Notes under the pieces: generated by a model
What the model saw: the letters and a program-made list of their open reading frames with translations, nothing else
What the model was told of the DNA's origin: nothing
Databases searched by the model: none
Part shown: positions 1 through 54,401 of the stretch, piece by piece
How the letters are laid out: every line of letters begins with the position of its first letter
Numbering within the stretch: the first letter of the stretch is position 1
Made by a program: the position numbers and the translations under genes
Source: a virus
Lineage: Duplodnaviria > Caudoviricetes
Virus record (IMG/VR): IMGVR_UViG_3300025327_001907
Span: 1-54,401 of that record
DNA: 54,401 nt
Direction: 5' to 3' (one strand)

Positions 1-204
1 TCACCTAGCTACAGGAAGGCGTCCCTTCTGGCGCCGCTGGACGACCGAAATCATGTCTTCGGGGCTCATCGTGTGTCCACACTGAATACAGGTGAACTCC
101 TCCCAGCGGTGGCCGTTCCAGCGATCGACATCGAAGATCATGTCGCCGCCGCACCGGGGACAGGACTTCGAGACAGTGGCGCCGGACTTGAACTGGGATT
201 TCAT
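1..204 (-). CDS. small Zn-ribbon protein (67 aa)
   Basis: CPRC...CIQC; ATG overlaps the upstream stop (ATGA at 201-204). Confidence 0.7.
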   Translation of the reverse strand: MKSQFKSGATVSKSCPRCGGDMIFDVDRWNGHRWEEFTCIQCGHTMSPEDMISVVQRRQKGRLPVAR

Positions 205-2312
205 CGGCGCCCGACCCATTCGTGGAACTGGCGCATCTCCTTGACTGTGGCAAGGTGTAAGACTTCGTGATGGACTTTCCCATGCTTGGGATGCATGAAG
301 AACAGCTCTTGACTGGGCAAGTTCGCCTGTGGGCGAGAACCCGAGATGCTCAAGAGAGAGGGGCCGACGAAACAGCCGCCCTGGATGATGGCGCCACCGA
401 TCTCGTGCTCGGCCTGCTGAGACTCGTGTAGGTGCGCCTTCACGAGGTAGTTGATCGTCTCGCCGATGATCGAGTTGTAGCGGAGTTTGGTGTCGATTGC
501 CCCGGTGTTGTGTTGTCCATACCCGGCACCGATGTAAGTACCAGTGCTGGACGAGATGGTGGCGACTTCTTGCTGACCGACGTATTCCACGGAGTCGATG
601 GGAACTGCCTCTTCCGCAATGAGGTGCATCGCGTCGATGTCCCATTTGTCCCAGAGTTCAAGTAAACGCGCAGGACGAATCTGGCCGAGAAAGCGAAGCT
701 GCTCCGAGCGCCCGCCCTGCACCTGCACCTGCCAGATGTTCCCACCACGCGGAGCCTGACTGAGCGTCTTCTTGTACTGAAAGCCCTTCTCGGTCAGCGC
801 CTCTTCGACAGCGACGAGCAGGCCATTGTCTTGTTGTGTGAACCGAAGACAGGGCCAGCGGTTCTTGCGACCGAATGTAGCCGACCCATCGGCGTCAAAC
901 GCTCCCGCCAGCAGCCCCTCAACACGGTCATTCTTAGGTGCTTCCCACGGGCGCACATAGAGAGAAACCTTCACGCGACTGTCACCGTGTTTGCCGGGGT
1001 ATGTGGTCTGCGCGTAACGCGCGGCAAGCATGTCGGCGCGCGCCCACATTGTCTTACCGGCCCCCTCATTGTGGCCGGGGAACTTCACCAGCAGCCGATG
1101 TTCGTCTGTGACGCGCATCATGTCACCATTGGCGAGCCGCAGGGCGTAGACTGGGGCCACGGTCTTGCCGGTGGCCGTCACGGTGGCGCGACGAAAATGA
1201 CGCTCTTCAGCCTCGTCATCGAATCCGATGATGGGCTGTCCAACGGACAGTTCACCGGCTGGCATCCACCGTAGGTCTTGCGTGAGCACAGGCGTCTCAG
1301 GCGTCATGCAGTACGTCGAGGCAAGACCCTTGACGCCGTGGCCGTGCATGATCAGGAACTTGAAGGCGAGGATCTCCAGCAGCATCACCGGCGACGACGC
1401 GATGTAGAAGTCAATCATGCCGCCCTTCAAAACGCGCACACCGGCCGGAGTCATGGGAAGCCAATCGCCACCCGTGTGAACGCGCACACGATCGGCGATG
1501 TTGCCCCAAGCGGTCAGTTCGAGGTTGTCGGGCGGATATGAGTCACGCGCCTTGGCGGTGATTCGTCCGTGGTTGCCATGCACCTTGTAGACCGTGATGT
1601 GCTTGTAGCGTTCGAGGTAGGACAGGAGGACGTTGCTCATGTCATCCACGAAACCGAGCACCTGGAAACCGACCGGCTCGGCCATCCCGAGCTTCTGTGT
1701 GCCAAACATCTCGCCGTGACCCTCGATGTCATCGCCGAGCGCCAGCAAATGGGCGTTCTCCAGTGTTGTCGTGAGCTGCTCCCGTTGCGTGAAGCGCAGG
1801 ACGAGGTTGCGCCAGCGCACAAGACGCTCGCGCGCCACATCGGGGTCGTAGTAGGCGAAGCCCGCACTCACCCGCGGGTCGATGAAGCTCCCGAAGTGAA
1901 GGTCGTGGAATGGGATGATCGCCTCGATGGGGGAGTCAAACCCCATCTCTTCCAGACGAGTAGCACGAAGCTGGGCTGGCACCGGAGCGAGAGGCCGATA
2001 GTCCGCGAGGAAGGCCGCCGCGTTTTCTTGTAGCTCGCTGCGAAGTTGATCGAGGCTTTCTTCGCGGCGCTTGACCTGCGCCTTCGAACCATCGATGTAG
2101 GCGTACTCCATTCGGATACCAGAGCGTTTGAGAACGCTGTACACCGATTCGCGAGACAGGGCAACAGCGAACTCCTCGTTCACGGCTGCCGCAATCTCGG
2201 TGACGGACAGCTCACCGGCCGATCCCAGCGCGACCATCCGCTCCTTGATCTTCTTGGCACGCGCCTTGGATATCTCCCTCAGGGTGGTGGGTGTCGTTCG
2301 ACCGCGTGCCAT
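201..2312 (-). CDS. calcineurin-like metallophosphoesterase with N-terminal HTH-like region, interrupted by an intein
   Basis: Motifs DLHFG, LGDD, GNHG, HGHG, AHLH in canonical order; intein between HGH and HxH motifs. Confidence 0.85.
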   Translation of the reverse strand: MARGRTTPTTLREISKARAKKIKERMVALGSAGELSVTEIAAAVNEEFAVALSRESVYSVLKRSGIRMEYAYIDGSKAQVKRREESLDQLRSELQENAAAFLADYRPLAPVPAQLRATRLEEMGFDSPIEAIIPFHDLHFGSFIDPRVSAGFAYYDPDVARERLVRWRNLVLRFTQREQLTTTLENAHLLALGDDIEGHGEMFGTQKLGMAEPVGFQVLGFVDDMSNVLLSYLERYKHITVYKVHGNHGRITAKARDSYPPDNLELTAWGNIADRVRVHTGGDWLPMTPAGVRVLKGGMIDFYIASSPVMLLEILAFKFLIMHGHGVKGLASTYCMTPETPVLTQDLRWMPAGELSVGQPIIGFDDEAEERHFRRATVTATGKTVAPVYALRLANGDMMRVTDEHRLLVKFPGHNEGAGKTMWARADMLAARYAQTTYPGKHGDSRVKVSLYVRPWEAPKNDRVEGLLAGAFDADGSATFGRKNRWPCLRFTQQDNGLLVAVEEALTEKGFQYKKTLSQAPRGGNIWQVQVQGGRSEQLRFLGQIRPARLLELWDKWDIDAMHLIAEEAVPIDSVEYVGQQEVATISSSTGTYIGAGYGQHNTGAIDTKLRYNSIIGETINYLVKAHLHESQQAEHEIGGAIIQGGCFVGPSLLSISGSRPQANLPSQELFFMHPKHGKVHHEVLHLATVKEMRQFHEWVGRR
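507..1310 (-). mobile_element. intein (268 aa) with LAGLIDADG homing endonuclease domain
   Basis: Starts CMTPETPVLT, block B VTDEHRLLV, LLAGAFDADGS, ends GYGQHN followed by +1 Thr. Confidence 0.92.
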
Positions 2313-2327
2313 TCTCTGCTCCGTTTC

Positions 2328-2813
2328 CTAGTGCCCTTGCAAGACCAGCCGGCCGTAGGCAGCAATGGCCGTTGCATCGTAGAGATCCTGCGGTTCGTCG
2401 GTGGGAAGATCCGGGAAGGCTGTCAGTACCCACGCCTTGATGTCGTCTTTGTTCGCCTTCCCGGTACCGAGCAATGTTCTCTTCCAGACCATGTTGTCCA
2501 CGATCGAGTGTTTGATCCCGAACCGGACGAAGGCACTCAGGTAGACACCAAGGACGATGACCTGGAGATCGTGGGAAGTGACGTTTGCCTTCCCGCCGAA
2601 GCGCTGGAGAGTTGGCTTTTCGATGTAGACCCAATCGACATCCGCGTTGTCCGCGCACCACTTTTCGACTGCCTCTACAAGCAGTGGTAGGCGGGCCTCG
2701 GCCGTCTTGCCCTTGGCCCGTATCTGCAACGTGCCAGGACGTTCCGCGGCCGACGTATCGATCAGTGCGACGTTCAGCGCCTTGGTATCCGGGTCGCATC
2801 CAACTACGCGCAT
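2328..2813 (-). CDS. ruvC: RuvC-like Holliday junction resolvase
   Basis: N-terminal VVGCDP, YIEKP, WKR..GKANKDD, QDLYDATAIA. Confidence 0.85.
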   Translation of the reverse strand: MRVVGCDPDTKALNVALIDTSAAERPGTLQIRAKGKTAEARLPLLVEAVEKWCADNADVDWVYIEKPTLQRFGGKANVTSHDLQVIVLGVYLSAFVRFGIKHSIVDNMVWKRTLLGTGKANKDDIKAWVLTAFPDLPTDEPQDLYDATAIAAYGRLVLQGH

Positions 2814-2845
2814 CGGCCTCGCCCCCTTCGGCTGCTTCAGCCGAA

Positions 2846-2867
2846 ATTATAGCGAGGGCACGAAAAT
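2846..2867 (-). promoter_or_regulatory. class I promoter (ATTT-N12-TATAAT)
   Basis: Perfect -10 hexamer upstream of ruvC; same spacing at five other sites. Confidence 0.65.
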
Positions 2868-3547
2868 TATTGTGAGGGCGCCCGAAGCGTGCGCACGCGT
2901 GTCGTGGAGACCTTGGCTCCCTCCACCAGCTCAAACTGGTAGGCGGCATCCGCAACCTCCACGAATTCGCGTTCATGTGTAATCAGAATCAACTGGAACT
3001 TGAGACGAGTGGTTAAGACCCCAACCAGCTCCGCAACCGGGCGCCGGAACTCGGGGCTGACCTGCGCAAAGGGCTCATCAAGGACAAGGAGCCGGCGGAG
3101 GGCCGGCCGGGCGGCCATAATGAGCAGTACCCGCACGAGGAAGGCCGTGACGACGGCGTACCCACCTCCCTGGGCACCTTCGATGCCGGTCTCCAACTCT
3201 CCCCGGCGCATGCGGAATTCCAGTGCCGTAAGGTCACCCTTAGTCTTGGACTCAAGCCGGATCTCGATACGTTCCCCGAATACGGTGGATAAGCCGTCGG
3301 AAACAACGGTCTCCAATGCCTCCTCAAACGTCCGCTGCCAGGCCCGTTCCATGCCCTGGAGGATCTGGAGCACCTCCTCCAGTATCTCGGCATCGGTTGA
3401 GGCCGCGGCTGCACGTTCGGCAGCGGCGCGAAGGTTCTCGGCCACGGTTGAACGTGCCCCTTCAACACGCGCGATGTCGTTCGCGAGAAGGTTTGAATGA
3501 CGTGCCAGTCCAGCGGCGGTGCTCTCGATCTCGGCGAGTTTGCTCAC
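2867..3547 (-). CDS. sbcC: SbcC/Rad50 C-terminal half (coil, signature, Walker B, H-switch)
   Basis: AQGGG signature, LVLDEPF, ILITHE; no Walker A. Confidence 0.85.
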   Translation of the reverse strand: MSKLAEIESTAAGLARHSNLLANDIARVEGARSTVAENLRAAAERAAAASTDAEILEEVLQILQGMERAWQRTFEEALETVVSDGLSTVFGERIEIRLESKTKGDLTALEFRMRRGELETGIEGAQGGGYAVVTAFLVRVLLIMAARPALRRLLVLDEPFAQVSPEFRRPVAELVGVLTTRLKFQLILITHEREFVEVADAAYQFELVEGAKVSTTRVRTLRAPSQ

Positions 3548-3819
3548 GACGCGGCTCCCCGGAGTACGTGACTCACCCGGTCGAGACTGGTCTGAATCTT
3601 CGTTAGCTTCTTGCGCGCTTCGTCCACAAGAGCGTCGATCTGGGCGTCGAGATCCTTGTCCGAGTCAATGCCGGCGTCTCGCAGTTCTTGTTCAACCTGG
3701 GCCATTGTCTTCTGAGCATCACTGACACGTGCATCCGCAGCGGCGGCAGCCTGTCGAGCGGAATCGAGGTCGGCGCGCAGCTCCAGCGCACGCTCAACGG
3801 CGGACTGTTGTTTCGGCAT
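3544..3819 (-). CDS. small coiled-coil protein, possible middle segment of split SbcC
   Basis: Heptad-rich 91 aa; AGGAG RBS; GTGA coupling to the SbcC C-half. Confidence 0.7.
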   Translation of the reverse strand: MPKQQSAVERALELRADLDSARQAAAAADARVSDAQKTMAQVEQELRDAGIDSDKDLDAQIDALVDEARKKLTKIQTSLDRVSHVLRGAAS

Positions 3820-4783
3820 GGTCGTTCTCCTGCAAATAGCGTCGAAGGCGCTGGACGACTTCCGGTGATTTGCCCTTCGTCAGTGTGCTGATCAAATCGT
3901 CGAGCGGAGTCTCGTCAACTTCAAGTGGCAACATGAGGGCATCGGCGAAACCTTCAATTCCCAAGCCCTCTATTTCTTCGGGGCTCTCCTGAAAGACCTC
4001 GGATGGGGGGAGAGCCGTTGTAAGCCGCCGGATCTCGAAATCGATCTGTCCCTTCTCCAGAGAAACCAACAACACGGCCGGTCGTCTGTTGAGACTGCTC
4101 GGACTCGCGTCCACGCGTGCAAGAGAGCCCACATTGGCGAACCAGCAGCCACTCGGAAGTTCATGCACTCCCAGCTCGTCGTGAATATGCGCGCCGTGCA
4201 ATACGTCTATGCAGTCTGTCTGCAAGTTCGAGACTTTGTGATGTGCGTAGATCGGATCGTGGCCTTTCGGAAAAATGGCGGCATGCGCAATCATAATTGT
4301 GTACGTGGCGAGCCGCGTCATCTCGCGCTCTTTCGGTGTGAGATCGAGCGCTGTGGGGACGTGATCGATGTACGGTTCCCAGTTTCGCGGCACAAGTAGA
4401 GCCGACTCACCGGCGAACGGCCCCACGACCAACGGCTCCGAGAGCCAGTGGAACGCGCCCGCTTCCGCCAGCACTCCAAAGGGCATGCGGCCAATCGAGC
4501 CGACGCCTTCGTAGGACAGATCGTGGTTACCGGCGATGGCGTAGACCGGACACGGAGCCTCTTTGAATAAGCCAAGAAGCTGAATCAATGTCCGATAGGC
4601 AACAATCCAGCCCCGAAACTTGTGAAAAAGATCGCCGCTGATCAAGATGAAATCGCACTGCGACGCGCGCGCGATGTCCCAGCATTCGTAGAGTTTCGCC
4701 ATGATCTGCTGACCATACTCAGGTGTTCGGCTGGCCGGTGGCGTATCCGAAACATGACAGTCGTTTACGACGAGATATCTCAT
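3794..4783 (-). CDS. sbcD: SbcD/Mre11-like nuclease
   Basis: NDCH, GDLFH, AGNHD, GAHIH, NVGSL; start taken at MRYLVV (TGATG overlap). Confidence 0.9.
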   Translation of the reverse strand: MRYLVVNDCHVSDTPPASRTPEYGQQIMAKLYECWDIARASQCDFILISGDLFHKFRGWIVAYRTLIQLLGLFKEAPCPVYAIAGNHDLSYEGVGSIGRMPFGVLAEAGAFHWLSEPLVVGPFAGESALLVPRNWEPYIDHVPTALDLTPKEREMTRLATYTIMIAHAAIFPKGHDPIYAHHKVSNLQTDCIDVLHGAHIHDELGVHELPSGCWFANVGSLARVDASPSSLNRRPAVLLVSLEKGQIDFEIRRLTTALPPSEVFQESPEEIEGLGIEGFADALMLPLEVDETPLDDLISTLTKGKSPEVVQRLRRYLQENDHAETTVRR

Positions 4784-5724
4784 CACGCCCGCTCCAGCTT
4801 GCCGCTGCCGCCGCACATGGGACAGGCACCGATGGACTCTACGAACGTGTCGTAGGCATTGGTCGCGGCCGAAACAGCCTCACGCGCCGCCTCGGATTCT
4901 GCCTGTGCTACGTCTAGCAGAGCCGATGCGCGGCGATAGTTCCTGATCTTGGCGGTCACCGCTTCCGCGCGTTCAACAGCCGCGGCGGCCGCGTTCAACG
5001 CCTTTTCCGATGGCACCTCAAGCTCGGCGAGGCGTTTCGCCACGGTCAACTTGTCAGTCAACGCGTCGATCGTCTGCACTTGGTCGATGAGGGCGTTCAC
5101 CGTGGTCATCGCCGGCGCCACTCCCGCCATTGCGTCTGCGAGTTCATCCGGGTCTGGAAACGTCTCAAGTTGTTCCTTGAGTCGATCTCCCTCTTCCTGA
5201 TCCGCCTGCGCCCGACGTTCGGCGCGCGTGCGGTCGCGGCGACATTCAACCTGGGCCTCGACGATGAGCTGGAGCTTCGTCAAACGGCCCAGTGCGCGAG
5301 CGACCATCGTTTGGGATTCCATGAGTAGGAGCGGCAGGTCGTGTTGATCCTGAAACTGAGGGCGAAGAGTGAGGTCTTTGTCAATGTCGATACGACGGAC
5401 AGCCAACGCCTCCGCCACCTCATCGGGTACGGCGCGTCCGGTGCGTGTGAACAGCTTTCCATCGAGTGTGTAGGTGGCACCCTTGTCGCGATGCTTTTCC
5501 CAGACCAGCTCGCGTCCGCCGTCAAACGCGAGAGTCACAGTCGCCTTCTGTTTCCCGAACCGGATGAAGTCTTCACCGACCTGGCCGAACAACGCTGCGG
5601 CAAGCGCCCGGCGCAAGGCGGATTTTCCGCGCCCTGACGGCCCTACGATGACAGTCAGGCGGCCGAAGGCGAGATGGGCCTCCTCGATGGACTGGTAGTT
5701 CGTGATCTCAACAGACTCAAGCAT
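4783..5724 (-). CDS. sbcC: SbcC/Rad50 N-terminal half (Walker A, Q-loop, coil, terminal Zn hook)
   Basis: MLESVEITNYQS, GPSGRGKS, QFQDQ, ends CPMCGGSGKLERA. Confidence 0.87.
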   Translation of the reverse strand: MLESVEITNYQSIEEAHLAFGRLTVIVGPSGRGKSALRRALAAALFGQVGEDFIRFGKQKATVTLAFDGGRELVWEKHRDKGATYTLDGKLFTRTGRAVPDEVAEALAVRRIDIDKDLTLRPQFQDQHDLPLLLMESQTMVARALGRLTKLQLIVEAQVECRRDRTRAERRAQADQEEGDRLKEQLETFPDPDELADAMAGVAPAMTTVNALIDQVQTIDALTDKLTVAKRLAELEVPSEKALNAAAAAVERAEAVTAKIRNYRRASALLDVAQAESEAAREAVSAATNAYDTFVESIGACPMCGGSGKLERA

Positions 5725-6295
5725 GGACAGGCATCCTGAGATATTCGGCCAGCGAGTCCATATCGCGGAGATCACCGAACCGAATCGCGATGTTGAGCGT
5801 GGTCGCCAATGCCGGCCCGTTTCCGAGACGGTCACCGGGCATTACGGTGTAGGAGCGAGCAAGCCACTCGTCACGCGCGAGCCATCCAACAAGCCAGGCG
5901 CGGTGGAGGCGTCCCGAGACACAGACGAAAAGGATCAAGTCGCGAGTTGGGGGCGGAAGACGGTCGTACGATGTGTTGAACGTGTCTCGAAGTGTGGGTT
6001 CGGAAAAGATACGACGGGAGCGAACTTCGATGCGGCGTCCTTCAAGACGAAGGTCTCCATCATCGTCGCGGCGCCGCGGGTCACGTGTTGCGTTTTTCAT
6101 CCATTCGTCAAGCGGGACTTCAGGATGTGCCCAGTGAAACGCGGCCCATTCACCGAGGAACCCGATCAGGATCGATGAAATGCGGTTCTCTCGGTTGTAC
6201 GTCAGCGGGGGCACGCGGAGGTTCAGCTTGGGGATAGCCTGGCGGATTGCCTCGACTTCGCCCGTTGATAGATGAACCTCCAGCGGCCCCCGCAT
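5717..6295 (-). CDS. putative PD-(D/E)XK-fold nuclease
   Basis: GFLGEWA...DGDL...IEVRS pattern; GGGAG RBS before MRGPL. Confidence 0.55.
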   Translation of the reverse strand: MRGPLEVHLSTGEVEAIRQAIPKLNLRVPPLTYNRENRISSILIGFLGEWAAFHWAHPEVPLDEWMKNATRDPRRRDDDGDLRLEGRRIEVRSRRIFSEPTLRDTFNTSYDRLPPPTRDLILFVCVSGRLHRAWLVGWLARDEWLARSYTVMPGDRLGNGPALATTLNIAIRFGDLRDMDSLAEYLRMPVHA

Positions 6296-6314
6296 AACGA
6301 CTTCTCCCTTGGTC

Positions 6315-7166
6315 TCAGCCGCGGCGGCCGCGGCTGAGCGCGCCGGCCGCGAGGGCAAGAGCAGAGACGACAAACAAGAAGCCGACGATCGACAACAGGA
6401 ACACAACGTCCCGGCCCACGGATCGCGGGTTCGGCCCGTCACCCGTATCCGGCAGATCGATCACCACTGCCGGTGGCTGGTCTTCAGTCGGCTCCGGCGC
6501 CGGTGTATCCGTTGGCTCCTGCGTCACACATGCCAGCACGTCGGTGCAAGGGATATCGGTCGGCGTCGCCGTGTTGGTCGGAGTCCGGGTCGGCCGAGGT
6601 GTGTCCGTTGCCGTCGGAGTCGGAGTCGGAGTCGAAGTCGAAGTCGAAGTCGAAGTCGAAGTCGAGGTCGCCGTGTTGGTCGCGGTTGGCGTATCCGTCG
6701 GCGTGAAGGTCGGAGTCGGCGTATCCGTGGGTGTCTCAGTCGGCGTTTCCGTCGGAGTGAACGTGAAAGTCGGAGTCGGCGTATTCGTAGCCGTGGGTGT
6801 CGCGCACAGGTTGCCGTTCGCAGCCGCCGATCCCTTCGCCCCGTTATCGTCGTCGAACCGGATGCGCCAGATATCGCCGGTCACATGACCACTTCTCGGG
6901 ACGACCACGATGGACGTGCCGGGCTCCAACAAGGTGATGTTCGTGTTGGGGACGAAGATGCTACTCCACGACCACTCCATGTCACCGTTGGGCTCATTGC
7001 CAAGCGTGACCTGGAAGCGGAACGTGTTAGCGTCCGTCGCACACAGCGCGGTGACCTGCGGGTTTGACCACGCGAAGGCCGGCGTTGCCGGCCGAGAGAC
7101 GGTCGCAAACAGCGCCGCTGCCGCGACTGCCAAGGCAATCACTGATCCGTAAATCCACTTCTTCAT
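6315..7166 (-). CDS. secreted Thr/Pro-rich surface protein with LPXTG sorting signal
   Basis: Signal peptide ending PAFA; (TP)n/(ST)n linker; LPDTG + TM helix + RGRRG tail. Confidence 0.85.
6613..6666. repeat. hexamer tandem repeat (GTCGGA)3(GTCGAA)5GTCGAG
   Basis: Read directly; encodes the ST/TP linker. Confidence 0.9.
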
Positions 7167-8320
7167 TCTGGTTCTTCTTCCTCCTGCTCTTCGTGGGTGG
7201 GTGATTCCTGCGCGGGGTCACTCACCCCGTTCAGATACTTTTCCTTGGCCGCGAGCGGCCAGAGCGTCTCACGGGCTGCGTCGAGAATCTTCTCGCGCAG
7301 GCCCAGCGTCTCATCGAGCACGGCGCCGAAGGTAGCCTCGGTGAACGACTTCTCCGAGTCGGGAAGGCGGTAGTACGACCCGCGCTTGATCAACATGCCG
7401 AGCTTGAGAGCGGTCTCGAAGTACGCGTAGTCGTTGTCGAATCCCGTGTCGAACAGACAGTGCGCCTCGAATGTCCCGAAGGGATGGGAGCACTTGTTCT
7501 TGACCACCTTGCCCTTGACCTTGACGCCATAGGTGATCACCTTGTCACCGGAGCCGCGCTTCAGCTCGCCGGCCTTGTACATATTGATGATCACGCTGGC
7601 GTAGAACTGGAGCGGGCGCTTGGCCACCATCGAGTCCTTCTCGTCGGTGTTGCCCATGCCGGCCCACGGCCCCATGTTCACGGCCTCGCTGTTCTGGTTG
7701 ATGATCACCAGACACACCTGGCTCTGTGCGATCTTCTTGCTGATGCGCCGGAGTGCTTGGCGCATCAGCGAAGCGTGGGCACCAGCACGCTGCGACTCAC
7801 CGAACTCGTTCTCCAGCGATGCCGCGGTGTCCGTGGCGGCCACGCTGTCCCAGACGATCGTGAGGAGTGTGTCGGGAGACTCCTCACGGGTCGCTTCGAT
7901 GATTTCTTCGATGAGCTTGATCGTGTCTTCAATGGTCTGCGGCTGTCTAACGATGAGACCGTCTGGGTCGTTCTCGTTAGTGTTGATACCCATCTTCTGG
8001 GAGCGGTATTCGTCGTAGGCGAACTCCGTGTCGAGGAGGACGGCCACCCCGCCGCGTTGCAGCGTCTCCTGACAGAGGTGCAGGCCGAGCGTGGACTTCG
8101 CTGCCTGCTCCCAGCCGCGGATGACTGTCAGACGACCAACGGGGGCACCGGGCATGCGCAGCGCGAGATCGATCGCGAGACAGCGCGTCGAGATGAAATC
8201 GTGTGGAGCGCCAAGGATATCCGCCGGCACAGCTCCTTCAATCTTCGCGATGATCGAGTCTCGAAGAGAAGACGCTTGCGTTGGTGTTTTTGTGGTCGTC
8301 GTCTTGCGAGTGCGGGGCAC
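7163..8320 (-). CDS. recA: RecA/UvsX recombinase
   Basis: [26 protein letters not shown]; variant Walker [10 protein letters not shown]. Confidence 0.92.
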
Positions 8321-8323
8321 GGG

Positions 8324-9283
8324 TTAGTCCAGACTCCTCACACGGCCGCGGAGCCGGCTGTTGCCGGAAGTCGCGGGCGCCTGATGCTCGGTGGTTTCCG
8401 CCGCACGACGGCGCGGCGTCGGTGCGGGATCGGGGGCATCCACCGGATCTGGTGGGGCCGCCCGGCGCCCCCGGGCGGGTGGCGGAGAAGCTGTGGGCTC
8501 CTCGCTGTTCCCTGGGTCTTCCGGGTCATCCTCGGATTCCTGCGTGGGCTGTCGCGGCGCCGGTTCGCGCCGCTCGGTCGTCTGCCGTGCGGCCGGGGCG
8601 GATGTGCCGTTGTAGATGGCCTCCATCTCGGCGTCGGACTTGAACTCCTGAACCCTCGATAGATCGGGCAGCTCGAAGGTCTCGTTGGCGATTTCCTGGT
8701 AAAGGGCGGCCACGCTGTCGCTCGGGTGGTTGAGCAACTTGGACGACGGGAACTTGCTGTTCTGGCGTGCGGGTTGCACGTCGTATTTCGTCGTCTGTCC
8801 CTGCCCTTCCTTGATCACGATGAGGTCGTAGCCGTCGTTCAGACTGCTCATGTCGCCGTATTCGTCCTCGTTCAAGTAAAGGCGCTTGATCACCTTGAAG
8901 CACTGCGTCGGCGGGCAGCGCCAGACCTGAACGCCATCCTCGGGGTGGTTGACATCGACGATGTTGATCAGGTAGCCGACACGAACGGAGATGGTGTCGC
9001 CTTCCTCCGCGTCCTCCGGCGCCTGGCTCTTCTTGAGGCGCTTCGCCAGACGGCAGAGGAAGCAGGAGTCGCGGACGCCGGATTCTTCGGGACAGGCCAC
9101 GGGCGCCTCGTCAGGGCCGACGCCGAAGTGCGTGCCCGTGCGGTACCAGAATCTGTCCGCTTCGGGTGAGTACGGTGGCATCACGCGGAGGCGGTTCTCG
9201 CCGTCGGCTGCCTTCCAGAAATCGCTGCCGGAGCCGACCTTCTCCTGCTGCATGGTGTCGCGATTGGTCTTCCCGTAAGGCAT
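8324..9283 (-). CDS. gp32-like single-stranded DNA-binding protein
   Basis: FWK..GENRLRVMPP, H..CP..CFLC Zn site, GYDLIVIKEGQG..TKY, acidic low-complexity tail; GAGGAG RBS. Confidence 0.8.
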   Translation of the reverse strand: MPYGKTNRDTMQQEKVGSGSDFWKAADGENRLRVMPPYSPEADRFWYRTGTHFGVGPDEAPVACPEESGVRDSCFLCRLAKRLKKSQAPEDAEEGDTISVRVGYLINIVDVNHPEDGVQVWRCPPTQCFKVIKRLYLNEDEYGDMSSLNDGYDLIVIKEGQGQTTKYDVQPARQNSKFPSSKLLNHPSDSVAALYQEIANETFELPDLSRVQEFKSDAEMEAIYNGTSAPAARQTTERREPAPRQPTQESEDDPEDPGNSEEPTASPPPARGRRAAPPDPVDAPDPAPTPRRRAAETTEHQAPATSGNSRLRGRVRSLD

Positions 9284-9326
9284 CGAACCCCTCCTCGCGG
9301 GACGATCGCCCGCGCTTCTCACTCAA

Positions 9327-9348
9327 AATCTAGGGAGGTGCGAGAAAT
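9327..9348 (-). promoter_or_regulatory. class I promoter (ATTT-N12-TAGATT)
   Basis: Intergenic, upstream of SSB. Confidence 0.6.
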
Positions 9349-9357
9349 AAAACAAGC

Positions 9358-9822
9358 CTATTCGGAGCGGCCGGCTGACCACTCCATGCGATCCCTGTTA
9401 TTGATGGCGATCAGGGCGCTGAGGCGTTGTTCGAGGGCACGCCGGACGACACCGAGGATGGCGGCGTCACGCCGGGCCTGGATGAGAATGTCGAGTCTGT
9501 CCTGATACTTGTCATCCCGAGTAATCTGCTTTTCGATCTGCTTCTCGGTAATCTTTTCGCGGGTCTGGCGGGCGTCGGCCCGGATCGCCTCGTCCAGCTC
9601 GGCCTCAACGTAATCCAGACGCCGACGTTCGACTTCAGCGGTGACGGCCGCTTCTTCGGCGAGCGTGCTCCAGAATGCGTACAGAGACGCCTGTTCGGCA
9701 AGCTGGTCGGGAACGTGAGTCTCGTCGATGCGTAGCGCCTCGTAGACCTCGTTCAAGTCGTAGATGGCGGCGTCGAGCGTAATCTTGGAATCGACCGGGA
9801 GTCCCTTGATGCGGTCAGGCAT
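9358..9822 (-). CDS. UvsY-like recombination mediator
   Basis: Helical 154 aa with KITEKQIE motif; adjacent to SSB and RecA; GGAGG RBS. Confidence 0.65.
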   Translation of the reverse strand: MPDRIKGLPVDSKITLDAAIYDLNEVYEALRIDETHVPDQLAEQASLYAFWSTLAEEAAVTAEVERRRLDYVEAELDEAIRADARQTREKITEKQIEKQITRDDKYQDRLDILIQARRDAAILGVVRRALEQRLSALIAINNRDRMEWSAGRSE

Positions 9823-10513
9823 TGGAGCCTCCATGTCGGTACTGTCCCGCGTTGCAGTACAGATCGGGATAGAGGTTGGCATAGAACTCGTGGATGTCGG
9901 GCATCTCGTCTGCGGTAACCGGCTCGCCGCTGAGGAATCCGATGACCTCCGCGGTCAGCTCCGGCAGGTTGCCGAACTTTGAGACGAACGACGCATCCTT
10001 GGGGTATGCCTGCCACTCCTGTTCACTGGGGTGACTGAGCAGCAGGTCAATCTTCTGGGGTGAAGTCCCGTGGTCATGGAGGTACTCCATGAGTTCTACG
10101 CGAGACATCGATAGCTCGACGATGCGAAACCCTTGCGCGCGAAGCATGTCCAGTTCGTTCGTGAAACGGGCGTCGGTGGCGACGAATCGGCTGGCCTTCT
10201 GCCCCGAGATCAGCGCAGCGGTCTGGCGAACCCAGTAGTCCGGGTCTTGACTTCGGCGGTATTCGGTTCCCCACCACTGCAAAATGGGGCGTACGAGTGG
10301 TTTGTACTGGTTGAGCCGTTCTGGCGTCCAGAAAGCCTCGGGCTCGCCCGGAATACCGGGTTGGACGCTGTTGAGAGCCTGGCAGACTTCAGACTTGAGT
10401 GCGTCCGCAAACGAGACGCGACGAAATCCGTAGGTCTCCGTGAGGTAAGCAGCGACGGAATCCTTCCCACTTCGCATCCAGCCCACGAGGGCCACGTTGG
10501 GGAGGGTTTTCAT
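9815..10513 (-). CDS. deoxynucleoside monophosphate kinase
   Basis: GWMRSGKDS, SFADALK, LQWWGTE, DARFTNE. Confidence 0.88.
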   Translation of the reverse strand: MKTLPNVALVGWMRSGKDSVAAYLTETYGFRRVSFADALKSEVCQALNSVQPGIPGEPEAFWTPERLNQYKPLVRPILQWWGTEYRRSQDPDYWVRQTAALISGQKASRFVATDARFTNELDMLRAQGFRIVELSMSRVELMEYLHDHGTSPQKIDLLLSHPSEQEWQAYPKDASFVSKFGNLPELTAEVIGFLSGEPVTADEMPDIHEFYANLYPDLYCNAGQYRHGGSNA

Positions 10514-11040
10514 TGATTCACTGCCTCCAAGAACTGCGCCACGGAATCGACGACCTGGAAATGCTCCTCGGACTGTGAGAGCCAAAGTTCCTGTGTATTC
10601 CACGGCCGACGAAGAATCACGGCCGTTCGTCCTCCAAGCGCGATCTGCATCGCGTGTGGAATGCGATCGGTCAGGTGGTTCGTGATTTCGTTCTCCCGCA
10701 TGGCGCGGGCCTTGTCCATTGTCAGGATGACGTGGCGGGCATCGCTGGAGGGGAGGCGCTGCTTTGCGAGCCATTCCCGCGTGAGCACATGCATCCGGTT
10801 CGTTATAGGCCGACTCGCGAGCCAGAAGATGGCATGGCCGCGGCCGTGGAAGCCACGTAGGGCTTTCCTGTCGGCCGGGGTCAACACGCACGTCAGACCA
10901 CTCCAGAACTCCGCCTCGTGATCATCGATCCAAGCGTCGAGCAGCTCGTAGCTGGTGGTAACGTTGAGTTGCTTGGCAAGCGCGGCGACAGCCTGGTTGA
11001 AGCCAGCCGTCACGCCGTCTACGTCGAGGGAAACTCGCAC
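10510..11040 (-). CDS. HAD-family 5'(3')-deoxyribonucleotidase-like protein
   Basis: LDVDGV motif I, ASR, TREWL, RPWN. Confidence 0.75.
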   Translation of the reverse strand: MRVSLDVDGVTAGFNQAVAALAKQLNVTTSYELLDAWIDDHEAEFWSGLTCVLTPADRKALRGFHGRGHAIFWLASRPITNRMHVLTREWLAKQRLPSSDARHVILTMDKARAMRENEITNHLTDRIPHAMQIALGGRTAVILRRPWNTQELWLSQSEEHFQVVDSVAQFLEAVNQ

Positions 11041-11270
11041 TGCTCTTCCTCGCCACCGGGCCTTGGCGCCTCAAGGTGATATCGCCAAGATTTCACGCGC
11101 AGGCCGGTCTTACCCTGCAACGATAAAAAGTGCGTCGCTTTTTCGCAAGCGGCCGCGGAATCCTCGGCAGGAATACTGTTGACCCAGCACTGAAGCCGGA
11201 AGCCAGTGCGTTCACCGGGATGCGTTCCCGGCGGAAGGTGCCCCACGAGCACGTCGAATAGCTTGAGCAT
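11019..11270 (-). CDS. hypothetical protein
   Basis: AGGAGG RBS; fills operon gap. Confidence 0.6.
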   Translation of the reverse strand: MLKLFDVLVGHLPPGTHPGERTGFRLQCWVNSIPAEDSAAACEKATHFLSLQGKTGLRVKSWRYHLEAPRPGGEEEQCEFPST

Positions 11271-11279
11271 GATGTCCTC

Positions 11280-13571
11280 CTACCCGCGAGTTCTGAGTTC
11301 CTCCACGAAGTCTTCGGCGGTGTTCTTTCGAATAACCTCGGCGCGTTCGAGTGAGTCCATGAGGCGGTTAAATGTGGTGCTTCCCCAGCGCGAGAACCGC
11401 TTCTGTAGGTTCCGACGGCTGGCGGAGCCGTGTTCGCGGATGAACGCGAGAATCTCGCCCTCCATCTGGGCGTCATGAGACGCCAGCAAGGAATCCACGA
11501 GGCGCAGGCTGACGTTGGCGGTGAAGCGGGCGAGACAGAAACCAATCTCGACATCTTCCACGTCGATCGTGGTCTCCTCCTGGTTGGCGGATGTGACGGC
11601 GCAGGCGGCAAGGATGAGCGCGAATTTGCAGGCGTACTCAGTCGTGCGCTCCGTGGCGGCCAATTGGCTGACCGAGAATGTCGCCGACTTCGCTTCCCAT
11701 TCGTTGAACAGTTCCACCCAGCGCTGTTCCGCATCCTTCGTGAACGTGAAGTTGATCGGCTTCAGCGACCTCTCCGCGCCCTCGAAACGTTTGAACACGC
11801 GTTGCAGGAAGTCGATGAGTTTGTCAATCGCATCCTGATCCGGGACTTGGGGAAGGGCGATCGCCTCGCGCAGGGGGCCTTCTACGAATAGAAGACGGTT
11901 TCCGAACCCGCTGTGCCAGTCCTCTTCAGAGAAGTGTCGCCCGAGGAATTCGGGCGTACTGCCACTCAAGATGCTGACGTAGGGGTGAACGATGACGAGG
12001 GGTTTGTTCCTTGTTGGAAGGCGGAGCTGTTCCGGTGTGTTGAAGACGTTGAGCAGTGTGGGGATCATGGTGGAGCCGCCGGGGCCGCCACCCTTCGCCT
12101 TCGCCAGCAGCGTTGTGAATTCATCTTGAAGAATCAGCGCGCGGCGATGGAGCTTATCGTAGAGACGTTCCTCCCCGATGATCTCGTTGTTCTTGTCGCG
12201 CTTCCTGCTGGTTTGTCCCATCGCAGCGCGGATGACATCAAGCTCTTCAGGGTCAGCATCGGCGAACGCCAAATCCTGAAGCAGACCCTCGGCGCTTCCT
12301 CCTGCGGACGAGATCCGCAGGCTGCCGTCGATGTAGTGTGCAACCCCCTCAACCGCCCACGACATCGCCGTGGACTTCTTGGCGCGCCCGGTGGGGCCGA
12401 TCAGGCACGTGTACTGGTTCGGGAAAATCTGGCGCCCGTAGAAGGCAGCAATCCGGCGGCCGAGTACGGCCCCGATGACGTTCATGAGGGAGAAGTAGTG
12501 AAACTCGGCCGGCGCAGAAGTCGTGTGCTTCAGGGCCTCCGCGTATGTCAGAAAGGGGTCAACCCAACCATCTTCGGAGAGAGCGGACACCTCAGGAGCG
12601 GCAGGCCGCTCGCGCTCTGATTCCACACGCACATTGACGGTGTAGCTACGGCTCTCGCAAGTCGAGAGGATGGACTCAAACGCGTCTTTGTCGCCCCGAA
12701 CATGCACCCAGAGGTCACTCAAGTCGAAGCCCTTCTTCGACTTCGCCAACTCATCCGGGAGGTCGAGTATCGTGGCACCAATCCCTTCACGAGACAGAAA
12801 ATTCGCCAGCTTCGACGATCCTTCGCGGCCCGCAGCGTCCACGTCGTAGATGATGATGGCGTCCTTCACGCCCTTGTCGAGAAGGCGACTGACTGCGCGG
12901 GTACTCGGCAAACTGCCCTCGCCGGCCACGAAACTGATAGCTGGAAACCCGTTGAAGTGCATCACCCACGCGTCAGGCGGCCCGGCGCAGACGTAGACGG
13001 TCGGACTGTTCACCCGCCAGAGGTTGTAGACGAGATCCTTAGCAGCGAACTTCTCGCCCTTGAACGTCGGCTGCCATGCATACTTGGGGCGGTTGGTCTG
13101 ATCGGGTTGGAGCCAGCGTCCACGCTTGAAGATGCGGTGATCAGTGTGAAAGAGGCTGGTTTCATCCTCGATAGCCGGATCGACCCAGGGATCGCACCCG
13201 GCGATGGAATAGCCGCCAGGGCTCTTGCCCACGTCGAACTCATCAATGAGCCAGTCCCGCGGAAGTAACCGGCTCTCGGCGAGGTCACCAACCACGTCCT
13301 TTGGCTTGGTGCCGTGACGACGTGCGGCCGAGTCAAGCGCCAGTTCCAGCAACTCGTTCAAGTTGGAACCGACCTCGCATCCTGCCATGCACCGGATACC
13401 CCCATCCGTGACATTGATGCGCAAGGAGGGAGAACTGTCGGAGTGAAGAGGACAGTGAACGCTCAACCATCCTTCTTCGTTGGAGTCGAGATCGCAGTCG
13501 GACGTGTCGAGCCAGCGGAGATCGAGAATCTCTTGCCAGACTTCCGGCCAAGGTTTGAACTTCGGTGCCAC
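11280..13571 (-). CDS. primase-helicase (CHC2 Zn finger, TOPRIM, DUF3987-like P-loop ATPase, C-terminal wHTH)
   Basis: CPLHSDSSPS..CMAGC; YDVDAAG; GPTGRAKKST; ILQDEF; SGFGNR. Confidence 0.85.
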   Translation of the reverse strand: MAPKFKPWPEVWQEILDLRWLDTSDCDLDSNEEGWLSVHCPLHSDSSPSLRINVTDGGIRCMAGCEVGSNLNELLELALDSAARRHGTKPKDVVGDLAESRLLPRDWLIDEFDVGKSPGGYSIAGCDPWVDPAIEDETSLFHTDHRIFKRGRWLQPDQTNRPKYAWQPTFKGEKFAAKDLVYNLWRVNSPTVYVCAGPPDAWVMHFNGFPAISFVAGEGSLPSTRAVSRLLDKGVKDAIIIYDVDAAGREGSSKLANFLSREGIGATILDLPDELAKSKKGFDLSDLWVHVRGDKDAFESILSTCESRSYTVNVRVESERERPAAPEVSALSEDGWVDPFLTYAEALKHTTSAPAEFHYFSLMNVIGAVLGRRIAAFYGRQIFPNQYTCLIGPTGRAKKSTAMSWAVEGVAHYIDGSLRISSAGGSAEGLLQDLAFADADPEELDVIRAAMGQTSRKRDKNNEIIGEERLYDKLHRRALILQDEFTTLLAKAKGGGPGGSTMIPTLLNVFNTPEQLRLPTRNKPLVIVHPYVSILSGSTPEFLGRHFSEEDWHSGFGNRLLFVEGPLREAIALPQVPDQDAIDKLIDFLQRVFKRFEGAERSLKPINFTFTKDAEQRWVELFNEWEAKSATFSVSQLAATERTTEYACKFALILAACAVTSANQEETTIDVEDVEIGFCLARFTANVSLRLVDSLLASHDAQMEGEILAFIREHGSASRRNLQKRFSRWGSTTFNRLMDSLERAEVIRKNTAEDFVEELRTRG

Positions 13572-13579
13572 AGAGAGTC

Positions 13580-13840
13580 CTACTCAGTCAGGTCGAGGTC
13601 TTCGGCGTACACATCGAAGGAAGCGCCGCAGGGTTGGAGGCGCTCCGGCGCGATAAGAGCGAGGCGTACGGCGTCCTGTTCAGACTTTGCGTTCACAAGA
13701 TAATGTCGGGTCTCCGTCACGACCACCACGTAATTCGGTTCTAGGCGAGGCTCGACGGGCGACAACGCAGGATCGGGTGGTGGGGCCGTGTCGTCTACTT
13801 TCACCGCCGTTGTGGGTTCAGACAGTGCAACTGCTACCAT
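13580..13840 (-). CDS. hypothetical protein
   Basis: In-operon ORF with GGAGG RBS. Confidence 0.6.
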   Translation of the reverse strand: MVAVALSEPTTAVKVDDTAPPPDPALSPVEPRLEPNYVVVVTETRHYLVNAKSEQDAVRLALIAPERLQPCGASFDVYAEDLDLTE

Positions 13841-13841
13841 C

Positions 13842-14477
13842 TCAGCCTCCCGATGGGTGAGCCTTGGGCAAGACAGTGCCGCCCTTGTTCTGAAACTCCG
13901 AGGCCAGCCGTGTCAGGTGATACTCAAAGTATTTGATCTCGACGGGCTCCCCCGCGCCCCGGTGCTGGAACCACCAGGCCGCGATCTGTTTCAAGCTCTC
14001 CAGTGTGTACGCACGTAACATTCGATCCACGAAGAACGTATCGCGCGTCTTTCCGCGGCTGGGGCGCGGGTAGGTGATGTCGGTGTAGCGGTCGCAGAGT
14101 TCACACCAGTGATTGACGAACTCCCAGACCGACTTCCACGGACTCACGGGGATAGCCTTGCGGGCCGGTGCCGGCGTACCCTCAACCACCTCGGGGACAA
14201 CACCCAGCGAGAGATGCGGAGGATCGTCCTCAACATCGAATGTCGCGAAGCCCCGATCCACAAGTTCAAGGATGCTCTTGCGGAACCGGGCCTTGGACAT
14301 ACCGAAGAAGTGGATGAGAGATTCGGCATCGACGTGGACGCCGGAGAAGTCATTACCCGTCAGCCCTTCGTAAAGGGCGCCCGCCTCAGGAGATAGGGCC
14401 AGCTTCCAATAGGACTCCCACTGCGGCGGCAGGGGCACGAGCGGCTGGTCATGCGTAACTAAGAACGATGCCCCCAC
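13842..14477 (-). CDS. winged-helix DNA-binding protein (replication initiator-like or transcription regulator)
   Basis: LSPEAGALY...FGMSKARFRKSILELVDRGF wHTH pattern. Confidence 0.6.
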   Translation of the reverse strand: MGASFLVTHDQPLVPLPPQWESYWKLALSPEAGALYEGLTGNDFSGVHVDAESLIHFFGMSKARFRKSILELVDRGFATFDVEDDPPHLSLGVVPEVVEGTPAPARKAIPVSPWKSVWEFVNHWCELCDRYTDITYPRPSRGKTRDTFFVDRMLRAYTLESLKQIAAWWFQHRGAGEPVEIKYFEYHLTRLASEFQNKGGTVLPKAHPSGG

Positions 14478-16144
14478 GTTTCCCTCGCTTGCGGCGTGCG
14501 CAAATCTCCCGCGGCCAGTCTAGCTCGCAATTCCGAAACGGGCAAAATATTGCAGGAATACCCGGCTTTCCGAACAGCCTCCCGGCGTTCCTCACTGTGG
14601 TCGAGGAGCTTGAGTGAATGGCTGTCATTGAAGTCGAACGTCGGGAGATAGTCCTTCCCCTCGGAGAGCCGGAGGCCCCGTCCGATCCGCTGAATCTGCT
14701 TGTGGTGGGCGCGCATGCCACCCGCGAGGATGAGCGCGCCGATCTCCGGCACATCCACGCCCTCGTCAAGCCAGGTCGTGCCGATCAACACATCAATCTT
14801 GCCGCGGGCCAGCGCTCGAAGCAGAGTCTTGCGTTCATCCGTGCCTGTGCCGCTGCCAGGCACGAATTCAGCTTCCAGCCCCGCCTGACGTAGGTTCCGT
14901 TCCAACCATCGGCCCTGCTCGATACGTTGAAGCAGGATGAGTGTCGGCGCCTTCCATTTGCCCGCCACGGTTGCGGCAATCTCAACGATCAGCCGGTTCC
15001 GGCCCTCGTGCCGGACGATGCCCTCATCGTAGGCCCACTTGAACGAGAAATCCTCAGAGAACGGGGGGAACTCCGCATCGATAAAGACCACGTACGGGCG
15101 AGTTAGGTAACCCTCTTCAATGGCGGCGGTGGCGGAAAATGAGAAGATGATCTCACCCGTCGCCCCGACCACTTTCAGCTCTGTAGCCTTGTCCGACTTG
15201 AAGGCTGTGGCGGAATAGCCGTAACGTCTCGGGGCCGGGCAGGCGTTCACGACGGGCCACCACGTTTCGGCGGCGACTCGGTGGGTCTCATCAAGATGGA
15301 TGGCTTCGATCGTCGCGAGCCACGCCTCGACCGACTCCACGTCCGAGTAGTCCAGCAGGCCGTGACACTTGCGGGGCCGTGCCTGACTGTCGGCATAGGT
15401 TCGCCGGCAGTAGCGTTTGTCACGCTCTCCGGCCTCCCCGCAGGAAGAACAGGTGGGAGTCAATCGGCGGGCGAGCGTCTGGTAGAGCGCGGCCGTGATA
15501 AGTCCGCGCTGGTCAATATTGTCGCCCACGATGCCATAGAGAGGTTCTCTCGAATGTGGAAACGCGAGAGAGTCCTGGAACCGCTCAATAGTCTGATGGG
15601 CGAGATCGCGGGACGCCACCATGATGAGAGAACGAGCCGCGTCGCGGCGGATGACTTCTCCTAAAATGACTGTCTTGCCAGTACCAGTAGCGCTCTCAAA
15701 TACGCCGCGGCCGTGCTCGATGGCCCGGTTGACCGCTTCGACCTGGTAAGGACGTAGGTCTAGATCGGATGTGCCGCCAGCAAGTTGGGGCTCACCCTCA
15801 AGAGGAAGCGTTCGATCCTCATACTCCACCACGACCCCTTGACCGCGAAGATGGGCCACGGCCCGGTCGGCCAGCCCCCCAGGGAATGTGCCGTCGCGTT
15901 TGAGAAGACGGATGTAACCATCCCACTTCCCGGCCTTGTACAAGGGCATGAAATAGTAGCCCTCGACGCGATAGCGGAGGAGGCGGTTGACGGCCTCCCG
16001 AACGGGCTCCCAGCGGGTATGGAGCTTCGCATCCAGCTCGTTGCGGACAATGCGGGCTGTAGCGCCTTCGGGGATGATGACCGGAGCCTCGGCCTTGTGC
16101 TTCTTGCCGGGCCGCCAATAACGGTTTGGTGATTTTTTCGCCAT
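14459..16144 (-). CDS. SF2 helicase, UvsW-like
   Basis: LRPYQ, ATGTGKT, LDETH, YSAT, EGVDVP, QRIGRGLR. Confidence 0.9.
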   Translation of the reverse strand: MAKKSPNRYWRPGKKHKAEAPVIIPEGATARIVRNELDAKLHTRWEPVREAVNRLLRYRVEGYYFMPLYKAGKWDGYIRLLKRDGTFPGGLADRAVAHLRGQGVVVEYEDRTLPLEGEPQLAGGTSDLDLRPYQVEAVNRAIEHGRGVFESATGTGKTVILGEVIRRDAARSLIMVASRDLAHQTIERFQDSLAFPHSREPLYGIVGDNIDQRGLITAALYQTLARRLTPTCSSCGEAGERDKRYCRRTYADSQARPRKCHGLLDYSDVESVEAWLATIEAIHLDETHRVAAETWWPVVNACPAPRRYGYSATAFKSDKATELKVVGATGEIIFSFSATAAIEEGYLTRPYVVFIDAEFPPFSEDFSFKWAYDEGIVRHEGRNRLIVEIAATVAGKWKAPTLILLQRIEQGRWLERNLRQAGLEAEFVPGSGTGTDERKTLLRALARGKIDVLIGTTWLDEGVDVPEIGALILAGGMRAHHKQIQRIGRGLRLSEGKDYLPTFDFNDSHSLKLLDHSEERREAVRKAGYSCNILPVSELRARLAAGDLRTPQARETWGHRS

Positions 16145-16153
16145 GTCCGTACA

Positions 16154-16175
16154 ATTCTACGCACGCTTGAGAAAT
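16154..16175 (-). promoter_or_regulatory. class I promoter (ATTT-N12-TAGAAT) heading the replication operon
   Basis: 9 nt upstream of the helicase ATG. Confidence 0.65.
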
Positions 16176-16189
16176 CTCGGGAGGGACTC

Positions 16190-16489
16190 ATGACAGGAAA
16201 CAACCAGAGACCGGAGGCGGCAGAGGACATCCGCCGCTTCGTCGATCCAACCGGGTACCGGAACACGCTCAATCAGGCGAAGAGCCACCTGATCGATCAG
16301 GTGAACGCCATCTTCGTCGATATCGATCTGATAACCGAGAACCCCCACATGACTGCGACGGAGCGTCTCGACTCCATCGCGGCGCTCGAACGCCGGTGCC
16401 GCGATCTCAACTGGCGCATTGAGGAGGTCGCGCGTCGAATTAAGCGGTTCGACGGGGTACAGGCGGAAGCTGCGGGCAAAACATCGTGA
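16190..16489 (+). CDS. hypothetical helical protein
   Basis: GGGAGG RBS; fills gap. Confidence 0.65.
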   Translation: MTGNNQRPEAAEDIRRFVDPTGYRNTLNQAKSHLIDQVNAIFVDIDLITENPHMTATERLDSIAALERRCRDLNWRIEEVARRIKRFDGVQAEAAGKTS

Positions 16490-16824
16490 GCCAAGAGCGG
16501 TACCGGGACTGGGGGCCGCTAGAACTTCCACCATCCGACGCAGATCGAGAAACACTCCGCCGGCACTTCCTTTTGGTGGCCGACCGTTTTGCCTGTTGTC
16601 CACATGATGTCGCACTTGGCACCTGTCAGGGATGCGGAAACACCGCACCCGAGGGTGGCCTAACGCATGGACGCCACGACAAGGCGGGACGCAATCGATA
16701 CTGTTCCGCCATCTGTGAAGCCACCGCGGAACGGTATCGGGCGCTCCTGCATAGGAATCGACCTGCCACGCCTTCTGCGCCATCAGAGGTTCACATTCCC
16801 GAGGCACCACCACTCACTTGTTGA
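16486..16824 (+). CDS. hypothetical Cys-rich (Zn-binding) protein
   Basis: GTGA coupling; CQGC...YCSAIC. Confidence 0.55.
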   Translation: MSQERYRDWGPLELPPSDADRETLRRHFLLVADRFACCPHDVALGTCQGCGNTAPEGGLTHGRHDKAGRNRYCSAICEATAERYRALLHRNRPATPSAPSEVHIPEAPPLTC

Positions 16825-18984
16825 TGCTTTCCAGCGGTACGTCGCCGAGTCCCGCGGCCCCAGCGTCAGGTTGGCCGCGCCAGGCAACCGCAGCGTAGAC
16901 CCGGCCAACACCGTCTCGTCTTGCAGCACGATGTTGTCGGCGCTGTCAACGTTCGTGATCGTCAAGAGCTGCCCGTCCGCCACGCCCGCCGCGATCGTCG
17001 GCGTCGAGGTCAGCGTCAGACTCGCGCCCGTCGAGTTGTCTACGTCTTGCAGCCGCGACGAGCTGCCGATCGTATTCCCCGCCGCGGCGAGCGTCTGCGC
17101 CGTTGGTGTGTACGCCATCTTCCCCGCGCTGCGGAACTCGATGTTCACGCTCGCCGCCGTGTACTTGGCAATGTCGATGCCGAGACACGTAGTAACGCCC
17201 GTCGCGTTGGTAGGCGCGGCGAGATAGATATCTCGCGCTATATTAACCGTGTAGGCCGAATGCCAACGCAGCGCACGGAAGTAGAGTCCGAAGTAGTTTG
17301 TAACAGCAACCACACTCGAACCCGAAGGGCGGCTGCCGCCTTCGATCTGAACGCCAACAACGTCGGTCACGGTTCCAACTGTGGCGGGCGACGAAACGTC
17401 TATCACCATCGGGGAGACCTGGATGCCGCGCAGGAGCGCTATCGCACCGTCCTGCCGGTCACGATTCTCGAAGAACCCGCCACTTATCGTGGCAAGAGTG
17501 ACGCCTGTAGGAGAAGCAAGCACCGCCTGGAAGTACAGTGAGCGGAACTCCGCCAACGAGTTTGAGGTGGGAGCGATTACTGGGGTGAAGAAGAACGGAA
17601 CCGTCGCGCCGGATGCCGTATTCGTGAACGTACCCGCCACGTTGAGGATAAGTCCCGTGAACTGTCCGAAAGTCGTATTACCGACAGACAGGCGCGTCGA
17701 TGTAAGATCGCCAGCCGCGATGTTGGCCGGTACCGAGAGGCTGCCGATCCAAGCGTAGCCCACCGTCCTCAACCACGTCGGGCCAAGGTGGGCGTACTCT
17801 GTGCCTAGAATGTCCATGAAGCGGAACTGGTTGCCGTAAGCATCGAGACGCTTGTGCTCGTCGGCCACATCGTTCGCTTCGAGAATCAGGATGCCGGGGT
17901 CGGTCTGGTCGCCGCAGGCGTAGAGCACACCGCGCTTCACTGTGGAGTCGGGGACGCCCGCGTACCAGTAGGCCGCGTTACCTACAGCCTCAATCGCGCC
18001 GTACTGCACGCTCCCAATCTGGAACTGGAAACGGTCAGCCACCTGGTTGTAGATCAGCGCGTCCCCGGTGTCGAAAGCGATGGAGGCAAGACTGGCCCCC
18101 TGCGTCAGCACAAAGCCGGAGCTGTTTACGACATAGAGAGCACCTACCGTGAGGTCGCCGGCCGCCACAGCCGCGGGTGCGGTAACCCCTCCGACCCGCA
18201 GATAGCCACCGACCCGCAAGCTGTCTGGAGTAGCGAACACGTCAGCCGCGGCTCTGTAGAGCTGTGCGTCCCCTCCAACCAGCAATCCCCCACCACTCCC
18301 CTGCGTTGGAAGGTTCAAACGTCCCGATGTTTCTTCAAAAACGAATAGGCTGGCCGATCCAAGAACCACGTTACCATCGAGTGCGGCACCGTTTCCACGA
18401 ATCGTAATTCCGTCACCCGAGACCGTACCGCCACGCAAGGTTTGTCCGCCGGCGCGGCCGGCCAGCAGAGCGTACTGGGCGTGGTCATCGTCGCTGAGAC
18501 CGCCGAGAGAGCCGTGGTCGTTTGACCAAGCATTGGCGGTTAGATAAGCACGGCGATCGCTGACAGACGTGATCGCACCGCTGGACGTAACGACGATTGC
18601 CAAAGGAACACCAGTAGCCGGGAATCCGACCGTACCGTCAACAACCGTGCCCGTATTGTCCACATAGACGTAGTTGGTCGAGTTGTCTGTCAGAGTAAGA
18701 GAGCCGGCGGCGATGTCGTAGAAAACACCCAGTACCCAGACTTGGACTTGTTCGAAGTCCACGTCCAGACCCGTATCGGCGGTGACGCGCCCCGATCTCG
18801 TGTGCTTCGATCCATACAGGACGTGGGCGCCTGCCTCGAAGACCGGGCTCGTGCCGCCACTTCCTGGGATGGCGACGATCTCCCGGCCGTCGAAGTTGCG
18901 GACGACAAGGCTCTTCAGCCGCTCGATCTCATCGAGAGCGTAGGCGACGAGGTTCTCGTGTCGCTGGGCCGGTTGCCGTCGCAT
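16783..18984 (-). CDS. tail fibre / receptor-binding protein
   Basis: Gly/Thr/Ala-rich beta character, DHGSLGGLSDDDHAQY motif; last gene of tail module. Confidence 0.75.
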   Translation of the reverse strand: MRRQPAQRHENLVAYALDEIERLKSLVVRNFDGREIVAIPGSGGTSPVFEAGAHVLYGSKHTRSGRVTADTGLDVDFEQVQVWVLGVFYDIAAGSLTLTDNSTNYVYVDNTGTVVDGTVGFPATGVPLAIVVTSSGAITSVSDRRAYLTANAWSNDHGSLGGLSDDDHAQYALLAGRAGGQTLRGGTVSGDGITIRGNGAALDGNVVLGSASLFVFEETSGRLNLPTQGSGGGLLVGGDAQLYRAAADVFATPDSLRVGGYLRVGGVTAPAAVAAGDLTVGALYVVNSSGFVLTQGASLASIAFDTGDALIYNQVADRFQFQIGSVQYGAIEAVGNAAYWYAGVPDSTVKRGVLYACGDQTDPGILILEANDVADEHKRLDAYGNQFRFMDILGTEYAHLGPTWLRTVGYAWIGSLSVPANIAAGDLTSTRLSVGNTTFGQFTGLILNVAGTFTNTASGATVPFFFTPVIAPTSNSLAEFRSLYFQAVLASPTGVTLATISGGFFENRDRQDGAIALLRGIQVSPMVIDVSSPATVGTVTDVVGVQIEGGSRPSGSSVVAVTNYFGLYFRALRWHSAYTVNIARDIYLAAPTNATGVTTCLGIDIAKYTAASVNIEFRSAGKMAYTPTAQTLAAAGNTIGSSSRLQDVDNSTGASLTLTSTPTIAAGVADGQLLTITNVDSADNIVLQDETVLAGSTLRLPGAANLTLGPRDSATYRWKASTSEWWCLGNVNL

Positions 18985-18987
18985 GTC

Positions 18988-21900
18988 CTAGTCCATTCCG
19001 ATGAAGGCCAATCCTTCAAAGGTCACTTCATTCCGGCTGTATCCCGTCACAGTCGCAAGGTTCTCGGTCAGGTCTTGCCAGACTCCAGTGGGAGAGGGCG
19101 CGCGCATGAAGTAGATGACGTTCACGTTGTTGCCAATCTCTCCCTCTCCGCCGTACAGGATGTCCACCCGCGGATCGTAAGCAAGGGCAGTGATGATGTT
19201 GACGTTGGGGGGTGCGGCGACCGATTCGAATGTCAGCCCGTTGTCACGTGTACGATTCACGACGTTCGAGCCGATGCGCTTATAGAAATACTGATGGAAT
19301 CCAGCATTCATTGGATTCTGCGCAGGCTCATTTGAGGATGTACTGTACTGAACGAAGAGTGTCCAAGTTGCCCCCATATCGTCACTGCGATAGACAAACA
19401 CGTCATTCCCGGCGACATTCTCAAACGCCAGCAGGAAGCGCCCATTCTGGGCCGCCCAAAGACACATGACGGTGACTTCTGCGCTCGCGCCGGGCTCGCT
19501 CCGCGTCCAGTTGCTCCCACCATCTGTCGATCGCAGAACGACGATGTTACTCGCGGCACCGCGCCAACCGAGAACCATGATGCGATTCGCGTTCGTCAAA
19601 TCGACCCGGATGCGGTTGTACCGCGTGAACTGGCCCCCGCTGACGGTCGTGTCGTTGTAGACCTCCGTCCAGTTGTCCCCCCCGTCCGTGGACTTGTAGA
19701 TACGGTGCGGTTGGGCATCTCCGCCTCCCCCAACAGCCCAGAGAGTCCCGTCGGGGCTCTGGGTGATGTCAGCGCAGAGATCGACTGTGTTATCGAGCCA
19801 GGTGATGCCAAGGTTGGTCGAACGCTGAAGTGTGCGCCAAGTATTGACACCGCCCGACTGCCGAACCCGAAAGACCGTGTTTCCCATGCCGGGAAAACGG
19901 AAGAGCTTCTGGCGACCATCGGACACGCCGGCGGTATCTGACTGCTTAATCCAACCGCTCCCCTTCTGTCGCACGACCGTGGCGGTTTGGTTCCCGGACG
20001 TATCGCGGACGAGCGCCATGATGTCGTGTTCCTCGGGTCGCATGTAGTCAATCGCGACTTCCCACCCCACGGCTCCGACTGGCCAGGTCGTGTTCCACGG
20101 CGCGCCCTTGGGGCGTAGGAACTCCCACGTCAGACCGTAGTCGATGGACTTGGCCAGACCCTCGTCTGTCGGACAGAGGAACAGATCGCGCCAGGCGCCC
20201 ACCTGGATGAGGCTGTGGGGCCGGTTTCCAGCCGTGCCGGGCAACACGTCAGTCAACGTCTCCCAGTTCCGTCCGTCCTGGCTGCGGTAGAAGTTCTTGT
20301 CGTTGGCCACGAAGCCGAACAACTGGAGCTGGTTGGCATTGGTTGCGACACCACGACCGTCTACGGCCGGCAACCCGATGGCATCCACCCAGCCGGTGGG
20401 CACCTCGTAGAAGTTGGGGTCGGCGTAGATGAATGGCGGATTGCGGCCCGCAAACACAAGTCCGAGGTCGCCGGCCGTCCTGTGGGAGACGACCGCATCG
20501 ATGACGGTGTGGGCAGGGTTTCCTGTGGAAGCCGCGGCGCCGTCTCCCGGCACGATGTCGGATGTCCAGACGCCGGGGCCGTCCGGGATGTAGTGTGTGA
20601 TGAACCAGGTGGCGGGATCGGTGCCCTTGCCTCCCATCACCCAGAGCCGGTTGACCGTCGGTTCCGAGACCAACATCTTCGAGCAAGGCGTCGGGTCGAT
20701 CGCCTCGGTGCGCCCGACGAGCTGTTCCAGTGAGTGGCGCTTCACACCCGGCAGGAACGTCTTGAGGTTCACGTACAACGCCCAGGTGGCCCCGAAGTCC
20801 TGCGAGCGATAGATCAGCCCGGTTGAGGTCAAGACCCACACCACGGCCGGTACGAGAGGCGTCTTGACGATATCGACGACGGGGTTGGCGCTACCCGCGT
20901 CCAACACAAGCGTGAGGCTTGCGTTGTGATCAGCGGAGCGATAGATTCGGCCGGTCGTGGTGCCAAACAACAGGATGGGTGGATCGACCAAGGTCGTATT
21001 GAAGATCAACTCGACCACACGGGCCTCGCCACTCGGGGTTGATCGGTCAACCCATGTCTGGGCGCCGTCCCGGCTATACATACAGGTGTTTCCGGCTGCA
21101 ACGGCGATCAGGGGGACATACATCGGCTCGCCAGTAGCAGCGCTCAAACTGATCGTCTTCGAGATGGCGCGTGTAAGACCGGAATCGTCCGTAACGGTGT
21201 GCGTGACGGTGATGCTGCTGTCTACAGCGGGGTCGTATGCTTTGGTGATGACCTGCTTGTTCGGCCCGCTGATGTTCATCGCGCCGCCGGAGTAGTCATC
21301 CTGCCACTGATAGTTCACGATGGAACCATCGAAGTCGTAGGACTGGTCAGTGAAGGTCACGACCGTCTGGAGTGCGTTTCCGATCAGCTCGCGCTCGATG
21401 ACGTAGGTGAAGTCCGGCTGCGGCGCAACGAGTCCACCCGTACCGGACTGGTCTCCACCGAACAGGCTGAGGCTGGTCTCTGCATTCCCCGGTGCCAGAG
21501 AGTGACGGTAGCCCTGAACCCACCAGTTTCCCGTCTTTCCCGTCACCTCGGTGTCGTTGAGAGTGATGGTCGTGCCAAGAGACATCCGAGGGTCGAACGG
21601 AACCGTCATCTCTACTGTGTCGAGGATGCGGTGGTAACGGTCGAGAAGACGCAATGCAACCGTGGACGCCTTCTCGTTCGTATCGATCAGGTCGTTCTGA
21701 TAGGTCATGGCGTACAGCTCGGGATCGCCGACCGCGAGTGAATCGTCGTAGGTCAGGGCCTCCGCGCTAATCTGTGTCTCGGTTGCATTTCCCTCGGCGT
21801 CAGCGCCAATGATGACGGCGCCCTTGACGTAGACCTTCTTCTTCACCTGGTCTTCGTCCTCGTCATCGCCAATGTCGAGGATGCGGAGCTGAGGATACGT

Positions 21901-23040
21901 ACGTACGACCGCCTCGAACGCGGTGTCGCCGGCCACAGCCGACCAGGTGGTGCCATTGAATACGGAGGCCGCCCCATCGGCGTATCCCGGCGAAGAAGTG
22001 TCGAGACCAATCTCATAGTGGTTAGCACCATTGATGGCGCCTGTTCGAGAGATCACGAGCTGATAGCCGTTTCCCGTGCGAACGGTCGAATGCGTCAGGA
22101 AGATGAATGTCACCTTCTGGTATGCGCCCGTAAGGATGGAGCCGGGGAAGTCGAGAGCACCTCCAAGCACCTGCGCGGTCGGAAGGCCGCTGGAGGTTCC
22201 GCGAAGTTCGAAGTGGATGTAATCTGTGGGCGTCCCGACCTTGCGGAGCCAGACAGAGACCGCGACAAGACGCCCATTGGCCGAAACCTGGAAGCGTTGA
22301 CCGCGGGCCGTGTCGTTCGTCACGTCACCGATCTTGCCGGCCGCATCGATGTTCGAGTCACTGTACGAGACGGTGCTATCCGTCGTCTCGTCTCCGCCGG
22401 CGGTGTTCGTTCCATAGGCACGGAAGCCATTTGGCGCCGGTGCCTCCAGAAGGGGGCGAATGATGAGTGCCCCCGAGGGTGTCTCGTAGACACGGTGTCC
22501 GTCGATGTCCGCGACCTTGCGGATCATGTCTGATGGCGGCATTGAATCCATGACGGCCGTCTTCGCGGAGCCGAGAATGAGAGAGCTGAGAGACGCGTCC
22601 AGCGAATAGTTGGTGAACGGCGGGTTCAGGTCGTTTAGGATGTCCTCGATCACATCATCGGCGGCCGTATTCGTCCACGACTTCGCGGCGACTCGGTACG
22701 GGCGGGTGAGGACGGCCGTGGATCCCACGCAGTCGATCACATCCCCATCCGGGGTATGGCGCCGCTTCTTCACAGCCCCCGTGAACTGCCGGGGTGTCGA
22801 TCCGCTATAGCCGGCATCGATCCAAACGTCCATGTCGCGTTCAATCCAGGACGGGATGGAGACGAGGTTAATCGTAGCCGTCGAGGGCAACTGGTCGATC
22901 TGGAAGTCGATGTCACAGCCCTTGATGTTGCCCGCATCAGTGCTAAGACCGCTCGCGACCTGGATGCCGTTGATGTAAACGACAACCTCCGCCTTGCGGT
23001 CGATTGCGAAGATACCGTCATCAATGAAGGGGTTGGGCAC
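18988..23040 (-). CDS. tail tip/hub protein with PKD-like domain and BNR (Asp-box) beta-propellers
   Basis: Follows Dit; about 10 SxDxGxTW-like repeats; PKD-like FTDQSYDFDGSIVNYQW. Confidence 0.8.
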   Translation of the reverse strand: MPNPFIDDGIFAIDRKAEVVVYINGIQVASGLSTDAGNIKGCDIDFQIDQLPSTATINLVSIPSWIERDMDVWIDAGYSGSTPRQFTGAVKKRRHTPDGDVIDCVGSTAVLTRPYRVAAKSWTNTAADDVIEDILNDLNPPFTNYSLDASLSSLILGSAKTAVMDSMPPSDMIRKVADIDGHRVYETPSGALIIRPLLEAPAPNGFRAYGTNTAGGDETTDSTVSYSDSNIDAAGKIGDVTNDTARGQRFQVSANGRLVAVSVWLRKVGTPTDYIHFELRGTSSGLPTAQVLGGALDFPGSILTGAYQKVTFIFLTHSTVRTGNGYQLVISRTGAINGANHYEIGLDTSSPGYADGAASVFNGTTWSAVAGDTAFEAVVRTYPQLRILDIGDDEDEDQVKKKVYVKGAVIIGADAEGNATETQISAEALTYDDSLAVGDPELYAMTYQNDLIDTNEKASTVALRLLDRYHRILDTVEMTVPFDPRMSLGTTITLNDTEVTGKTGNWWVQGYRHSLAPGNAETSLSLFGGDQSGTGGLVAPQPDFTYVIERELIGNALQTVVTFTDQSYDFDGSIVNYQWQDDYSGGAMNISGPNKQVITKAYDPAVDSSITVTHTVTDDSGLTRAISKTISLSAATGEPMYVPLIAVAAGNTCMYSRDGAQTWVDRSTPSGEARVVELIFNTTLVDPPILLFGTTTGRIYRSADHNASLTLVLDAGSANPVVDIVKTPLVPAVVWVLTSTGLIYRSQDFGATWALYVNLKTFLPGVKRHSLEQLVGRTEAIDPTPCSKMLVSEPTVNRLWVMGGKGTDPATWFITHYIPDGPGVWTSDIVPGDGAAASTGNPAHTVIDAVVSHRTAGDLGLVFAGRNPPFIYADPNFYEVPTGWVDAIGLPAVDGRGVATNANQLQLFGFVANDKNFYRSQDGRNWETLTDVLPGTAGNRPHSLIQVGAWRDLFLCPTDEGLAKSIDYGLTWEFLRPKGAPWNTTWPVGAVGWEVAIDYMRPEEHDIMALVRDTSGNQTATVVRQKGSGWIKQSDTAGVSDGRQKLFRFPGMGNTVFRVRQSGGVNTWRTLQRSTNLGITWLDNTVDLCADITQSPDGTLWAVGGGGDAQPHRIYKSTDGGDNWTEVYNDTTVSGGQFTRYNRIRVDLTNANRIMVLGWRGAASNIVVLRSTDGGSNWTRSEPGASAEVTVMCLWAAQNGRFLLAFENVAGNDVFVYRSDDMGATWTLFVQYSTSSNEPAQNPMNAGFHQYFYKRIGSNVVNRTRDNGLTFESVAAPPNVNIITALAYDPRVDILYGGEGEIGNNVNVIYFMRAPSPTGVWQDLTENLATVTGYSRNEVTFEGLAFIGMD

Positions 23041-23041
23041 G

Positions 23042-23407
23042 TCAGCGCTCCAGGAATTCCCAAGAATAAGAATATCGCGCGCCCGGATTCACGGGCAGAA
23101 GCGTCGTGAAATCAGCGCGTATGATACGAGCGGAAATCGACCGGCCTTCACCATCCGTGAGAGTGGCTGTCACGCGGTTGCGCCCTTTGGTGAGCATGGT
23201 GTCGCGCGTAAGCTGGCCGCAGGTTCCCTGTACCGAACGGCGTCGGCTCTTAAAGCCCCAGGACGTGAGGATGGTGAGGTTTGCGTTGAGCGGGTCGTGC
23301 TCAATCAACTTCTCCTCCTCATTCCAATCGCCACTGGAGCCTCGAACGGGCGAGTCCGCGTAGGGGATGTCGTATCCGTCGAATGACCACTGGTTGGGGC
23401 CTGCCAT
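23042..23407 (-). CDS. minimal distal tail protein (Dit-like)
   Basis: Directly after tape measure; small beta-rich protein. Confidence 0.6.
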   Translation of the reverse strand: MAGPNQWSFDGYDIPYADSPVRGSSGDWNEEEKLIEHDPLNANLTILTSWGFKSRRRSVQGTCGQLTRDTMLTKGRNRVTATLTDGEGRSISARIIRADFTTLLPVNPGARYSYSWEFLER

Positions 23408-23419
23408 CACCGCACCTCG

Positions 23420-26302
23420 CTAAACTCGCGGAATACCGACACCGAGCGTTCCGAAGCGGGGTCGGACGAGCTTCGCGCGCGCCGCGGCTTCGTCCATCTT
23501 CGCGTCGATGATCTTGTGGACGGCGGCCTTGATGGCGCCGAAGTCCATCCCCATGCCGTCGATGTTCACGTCGATGTCGATGTTAGGCAGGCCGCGACCC
23601 CCGCCGCCGGCGGTGCGCATGGCCTGACCAACGTCTGGGTTGCGAATCACGTCAGAACCGCGTGGCAAGCGGATCAGCTCTGGCCCTTTTTCGCCGGCCA
23701 ATGCGAGACCGCCGGCGAAATTAGAGACACCGCGGGCGAATCCCACCAGACCCTTTCCAGCCTTGATCCCCCCACCAATGGCGCCCGTGATCTTCCCGGC
23801 ACCGGGGATCTTCTCGATCCAGCCCACGAGTTCTTTGATCTTGTCGATGATCTCCTGCACCGGCCCGACAATGGATTCCTTGATCGAAGTCCAGATGGTG
23901 CCCGCCACATCCTTCAGCGCGTTCCATTGTTCGGAAGCCACAGCTTTGATGAACGCCCACGCGTACCCGAGCGCGTCTCGGATCAGTCCGACCTTGAGGA
24001 GAACGTCCGTTTTGATGAACTCCCAGATGTCGGAGGCGAGCTGCTTGATCCCCTCCCACGCCTCGCCCCAGTCCCCGCGGATCGCGGCCATGACGATCTT
24101 GATGATGTCCCGGATCGCGTTGATCGCAAACGTGATCTGGTTCTTGATCATCTCGAACTGGAATTTGAAGAGCGTGACGAGCCACGGCAGCTTCTCGTTG
24201 AAGAAGTTGAGAATCGAATTCCAGACTTCGAGGGTCTTGGCCTTGATCTCGTCCCAGTGGCGTGACAGCCAACCGATCGCGATGATGATCGCGATGATGG
24301 CGGCCGGGATCGGGTTCAGATAGATGAGCAAGATGCCCAGCGCGATGATGATTGCGAAGAGGAGCAGTTTATGATCGGCCAGCCACTTCGCGAAGTCCGC
24401 GAGCGCCGGGATGACGTACATGACGAGCACGCCACCGATGACGCGAAGGCCCTCGACGAACGACTTCCAAAGCTCCTGGAAGGCGTCTGACCGGATGATG
24501 GCCATGAGTGCCTGGAAGGCAAAGACGACCTGATCCTTGATGGCGGCGCCGAACTCGAAGAGCCACTGGACGATAGCGGCGATGCGGTCTCCGGCACCCT
24601 CACCAAATACGGCCTTGAGGGCTGTTTCCAGCTCCCAGAAAAAGGCGTTCAGGTCGCCACGGAGCAGGGCCTTACCGGCTCGTTCGAAGAAGATCAGGGA
24701 GATGCGAAGCTCTTCGAGCTTCTGACGGATGTCCTTGAGCGGGATCTCCAACCCAAGGAAGTTGTGGAGAAGCTGCTTGAGCCCAGCCGCCACTGCCGAG
24801 AGATCCCCTGCGCGGAAGCCCTTGATGATAAAGTCGATGTCCTGGAAGCCGAGCCGGATGTTATCGAGAATTCCCAGCTTGTCGGCGATCATTACAAAGA
24901 AGTCGCCGATCTTACGCCCGAGATCACCCCACGTCATGTTCAGCTTGTCCATGACAAACAGCAGCGTCCCGAAGGTCACGGCGAAGATGAGGAAGGCAGG
25001 ATTGAGCGCAGACAATGCAAAACTGAGGGCGCCCATCGTCACCACGAGACCGATGAGACCCCCGACCGCGTTCCGCATCATGCGCACGAGAGGGTTATCG
25101 GATGCGATGAACTTGCTGATGCCGTCCAGTAACTTTCCGAGGATGCTGGATGCCCCACCACCGGCATCAGTCAGTGCGAGGAACTGCGACCCGAGGCGTT
25201 GGATCTTGAAGCGCAGCGCCTCCGACCGGATGGCGAATGCCTGGGCCAGCGCGCCGCCGTTTTCGCTGGCCATGTTCATCTGGCCGAGGATGTTCACCAG
25301 CTCCTTACCGTCGTCGGTCAGCAGAACAGTGGCGCCGCGGAACCCGCGCACCTCGTCGAAAATCTTGCCCATCGCCTCGGCGCCGCCGTTCGTCTTCTGC
25401 TGAATCTCCAACATGGCGCCGACGAGGCCCTTCGACGCGAGGGTCTCGGCACTCAGCTCGATACCCAAGGCTGCCGCAGACTTTCGCGCCTTATCGCTAG
25501 GCTTGATGAACTGGAGCATGATGCGGTTCAGCGACGTGGCCGCCTCAGCCGCGGGAATACCGCGCTTCGTAAGAACGGCCATGACCGTGCCCAGCTCTTC
25601 CAACGAGACATTGGCGATGGCCGCCGTACCGATGAAATCACCGATGTTCTGGGCGAGGTCTTCGAAGGAGAGGACACCGACATCAACCGTCTTGAAGAGG
25701 ATGTCTGCGACGTGCCGAGCCTGCTCCGCCGGCAACTGGAAGGCGTTTAGAACAGACACAATGGCCTTACCGGCCGTGGCGGCGTCCGTGAAGCCCGTGG
25801 TGGCTGCCTCGGCTGCCACGCGGGCGATATCGAGGGCCTGCTGGACGTTGAAGCCCGACTGAACGATGTCGAACATCGCGTCCGCGATATTGGCCGCACT
25901 CTTACCGGCCAGATCCCCCTTGCGCGCCAGATCGAGGAGCTGGGAGCGCAGTTCCGAAATGGTCTCGTTGGAGTCCTTGGTGATCGACTGAACCTTGCGT
26001 AGAGCTTCATCGAAATCGAGGGCGTGACCGATCACGCCGGTCATGATGTTGTTGATGGCGATCAGGGCGTTGAAGTACCCGGCGAAGAACACCGTCTGCT
26101 TCAACACGCCTCCACCAAGGATGTTGAAGGCGCCGGTGAGCTTGCCGGCCTTCGACGCGACGTTCGTCAGGCCGTTCCCGACGTTCTTCGCAGCGTTGCC
26201 GATGCGCTTGAAAGTGGAGTCCGCGGTGCGCGCGGCACGGTTGAGCCCGGTATCCCAGCTCTTGAGATCAACGAGGAGTTGAAGGACGACGCTCCGGGCC
26301 AT
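23420..26302 (-). CDS. tape measure protein (TP901-type)
   Basis: 960 aa helical, ADILFKT..G, hydrophobic segments, Trp-periodic repeats, GEKGPELI. Confidence 0.93.
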   Translation of the reverse strand: MARSVVLQLLVDLKSWDTGLNRAARTADSTFKRIGNAAKNVGNGLTNVASKAGKLTGAFNILGGGVLKQTVFFAGYFNALIAINNIMTGVIGHALDFDEALRKVQSITKDSNETISELRSQLLDLARKGDLAGKSAANIADAMFDIVQSGFNVQQALDIARVAAEAATTGFTDAATAGKAIVSVLNAFQLPAEQARHVADILFKTVDVGVLSFEDLAQNIGDFIGTAAIANVSLEELGTVMAVLTKRGIPAAEAATSLNRIMLQFIKPSDKARKSAAALGIELSAETLASKGLVGAMLEIQQKTNGGAEAMGKIFDEVRGFRGATVLLTDDGKELVNILGQMNMASENGGALAQAFAIRSEALRFKIQRLGSQFLALTDAGGGASSILGKLLDGISKFIASDNPLVRMMRNAVGGLIGLVVTMGALSFALSALNPAFLIFAVTFGTLLFVMDKLNMTWGDLGRKIGDFFVMIADKLGILDNIRLGFQDIDFIIKGFRAGDLSAVAAGLKQLLHNFLGLEIPLKDIRQKLEELRISLIFFERAGKALLRGDLNAFFWELETALKAVFGEGAGDRIAAIVQWLFEFGAAIKDQVVFAFQALMAIIRSDAFQELWKSFVEGLRVIGGVLVMYVIPALADFAKWLADHKLLLFAIIIALGILLIYLNPIPAAIIAIIIAIGWLSRHWDEIKAKTLEVWNSILNFFNEKLPWLVTLFKFQFEMIKNQITFAINAIRDIIKIVMAAIRGDWGEAWEGIKQLASDIWEFIKTDVLLKVGLIRDALGYAWAFIKAVASEQWNALKDVAGTIWTSIKESIVGPVQEIIDKIKELVGWIEKIPGAGKITGAIGGGIKAGKGLVGFARGVSNFAGGLALAGEKGPELIRLPRGSDVIRNPDVGQAMRTAGGGGRGLPNIDIDVNIDGMGMDFGAIKAAVHKIIDAKMDEAAARAKLVRPRFGTLGVGIPRV

Positions 26303-26801
26303 TTTCTTCCTGCTTGATCTCGTCCACCGGGTTCCCGTCTCCGTCCACCAAGCGGACGACGATCGGGAACGGCAGTAGACGCATCTGCGTCTCCGTCATC
26401 TGATCCAGCCGCGGCGTACCCCGCGGTGCGATGACGTTTCCTTGAGAGTCAGCAGGAAGACTCCGGGAGGAACTTCCGCGTCCTGCGGAAGGGGAGCCCG
26501 ACGAACTGCCGGAATGGGCGATCGGTTCGCCACCAAGGCTCTCCCAGAGGTCGTCGAAGGCTTCCTCCGACATCATCGGTGCGTGGAGGGTGAGTTGCCA
26601 ACGACGTTCTTCCCGGACTCGTTCTTCCAACCACCGGCTCACGCGCCGGAGCTGCGGATACGTCCACCTCACGACCTGGGGAATATCCAGGCCGTAAGCC
26701 GCCATGATGACCTCGACGCCGGTGCCTATGCCCCCGGCTGGTGCAGGCCGTTCGTCGGCGCCGTCGGGGGCGTCTGAAACTCCTGCACGATGGCTAAAAA
26801 A
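26268..26801 (-). CDS. tail assembly chaperone, -1 frameshift extension (gpGT-like)
   Basis: -1 frame is open from the slippery site to the stop at 26268. Confidence 0.8.
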   Translation of the reverse strand, partial: FFSHRAGVSDAPDGADERPAPAGGIGTGVEVIMAAYGLDIPQVVRWTYPQLRRVSRWLEERVREERRWQLTLHAPMMSEEAFDDLWESLGGEPIAHSGSSSGSPSAGRGSSSRSLPADSQGNVIAPRGTPRLDQMTETQMRLLPFPIVVRLVDGDGNPVDEIKQEENGPERRPSTPR

Positions 26802-27178
26802 TCCTGCACGAGGTCGCTCACGTCGTTCTGAGCGACGAACGCACGGACGATTCCCAACGCCTGGCGTGCGCTGAGGTGTTTGCGGATGTGATCCTCGTCA
26901 GCCTCCGCGTTGAGAACCACCGCAGCCACCTTCGGCAGAGCCTTGGGCAGCTTGGTCACCATCTTCAACCCGATCTTGAGCGTGTCGCCGGGCGCCGAGT
27001 TCTCCGCCGCGCCGGTGAGAAGATCGAGGCTGTCTGTTGCAATCAGCTCGTCCACCACCACTTCAAGAACCCTCCCGAGGTTCTCCAGCGCGAGGGGCTT
27101 CTGGGTGAAGGTCTTGTCGCCGATATTCCATATCACGGGAGTCGGCGTCAGAACCTCAAGGTCACTCTGCGTGTTCAT
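26726..27178 (-). CDS. tail assembly chaperone (gpG-like)
   Basis: Upstream of tape measure; slippery heptamer near its 3' end. Confidence 0.82.
   Translation of the reverse strand: MNTQSDLEVLTPTPVIWNIGDKTFTQKPLALENLGRVLEVVVDELIATDSLDLLTGAAENSAPGDTLKIGLKMVTKLPKALPKVAAVVLNAEADEDHIRKHLSARQALGIVRAFVAQNDVSDLVQDFLAIVQEFQTPPTAPTNGLHQPGA
26795..26801 (-). other. programmed -1 frameshift site T TTT TTA
   Basis: GAT TTT TTA in the zero frame; frames checked by hand. Confidence 0.85.
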
Positions 27179-27197
27179 CGTTTTCTCCTATCCCTCC

Positions 27198-27680
27198 CTA
27201 GACGGTCAACTTGACCGCCATCTTCTCCATCTCATCGGCGAGCGCGTCCTCCGCCTCGTCAACAGCGTCTTCCACGAACAGCGTGGGAGTCGGCTGGTTC
27301 ACGCCCTCGTGAACGAAATCCGCGTAGTCAACCCAGGAACCGACTTCAGAGACAATGTTGTCACCGTCCCAGCCAGCGGCCCGACTGGGGGCGCGGGCCG
27401 CGAGGTCGTTGTTCAATGCGCGATCGTGGTCATCGTCATGACTCGCGTCGGGCGGAGAGGCGTGAACGGAATTCATCAAACGGTGGGTTCGGATGTACCC
27501 GGAGGCGGCGGGTGGGGAACTGTAGACCCCCCGATCGAGGTTCTCCCGGACGATCTCCTGGACGCGGATGCCGGCCCGGCCCACCGCGGTCACGACGCTC
27601 TGGCGTTGGCGGATGCTCGCTCCGCGTAACGCGTCAGCGAAGGCCCTATCGCCCTTCCAGACGACCTGAAACGTCGCCAT
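27198..27680 (-). CDS. HK97 gp10-like tail completion protein
   Basis: RTHRLMNS, VGSWVDYADFVHEG, PTLF motifs. Confidence 0.75.
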   Translation of the reverse strand: MATFQVVWKGDRAFADALRGASIRQRQSVVTAVGRAGIRVQEIVRENLDRGVYSSPPAASGYIRTHRLMNSVHASPPDASHDDDHDRALNNDLAARAPSRAAGWDGDNIVSEVGSWVDYADFVHEGVNQPTPTLFVEDAVDEAEDALADEMEKMAVKLTV

Positions 27681-27752
27681 TCCGAGTCCTTTGGAGAGGG
27701 GCGTACAGGCACCGACACGCAGTCCCGTACGCCCCGAGTTGCCGTGTTCGGC

Positions 27753-28106
27753 TTAGTGGATCGGGCCGAGGTTGGTCGCCAGGTGCGCCGCCTCGTCACC
27801 GAGCCCGCCGGCCAGCTCGGCCTGCGTCAGCGAGCCGATGGTCGCGATGATCTCGCGCTCCACGTGGGGCGCCATCGTCGCGATCTGCATCATGAGCTGG
27901 GCCGTGTGAGGGCCGCAGCGCTCACCCAGCCGGTCGCGGGCGTTCGCGGTGTTCTGTGCGATGTTGGCGAAGCGCACGACGGTGGCGACCGCCGCGAAGA
28001 ACACGCACTCAGCGTCGCTGAGAGTCGCGTCGTCGGCCTCGAAACGATCGGCAACCGCATCGAGGTCGTCGTTGTCCGTCATCACCACTGCTGCTGCCAA
28101 AGCCAT
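27753..28106 (-). CDS. hypothetical protein
   Basis: AAGGAGG RBS; in tail operon. Confidence 0.65.
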   Translation of the reverse strand: MALAAAVVMTDNDDLDAVADRFEADDATLSDAECVFFAAVATVVRFANIAQNTANARDRLGERCGPHTAQLMMQIATMAPHVEREIIATIGSLTQAELAGGLGDEAAHLATNLGPIH

Positions 28107-28141
28107 GACTGTGCCTCCTTCGGGCTATGCCCGGTTGTTCC

Positions 28142-28759
28142 CTATGCGTATCGCTCCACTCCGACCTGGAAGAGCGTCGAGGTATCAGCGCGCGTCAGGT
28201 CAGCGATGGCCTTGTACGTACACTTCATGAGCTGGTCGCCCGACTTCGTGAAGCGGAGCGCCGCAGCCTCGCTCTGGTACGCGCGGAAGAGCATCACGTA
28301 CTGGTAACGGATGGTTCCGACTCCGTTGCTCGGAGCGGGGCCGTAGGCCGGGGTCACCAGCGTGACTGACTGCAAAGTGACCTCGCCGCTGCCGCGGCCA
28401 CCCTCGAAGATGTCCTTGCTTTGCGATCCTTCGCTCGGAGCCGCGTTCGTTGTCACCGCCACGAGGGTGTGCAAGAAGTCCTGGATGTTTGCATTCACCA
28501 GCTCCTTCATGGTGAATTCGAGCTGCGCCGACTCTTCGGTGGCGAAGACCGCCACGGGAGCGAGCGACTGTTCGGCCGGCACCTCGAAGTACGTGACCTC
28601 GTAGGTGAAGACAGCCTCGCCCTCAGTCAGTCCGACTTCCACGCCGGTCGGCGGAACGCCCGAACCATCGAGGTTGAGGGCCTGACCCGCCGTGGGCGGC
28701 GTGGTTCCCATGTAGATCCTGGCTGCTCCGACCCTGATGTTGGCCGCATTCAACGCCAT
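28142..28759 (-). CDS. major tail (tube) protein
   Basis: NIRVGAARIY, VGLTEGE, LEFTMKE; size and position. Confidence 0.82.
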   Translation of the reverse strand: MALNAANIRVGAARIYMGTTPPTAGQALNLDGSGVPPTGVEVGLTEGEAVFTYEVTYFEVPAEQSLAPVAVFATEESAQLEFTMKELVNANIQDFLHTLVAVTTNAAPSEGSQSKDIFEGGRGSGEVTLQSVTLVTPAYGPAPSNGVGTIRYQYVMLFRAYQSEAAALRFTKSGDQLMKCTYKAIADLTRADTSTLFQVGVERYA

Positions 28760-28771
28760 GATCATTCACTC

Positions 28772-29206
28772 CTAGCTCGCCCGGAGATGATCCAGGCACA
28801 ACCTGTAACCAAGCCGGAGAGCGTACTCCTCGTCACTGACCCGGCCGCGACTTTCATTAGGGTCGCGTTGTGCCCAGAACTCCATCGCCATCTGGGCCTG
28901 GCACCGCTTACTCCCGCGGAGAAACGGCTCGATTATGGCTAGGAGGTTGATGGCTTCTTGCCCATACACCCTCCAGTTCCATTGCCGACGCCACCCGCGA
29001 ACGATCCGCGAAACGGCGTTGTTGCTCTGTATAGAACCACCGAACGTGGCACAGAAATCAAGCAGTGCCATATCCGTATTCGTCACGGAGATTTCCAATC
29101 GGAAAGTTCGCTCCGTCGTTCTTCCGGTACCTCCCTGCCGAACCTGAATGCAGCCTTCACCGTCAAACAAACCGGCGAGGTAGGCCACACGTTCACGAAG
29201 GGCCAT
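28772..29206 (-). CDS. free-standing LAGLIDADG homing endonuclease
   Basis: AYLAGLFDGEGCI, ISVTNTD, FGGSI, PFLRGSKR; own AGGAGG RBS. Confidence 0.88.
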   Translation of the reverse strand: MALRERVAYLAGLFDGEGCIQVRQGGTGRTTERTFRLEISVTNTDMALLDFCATFGGSIQSNNAVSRIVRGWRRQWNWRVYGQEAINLLAIIEPFLRGSKRCQAQMAMEFWAQRDPNESRGRVSDEEYALRLGYRLCLDHLRAS

Positions 29207-29218
29207 CTCATTTGCCTC

Positions 29219-29575
29219 CTAGTCCGAGCCCGTCTCGCGCGCGCTAGGCGCGTCAGAGGCGGAGACTCGACTGGTTCGCCGGCGCCCGTCACTCGCCCTG
29301 TTGGACGGCGTAGACGCTTCCAACGGCGCCGGTTCCGCGGAAGGAACTTCCAGATCCAGTGCCGGCGCTCGCTTAACGGGCGGCGGGGGCGGCGTCCAGA
29401 CCGACAGGTGCGGGCCGTGAACCCACCGCTCGAAGAACCACTCGCGATCGGATTCATCGATCTCGAATGGCTCCCTGTAAGGCACGAAATATGCCGTGCC
29501 GTCAGGGGTGGTGACGTTATGCCTCTGGATGCCGTCCGGCGGACTGTAGACCACCGTCAGCTTGCCCCGAGCCAT
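29219..29575 (-). CDS. hypothetical protein
   Basis: GGGAGG RBS; downstream of class II promoter. Confidence 0.65.
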   Translation of the reverse strand: MARGKLTVVYSPPDGIQRHNVTTPDGTAYFVPYREPFEIDESDREWFFERWVHGPHLSVWTPPPPPVKRAPALDLEVPSAEPAPLEASTPSNRASDGRRRTSRVSASDAPSARETGSD

Positions 29576-29600
29576 GAATTCACCTCCCAGTCGGATTCAG

Positions 29601-29641
29601 ATTATGATCCGGCGGTGCCGTCCGCAAATTATTGTGCCCCC
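29601..29641 (-). promoter_or_regulatory. class II (late) promoter GGGGGCACAA-N25-CATAAT
   Basis: One of five copies, all in the morphogenesis region. Confidence 0.65.
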
Positions 29642-29643
29642 CG

Positions 29644-30105
29644 CTAAGAGGGCAATTCCTGGCGATCCGCCACCTTGCAGTGATAGAGCGCCCGGCCATG
29701 CCAGACCTTCTGGTCGATGTCGTAGCTTCGCGTCGCGGGGCCGTCCTGGAGACAGAACCAGGCCATCAAGCCCGTTCCATCGCCCGGATTGGTGGAAAGG
29801 TCGAAATTGTCAAGGAGGGCGCGGACGCGATCTTCGATCTGGTCAACCACGTCGGAGGTGGCGTCCCGGCCCCAGACGTGGACTTCGCACCGAATGTCGC
29901 GAATGACGTTCGTCTGTTGAGAACCGTCCCCTACGTCCTGGGTCTTGTTGAAGCTCACCCAGTATTGGTTTCTGAGGGCCGCCTCGCTGTGAAACTGCAC
30001 CTGTGTCTGGTAGACGTGAGGGTCGGTCTCGTCGGCGCCGAGCAGATCGCGGAGCTGCGTGTCTCCCGTGAGGCGCGTGAAGATCGATCTATACAACGGC
30101 AGCAT
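29644..30105 (-). CDS. tail terminator (DUF3168-like)
   Basis: IFTRLTGD..L, EVHVW, IEDRVRALL; position. Confidence 0.75.
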   Translation of the reverse strand: MLPLYRSIFTRLTGDTQLRDLLGADETDPHVYQTQVQFHSEAALRNQYWVSFNKTQDVGDGSQQTNVIRDIRCEVHVWGRDATSDVVDQIEDRVRALLDNFDLSTNPGDGTGLMAWFCLQDGPATRSYDIDQKVWHGRALYHCKVADRQELPS

Positions 30106-30116
30106 CGTTCACCCCT

Positions 30117-30329
30117 CTACTGCGGCCGCCAGGCGAAGCTGTCGGTGAAACAGACCTCAAACGTGCCGGTGGCGGTGGTCAAGAGAAGCCGGTACATATG
30201 CAGCCCCTCGTACGCACTGTGATCGATACAGATCGACTGCACCTTCCCGAGCCCCTGTCCGGCGAACGAGGCGTTCTTGCCGACCACGAACTGGCCGCCG
30301 ACGAATTCCACTGACTGGGCATGGATCAC
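30117..30329 (-). CDS. hypothetical protein
   Basis: GGGAGG RBS; fills gap. Confidence 0.55.
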   Translation of the reverse strand: MIHAQSVEFVGGQFVVGKNASFAGQGLGKVQSICIDHSAYEGLHMYRLLLTTATGTFEVCFTDSFAWRPQ

Positions 30330-30355
30330 TAGGCAACCTCCCTGCTGGGAGTTAC

Positions 30356-30745
30356 CTATCCACCCGGAACGTGGATAGCCGCGACCCGCGCGTTGGCACT
30401 TACCGCGTCGTAGTTGACGAACACGAACCCGGCCGGGTTGGACTGATTGAAGAGCAAAGGCGGGAACGGCCCCAGCACTCCGACGGTATCGACTGCGACG
30501 GTCAAAGTCAGGTCGCCCGTGCGGCTGTACGGGTCGGCAACAGACACAACCGTGACGACCGTCTCCTGTACAGATGCGCCGCCAAACCCGTTGATGAACA
30601 ACAGGATCGTGCGGCCGAAGGCGTTGCTGAATTGTCCGTCGTTAGCCGCCACGGGGGCGGCGATAGTTGCGGTGACGCCGCCGGAGCCCGCACCTCCGAC
30701 AAGATTGATCGCAGCGTTCGTGATGGCGATGGTATCGCGAGCCAT
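30356..30745 (-). CDS. putative virion structural/decoration protein
   Basis: Beta-rich, GPFPP..FNQ; AGGAG RBS. Confidence 0.6.
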   Translation of the reverse strand: MARDTIAITNAAINLVGGAGSGGVTATIAAPVAANDGQFSNAFGRTILLFINGFGGASVQETVVTVVSVADPYSRTGDLTLTVAVDTVGVLGPFPPLLFNQSNPAGFVFVNYDAVSANARVAAIHVPGG

Positions 30746-30766
30746 AGCAGTCGCTCCTGAGATCGC

Positions 30767-30898
30767 CTAGCGAAATGCCGGGCACTTCATCGGACGTGGT
30801 TCGGGTTGACGCACCTGTCGCGCCACGCCGTTCCGCATCTCGACACGCTTCGAGTCGGGCTTCCCCTTAACGCTTGGAGCCGCAAGGCGCCTAGCCAT
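30767..30898 (-). CDS. small basic protein (43 aa), not in the ORF track
   Basis: MARRLAAPSVK...; GGGAGG RBS, downstream of a class II promoter. Confidence 0.55.
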   Translation of the reverse strand: MARRLAAPSVKGKPDSKRVEMRNGVARQVRQPEPRPMKCPAFR

Positions 30899-30917
30899 CG
30901 GTTTCCACCTCCCTGAA

Positions 30918-30959
30918 ATATTAGAGCATCACGGGCCGTTCAGTAGCAGTTGTGCCCCC
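30918..30959 (-). promoter_or_regulatory. class II promoter GGGGGCACAA-N26-TAATAT
   Basis: Repeated motif, intergenic. Confidence 0.6.
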
Positions 30960-31366
30960 TAGGGTTTGTCCCCCTTCTGGGCAAACTGGGAGCTTTCCTG
31001 GCTGTACGCCTCGACGCGGAGGAGTTGGTGGTGCCCCCGGCCGGCTTCATCCAGCACCGCAAACACGCGGTAGACCCGCAAAGGACTCGTGCCTTCTTCT
31101 TCGATCAGGTCGTCGAGCTGTGCGTCCACCGCGTTCGTCGTGTCCCCGAGCCACAGGCGGAACTCGTCCTGCCGAAACAGACCGCCACGGACGGGCCGTT
31201 CGCCGGGGGGCGGGAGATTGGACAGCACGTGCGCCTGGATTGCCCCAGGAACACCAGACGCGATCGTGACAGACGTGGCCTCACTGGCGGAGCCACTGGG
31301 AGAGACCACGCGTTGCCGGCGCTTGATGGTGAACGTGCGGTTCATCCCGAGGAGTCGGCGCACCAT
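30959..31366 (-). CDS. head closure (SPP1 gp16-like) protein
   Basis: Position after connector; YRVFAV..HHQL. Confidence 0.7.
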   Translation of the reverse strand: MVRRLLGMNRTFTIKRRQRVVSPSGSASEATSVTIASGVPGAIQAHVLSNLPPPGERPVRGGLFRQDEFRLWLGDTTNAVDAQLDDLIEEEGTSPLRVYRVFAVLDEAGRGHHQLLRVEAYSQESSQFAQKGDKP

Positions 31367-31378
31367 TGGACAAGCCCC

Positions 31379-32269
31379 CTAGCGCAAGGAGATGTGCTTG
31401 TAGCCGTAGAGAATGTCGGCCGCGACTGTTGGAACGAACGGGAACCCTCCAAGGCCACGTCCATCATCCGCAGAGCCGTAGGTGACGCTATAGCTGCCGA
31501 TTACGAAGCTCCGCACACCCGTGGCCCCTTCCTCACTCTGCTGGCGGGCCGCGATGATGCTGCCCACGATCATCGCCACGGCAAGCTGGACTTCGTAGGG
31601 GATGGCGAGCGTCAGCTTCGACAGTACGGCGCCGGCGGTGTGCTGGGCGGCGTGGATGCCGTTCGTGGCCACGTCTCGGATGACGGTGACAGTGTTACCG
31701 TCCACGATCGCAATAACCCACATCGACTCATCACCGAAACGGATCACGTCGTCCACGGCCAGGCCCGCCGTCGTACTCACGTCGAACGTAGTGTCATCAG
31801 CGTCGATGGTGTTGGTTAGCGTGATGGCTTGAGCTGCGAAGGCGCCGTAGCCCGTCTTGTAGGTGATGTCGGCCACGACCTCGATAAGGCCGAGTGAAAT
31901 CAGCTCCGCGGTCAGGGGGATGGCCGTGGCAAGAGAGACCACCTCGACATAGCCGAGACGGCTGTTAACGAACAGATCGGAGAGCCGGATGTCCGCGCGC
32001 TGCCCGGAACCGATGTGAATCGTGAAAGATTTCACGGCGTTGATCGGGATCGGCGTGTTGTCGGGGTAGAGACGGCGGGTATCCGTCCACATATGGCGCT
32101 CGGTCAGCGCGGCGAGATCGAATGTGATACCAGCGTAGTTGTCCGCGATCCGGCTCGCCTGTCGGATGTAGTCCTCAAGCTGCGGGTCAGTGATGCCGGT
32201 CAAATCCATCCCGGTCAAGTAATCCCGGAAATTCTGGGCCGTAATGTACGGTGTGCCTACAAGTGCCAT
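31379..32269 (-). CDS. head-tail connector (gp15/gp6-like) with inserted beta module
   Basis: ASRIADNYAG, ITYKTGY, IPYEVQLA, SFVIGSYSVTY. Confidence 0.8.
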   Translation of the reverse strand: MALVGTPYITAQNFRDYLTGMDLTGITDPQLEDYIRQASRIADNYAGITFDLAALTERHMWTDTRRLYPDNTPIPINAVKSFTIHIGSGQRADIRLSDLFVNSRLGYVEVVSLATAIPLTAELISLGLIEVVADITYKTGYGAFAAQAITLTNTIDADDTTFDVSTTAGLAVDDVIRFGDESMWVIAIVDGNTVTVIRDVATNGIHAAQHTAGAVLSKLTLAIPYEVQLAVAMIVGSIIAARQQSEEGATGVRSFVIGSYSVTYGSADDGRGLGGFPFVPTVAADILYGYKHISLR

Positions 32270-32275
32270 GTTGGT

Positions 32276-32689
32276 TTATGCGACCGCGCGTACGCGGCGC
32301 CTCCGTTCCCGAGTTCGTGCGTAGTGACACGTCTTGCATCGCCGGTGGCCGTCGCGTTCGACGATGGTGTTTTGCTTTGTGTAAAGGTGATCCGAAGGGC
32401 ACTTTGTCTTTCGTTTTTGCCAGGCCGCACCGCCAGCAAGTGTGTTGCAGCGTAGGTGTGAGAAGGCGATGTTCTCTAGGTTGAAGAAGTTTGCCTTCGG
32501 ATCGGGAGCGGATTGCCAGGGAGCCTTGTGCTCGATGGACAGGTCGTCCACGCCCTCGATTCGCTGGCCGCAGCGGAAGCAGTTTCCCCGACCCGATTCT
32601 TGGGCGAATTGTAGTAGCAACATCCGTTGTAGTCGATAATTCGCCGACGTGTACCGTGCGCCTAAAAGACGAGACTTTTTATCGCTCAT
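32276..32689 (-). CDS. HNH endonuclease with C-terminal Zn motif
   Basis: CFRC, IEHKAPW, NIAFSHLRCN; CPSDH..RRCKTC. Confidence 0.82.
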   Translation of the reverse strand: MSDKKSRLLGARYTSANYRLQRMLLLQFAQESGRGNCFRCGQRIEGVDDLSIEHKAPWQSAPDPKANFFNLENIAFSHLRCNTLAGGAAWQKRKTKCPSDHLYTKQNTIVERDGHRRCKTCHYARTRERRRRVRAVA

Positions 32690-32710
32690 CGTTGACCCCT
32701 GAGACGAACA

Positions 32711-32742
32711 GAGCGGGTCACCGTCCGGGTGGTGACCCGCTC
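32711..32742 (-). terminator. intrinsic terminator after the capsid gene
   Basis: 12-bp perfect stem GAGCGGGTCACC/GGTGACCCGCTC, followed by TGTT on minus strand. Confidence 0.7.
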
Positions 32743-32771
32743 ATACACTCCGGTTCAGGTTCCACTCACGC

Positions 32772-34052
32772 TTAGAGCGTGGTCGGGACGCGGAGCTTCG
32801 CGATGAAGTTCGGCACGCGAACGGCCAGACCGTTCATGTACACGAGCAGGTACAGCTTCGTGAGCGCGCCCGTGACACCGAACGGCAGCTCGATGACGGT
32901 CGGGGAGTCAGAGCCCAGGTAGGGCACCGCGACCACGGACTCGTCGAGCACGAAGGAGTCGCGCACCGAGATGGCGTTCGCCGTGTAAGCCGCCCAGTCG
33001 GCGCCCGGCACCGGCACCAGCGGCACCTCGCCCGAACCCGGCATGTAGGTCGCGATCACCCGCGGCAGACCGGGCACGACCTCGACGCGCTCGCTGTCCA
33101 CGAATCGGCGGAACGGCTGGAGCTGGTTGGCCAGCACCACGTTGTCGGAAGCGTGGATCAGGACGACCGAGGCGCGGCCGCCGTTGTTGACGATCAGGTT
33201 GTCGGTGCGACCGAGGGCCTCCAAGATGGTGTCCGTACCCAGCTCGCGAATGTTCGCGGCCGGGACGGTGCGCCGGAGACCGTCGTGGGCGTTCGCGTCG
33301 AACGGGCCGTCGTTGTCCGCGCCACCGGCGGGGGCGCTGGCGTTGCCCTGAAGGAGCGTCTGCTGACATCGAGCCGCGAGCGACTCGACGCCGAAGTTGA
33401 TCTCCATCTGCTCCGCGTTCCAGCCCATGCCGCCGGCCCGCACCGCGAGCTGCTCCTTCATCGAGGTGCCCACGCGCACTGCCAGCACAGCGATGTTCGT
33501 GGTTGCCCGCGTGTACACGCCGGTGCTGTCCGGCACGGTGGCCGTCTCAGCGATGTACGCCGGCGTGGGCCGCGCGTCAACGCGCTGGAAGGTGTGAACG
33601 AGACCGTTCGCCGGCACCTTGTCCAGCCTCGCGAACACCGGGAAGCGGCGCACAAACGAGGCGTAGATGAGGGGCTCCAGATCCTGTCGGATCAGGGCCG
33701 CGCCACCGGCGGCGTCGAGGAACTTGCTCGTGAAGTCGTCCTGCGCGAGCTTCTGTCGAGCCTCCGAAGTCCACTCGGAGATCGGGATGCCGGCGCCCTG
33801 CGCCGATCCGAACTCCGCCTGGTCGGCGATGGCCGCCTTCAGTTCAGCCGGAGGCAGCAGGAGCGCCTTCGCGCGGGTCTCCATGATCTGGCGACGCCGC
33901 GAGTGGACGACGATCGCGTCCTGTCCGCCCTCCGCGTGAAGCGTGGGCGGTGGCGCGTTTTCATCCGGCGCAGGGGGCTGTGCCAGCTTCTCGATGTCGT
34001 TCAGCACCTCGCGCAGGCGGTCGGCGTACTGAGAAAGATCCGGTGTCGCCAT
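32772..34052 (-). CDS. major capsid protein (HK97 fold)
   Basis: ALIRQDLEP, AYIAE, LLQGN, HDGLR; strong codon bias; position. Confidence 0.9.
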   Translation of the reverse strand: MATPDLSQYADRLREVLNDIEKLAQPPAPDENAPPPTLHAEGGQDAIVVHSRRRQIMETRAKALLLPPAELKAAIADQAEFGSAQGAGIPISEWTSEARQKLAQDDFTSKFLDAAGGAALIRQDLEPLIYASFVRRFPVFARLDKVPANGLVHTFQRVDARPTPAYIAETATVPDSTGVYTRATTNIAVLAVRVGTSMKEQLAVRAGGMGWNAEQMEINFGVESLAARCQQTLLQGNASAPAGGADNDGPFDANAHDGLRRTVPAANIRELGTDTILEALGRTDNLIVNNGGRASVVLIHASDNVVLANQLQPFRRFVDSERVEVVPGLPRVIATYMPGSGEVPLVPVPGADWAAYTANAISVRDSFVLDESVVAVPYLGSDSPTVIELPFGVTGALTKLYLLVYMNGLAVRVPNFIAKLRVPTTL

Positions 34053-34078
34053 GATCGTACTCCTTCTGGGTTTCGACC

Positions 34079-36043
34079 CTAAGCCGTCCGGCGAGCCGAG
34101 ACCTGCTCAAGTCGTGCCACGATGTCAGGATGCATCTTGGAAGATCGCGTCGCAAGTGTTTGTGCCCCCTGCGCGATCTCCCGAGTGGTGATGGTGCCGA
34201 GCGGCAGCTCAAACACGGCGTCGAGCAACTTGACCGATGTCTCGATGGTGTCCTGGAGATCCTTGATCTCCAACTGGGCCACAGCGAGCGCGGCGAGCGC
34301 CTGGTCGCGTTCGTCCGCGACGGCGGAAGCGCGCTTCGCGATATCCGCCACGAGAGCGGCGCCAGCGCGAACCGGCGTGTCCCACTGGGAGACGCGCTCC
34401 TGGAATCGTGCGAGCGCGGTTGCCGCCTCGCTGAGTTCCTTGGATTCGTCCTCATCCGACTCCGCCAACGCGGCTTCGAGCGTGTCGATCGTGTCGTTCC
34501 ACGTCTGGGCGAGGAAGTCATCGAAGGCCGCTTCCTTGACCGCCTCAATGCCAGCGGAGCGTCGGTCGCTCGTGGACATCTCAGTGCTCATGAGGATGCT
34601 GTAGAGCTTGTCCAGCGTGAAGAAGAAGCCGTCGAAGAGGGTACCGACCATCTGGTCGCACACCTCGTACGTCGCGGCGCCTTCGGCCGCGGATTCCTGG
34701 CGCACAGCTCCCTCTTCGCCGCCAGCGGGCGGAGGCGTGGATGACTTGTCGTCGTCCTCGTCCATATCGCCGACGATCTCCTCAGAGGCAGACATGATGA
34801 GATCCATGAGGCGCTGCTGAGATTCGGCCGTCGCCGTGGACGGGTCGTCCATGTGTGCCTGGTGAAGCGTGATAGCCTCTTCGAGAATGTGAGAAGCCTC
34901 GCCGGCGGATTCCATGACGGACTTCCGTTCGACTGGTTCCTCGGCCGCGAATGTTTCTGCGAAGGGCCGAAGTTCGTTCAGCAGGCCCACTGCGATCAGC
35001 TCGTCGGTGACCTCGCGTTCGAACGGCGTCCAATCGCTGTCCTTCTCGCGCTCCCAAGGTGGCGTCTCACCAAACTGGTCATAGTGACCACCGAGGTGAC
35101 TCTTCACCCCATCCATGTCTCCTTCAGGGATGCTTACGCCGCCGCGGCCGCCCTGGACAACCACGGCCGCAGCCACGACGCCCTTCCAAACAGTCTTGAA
35201 AGCGTCGTCCACGATATCGTGGTGGGGCATCTTGTATGAGCCGAACGACTCGGCGGACTCCTCGTTAAACCAGGCGAAGCCCTTCCGGTACTTCGTCCAG
35301 CTCATGTTCTCCTTCTCGGGGCCGCCGGCCCACGTGCGCAGGTGCTTGACCGCCTCGGAAGCACTCCACGTCATGTCGGGATCGGCCTTCGCGGGTTTGT
35401 GGCCGGCGACGGCTGCCTTGAGCCAAGGACGGGATTCGACATCCGCCTCGTCCAGCTCCAGCTCACCGCGAGTCACGAGAGACTTGACGGCCTGCTGTGT
35501 CCAACACGTCTGGTTTGCCGGGATACCGACGATGCTCGCTTCAAGCGCGATGACACTCGTCAGTTCGACGATCTTCCGGCCGTTGTCGTCTTCATCCTCA
35601 GTGCGATTCCATTCGAGGACAATCACGCCGACGGAGACACCCAGCCGGGTGCCGTTGGCGATCATGCCATAGACCTGCATCGCGCGAGGGTTGCCCGTCT
35701 CAACGGCGATGATGATGTCGAGGTCGAGACGACTATTTTCCCGCTCGACAATCGTGCAGTCCTCCATCACGCCGAACACGTCCTCGGGGACGGCGTAGCG
35801 GTGGTTCAGGAACGCCAGCTTACCCTTGAAGCCAGACTTCATCTGCTTCAGGGCAGCCTTGGTGAAACGATCGCCTTCGAGGTCGATGGCATCCGAGGAG
35901 GCCGTAGCCAACAGGCGTGGGCGCCCGTCTTCGGACTCGTCCGCGGCCTTGAAAATCTTCAGCGCGCTCGTCTGAACGTAGAAGTCAGGGTGGCGCCCGT
36001 CTGATTCAACGGGCGGCCGAGGCGCATCGAGCTTGGTGGTCAT
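34079..36043 (-). CDS. prohead protease fused to scaffold
   Basis: ASSDAIDLEGD, FLNH, GVSVG, EASIVGIPAN; acidic coiled-coil C-terminus. Confidence 0.9.
   Translation of the reverse strand: MTTKLDAPRPPVESDGRHPDFYVQTSALKIFKAADESEDGRPRLLATASSDAIDLEGDRFTKAALKQMKSGFKGKLAFLNHRYAVPEDVFGVMEDCTIVERENSRLDLDIIIAVETGNPRAMQVYGMIANGTRLGVSVGVIVLEWNRTEDEDDNGRKIVELTSVIALEASIVGIPANQTCWTQQAVKSLVTRGELELDEADVESRPWLKAAVAGHKPAKADPDMTWSASEAVKHLRTWAGGPEKENMSWTKYRKGFAWFNEESAESFGSYKMPHHDIVDDAFKTVWKGVVAAAVVVQGGRGGVSIPEGDMDGVKSHLGGHYDQFGETPPWEREKDSDWTPFEREVTDELIAVGLLNELRPFAETFAAEEPVERKSVMESAGEASHILEEAITLHQAHMDDPSTATAESQQRLMDLIMSASEEIVGDMDEDDDKSSTPPPAGGEEGAVRQESAAEGAATYEVCDQMVGTLFDGFFFTLDKLYSILMSTEMSTSDRRSAGIEAVKEAAFDDFLAQTWNDTIDTLEAALAESDEDESKELSEAATALARFQERVSQWDTPVRAGAALVADIAKRASAVADERDQALAALAVAQLEIKDLQDTIETSVKLLDAVFELPLGTITTREIAQGAQTLATRSSKMHPDIVARLEQVSARRTA
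34127..34169 (-). promoter_or_regulatory. class II promoter GGGGGCACAA-N27-CATCCT for the capsid gene
   Basis: Within the protease 3' end, upstream of the capsid ATG. Confidence 0.55.
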
Positions 36044-36067
36044 GGGAACACCTCCCGGTCAGATATC

Positions 36068-36110
36068 AAAATAACCGCCGATTCCAAGGCACCGCAATTA
36101 TTGTGCCCCC
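36068..36110 (-). promoter_or_regulatory. class II promoter GGGGGCACAA-N27-TATTTT
   Basis: Intergenic, portal to protease. Confidence 0.62.
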
Positions 36111-37735
36111 TAGTCGTCTATCTCGTCACCGTATTCGTCCACTTCGACTTCGTGGACGATCACCTGTGGCGCCAGCCGGGCAGGTTCAGGCGTGGTCAAC
36201 GTTGAACTGATGATCACGGGCGGAGTCGAGAACAACGACTCAACGTAATGCCGGCGCGCTGCGCGCTGGCCGGCGCGCAACGTGCGGGTCACAGATTCGT
36301 TGGTGCGCGCCGCTTCCTCGTCGGCTTCAGATTCCGGCGTCTCTTCCTCGTTGTCGTCACCATCGACCGGCATCTCACCAGTGATCATGTCGAGCGGCAT
36401 CGGGCCGACCGGCGTGGGGACGATGATCGTGTCACCGTTTTCCACCGGATCGCGGCCGTCCTCCGCACGCCACTCATTGATGGTTATCCAGGGGAGGCCG
36501 CCGAGCGCGGTTTTGCCCAGCTCCGCCTGGTCGCGAGACGACTTGCTGGTGCGAAAACGGAAGCGGAATGCGAGGTTCAGCACGTTCGCGTCCGGGAGAT
36601 TACGGAACACATCGCTGTGTTCCCGAGATTCAACATGCGTCAGGCCGATCGCAAGTCGGAAACGGGGCAGGTCGATTTGGCCGGAATAGTAGAGGGCCTT
36701 CGCTTTCTGCTGTGCGAACTGCGCAATGACCTGCGTGTTAAAGCTCCCTTCAACAAGCCGAAGGAGCGGCCGCAAGCCGCGGTCTTCTGAGATTTCCTGT
36801 TGCGTCTGGGCGTTGGCACGGTTTACGTCGAACGTGATGCCCAAATCCTGTGGTGCAATCCCGAAGACAGCCGCGATCTTGCGCAACAGGTAAACCTGCC
36901 ACTGCATGTACTGCATCTCACGGGCGCTCAGTCCCATATTGATGAACTGAGGGTTCTTGGCACCACCAACAATGGCCGTGTTGCGGCGTCCGGCGACTTC
37001 ACTGTCCCAATACACCTTGAACGCATCCACCTGTGCGGGGCCGATGTTCTCGCCAAGGTTGAAGATACCGTGGGGATTTGTCTGGCGGACGTTTCGCGTG
37101 TTGAAGTCACGCGCCTCCAAATCAGCGTCGATGGTCGCCTTGAGCGCTTCCAGCGCCGAAAATCCTAGGACACTGTGCGATCGTGGGTTCGCCATGAGGT
37201 AAATGATCTGTGCATCCAACAGGTTCGCTGCGAACTGGCCCCGCGGCCACCATTCATATCGTGGCTCTTGTGGATCTCCGTTCCAGAGAGGCTTGATCCG
37301 AATAGTGGCACCATCGACGAGGTACAAAGCGATTGGCAGGCCCTTGAGATTGGACTCCTTTTCCGCAACGCCGGCATCGAGGACGAGCAGGTCTTCCACC
37401 ATCGGCTCGACGAGCGCCCGGAAGTTCTTCTGCTTGGGGTTTGGATGGAGGAACAGCATCTCCATAAGCGCCTGTTCCTGTGGGTCGAAGTCCTGGGCGG
37501 GGTCGATCGGTTCGATGCTCCACTGGGCGCTAGAGACCTGGACGCGCCGGTGGTTGATCGCGGCACGAACCCATTCTGAGGTATCCGCCCAGCGGCGGAG
37601 CTGCTGCGGTGAAATTCGTGTGAGGGGCCGTGAGAGAGGCGCGTTGACACCGGGGTTCACACGAGCCGGGTCGGTGACCTGTTCCTTTTGAACGGCCGTC
37701 GCACCCCGCGCGCGCCCCAATCCGAACAGTGCCAT
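36110..37735 (-). CDS. portal protein (HK97 family)
   Basis: HPNP, DLLVLDAG, GFSALE, IAAVFGIAP, ITINEWR; start at MALFG. Confidence 0.92.
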   Translation of the reverse strand: MALFGLGRARGATAVQKEQVTDPARVNPGVNAPLSRPLTRISPQQLRRWADTSEWVRAAINHRRVQVSSAQWSIEPIDPAQDFDPQEQALMEMLFLHPNPKQKNFRALVEPMVEDLLVLDAGVAEKESNLKGLPIALYLVDGATIRIKPLWNGDPQEPRYEWWPRGQFAANLLDAQIIYLMANPRSHSVLGFSALEALKATIDADLEARDFNTRNVRQTNPHGIFNLGENIGPAQVDAFKVYWDSEVAGRRNTAIVGGAKNPQFINMGLSAREMQYMQWQVYLLRKIAAVFGIAPQDLGITFDVNRANAQTQQEISEDRGLRPLLRLVEGSFNTQVIAQFAQQKAKALYYSGQIDLPRFRLAIGLTHVESREHSDVFRNLPDANVLNLAFRFRFRTSKSSRDQAELGKTALGGLPWITINEWRAEDGRDPVENGDTIIVPTPVGPMPLDMITGEMPVDGDDNEEETPESEADEEAARTNESVTRTLRAGQRAARRHYVESLFSTPPVIISSTLTTPEPARLAPQVIVHEVEVDEYGDEIDD

Positions 37736-37745
37736 GATGTTCCGC

Positions 37746-38453
37746 CTAGTTGTCGAAGTCCGCGGTGGCCTCGTAGCGATAGGTGGGAGCCGTCGCACCA
37801 GCGACCTGCGTCCGAAGTCGCAGGCGTTCACCGAGAGGGAGCGCGCGAACCGCGATCGAGTTGTCTGCCGGGGCCGTAATGTCGCCCTGAACGCCGGTCA
37901 CACCGCCCGGCACGATGGCCGTACCGCCAACCACGATGACGGCGGCCGGCGCCGATCCGTTCTGGCCGGTGCCGTACCGCAGGTAGGCGACGTTCACCCA
38001 GTCCACGGCGTTGCGGAATACGTCATCGTTGACGGCGTGTGCTTCCAGCGCGGTGCCCTTGATCGCGCGTTCGACAGTGAGCGTCGTGCCAGAGATCGCC
38101 TCGACGAACATCTGCTCGTTGCCGACGCGGATCTCGTCTCCGAGCAGAACTGGAGCCGGCCCGCCACTGAGTTCGAGTGTCTTGTCGCCGCGATCCGCGG
38201 TCATCGCCACAGCCACGTTGAGGGTCGTATCGACGTACTGCTGACGCGGGCCGTCGTATGCCGTGTCGATCAAGAAGTCCACCTTGTCGTCGGCATCCGG
38301 CGTCGCGAGGTTCGCAAGGTTTTGAATGTGAACCGTGGCCCGGCGATAGCCATCGAGCCCAAGACGGGGGACGGCGGTTTCGCCGGCCGTAAGGGCACCG
38401 CTGTCACTCCGAAGGACGATGCCGCGAGCGGACTTCAGCAGTGCGTCAGACAT
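37746..38453 (-). CDS. putative collar/appendage structural protein
   Basis: Shares a beta module with the connector insertion. Confidence 0.65.
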   Translation of the reverse strand: MSDALLKSARGIVLRSDSGALTAGETAVPRLGLDGYRRATVHIQNLANLATPDADDKVDFLIDTAYDGPRQQYVDTTLNVAVAMTADRGDKTLELSGGPAPVLLGDEIRVGNEQMFVEAISGTTLTVERAIKGTALEAHAVNDDVFRNAVDWVNVAYLRYGTGQNGSAPAAVIVVGGTAIVPGGVTGVQGDITAPADNSIAVRALPLGERLRLRTQVAGATAPTYRYEATADFDN

Positions 38454-38459
38454 CGCGGG

Positions 38460-38801
38460 CTACTCCTGGTTTGGTGCCTCTGGCGTCTCGGGGAGACCGA
38501 GGAACCGTTCGTACAGCGGAAGCAACTCAATCCTGAGCTGCTTCCGCTCGCTCGTCTCACGCAGACGGTTGATGACAACATCGATCGCCGGTTTGGTCAG
38601 AGCGATGTCTGTCTCCTGTCCGTCCGCCTTCTCGTCCCAGTAAACGCGATCCTCATCGCGCGTGAACTTCAGACGTTCGACCTCCTCCGCCGTGAATCCA
38701 AGCACTTCCTGCGCGTCGCGAACCACGAGAAGAGTGGTCACGTCCCCCACCGAGGGAAGGATGTCCAGCAGATGCAACCGATCCGAAATCGAGAGTTGCA
38801 T
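38460..38801 (-). CDS. hypothetical protein (possible fibre chaperone)
   Basis: In-operon ORF after fibre-like gene. Confidence 0.65.
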   Translation of the reverse strand: MQLSISDRLHLLDILPSVGDVTTLLVVRDAQEVLGFTAEEVERLKFTRDEDRVYWDEKADGQETDIALTKPAIDVVINRLRETSERKQLRIELLPLYERFLGLPETPEAPNQE

Positions 38802-38803
38802 CG

Positions 38804-39493
38804 TTACGCGTAGTCCGCGACGGACAGCACGGTTGCGGAATCGGGATCGTAAACGATCATCTTGTCCGATCCGGCGGCATCTCGGAAAGCACCCACACGA
38901 ACTTGGTTCGTGTTGATGACTTCGAGGCCGGCACCGCGGGTGTCAAAGATCGATTTGAACAGCGGGGCCTCTCCCGTCGTCTTGGCGCCGAACGCGGCAG
39001 TCAGCGCCACACCGCCGTTGACCGCCTCGTTCTCAACGAGACAACCGTAGCCCTCGGTGATCGCACCTTCCGTCTGGAATTTCCCGTACAGGGCCGCAGC
39101 CAGTGCGAGTGTACCGCTGTAGCCGGAAAACACCGACACCTGTCCGTGGAGACCGCGGGCGACATCGACGTTGGCGGAACCGCGCACCTGGCCCTGCGCA
39201 TGGAGACCCGTCGCCTCAGAGAGCGCCACGCCGGAGCCCTGGCGGCCGACGAACTCAGCACCGCGGACGGTGCCGGCAGCTCCCTGACCCTCCACCTGGA
39301 CGAAGAGACCCTGGAACTGGCCCGTCTTCTGGGAGGAATAGCGCAGCTCGATGGCCTCACCGGGTGCGTGGGTAGAGGGAATCGTGACGGAGGCGCCGTC
39401 CCGGTTGCCGGTCGTGATGCGACCCAGTGCGCCGAGGTAGAAGCCGGCGTCGATGCCAGGCAGATACTTGTTCAGGGGAACGGTTGCAGGCAT
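38804..39493 (-). CDS. Gly-rich beta-helical fibre-like protein
   Basis: Periodic GLF/GAE/GLH/ALYG repeats; AAGGAG RBS. Confidence 0.6.
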   Translation of the reverse strand: MPATVPLNKYLPGIDAGFYLGALGRITTGNRDGASVTIPSTHAPGEAIELRYSSQKTGQFQGLFVQVEGQGAAGTVRGAEFVGRQGSGVALSEATGLHAQGQVRGSANVDVARGLHGQVSVFSGYSGTLALAAALYGKFQTEGAITEGYGCLVENEAVNGGVALTAAFGAKTTGEAPLFKSIFDTRGAGLEVINTNQVRVGAFRDAAGSDKMIVYDPDSATVLSVADYA

Positions 39494-39505
39494 GGCCGTG
39501 ACTCC

Positions 39506-39733
39506 TTACCCGACAGACGAACTCCGCACGGAGGAGATTGCTGCCGCGGTGAACTGTTGGGTGTTCTGCGAGTTGACCATGCGGGACACCCACTCCTGGT
39601 AGGTCACCGGATAGGACTCCTGCAAAGCAAATGCAGCGAGGTGATCCGGTACCAACTGCGGGCCGTCACGAAAAGTCACGACGCGGGCTTCCGCGTTGCT
39701 TCCCGATTCCGGGTGAATTCGCGACGGTCTCAC
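39506..39733 (-). CDS. hypothetical protein (start uncertain)
   Basis: Fills gap; GTG 6 nt after a -10 element. Confidence 0.5.
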   Translation of the reverse strand: MRPSRIHPESGSNAEARVVTFRDGPQLVPDHLAAFALQESYPVTYQEWVSRMVNSQNTQQFTAAAISSVRSSSVG

Positions 39734-39739
39734 GTCCCG

Positions 39740-39782
39740 ATCCTACCGCCACGCGAAATTTCCATCAACGCGTTGTGCCCCC
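39740..39782 (-). promoter_or_regulatory. class II promoter GGGGGCACAA-N27-TAGGAT
   Basis: Repeated motif. Confidence 0.62.
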
Positions 39783-39935
39783 TGCCTCCTCCCGTTCCAG
39801 ACGTGCGCGCTTGGCCCGCTGACGTTTGGTGAGTTGGCGGATGACCGGCGCGAACACGCGTCGCAAGTGTCTACGGCGGGCGCGGGTCGATGTGTCCGAG
39901 TGTGGGGTGCCTCCGGGTACGCGTCTTGGTTTCAT
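39765..39935 (-). CDS. small Arg-rich protein (56 aa)
   Basis: ATGA overlap with TerL stop; GGAGAGG RBS. Confidence 0.5.
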   Translation of the reverse strand: MKPRRVPGGTPHSDTSTRARRRHLRRVFAPVIRQLTKRQRAKRARLEREEAGGTTR

Positions 39936-41455
39936 GATAGACCTCTCCAAGCAACGCTGAACTGCGCGAGGTCGCGCGCCTCCTTCGATTGGCGGACGCC
40001 GTATCGCATCCCATCCATCAAGTGGTTGTCGAAGTCCACTGGCACGTCGCTGGTGGTTGTGCCGTATTCGTCCGTCGGGTAGGTGTAGTGTGACCGCTCC
40101 CACTCCCAGTAGGGTAGATTGTTGAACACCACCAAACCGCCATTGCCGCCGGAACGTAGAGCGGCGCCCGTCTCCAGCAAGCCCACCGCCTTCCCTTTAT
40201 CCGGCTTGAACACAAGAGAGTTCGGAAACCGCTGCTCCAGCCAGTCATGAAGCCATGCACCCGCCGGGTCGTAGAAGATCCGGTCGATGCGCTCCGGCTC
40301 ACCACGGGTTGTCCAGTGACCGGCGGAGATCAATGCACCGTCGGGGCCAAAGATGTCCGGCGCCCACTCTTCAAAGACGCTGGCGTCCACGATTTCCTGC
40401 GCCAGCTCTTCCGGTGACCTCGTGACAACCTTCACCTTCTGCCATTGGGAAATCTTCGGTCGGCAGTGCTGGTAATACTCCCGGTACAAGTACCAGGTGT
40501 GCGGCGGCACCGGGTCAATGGCGATCCAGACCGCGGCGAAAGCGGACGGGCCACCGGAAGATGGGTCGATGGACAGGATGCGCATCCAGTGCTTGGGAAT
40601 CGTGAAGGGATCGCAGAACGTGACCTGTGGGTACACGAGTCCAACCGGACGCTCAAACATCGCGTTGAACCGTGTGTTGATGTACTCAGGTGGCAGGACG
40701 CGTTTCTGATCTTCCAGCAACTTCGGGGCGAAGTACGGATTGACCAAAGACGGATAACGCACGACGAGCATGTGTTCGTTGGTCGGATCTTTCGCTTGGT
40801 CGAGATACTCCTTCAACCACTTCCCCTCGATATACGGCGTCGTGGTCATGAGTGATTGGGCACCTTCAGCCATGCGGGAGATTGCCTCAAAGTACGGCCC
40901 CTCCGTCCTGAAGAGTCCACCCTCGTCGATCCAGATGGCGTGCATGTGCGCACCCTGAAGGCGATGCTTATGTGTGGCCGAGCCCGTGTAGATGTAGGCT
41001 GGAATACCGACGCGCGTGAGATCGATGGTCAGCAGGCGGGCGTTGAAGATTTCGTCACTCCATCCGAACACGTCTTCAAAGAACTGCATCATGCGGCCGA
41101 CCCCGACCTCGCGACGCTGGATGTCACCGAGCGTCGGGCCGACAATGCCAAACGAGTTCGTGGCGTTCGGATACCGCTTGACCGCGCGTTGAATGTGCCG
41201 CCACATCCAGAGCGGCCCCATGTAAGATTTTCCGCCTTGCGTCCCAGCGATCATGAAGAGATGGCGCTGTCGGGCATACCAAATCGGGAGTTGGCCGGCG
41301 TGGAGGCGCTTCGGGCTCTCGTTGTCGTACGGGACTGGGTATAGCTCGTCGCCGATCTTCCGTTTCCTCGCGCGTACGGTGATGAAGTTGCCTTCGCGCT
41401 TGTAGATGGGCGGATAGGCAGCGGTCAGTTCATCGACCGTGCGTGGGGTTGTCAT
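39932..41455 (-). CDS. terL: terminase large subunit
   Basis: AGTQGGKS, IWIDEG, MTTTP, SIDP, LYREYY, DNHLMDGMRY. Confidence 0.93.
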   Translation of the reverse strand: MTTPRTVDELTAAYPPIYKREGNFITVRARKRKIGDELYPVPYDNESPKRLHAGQLPIWYARQRHLFMIAGTQGGKSYMGPLWMWRHIQRAVKRYPNATNSFGIVGPTLGDIQRREVGVGRMMQFFEDVFGWSDEIFNARLLTIDLTRVGIPAYIYTGSATHKHRLQGAHMHAIWIDEGGLFRTEGPYFEAISRMAEGAQSLMTTTPYIEGKWLKEYLDQAKDPTNEHMLVVRYPSLVNPYFAPKLLEDQKRVLPPEYINTRFNAMFERPVGLVYPQVTFCDPFTIPKHWMRILSIDPSSGGPSAFAAVWIAIDPVPPHTWYLYREYYQHCRPKISQWQKVKVVTRSPEELAQEIVDASVFEEWAPDIFGPDGALISAGHWTTRGEPERIDRIFYDPAGAWLHDWLEQRFPNSLVFKPDKGKAVGLLETGAALRSGGNGGLVVFNNLPYWEWERSHYTYPTDEYGTTTSDVPVDFDNHLMDGMRYGVRQSKEARDLAQFSVAWRGLS

Positions 41456-41658
41456 GACATGCGTCGAATCGTGATGCCTTCAGCAAGAAGAACAATCTCT
41501 TCGCCGTCCCGGAGAATGAGGTGAAGACTCGCTCCGGGAGTGAGCTGGTCGGTTGGCGCTGTCGGGCTGGCTCCGCGGACAGTGAAGTTTCGATCGGTGA
41601 TCCTGATCGTTACTGAATCGCGGCGCTCGTTCTTGATCACAGTTTCAAGATGGGGCAT
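41452..41658 (-). CDS. hypothetical protein
   Basis: ATGA coupling to TerL. Confidence 0.6.
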   Translation of the reverse strand: MPHLETVIKNERRDSVTIRITDRNFTVRGASPTAPTDQLTPGASLHLILRDGEEIVLLAEGITIRRMS

Positions 41659-42295
41659 CGTCGTCCACCTCGTAATCAGCGAGCATCCCTAACGGATCGT
41701 CATCTCCGATCGGCGCCGGGTCGCCGGTCGGAGTTGCAGCGCCTGGAACGGGCGGTTTTCCGCGAGGGTGGACGGGTTGCGGCGCGCGGCCGGGGGAGTC
41801 ATGAATCACCCCGTCCAACCGGCCGATGTCGCGCGCGAGGCTGACCGCCAGATCCAAAAGCGGCCGCTTGCCGGCAGGCGTCACGTGGTCAAGTTGCGAC
41901 TCCACTTTGCGTAGCTGTCGGAGGATGATCCGGCGGAAGTCCTGACGCTTTGGTTCAAGACCTCCTGTCTCTCGGCGCTTGCGTTCGGAGCGGATCTCCG
42001 CCGCAAGCGTGTCCGTCGTCTTCTTTGTGCCCTGGAACGTCTGAAGGTAAACGCGCAACTCCGGGTCAAGGAGAAATTCGAGTTTGATCTCGTCGTCCGT
42101 GAGACCGAAGTAGACGAGTTCGGCAATCCGTTCTCGTCGCAGTGCGGCGAGCGCCTGCGGCCGAAGAGCCACACGTGCAACGGTGGCCTCAATATCGGAC
42201 AGTGCTCCCTCCGCCAGCTTTTTGTAAAGCTCCGCAATAGTGAGCGGCCCGAGCGGCCTGGACTCCTGGCTGTCTGAATCACCCGTCACGCTCAT
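41645..42295 (-). CDS. putative terminase small subunit
   Basis: RRERIAEL..GLT HTH-like N-terminus, helical; upstream of TerL. Confidence 0.5.
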   Translation of the reverse strand: MSVTGDSDSQESRPLGPLTIAELYKKLAEGALSDIEATVARVALRPQALAALRRERIAELVYFGLTDDEIKLEFLLDPELRVYLQTFQGTKKTTDTLAAEIRSERKRRETGGLEPKRQDFRRIILRQLRKVESQLDHVTPAGKRPLLDLAVSLARDIGRLDGVIHDSPGRAPQPVHPRGKPPVPGAATPTGDPAPIGDDDPLGMLADYEVDDDAPS

Positions 42296-42328
42296 AGTAT
42301 TTCACTTCTGGCCTAGACGGTCAAATTA

Positions 42329-42357
42329 TTGACGACTTCCAGCCGTGAGTCTAAGAT
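42329..42357 (+). promoter_or_regulatory. sigma70-type promoter TTGACG-N17-TAAGAT, leaderless
   Basis: ATG at 42364 lies 6 nt after the -10. Confidence 0.75.
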
Positions 42358-42363
42358 TACGGC

Positions 42364-42939
42364 ATGGTGCGGGCCGTACGTGAATTCAGTGCGTTCGCAA
42401 GGTGGGAGATCCTGACCTACTCGCGCAGGCCGCGAAGGATGGTGCGCCATTACTGTCCGGTCTGCCAATGTGACCGCTGGTTCTTCGGACTCCACGCAAA
42501 CAAGGGCCGCCAGAACTGCGCCGGGCAGATCCGCGTCCGCGGCATTTGCACATTCCTGCCGGTACATGCCAACGACGAACATCTTCGCAAGAACTTCACC
42601 ATCGACCTTCGCGAATGGGGTGCGCCACGCGTCCGTCAGCTCTGTCAATGTGGATTACCAGCGTCACATGACGATCCCTGCAAACCATATGAACGTCGAA
42701 CCGTGCCACCAACCCCCACCATCTCCACGGAAGATGTTGAAGATGAAGAGCGCGTCACAGGTGCGTTGATGCGTGAGATCCGCCAGCTCGCCGGACTCTC
42801 GCACAAAGAGCTGGCGGAGCGGCTTAAACTCCCGGACGAGCACACACTCCGCAACATGGAATTCAAAGACGTGCCCCGCAGGCTATATGAACAGGCACGG
42901 AAGTTGGTGGGCGCGACTCCGACGCGAACGAAGCACTGA
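42364..42939 (+). CDS. Cys-rich N-terminus plus XRE-type HTH regulator
   Basis: CPVC, CQC..H..C; MREIRQLAGLSHKELAERL..TLRNME. Confidence 0.75.
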   Translation: MVRAVREFSAFARWEILTYSRRPRRMVRHYCPVCQCDRWFFGLHANKGRQNCAGQIRVRGICTFLPVHANDEHLRKNFTIDLREWGAPRVRQLCQCGLPASHDDPCKPYERRTVPPTPTISTEDVEDEERVTGALMREIRQLAGLSHKELAERLKLPDEHTLRNMEFKDVPRRLYEQARKLVGATPTRTKH

Positions 42940-42973
42940 AGCGGTCTGTGTATTCCACTTTTCTGCCGTTGGG

Positions 42974-43558
42974 CTACACGCCTTCGGTTGGTGAACGGCG
43001 CCGGGGAGATTTGGCGCGCCCGCGGCGGCGAAGTCTCTTAGGAACCTCACCAGTCGCGAAGTACGCACGGATCTCCGTCTCCGTCATCTCGTGTTGGTGC
43101 TCCGCGATCAGGAAGTTGAACCGGGGAAGTGGCGGTTCTCTGCCCTCGAAGTATTGGGGATCGCGTACTTCCATGCGACCGCGCTCCATCACTTCCTGAC
43201 CGCCGTTCTGATACCAGGTGGCGAATGCCTGGTTCTGAAGCGCATCCGCGAGCGTTGGGAAGTACGTTTCCTCCCAACTGAATCCAGCAGGTCGGGCCTC
43301 GCTGTGCGTACCTTCACCGTGTGCATCAACCTTGCAGTACGGGAACTCACAAGAAGCCGTGGCGTGTGCGTCGGGACTTCCCTGCCAGGTCACAACGCGA
43401 AAGTGGGGCTGATAGATCATCCGCGGTTTATTCGGGTCGATGCGAGGCGGCCGCCGCCCGCGCCACCGATCGAGCGCGCCCATGCCGGGAAACGCGAAGC
43501 GACCCGGTGTCGAGGCTTCGCTTCGTTCTTCTTCGTCTTCGCGTTCGTCGTCAATCAT
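42974..43558 (-). CDS. hypothetical protein
   Basis: TGATG coupling to upstream peptide. Confidence 0.6.
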   Translation of the reverse strand: MIDDEREDEEERSEASTPGRFAFPGMGALDRWRGRRPPRIDPNKPRMIYQPHFRVVTWQGSPDAHATASCEFPYCKVDAHGEGTHSEARPAGFSWEETYFPTLADALQNQAFATWYQNGGQEVMERGRMEVRDPQYFEGREPPLPRFNFLIAEHQHEMTETEIRAYFATGEVPKRLRRRGRAKSPRRRSPTEGV

Positions 43559-43638
43559 CACCAAACCCCGAAGATGTCCAGCACCCAGACGAGGATGAAT
43601 CCCACGAGGACGAGATAGAGAATCTCCCCAGTGCTCAT
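43558..43638 (-). CDS. 26-aa single-TM peptide, not in the ORF track
   Basis: MSTGEILYLVLVGFILVWVLDIFGVW; start and stop overlap both neighbours. Confidence 0.6.
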   Translation of the reverse strand: MSTGEILYLVLVGFILVWVLDIFGVW

Positions 43639-44321
43639 CGTTTCCGTCGTTGTAGGCGCCTGCGTTCAGCTCTGGAGACTGGCTGAAGTTCCGTTATCGG
43701 CACGAACTGATAGGTGCAGACACGTTCCAACCCCTCCACGTCAAACGGATGCATCGGGTAGGTAGCGCACATCTGCGGGCGCTGTGATTGTCCATAGATC
43801 CCGCACGTGCGTTGCGCGGTCAGCTCCGTACACTTCAGCGGCACGTGCGCCAGCACAGCGCCCTGCTTCTGAATAAGAGACACGCCGCGTGTGGACAACC
43901 ATGCTTCAAAGTCGGCGAATGGTGCCGGTGCGGACGGGGCGGGTGTCTCTCCACCAACAGGGAGACCAGCCCAGAGCCGACCGTCCTCCTCAAACAAGAA
44001 CACGTCATGGAGATTGAGCCAACGCTCCCAGTCGTCGAACCCTTCGCGTTTCTTCACATAGCCGGCGACCGGAAGGCCGATCGAGATCGCGTCGCCGGCA
44101 AAACCATCGATCATCTCCGGGACGGCGGGCGCTATTGGTAAGACCATCGCCTCACAACAGGCGCCGCACCCCTCTGTACACCCACCTTGGCGAAGCCAGA
44201 ACAAGGCACCATCTCCGCCGGGTGCGGTGCCGGTACCCGGAAAGACGAGCGGCGGATCTTCGCGTGCGTGTCCGCCGGTTTTGAGGCCGACATACTCGGG
44301 GTAGCGATCGCGCACCATCAC
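43635..44321 (-). CDS. YkgJ-like Cys-cluster (CxxxCxxCC) protein
   Basis: CTEGCGACC ... CTEL..CGIY..RPQMCATYP. Confidence 0.82.
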   Translation of the reverse strand: MMVRDRYPEYVGLKTGGHAREDPPLVFPGTGTAPGGDGALFWLRQGGCTEGCGACCEAMVLPIAPAVPEMIDGFAGDAISIGLPVAGYVKKREGFDDWERWLNLHDVFLFEEDGRLWAGLPVGGETPAPSAPAPFADFEAWLSTRGVSLIQKQGAVLAHVPLKCTELTAQRTCGIYGQSQRPQMCATYPMHPFDVEGLERVCTYQFVPITELQPVSRAERRRLQRRKR

Positions 44322-44686
44322 GGTGCTCCGCGATCGTGTGTGAGAGGTGGCAACCCACGTTCTATACGAGCCTCGTTGATGGTGCGGAAGGACACGTCGG
44401 GTAAGTGTGGGCCATGCTGCCAGGCATACAGCCAGCGCTGATAGGCGACGATTACCCAGAGCGTGGTTGTGGCGACATTAGCCGCGAGCGCAAACCACCA
44501 GTGAAACGCGAGAGAAATGGTCAGCACGGGAAGGAGCAAGAGGGCGGTGGTCACCGACGTTCCGAGTGGGACGGTGGAAGCCTTGTGCCGGTACTGGTGG
44601 ACAATGGTCGGTGCGAGCGACGCGGCAAAGCCAATACCGGACACGAGCAGCAGTGGATCGGCCCACTCGCGAATGATCGAGAGCAT
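44318..44686 (-). CDS. PQ-loop/SemiSWEET-like 3-TM protein
   Basis: Three hydrophobic helices; LAPTIVHQYRHK..VPL loop; GGAGG RBS. Confidence 0.6.
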   Translation of the reverse strand: MLSIIREWADPLLLVSGIGFAASLAPTIVHQYRHKASTVPLGTSVTTALLLLPVLTISLAFHWWFALAANVATTTLWVIVAYQRWLYAWQHGPHLPDVSFRTINEARIERGLPPLTHDRGAP

Positions 44687-44694
44687 GGAACCTC

Positions 44695-44829
44695 CTAGCG
44701 AGACATACGACAGAACCGCAGGTAGTGGTGTCGGCAGACTGGCGTGGGAACACCGTTCTTGTCGATGACGTGCTCAATGATGCGGAGGCAGGTCGAGCGT
44801 AATCCGTGGAAGTAGCGACAGGTGTCCAT
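44695..44829 (-). CDS. small Zn-finger-like protein (44 aa)
   Basis: C..C..CRHH; TGATG overlap. Confidence 0.5.
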   Translation of the reverse strand: MDTCRYFHGLRSTCLRIIEHVIDKNGVPTPVCRHHYLRFCRMSR

Positions 44830-45197
44830 CAGTAGTCCGAGCCTTGAAGGGGTGGTACTAACCCCGGTCTGTCCGGGTAGCGTTCGCGAAGGCAGTCGCG
44901 ATCGACCTCGAATGACGCGGCGCCGAGCACAATGCCCCACGCGTGGTCGTTGTTCCAGACCATACCCGTGCCGTCCGCGGTCAGTGTTGGAGCGAACCAC
45001 GACTTGAACGTGTTACCGGCGCGGTCGTGAATCGTGTAGCACGCTTTGTCGAGTGGGTACGGATCGGCGGGTTCCGGTGCATCGTCCCAAGCGGTAACGA
45101 AGAGCCCGGCCGCGATGATGATCAGGGTCGTTGCCAAAATCAGCATGCCTGCCAGCCGCGTAGCCTGGTGTCGCAAAACAAACCGAAGAAAACTCAT
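44829..45197 (-). CDS. membrane-anchored exported protein
   Basis: N-terminal TM helix; two Cys in the distal domain. Confidence 0.65.
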   Translation of the reverse strand: MSFLRFVLRHQATRLAGMLILATTLIIIAAGLFVTAWDDAPEPADPYPLDKACYTIHDRAGNTFKSWFAPTLTADGTGMVWNNDHAWGIVLGAASFEVDRDCLRERYPDRPGLVPPLQGSDY

Positions 45198-45204
45198 GTA
45201 CTGA

Positions 45205-45226
45205 AGCGTAGGTGGGGGGCCAAAAT
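45205..45226 (-). promoter_or_regulatory. class I promoter (ATTT-N12-TACGCT)
   Basis: 7 nt upstream of ATG 45197. Confidence 0.6.
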
Positions 45227-45286
45227 ATCGCAAGAGCCGGGATAGAATACATGCATCGGATCACACCGATCGCTTCGAGGTGCGTG

Positions 45287-45763
45287 ATGGCAGAAGATGC
45301 CCGGCCACAGGAACCTGAGAACAAGCCGATAGGGCAGCCACGCCAGGAAGCCGGCGATGTGTTCGGCGTCATCCTCGGCAGCCTCGAACGGCTGGAGGGC
45401 GCCGTCGGCCGCGTTGATCATAAGGTCGATCGCCAGACTGGACGCATGGACACGCTGGTAGATGCCACCAATCATCGGCTCGACGAGTTCCGAGAGTTTA
45501 TGTCGGAGGAGCAGGAGAAAGCGCAGGCATATCGCGCCGAGCTGTCCCAAGCCTTTTTCAGTCACCAGCAGGTCGTGGCTACCGCGATCAGCTCGAAGGC
45601 CGACCGGACGGAGCTGCTCACCTCACTGGGCGTCAAGCTCCTGAACCTCTCCCCCATCCGTTGGGCAATCGGCGTGATCGGGCTCACCCTACTGACGAGC
45701 CTCGCCGCCACCTACCAGCACTGGGGCCGCGCCGTCATCCACGGGTTCAGTCAGCTCTTCTAG
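45287..45763 (+). CDS. coiled-coil protein with C-terminal TM helix (possibly lysis-associated)
   Basis: GAGGT RBS; heptads then WAIGVIGLTLLTSLAA. Confidence 0.6.
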   Translation: MAEDARPQEPENKPIGQPRQEAGDVFGVILGSLERLEGAVGRVDHKVDRQTGRMDTLVDATNHRLDEFREFMSEEQEKAQAYRAELSQAFFSHQQVVATAISSKADRTELLTSLGVKLLNLSPIRWAIGVIGLTLLTSLAATYQHWGRAVIHGFSQLF

Positions 45764-46090
45764 CCGTAGCAACACGAGTTCGCGGATCACATCCGCGTGA
45801 CAGGCCGCCGGCGCGCACCAGCACTCCAGATCCACGGGCATGCCTTCAAACACAAAGTGGATGATGCGCGTCAGCTCCGCGCGGACAGCCGGGTCGTTTA
45901 CGGCAGCGCGCGCGAGCCAGGTGCGGTAGCGGTTGATGACCGTCGCACGATTTCCGTCCAACCCTATCCGGTAGGGATTTCCAAGCGGTGATGGGCGTCC
46001 AACATGGATGCGGACGTGATTTCCCGAGTGGACAGGCGCGTAGCGCCGGTTGGTGACCGTGATCCGGTCAGCGAATGGTGTGTCCGTCAC
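45689..46090 (-). CDS. DUF4326-family protein
   Basis: VGRPSPLGNPY, LECWCAPAACHADVI. Confidence 0.82.
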   Translation of the reverse strand: MTDTPFADRITVTNRRYAPVHSGNHVRIHVGRPSPLGNPYRIGLDGNRATVINRYRTWLARAAVNDPAVRAELTRIIHFVFEGMPVDLECWCAPAACHADVIRELVLLRLEELTEPVDDGAAPVLVGGGEARQ

Positions 46091-46454
46091 GACATGCCTG
46101 CGGCAGCGCGTCCGCTCCGATCCGCGTGTAGTCTGCGGCCTGGGCCGCGGAGAGACAGCGCGAGTGCTGTGAAAGGCTGAAGCCTCCCGTCCCCCACGGG
46201 GCGGTGCCCTGAACGCGCATCGTCGGTTCGCCGGCGGCATCCGGGCCGCCGCCGACAAGTGCGGGATCGGGCGCGGGCGGAGTTGACTCCGTTGAGGCAT
46301 CCTCCTCCGTGGCCTTCCGCACGGCGTCGGCGGCGTCCTCCACCGCGGCGTCAACCGTCTCCTGACCGCGGGCCAGGGCGTCGGCGACCGGGTTTGACTC
46401 CTCCGTGGGTACCTGTTCCTCGGCGTCCTGAACTTCAGGTGTGTCAGGCATCAT
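46068..46454 (-). CDS. acidic hypothetical protein (track labels it +, but it is on the minus strand)
   Basis: MMPDTPEVQ is the reverse complement of 46428-46454; GGGAGG RBS; stop at 46068-46070. Confidence 0.7.
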   Translation of the reverse strand: MMPDTPEVQDAEEQVPTEESNPVADALARGQETVDAAVEDAADAVRKATEEDASTESTPPAPDPALVGGGPDAAGEPTMRVQGTAPWGTGGFSLSQHSRCLSAAQAADYTRIGADALPQACRDGHTIR

Positions 46455-46615
46455 TCCCTCCCTCTAATCTCGACCTCTGTGATACGAACGACGAGAAATG
46501 AGTCCTCATCGTCCGCAGGGAGCTTCTCAGGTCTGGTTGGCTCCACCGGGCGCCGGGGCGATCCTGCTGGCTCTGGATGCCGACGCCATCCTGTTGGCTC
46601 TGGATGCGGCTTCAT
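46451..46615 (-). CDS. small Pro-rich protein (54 aa) with HPEPxG repeat, not in the ORF track
   Basis: GAGGT RBS; 27-nt-period direct repeat; stop overlaps next start. Confidence 0.5.
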   Translation of the reverse strand: MKPHPEPTGWRRHPEPAGSPRRPVEPTRPEKLPADDEDSFLVVRITEVEIRGRE

Positions 46616-46645
46616 GATGGTGGCACCTCGTCCGGGTGGAAATAG

Positions 46646-46684
46646 CCCCGGCAGTTCACCCCACCAAAGGGGCGGACGCCGGGG
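46646..46684 (-). terminator. hairpin/terminator after holin
   Basis: CCCCGGC/GCCGGGG outer stem with CCCC/GGGG inner stem, then CTATTT. Confidence 0.5.
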
Positions 46685-46692
46685 AACGTCGT

Positions 46693-46968
46693 CTACTTAG
46701 TCGGCGCGACCTTCTCGACGACCGCCTTAACGCCGGCGCTGTAGAGGCCGCTTGCCATGAGGCCGGAGACCACGCTGATCGTCGCGAACTCCTGCCACCC
46801 GTTCACAGGCGACCAGTTCATCGTGATGGCCGTCCAGACGAAGCCGGCGGCGATGGAGATGACGGCGTTGAAGCGCGCCGGGATCTCGGGGACGGTGCGC
46901 TTGACGACCTCGGTCAGTGCGATGATGAACGGCATCGAGATGGCGGCTGCGGCAATCAGGGGTTCCAT
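46693..46968 (-). CDS. holin
   Basis: 91 aa, 2-3 TM, LTEVVKR, GLMASGLYS; AAGGAGG RBS. Confidence 0.82.
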   Translation of the reverse strand: MEPLIAAAAISMPFIIALTEVVKRTVPEIPARFNAVISIAAGFVWTAITMNWSPVNGWQEFATISVVSGLMASGLYSAGVKAVVEKVAPTK

Positions 46969-47066
46969 GACATCCTCCTTGGCTCTCACCAGCGTAGGCC
47001 CACGAAAAATATCGCGCAAGGTGACGTGCCCCTGAGGATCGATCCGGGTTTTCACGAACGGCCGTT

Positions 47067-47609
47067 CTAACAGCGTTGGAATTTCCCGTCCCGGAAGACG
47101 ATCACACCCCACCCCTGGAGTTCATCTAATGCATCGTTGAAGACAGCTCTGCCGGATCGAGCGAGACGCCGTTGTAAGTCGCGCCGCGAAAGGGCGCCGT
47201 GCATAACAAGGGCGCGAAGAATGCTGTATGCCGTCGTCGCTTTGCCGCCGCGAGGAAGTCGCGCCGAGGAAACCGCGTCTTCAAGTACCTCTCGGGCCGT
47301 GTCCTGTTGACGCTGATAATTCGCCAGATCGGCATGGTCGAACCATTCCTCGATACCGCTGGCTTGGTGTAAATCCCGCAGCAGCTCAGGAGTCTCCTGA
47401 AGCCACTCGCCCATCATCCGGGAGTGTTTTGCAAGGAACTGGCGCTCCAATGCCCGTACGCGGTCGGTTGAACCCGGCACGGAGATGATGGGCTCCAGCG
47501 GGTAGGGGTTGCCCGTTTGGAGAGACTGGACGCGTGCGCGAAGGCCGGTATCGGTTGTAATGCCGACCTTCACGTGACCATGCCCATCCGAGAGCGTGTA
47601 GAAGAGCAT
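47067..47609 (-). CDS. GIY-YIG/T5orf172-domain protein with C-terminal winged helix
   Basis: VKVGIT..RVQSLQTGNP..LE..GEW; C-terminus similar to the primase-helicase wHTH. Confidence 0.82.
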   Translation of the reverse strand: MLFYTLSDGHGHVKVGITTDTGLRARVQSLQTGNPYPLEPIISVPGSTDRVRALERQFLAKHSRMMGEWLQETPELLRDLHQASGIEEWFDHADLANYQRQQDTAREVLEDAVSSARLPRGGKATTAYSILRALVMHGALSRRDLQRRLARSGRAVFNDALDELQGWGVIVFRDGKFQRC

Positions 47610-47615
47610 GGGGGC

Positions 47616-47637
47616 AGTCTATAGGGTGTTATGAAAT
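47616..47637 (-). promoter_or_regulatory. class I promoter (ATTT-N12-TAGACT), leaderless
   Basis: ATG 6 nt after the -10; overlaps left arm of the inverted repeat. Confidence 0.62.
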
Positions 47638-47840
47638 TTCGCCATGTCGGCTGTTTGTTGGCGCACACAGCATACGTAGATCACGCGTAATTGTAAAGAG
47701 ATCCTATCATTTACCGGGTATGCACGTGAGAATCGGATCTGCTTTATAGGCCGACAAACAACAGACCCTTGAAGAATTCATAACAGGTTCCACTCGCCAA
47801 CCTGCCAACAACGCCGACATCTCAGAACTGCATAACACCC
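47624..47840. repeat. tripartite inverted repeat around an AT-richer core; candidate replication origin
   Basis: GGGTGTTATG-N10-ATGTCGGC-N3-TTGTTGGC ... GCCAACAA-N1-GCCGACAT-N10-CATAACACCC. Confidence 0.7.
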
Positions 47841-47874
47841 CGCGTGGAAACGACACTTAGCCCGAGGCTAAATA

Positions 47875-48417
47875 TCAGGGTACGAGCAAAATCGCGCTGC
47901 CTCGGCGCATCCCCATCCCCTCGAAGAAGGCGGCCCGGCCCGGATCGAGCGGGAACCGCGGGTCGTCGGCGAGGAACCGGCCGCAGGCTTCGGCGAAGTC
48001 CTCAAGCAGCCAGAGTGCCGTGTCCCGGCGTCCCCATGCCGGGAAGCCACCATCCGCGGCCGCCACCACGGGTAGGTAGGCCGCGGCCTCGGTGGTCGTG
48101 AGCCACTCGTGGAGATCGACGGCACTCGGGGGCGGGCCGCCCGGCTGGGGCTCGGCGCCGGTCTCGTTCAGGATGACCTGGTGCTGGTGGCCGTGGCAGG
48201 TTTCATGGGCCGCCACCTTGAGTGGCTGGCCCGGCACGAGCACGATCTCGCGCGTCGGCGCCCAGTAGAAGTTAGCCGGCCCTCCGAAGGGACATTGGCC
48301 GTCCGAGGTGCATCCGTTGGGGGATTTGTACACGTGCAGCCCGGTCGGGGTCACGAAGGGCGTGCAAGCGAGGGCGGCCGCGGCGGCCAGCAGGACGGCG
48401 AGGAGTAAGTGCTTCAT
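47875..48417 (-). CDS. lipoprotein with HExxH zinc-metallopeptidase motif
   Basis: MKHLLLAVLLAAAAALAC lipobox; AAHETCH; LEDFAE. Confidence 0.8.
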   Translation of the reverse strand: MKHLLLAVLLAAAAALACTPFVTPTGLHVYKSPNGCTSDGQCPFGGPANFYWAPTREIVLVPGQPLKVAAHETCHGHQHQVILNETGAEPQPGGPPPSAVDLHEWLTTTEAAAYLPVVAAADGGFPAWGRRDTALWLLEDFAEACGRFLADDPRFPLDPGRAAFFEGMGMRRGSAILLVP

Positions 48418-48466
48418 ACTGACAATATCGGCCGAAATCCCGAAATATTGCTAGTCCGCGTGCAAA

Positions 48467-48488
48467 ATTTTCGGAGACTCGCTAGGTT
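48467..48488 (+). promoter_or_regulatory. class I promoter (ATTT-N12-TAGGTT)
   Basis: Heads the plus-strand operon. Confidence 0.6.
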
Positions 48489-48530
48489 GGGGCGTGAAGC
48501 GACTCCGCCACGCGTGGAGGGCAAGAACGT

Positions 48531-48977
48531 GTGACACCAGAAGAGACGGCTTGGGTGGCAGGACTTCTTGAAGGGGAGGGCTGCTTTCGTATTGGCGCAC
48601 GCGGCTACCTCGTCGTTGTTTGCTCAATGACCGACGAGGATGTAGTGCGCCGACTCCATCATCTCACCGGCATCGGATCAGTTCATCGAAAGAAGCCAGG
48701 GCGACCCGGACACAAACCTTTATGGCGCTGGGAACTCGGCAATCGGCGCGAGGTCGTCTCACTAATCAACGCCTTGCGGCCGCTCATGGGAAAACGTCGA
48801 GGCGAGAAGATCGACGCGATGCTGAGGTTTCACTCAGAACACCCGTTGCGTGTGCGGGAGCGCGGGTTTCCTGAGCACGGCACACGCTCAATGTACGTCC
48901 GCTACGGCTGTCGGTGTGACCCGTGTAGCACTGCTAACCGAACCTATAAACAGTCTCTCAAGGAGTGCGCAGCATGA
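48531..48977 (+). CDS. LAGLIDADG homing endonuclease with C-terminal HG..Y..GCRCxxC motif
   Basis: AWVAGLLEGEGCF, SMTDEDVV, RPLMGKRR. Confidence 0.87.
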   Translation: MTPEETAWVAGLLEGEGCFRIGARGYLVVVCSMTDEDVVRRLHHLTGIGSVHRKKPGRPGHKPLWRWELGNRREVVSLINALRPLMGKRRGEKIDAMLRFHSEHPLRVRERGFPEHGTRSMYVRYGCRCDPCSTANRTYKQSLKECAA

Positions 48978-49519
48978 CCGCCATCGTCGGATACATCGAC
49001 CAGCAAACCAAGAAGGTGTACATCGGCGGGGACTCCGCCGGCGTTAGCGGTTACGACCTTCACGTCCGCGCCGACCAGAAGGTGTTCGTGAACGACGGCT
49101 TTGCAATGGGGTTCACGACCTCGTTTCGCATGGGTCAACTCCTCCGCTACGCGTTCGAGCCGCCGCTTCACAAGGACGACGCCGACCTGATGGAGTACAT
49201 GGTCACGGACTTCGTGGACACGCTGCGCAAGTGCTTGAAAGAGGGAGGGTTCGCGGAGAAGAAGTCCGAGCGTGAGACGGGGGGTACGTTCCTCGTCGGC
49301 CACCGCGGGCGCCTGTTCTATATCGAGGACGATTACCAGGTCGGCGAGATGGTCGTGCCGTACTCGGCCGTCGGCTGTGGCGACTCCTACGCGCTCGGTG
49401 CGCTCCGCATCTTGCATGAGACCGCCTACACGCCCGAGGAGAAGGTGCGGCGCGCGCTCGAAGCAGCCGAAACATACTCCAACGGCGTGCGCGGGCCATT
49501 CCACATCGTTTCGGTCTAG
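48974..49519 (+). CDS. HslV/proteasome-beta-like Ntn hydrolase
   Basis: MTAIVG (N-terminal Thr), GGDSA, QKVF, AVGCGDSYALGAL. Confidence 0.8.
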   Translation: MTAIVGYIDQQTKKVYIGGDSAGVSGYDLHVRADQKVFVNDGFAMGFTTSFRMGQLLRYAFEPPLHKDDADLMEYMVTDFVDTLRKCLKEGGFAEKKSERETGGTFLVGHRGRLFYIEDDYQVGEMVVPYSAVGCGDSYALGALRILHETAYTPEEKVRRALEAAETYSNGVRGPFHIVSV

Positions 49520-49533
49520 CACAGGAGCATCCC

Positions 49534-50136
49534 ATGCGTCCGCCCACTGTCATGTTCGACATCGACGCCGTGATCGGCAATTTCAACGCGCCGGCAACCA
49601 AGCTCGCGGAACGCCTCTTCCCGCAGATCCGCGGTCACTTGCCGCGCTCTCCGCATGAGGCGAAAACCTGGATCTGGCAGCACTCCGTTCCCACATGGAC
49701 TGACGAGATGGATCGTGAGCTGTGGAAGGCGATCCGGGCCGACGCCATGTTCTGGTTCGATCTACCGTGTCTTCTCACGCACGACGAGGTTTTCCGCATT
49801 CGCGCACTGGGGGACGTGTACTACGTCACCAACCGTTCGGGCGACGGCGTGAAAGACGTAACCACCGCGTGGCTTCGTCATCACGGTCTCGGGCATATGT
49901 CGCATCGCCTGATCTGTTCGCGCGAGCCCAAGGACGAGATCGCAGCGGAGATCCACGCCGAGTACGCGATTGAGGACAACGGCGACAACGCGCTGTTGCT
50001 CCTACGTGCCGGGGTGCATACCGCCGTCCTTCGGTATCCATACAATGATGGTCACCACCCAGCCATCCGCGACAACGGCGGCGCCGTTGTCCATTCGGTC
50101 TCGGAATTCCTCGACCTGATCCCGGAGACGCGATGA
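49534..50136 (+). CDS. second HAD 5'-nucleotidase-like protein
   Basis: FDIDAV, YVTNR, TTAWL, IEDN, YPYN. Confidence 0.78.
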   Translation: MRPPTVMFDIDAVIGNFNAPATKLAERLFPQIRGHLPRSPHEAKTWIWQHSVPTWTDEMDRELWKAIRADAMFWFDLPCLLTHDEVFRIRALGDVYYVTNRSGDGVKDVTTAWLRHHGLGHMSHRLICSREPKDEIAAEIHAEYAIEDNGDNALLLLRAGVHTAVLRYPYNDGHHPAIRDNGGAVVHSVSEFLDLIPETR

Positions 50137-50216
50137 TCGACGGAGACGCAGCGGGCGCCGCGATAGTCGTGTTCCTCATCCTCTCCGTGGTAGCTGTATG
50201 GTTGGCAACGTCATGA
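50133..50216 (+). CDS. 27-aa single-TM peptide, not in the ORF track
   Basis: ATGA overlaps at both ends. Confidence 0.55.
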   Translation: MIDGDAAGAAIVVFLILSVVAVWLATS

Positions 50217-50464
50217 CGGAGGAAGAAGCCCGTGCTTGGATCGGCAAGGAAATCTGCCTCCATTGGGAGGAGCCAGGACTTCCACTTGACGACGCATTCG
50301 CCACGCACGTACGCGATGGCGGCATGATCGGTCTCGTTCATGAAGTCGCCGACTTCGGGAGCGGTCTCGAACTGACCGTCGATTACGGCTACGGCGCCCC
50401 GCTCTCGCTAATTACGCAGTTTCATCGACCAGACGAGTGTCCAAACATCAAGGAGAGTTCGTGA
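50213..50464 (+). CDS. hypothetical protein
   Basis: Coupled ORF MTEEEARAW. Confidence 0.6.
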   Translation: MTEEEARAWIGKEICLHWEEPGLPLDDAFATHVRDGGMIGLVHEVADFGSGLELTVDYGYGAPLSLITQFHRPDECPNIKESS

Positions 50465-50673
50465 TGGCGTTCCCGTGTTATCGTCTGTGGAAAGTTGAGG
50501 ATGAGTGGCGTACGGTCTCTGGTGGCGCGCCGGCGGGCCTGCTCTACACGTGTCGGGAACGGAACTCCCTCACGCGCCCGGATGCGCATGTTCCGCTCTG
50601 TCCGGTCTGCCAGATCGCTGATACACCCGAAAACGCTTCCGTGGATGAGACCGGCCACGAGGCGCAGCGCTGA
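50464..50673 (+). CDS. small Cys-containing protein
   Basis: TGATG overlap; AGGAG RBS; CPVC. Confidence 0.55.
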   Translation: MAFPCYRLWKVEDEWRTVSGGAPAGLLYTCRERNSLTRPDAHVPLCPVCQIADTPENASVDETGHEAQR

Positions 50674-50963
50674 CGCCGCGGGCCGATCTTCCCGAGGGAT
50701 TCCAGACACAGCAGCTCCGCGCCCAGAATGGCCCGGACTGCCTCTGTACGGTCTATGTTGACTGGGCACTCGACGGGCATTGGCGCGAGGTTTGCATCTA
50801 CGTCTGCGAGTCCTGTCGCGCGCGGGCCGCGCTACGCCTACTAGAATATTTCGAGGCGTGATAGTCTTTTTCTACGAGCCGGTCTCGCCAGGCGGGGGGC
50901 GAACCGGCGCGGAGAGGTGGCCGCCGGTCTTGCAGCCCACGGCGCGGGCCGGCGGCCCAACAC

Positions 50964-51449
50964 ATGAGCAACAGCGAATCCTCTCACGCCGAACGTTCCT
51001 TCCTGATCAGCGTCGGGGATCTCGTCGCGGAACGTGCCCAGGCGCAGCCAGCCCGCGTTCCCATCTCTGATCTCGATAACCCGCTCCTTCGCCGGTTGTT
51101 TAACGCGGGCTGGGAGGCAGGGCGCCGGTTTGAGCAGGCAACGCGAGCCGGCATCATCACCGCAGATCCCACCGACCTTCCCACCATCTCCGGTCAACAG
51201 ACATGCAAGGTGTGTGGTCGCCCCGACAAGTTCGATTTCCACGTCCCGGACGCCGTGTGGACGGAGATTGTCCCGGAGCAGTTTCGAAAACGCGTGGTCT
51301 GCCTATACTGCTTTGACGATTTTGCCCTCTGGCGCCGTGCGTCTTATGCCTCGGCGATCACAGAGTTGTATTTCGCCGGGCGCGCGGCAACGTTCGTGTT
51401 CAACGTCGATCGTCGCGTTGATCACCCCCGACTCGACCAACGACGTTGA
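50964..51449 (+). CDS. Zn-binding hypothetical protein
   Basis: CKVC..F.VPDAVW..CLYCF. Confidence 0.65.
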   Translation: MSNSESSHAERSFLISVGDLVAERAQAQPARVPISDLDNPLLRRLFNAGWEAGRRFEQATRAGIITADPTDLPTISGQQTCKVCGRPDKFDFHVPDAVWTEIVPEQFRKRVVCLYCFDDFALWRRASYASAITELYFAGRAATFVFNVDRRVDHPRLDQRR

Positions 51450-51630
51450 TGTCACCAGGGCCATCCCCGTGTCCGCAGCAGGCGTGAACAGTAGCATAGC
51501 CGGCGGCCCATAGCAGTCCCACCGCCTCGACGAGACAGCGATCCACCTTGACTGTGGTGTTTCGGATGCGGTTGGGCGCGAGGCAGGGTGACGGCGGCCG
51601 AATCTCGACGACATCTCCCCATACGCACAT
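51400..51630 (-). CDS. CCGHG-motif protein
   Basis: VDRCL..LWAAGY.T..CCGHG; TGATG overlap. Confidence 0.6.
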   Translation of the reverse strand: MCVWGDVVEIRPPSPCLAPNRIRNTTVKVDRCLVEAVGLLWAAGYATVHACCGHGDGPGDINVVGRVGGDQRDDRR

Positions 51631-51845
51631 CAGTCGGTCACCAGCTTGAAACGCGCGCTCCCGGATAACAGGCGGTCGATACGCAGGCGACTGCGTTGCG
51701 CTTGCCGCGGGCAGGCACACGTGGACGATGTGTCCAGTTCCACGTAGACGTATGGCGGTTTGTGGCGGACGATCCGTACGCGACGGCCCCGCATGCGCGG
51801 GTCGCGATCCTCCCAGACCTGTCCGACGGCAACACGACCCGTCAT
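51630..51845 (-). CDS. small SH3-like hypothetical protein
   Basis: VAVGQVWEDRDPR..RRVRI; coupled. Confidence 0.6.
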   Translation of the reverse strand: MTGRVAVGQVWEDRDPRMRGRRVRIVRHKPPYVYVELDTSSTCACPRQAQRSRLRIDRLLSGSARFKLVTD

Positions 51846-52036
51846 GCGAGGATGTTGATGACTTTGGCGCTGCCGCCGTGCCCCTGTGGTCTCGGTGCGC
51901 GTTGCTGTTGCAGCTCCTGCCAGAGGTCATTGGCTGCGGCCATGCCCTGTTTCTGAATGCGCTCGTCAGGATTGGTCATGTCCCGCACGGCGTACCCGAG
52001 CCGGTACTCGATGTCGCGAAGTGTCAGGTCGCTCAC
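51842..52036 (-). CDS. hypothetical protein
   Basis: GGAGG RBS; coupled at both ends. Confidence 0.6.
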   Translation of the reverse strand: MSDLTLRDIEYRLGYAVRDMTNPDERIQKQGMAAANDLWQELQQQRAPRPQGHGGSAKVINILA

Positions 52037-52311
52037 AGTTTTCCCTCCTCCCAGTCGTGGATCAGCTTGTCAGCCGTGGTTGCGTGGCCGATCCCAACAA
52101 GCGTCAGGTACGAATCGGCGATGGCGCGTGAGACCAGGCGATACGTTTCACACGCCGGCACCCAGCGTGGCCCTTCCTCGGGATGATCCCACGCGAGCCG
52201 CTGCGCGTACCGAGCGCAATGCGTGCGATGAAGTCGTGCCCGAATGAGCTGGTGTTCCAGCCGTCCGCGAAACTCGTTCAGGAGTCCCTGATCCGTTATC
52301 GATGTCGCCAT
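52033..52311 (-). CDS. hypothetical protein (start uncertain)
   Basis: MATSITDQG; GTGA coupling downstream. Confidence 0.5.
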   Translation of the reverse strand: MATSITDQGLLNEFRGRLEHQLIRARLHRTHCARYAQRLAWDHPEEGPRWVPACETYRLVSRAIADSYLTLVGIGHATTADKLIHDWEEGKL

Positions 52312-52375
52312 CCTCGTCACTCGCATCCATGATGCAACAGCTCGGTGCGAAGAAGCCGTCCTTGAGACAGCACAT

Positions 52376-52522
52376 TCAGCGCGATCCCTTCGGCTTGTTA
52401 AGGACTTGCCCGTTCGAAAGAAACACTGTCCCGGCCGGCCCCTCAAACGCAAGCGGCATGCGGGGGGTTGGATCACCGGGCCGGCTCACTATCACGATCG
52501 TGGGCTTGCATCGCATTCTCAT
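52376..52522 (-). CDS. 48-aa leaderless ORF, not in the ORF track
   Basis: ATG 6 nt after TACACT, with an upstream A/T tract. Confidence 0.4.
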   Translation of the reverse strand: MRMRCKPTIVIVSRPGDPTPRMPLAFEGPAGTVFLSNGQVLNKPKGSR

Positions 52523-52551
52523 GTTGTCAGTGTACCTCGCTCAAAATATTC

Positions 52552-52713
52552 CTAGCGCCGCCGCAGGAGTCGGCGCACTCGGCGCACTCGGCGGTAGCGG
52601 TCGGGGAAGAGTTCGGCGCGTGTTCGACCACACCGAACGCAACGTTGGCTACGCCGTTCCATGCCCCGGTTGAAGGGCAGGAACTTATGTCCGCGGAGCC
52701 AGCACCATGTCAA
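52552..52713 (-). CDS. small C-x3-GH...CxxCG protein (DUF1660-like)
   Basis: CWLRGH...CVRCG; TTGA overlap. Confidence 0.55.
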   Translation of the reverse strand: MTWCWLRGHKFLPFNRGMERRSQRCVRCGRTRAELFPDRYRRVRRVRRLLRRR

Positions 52714-53096
52714 TGCGTCAACCCCCCTCGCGTAGCCAACCACATCTGGAAGGCGATCACGTCAAGTTGCGCCAGCTCTTGCGGTTCCAGCCCCGGCTCC
52801 ACGTCCTGCGGGAGGCTCTCCGCAGCCAGCATCTCAATCTCACGCATGGTCTCGTCGCCGAGGTAGCAGCAGGCCGGCGCGATCTTCTTCAGCACCTCCT
52901 GTACCTTCTCGGGCCGGGTATCGGGGGCGATCATCTTCTTCGGTACACCACCCAACTCGCGCACAAACCGTTCGTCGTTGAACAGGCGCTCCTGGAGCAA
53001 CGCTGTGGCCGCAACGCCGTTACCGAGGCGTTGGAAGTAGGGCATCCAGTGTTGTTCACACCAGAGGCGAAGGGCGTGTTCTAGGTCGGAAGCCAT
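52710..53096 (-). CDS. hypothetical protein
   Basis: AGGAG RBS. Confidence 0.65.
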   Translation of the reverse strand: MASDLEHALRLWCEQHWMPYFQRLGNGVAATALLQERLFNDERFVRELGGVPKKMIAPDTRPEKVQEVLKKIAPACCYLGDETMREIEMLAAESLPQDVEPGLEPQELAQLDVIAFQMWLATRGGLTH

Positions 53097-53105
53097 CTAC
53101 GTCTC

Positions 53106-53318
53106 CTAACGGAAGGCGGCCGCGTTCACGATCCGGCCGCACATCATGGCGACATCGTGCGCGGATTCTTTCACGATGTACGTACGGCCGATCTCGCCCT
53201 GTCCCACGACGACGGCCGTCTTTGTCCCCTCGGAGTAGGACGTTCGCGTCTCCACGACGATGATCGCCTCGGGCCGCAGATAGAGGTCGTTTCCGTCCGG
53301 TGTGTGTAGCGCGATCAT
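53106..53318 (-). CDS. FlbD-like small protein
   Basis: MIAL..DG..LYLRPEAI..VE...YIVKES..DV. Confidence 0.55.
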   Translation of the reverse strand: MIALHTPDGNDLYLRPEAIIVVETRTSYSEGTKTAVVVGQGEIGRTYIVKESAHDVAMMCGRIVNAAAFR

Positions 53319-53545
53319 GATTCCTCCTCGGGTGGCGGGGGCAGCGGCATCCAGTGGGTGAGGAAGCCCGCTTCGTATTTGCGGCCGTCCCTGTCACGCC
53401 ATGTCTGCGCGCCGGAGCCGTAAAAACTGCCCCAGCGAACTGCTCTTGGGTGGGCGCCAAGATCCTGCCGCTTTCCGTAGTCTTGCCTGCACGCCAAGAT
53501 CGCGGTGCCGTCTTTCGGTGCTGTATTGATCGGTTGCCATCTCAT
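53315..53545 (-). CDS. DUF551-like protein
   Basis: WQPINTAPKDGT...THWMPLPPPP. Confidence 0.75.
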   Translation of the reverse strand: MRWQPINTAPKDGTAILACRQDYGKRQDLGAHPRAVRWGSFYGSGAQTWRDRDGRKYEAGFLTHWMPLPPPPEEES

Positions 53546-53832
53546 GGTGCTGTGCGATTAGAACCAAGTCGCGCTGGAGGCGCATAGGCCGGACGCGCGA
53601 TTTCTTGTTCTTTCTCGATGACGTTGGGCTCGCGCCCCCATCTGGATGTCACCCACCAACAATGCCCACAATCCAAACAGGTGCGGTAGAGCGCGGAGAA
53701 TCCCTGCTGTAGGCCGTGACTCTTGTTCTTGCAATTCGCGTGCGTGCAGGGCCGCTCGACGATGTAGAACCACTCTTCCGTGTAGTGGACGCGGGCCAAG
53801 CCGTGCAGGCGTAGACGACAGCGGAGCTTCAT
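53542..53832 (-). CDS. Cys/His Zn-binding small protein (DUF1660-like)
   Basis: CRLRLH...CLDCG. Confidence 0.55.
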   Translation of the reverse strand: MKLRCRLRLHGLARVHYTEEWFYIVERPCTHANCKNKSHGLQQGFSALYRTCLDCGHCWWVTSRWGREPNVIEKEQEIARPAYAPPARLGSNRTAP

Positions 53833-53895
53833 ATCACCAATCCTTTGAATCAGGCACGACGATCAACAGAAACTCTTTCCACGGCTGACACCAGA

Positions 53896-54015
53896 TTACG
53901 TCACTCTCCGCGGGCGACTGTTCAAGGCGAACCCCAGCACATACGGCGCAGCCCATCCCGGCATAGGCACCTTCGACCATAACCAACGCAACGCGAGCCG
54001 GCGCAGCAACGTCAC
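53896..54015 (-). CDS. small hypothetical protein (39 aa)
   Basis: GTGA overlap; AAGGAG RBS. Confidence 0.45.
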   Translation of the reverse strand: MTLLRRLALRWLWSKVPMPGWAAPYVLGFALNSRPRRVT

Positions 54016-54401
54016 CAGCCGTTCTCCTTCCAGTTCCGCAGGCGACGATGGAGCGTGTAGACGACGGCCCACAACGAGACGCTGATCAACGAATCCATCG
54101 TCCCATCGAAGTCCGCCTGCGCGATCTCGAAGGGCAAGTTGAGGATGGAGAGCACCGCGCCAACACCGAAGATCCACAGCACGAGTGTGCTCATGACGGC
54201 GCTCGATACCCACCGGACGATGGCGTCACGGAGGGCCTCGCGCTTGTAGTCGAGCATGGCTGTGCCGTCGCACTTCCAACCACAGATTATGCATGCGAAA
54301 TACAGGGGATCGGGTTCACCGGGGCCGCCGGTTGGAAGGCCCCATCGGTGGCCACGCCAGCGGCAGATCGTCTGTTCCTTGAGCCAGAGCCAGAGGTTCA
54401 T
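54012..54401 (-). CDS. DUF1660-like Zn motif fused to two TM helices
   Basis: CRWRGH...CIICG, then two hydrophobic segments. Confidence 0.6.
   Translation of the reverse strand: MNLWLWLKEQTICRWRGHRWGLPTGGPGEPDPLYFACIICGWKCDGTAMLDYKREALRDAIVRWVSSAVMSTLVLWIFGVGAVLSILNLPFEIAQADFDGTMDSLISVSLWAVVYTLHRRLRNWKENGW

Follow-up and report, generated by a model that had tools for sequence, protein, structure and literature searches.

A T5orf172 family protein with a degenerate catalytic core and a helicase-type winged helix next to a box-bearing region in a soil phage

Introduction

What role can be expected of a phage protein that joins a homing-endonuclease-type domain to a winged helix resembling that of the primase-helicase of the same phage? 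This question is raised by P0002, a protein of 180 aa encoded on the minus strand at 47067..47609 (stop codon included) of the 54,401-bp stretch of viral DNA analysed here, which is called the window throughout. P0002 belongs to the T5orf172 family, has a catalytic core that is degenerate and ends in a helicase-type winged helix. The original prediction regarded it as a nuclease-like protein that is targeted to the same DNA boxes as the replicative helicase at a candidate origin.

The P0002 gene and its genomic setting

The virus record that makes up the window is classified as a provirus, with an estimated completeness of 45%, and the phage looks like a siphovirus. Almost every gene between 47.6 kb and 1 kb lies on the minus strand. 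PHROG matches identify a holin (46693-47112), a large terminase (39932-41455), a tape measure protein (23420-26302) and a replication block consisting of a DNA helicase (14459-16144), a UvsX-like recombinase, an SSB, SbcCD-like nucleases and a dNMP kinase. A LAGLIDADG-like gene of homing-endonuclease type (48531-48977) is located 920 bp from the P0002 gene. The window contains no tRNA and no Rfam family at gathering score, and its GC skew tracks gene direction. The stretch is found in soil and groundwater metagenomes. No close cultured phage was detected: tblastn with the helicase produced one weak match, to EBPR podovirus 3, and tblastn with the terminase produced none.

As for the start of P0002, the N-termini of its homologues align with it residue 1 to residue 1. 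Shine-Dalgarno motifs precede several genes of the window; the ATG of P0002 has no such motif before it. Soil-metagenome contigs of about 99% identity cover the gene, and the reading frame is unbroken in these independent soil samples. The protein collection contains P0003, a 98%-identical twin of P0002. A word-index search for full-length relatives recovered this twin only, and P0003 is also the sole match at E<=1e-10 in a HMMER search of 1.8e9 representatives. Scans with P0002 of viral and metagenome contigs, and a scan of genome contigs with the helicase alignment, gave no relative and no match, respectively, in collections from which the phage's own or near-identical records may be missing.

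P0002 consists of three parts, all encoded on the minus strand. Homologues, AlphaFold2 (AF2) modelling and structure matches place a T5orf172/MUG113 domain of the GIY-YIG clan, with a degenerate active site, at residues 1-85 (47355..47609). A long linker helix follows at residues 92-114 (47268..47336), as seen in the AF2 secondary structure with a pLDDT of 65-75. Residues 122-179 (47073..47246) form a winged helix-turn-helix, as indicated by sequence, profile and AF2 evidence. In the AF2 model, the winged helix is composed of H1 (122-136), H2 (142-151), H3 (155-166) and a wing (169-179), with a pLDDT of 59-68 only. The model was built from an alignment instead of the single sequence, from which AF2 gave a poor result (pLDDT 44). 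Foldseek with the whole P0002 model returned no match at E<=0.001.

The T5orf172 domain and its active site

P0002 narrowly misses both Pfam cut-offs of its family, with 19.7 bits for T5orf172 (PF10544; cut-off 20) and 19.2 bits for MUG113 (PF13455; cut-off 22.3). A phmmer search (HMMER) of 1.8 billion representatives yielded 750 homologues at E<=1e-3, all of which match via the N-terminal part of P0002. Among the best 150 of these 750, the match begins within the first 14 residues and mostly ends around residue 90, and only P0003 matches from end to end. MUG113 was recognised in 148 and T5orf172 in 115 of the 150 scanned homologues (E<=1e-3). The two in which MUG113 is missed are P0002 and P0003 themselves, and P0002 is thus an outlier of its family. 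Because P0002 has 750 homologues and 148 of the 150 scanned match MUG113, the GIY-YIG/T5orf172 label of the original prediction is secured despite the Pfam scores.

The predicted structure agrees with this assignment. The pLDDT is 86-94 over residues 1-80, and strands at residues 2-7, 12-18 and 39-45 together with helices at 23-32 and 48-61 (pLDDT about 90) make up a GIY-YIG-type fold. In a structure search across representatives (VIA-align), GIY-YIG nucleases head the matches to residues 1-90, with modest Z scores of 4.8-6.5: At-HIGLE (6.5), Slx1 (6.2 and 5.6), EF2693 (5.8), the N-domain of a plant Grx (5.0), PD-T4-3 (5.0) and I-TevI (4.8). Some of these proteins we take to be of the GIY-YIG class. 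For others the class follows PMC8263062.

The active site departs from that of the family. Two independent family alignments show no variation at K14, G16, R26, E68 and W69, and conservation of at least 90% at E51 and H55. P0002 keeps K14, G16, R26, G67, E68 and W69 and lacks the core-motif residues Y3, E51 and H55, so that the GIY-YIG core motif is incomplete. The active-site columns were counted in a 153-sequence L-INS-i alignment including Odn, the T5orf172 nuclease of phage ICP1; most seeming exceptions in the first family alignment were register shifts. Codon 3 of P0002 (47601..47603, minus strand), at the position of the "GIY" Tyr, encodes Phe, where 127 of the 153 members and Odn have Tyr. 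Codon 51 (47457..47459, minus strand) encodes Val in place of a Glu present in 150 of 153 members and in Odn (E180), and codon 55 (47445..47447, minus strand) encodes Glu in place of a His present in 143 of 153 members and in Odn (H184). The twin P0003 shares F3, V51 and E55.

The loss of these residues can be read against an active enzyme. The residues that Odn, translated from the ICP1 record, has in common with the family consensus are precisely Y, K-x-G, R, G, E and H, and P0002 lacks three of the seven residues that link this active nuclease to the family. Odn E180 aligns to column 51 of the family alignment. In the sections of PMC8263062 on this residue, Barth et al. picked E180 as the catalytic Glu of Odn through an alignment with solved GIY-YIG enzymes, and section 5 reports that the E180A mutation abolishes Odn activity against PLE. 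Because the Glu equivalent to Odn E180 and the family Tyr and His are gone, the nuclease function of P0002, which the original prediction took as its starting point, is doubtful. To judge from these substitutions, P0002 has likely lost nuclease activity. In the model, a single helical turn separates E55 from position 51, and this residue might in principle stand in, perhaps partly, for the lost Glu.

Kinship of the P0002 and primase-helicase winged helices

The primase-helicase P0001 (763 aa; 11280..13571, minus strand) comprises a zinc ribbon, a Toprim domain, a DUF3987 helicase domain and a C-terminal winged helix. In Pfam it matches DUF3987 (1.6e-16), Toprim_2 (23.4 bits) and, weakly, the DnaG zinc ribbon; it also matches PHROG helicase and primase families, and has 11 orthologues of 41-46% identity. 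DUF3987 proteins are helicases; AgaPH, a protein with a small C-terminal domain, unwinds DNA 5' to 3' (PMC11724360). In the P4 alpha protein, a C-terminal winged helix is located behind the helicase, according to the part of PMC2777425 concerned with it. By analogy, the C-terminal winged helix of P0001 is presumed to bind DNA.

The winged helix of P0001 (residues 706-750; 11322..11456, minus strand) is a paralogue of the P0002 C-terminus. BLASTP between the two proteins gives a single gapless HSP between P0002 130-170 and P0001 707-747, with 18 of 41 residues identical and 25 of 41 positive (35.8 bits, pairwise E 7e-7). The gapless C-terminal match reported in the original prediction, which placed the two genes about 36 kb apart, is thereby reproduced; they are about 34-36 kb apart. 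The P0001 winged helix is likewise recovered when P0002 is searched against all six frames of the record (E 4.9e-5).

The original prediction was to fall if this similarity proved no higher than that to generic winged helices. It is higher. In phmmer searches with the P0002 winged helix, P0001 reaches 19.9 bits and none of the 11 orthologous primase-helicases exceeds 6.0 bits, and P0002 reaches at most 14.2 bits among the 177,635 PDB sequences, where its winged-helix part has no meaningful match. In the reverse direction, the P0001 winged helix finds its nearest orthologue at 46.6 bits and P0002 second at 22.5 bits, with the other ten orthologues below. A profile of the 11 orthologous C-termini, from which P0001 was left out, gives P0002 9.9 bits, above every other protein compared and above the maximum of 7.0 in 2000 shuffles. 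Consistently, when 13 helicase C-termini, among them that of P0001, are compared with P0002 by hhalign, the probability is 87.9% (E 3.2e-6) over 45 columns. The two winged helices are therefore specifically related, beyond a generic likeness.

Relationships outside this pair are distant. Pfam matches below threshold are to HVO_A0114 for the P0002 C-terminus (22.6 bits) and to FtsK_gamma (17.1) and MarR (14.7) for P0001. Because these weak matches go to different winged-helix families, they indicate a winged-helix fold without one Pfam family joining both proteins. The helicase C-terminal profile has no meaningful match in the PDB, and the P4 alpha domain is not detected by sequence. The nearest ESM Atlas cluster to P0002 119-180 is, as a lead only, a 728-aa Prim-Pol/DUF3987 protein (TM 0.86). 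Among longer proteins, a word search, which is weak evidence, found no closer source of the winged helix at E<=10.

The helicase C-terminal family is characterised by the motif (K/R)RxLQ(Q/R)xFxR...L..LL..LE...V(I/V), and SRR-LQ-R and G..(T/V)FN are common to P0002, P0001 and the nearest relatives of P0001. Helix 2, with SRR-LQ-R, is the best-conserved part between the two winged helices. Of the 12 residues of the predicted recognition helix (P0002 155-166), only 4 are the same in P0001, and several exposed positions differ, for example D159 of P0002, which is Arg in P0001. Because conservation is highest in helix 2 and the recognition helix differs at exposed positions, equal DNA specificity is not implied, and the idea that both domains are directed to the same boxes is weakened. 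A complex prediction of P0001 690-763 with P0002 110-180, run without controls, scored 0.00 and counts neither way.

The upstream region

A 265-bp non-coding intergenic region (47610..47874) lies upstream of P0002. It includes the lowest-GC 150-bp stretch of the window (47626-47775; 45.3% against about 61%) and has a DNA fold z of -2.77. The inverted repeat proposed beside the gene is present, with arms of 28 nt at 47624-47651 and 47813-47840 that are 79% complementary. The region contains three bipartite boxes. The left copy, GCCGACA-N11-CATAACA, is inside the left arm (47627..47651, minus strand); the middle copy has a longer spacer, GCCGACA-N22-CATAACA (47750..47785, plus strand); and the right copy, again with N11, is inside the right arm (47813..47837, plus strand). 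No further box exists in the window. The expected number by chance is 0.01 and none of 100 shuffles reaches three, figures that are overstated because the pattern was derived post hoc from the same region. Three of the four window copies of CATAACA lie in the upstream region; GCCGACA alone is common. Among strain variants in soil metagenomes (about 99% identity), 47610-47806 is unchanged, and four substitutions and one deletion fall within 47807-47849, around the right copy, and leave the core heptamers untouched.

A dispersed MITE-like element and an RNA element were considered for this region and rejected: the terminal-repeat pattern has no match in viral contigs, the box pattern occurs at its own locus only among 25 loci, and no Rfam family reaches its gathering score.

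A leaderless promoter overlapping the left arm had been proposed for P0002. The gene lacks a Shine-Dalgarno motif, and directly next to the left arm the minus strand reads TATAGA (47623-47618); the sigma-70 scan chose TTTACA-17-TATGCT at 47697-47669 instead, a match on the minus strand aimed at P0002 that is weak (one found against 0.5 expected). As for the candidate origin, the region is indeed structured, AT-rich and box-bearing. With an iteron-type origin in mind, it has the lowest GC of the window and three boxes, but nothing ties these to an initiator or to DnaA, and the boxes recur neither elsewhere in the window nor at the relatives' loci examined. A search at 10800-11400 and 13500-13900, beside the helicase gene, found no convincing iterons or similar boxes. 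Because the boxes have no link to the helicase and GC skew follows gene direction, the candidate origin is a guess. We consider it unlikely that 47610-47874 is a replication origin, and a promoter/operator in front of the genes that run leftward accounts for the region no less well.

Related loci

If the two winged helices worked as a pair, they might be expected to occur together in related phages, as the original prediction anticipated. They do not in the relatives examined, none of which is a genome carrying both a P0002-type gene and the helicase. A P0002 orthologue or a second winged-helix copy is present in none of three related virus records (helicase 42% identity; 13, 50 and 82% complete), and neither the holin nor the upstream 180-aa protein was found in them. 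In these three distant relatives without P0002, the neighbourhoods are not collinear with the window. Neither a P0002-type gene nor a second copy of the winged helix lies within 10 kb of the helicase at 15 metagenome loci. No joint across the P0002 gene is seen in the strain-level contigs, which are short.

A different association was found instead of P0002 itself. Directly after the helicase stop codon, a T5orf172-only ORF of 110-129 aa is present at three (L005, L016 and L023) of the 12 distinct loci that cover the helicase 3' end. These ORFs have an intact E..H motif, with 48-53% mutual identity and 25-32% identity to P0002. T5orf172 genes are recurrent neighbours of the winged-helix end of the helicase and therefore provide a possible route for module capture. 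HTH-type domains of many kinds are found in the T5orf172 relatives of P0002. The label "DnaD-like helicase loader" on a mycobacteriophage T5orf172 gene is an automatic one for a 139-aa protein and was not taken as evidence.

Possible roles of P0002

The reading we prefer, tentatively and at somewhat less than an even chance, is that P0002 is a domesticated DNA-binding regulator that acts on the upstream boxes. P0002 is a chimeric member of the T5orf172 homing-endonuclease family with a GIY-YIG-type domain, a long helical linker and a winged helix that is a paralogue of the winged helix of the phage's own Toprim-DUF3987 primase-helicase. Such a protein would cut DNA poorly or no longer and would act as a sequence-specific DNA binder derived from a homing endonuclease. 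Its likeliest sites are the three GCCGACA...CATAACA boxes just upstream of its own start codon, a candidate link for the winged helix drawn from proximity. Upon binding to these boxes, P0002 would regulate its own promoter and the long series of leftward genes of which it is the first. If the primase-helicase also recognises the boxes, the region would be an origin, at which P0002 would act as a competitor or a helper.

Against domestication, E55 lies one turn from the lost Glu at position 51 and R26, K14, G16 and E68 are intact, so that the active site might be remodelled. The same residues speak for an unlikely yet serious alternative, in which P0002 resembles Odn as an active nuclease or nickase directed at origins, its winged helix guiding a remodelled but functional GIY-YIG centre to origin-type sites. 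A rival phage or satellite with a related primase-helicase could be attacked at its origin, or P0002 could act at the phage's own origin and there start recombination-dependent or rolling-circle replication. The two-part logic would be that described for Odn and for the T5orf172-RepA_N proteins of E. coli phages in parts of PMC8263062 and bioRxiv 10.1101/2023.03.23.533998, and the T5orf172-only ORFs with intact E..H after the helicase stop at 3 of 12 loci repeat the link between domain and helicase. However, such a nuclease would have to work with Val in place of the Glu equivalent to Odn E180 and without the Tyr and His; the 44% identity and the differing recognition helices do not imply a specificity shared with P0001; and no protein with a closer winged helix, as the initiator of a target replicon might have, was found, the word-search part of which is weak evidence. 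It is rather unlikely that P0002 is an ordinary or decaying free-standing homing-endonuclease gene, with a helicase-type winged helix by chance and no role in replication, and that the upstream region is its promoter plus the terminator of the preceding gene. The layout of nuclease, linker and DNA-binding domain, the LAGLIDADG-like gene 920 bp away, the restriction to one lineage with absence from the three related virus records, the missing Shine-Dalgarno motif and the degenerate active site, which fits decay, would all suit such a gene. Yet independent soil samples of about 99% identity preserve the open frame, the better match to P0001 than to its orthologues points to a specific origin of the domain, and three boxes exceed a plain promoter.

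A regulatory role can also be imagined through protein contact. P4 carries a second small protein, Cnr, related to the origin-binding winged helix of alpha, and Cnr reportedly pairs with the winged helix of alpha and alters its DNA binding. By this precedent, P0002 would be a copy-number regulator whose winged helix pairs with that of the helicase and alters DNA binding by the helicase. Such a regulator is favoured by the fact that one phage encodes two proteins with paralogous winged helices and by the C-terminal winged helix of P4 alpha (PMC2777425, in part). We regard it as improbable: P4 alpha and Cnr show no sequence relation to P0001 or P0002, and the T5orf172 domain would be left unexplained.

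There is also a bolder reading, which we think improbable: the DNA module of the phage's own helicase was set on a remodelled GIY-YIG domain, both proteins act at a three-box origin, and P0002 is a switch. P0002 would then nick or occupy the origin and thereby shut off initiation by the helicase, or turn the phage to recombination-dependent or rolling-circle replication, and the T5orf172-only ORFs found at the helicase stop of related phages would represent this partnership in an unfused state. If the boxes serve both proteins, they would mark the origin of this phage group.

Comparison with known systems

[quoted passage not shown] However, I-TevI and the Seg proteins keep the catalytic Tyr and Glu, both of which P0002 has lost, and their DNA-binding modules are of other types. 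P4 alpha (origin-binding winged helix, PDB 1ka8) and P0001 both combine a primase, a helicase and a C-terminal winged helix, as far as described in the section of PMC2777425 concerned, but the helicase of P4 alpha belongs to SF3 and that of P0001 to DUF3987, and no sequence similarity was detected between them. For a protein of homing-endonuclease lineage that binds DNA and does not cut it, the precedent is CapR of PLE, which acts as a repressor (Netter et al. 2021, PMC8096241, in the part on CapR). CapR consists of the zinc-finger DNA-binding part alone, without T5orf172, whereas P0002 retains a degenerate T5orf172 domain.

The closest counterpart is Odn (gp88 of ICP1). According to the relevant sections of Barth, Nguyen and Seed 2021 (PMC8263062), its T5orf172 nuclease domain is joined to a RepA_N domain, a copy of the one that binds the origin of the PLE satellite, and experiments show that Odn cuts the PLE origin at iterons. 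Odn and P0002 are both phage-encoded and derived from homing endonucleases, and P0002 too has an initiator-homologous DNA-binding domain, the origin binding of the helicase domain itself being presumed. The two differ in the position and source of this domain, which is N-terminal, RepA_N and taken from the satellite in Odn but C-terminal and of the phage's own primase-helicase winged-helix type in P0002. They also differ at the active site: Y, R, E180 and H184 of Odn correspond to F, R, V and E in P0002, which thus has Val at the catalytic Glu.

Odn is not alone. T5orf172 homing endonucleases are modular and their DNA-binding domains are swapped by recombination, and T5orf172 with RepA_N is also found in the E. 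coli phages Inny, Muut and Mt1B1_P17 and in gp5 of ICP1, as stated in passages of bioRxiv 10.1101/2023.03.23.533998. A T5orf172 domain with an initiator-type DNA-binding domain thus recurs across phages, as in P0002; in these passages, the domains match satellite RepA, and a DUF3987-helicase winged helix is not reported. The parts of the literature consulted yielded no T5orf172 protein with such a winged helix. The view of P0002 as an undescribed system therefore has to be narrowed: chimeras of T5orf172 with initiator DNA-binding domains are already described, and P0002 is a variant of the Odn type.

From that type, P0002 differs in three respects, namely a winged helix of primase-helicase type, a nearest known donor in the same phage and a core without the catalytic Glu, Tyr and His. 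The Odn principle, in which the DNA-binding domain of a replication initiator gives a homing-endonuclease domain a new target, is known for satellite RepA_N domains in phages of Vibrio and E. coli; it would extend to a DUF3987 primase-helicase winged helix in an uncultured soil phage, with the phage's own replication gene as the apparent donor. The loss of the catalytic residues suggests a further step, from a nuclease towards a pure DNA binder.

Genes and sequence variation around P0002

Strain variants from other soil metagenomes carry four substitutions and a 1-nt deletion within 43 bp (47807-47849) around the right copy (47813-47837, plus strand) of the bipartite boxes upstream of P0002, the 180-aa protein with a degenerate T5orf172 domain and a C-terminal winged helix. 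The same variants show no changes in the 197 bp to the left of this cluster (47610-47806). The gene upstream of this region (47875-48417, minus strand) has a product of 180 aa that contains an HETCHGHQH motif as well as a lipoprotein-like signal (MKHLLLAVLLAAAAALAC). This product matches no Pfam or PHROG family, and no counterpart was found in the three related virus records with orthologous primase-helicases. A second homing-endonuclease-like gene of the window, which is LAGLIDADG-like and encodes 148 aa (48531-48977, plus strand), lies 920 bp from P0002 on the opposite strand. Its product matches phrog_5046 at 6e-24, a family labelled as HNH endonuclease, and scores 18.7 bits against PF14528, which is sub-threshold. 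The rightward gene set also includes adjacent genes for an HslV-like peptidase (phrog_1040, 2.2e-22) and an NT5C-type 5'-nucleotidase (23.6 bits, slightly below the cut-off) at 48965-50136 on the plus strand.

Other genes and repeats

Two minus-strand genes encoding proteins of 1350 aa (18988-23040) and 733 aa (16783-18984), with no or nearly no PHROG match, lie in the interval that separates the tape measure gene from the replication block. Within the latter, a GTCGAA hexamer repeated 9.7 times is followed by 2.1 copies of a 30-bp unit at 6613-6728. These repeats fall inside an ORF at 6315-7166 (minus strand), and could either code for a repetitive peptide or act as a cis site.

T5orf172-only ORFs beside the primase-helicase gene

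In three of 12 related loci, the start of a T5orf172-only ORF is located a few bases or less from the stop codon of the primase-helicase gene (L005:12320-12652, L016:12321-12707 and L023:1316-1657; also L006:1408-1740, minus strand). In the window, the primase-helicase stop codon is followed by a gap of about 390 bp (10892-11279) that lacks a convincing gene. This gap is in the same place as the T5orf172-only ORF of the three relatives, and a search for traces of such a gene in it gave nothing at E<=0.001. The ORFs at the primase-helicase stop codon encode 110-129 aa, lack a DNA-binding domain and retain an intact E..H motif, and the three share 48-53% pairwise identity. Rather than being a typical homing endonuclease, the product of the T5orf172-only ORF may act with the primase-helicase as its conserved partner.
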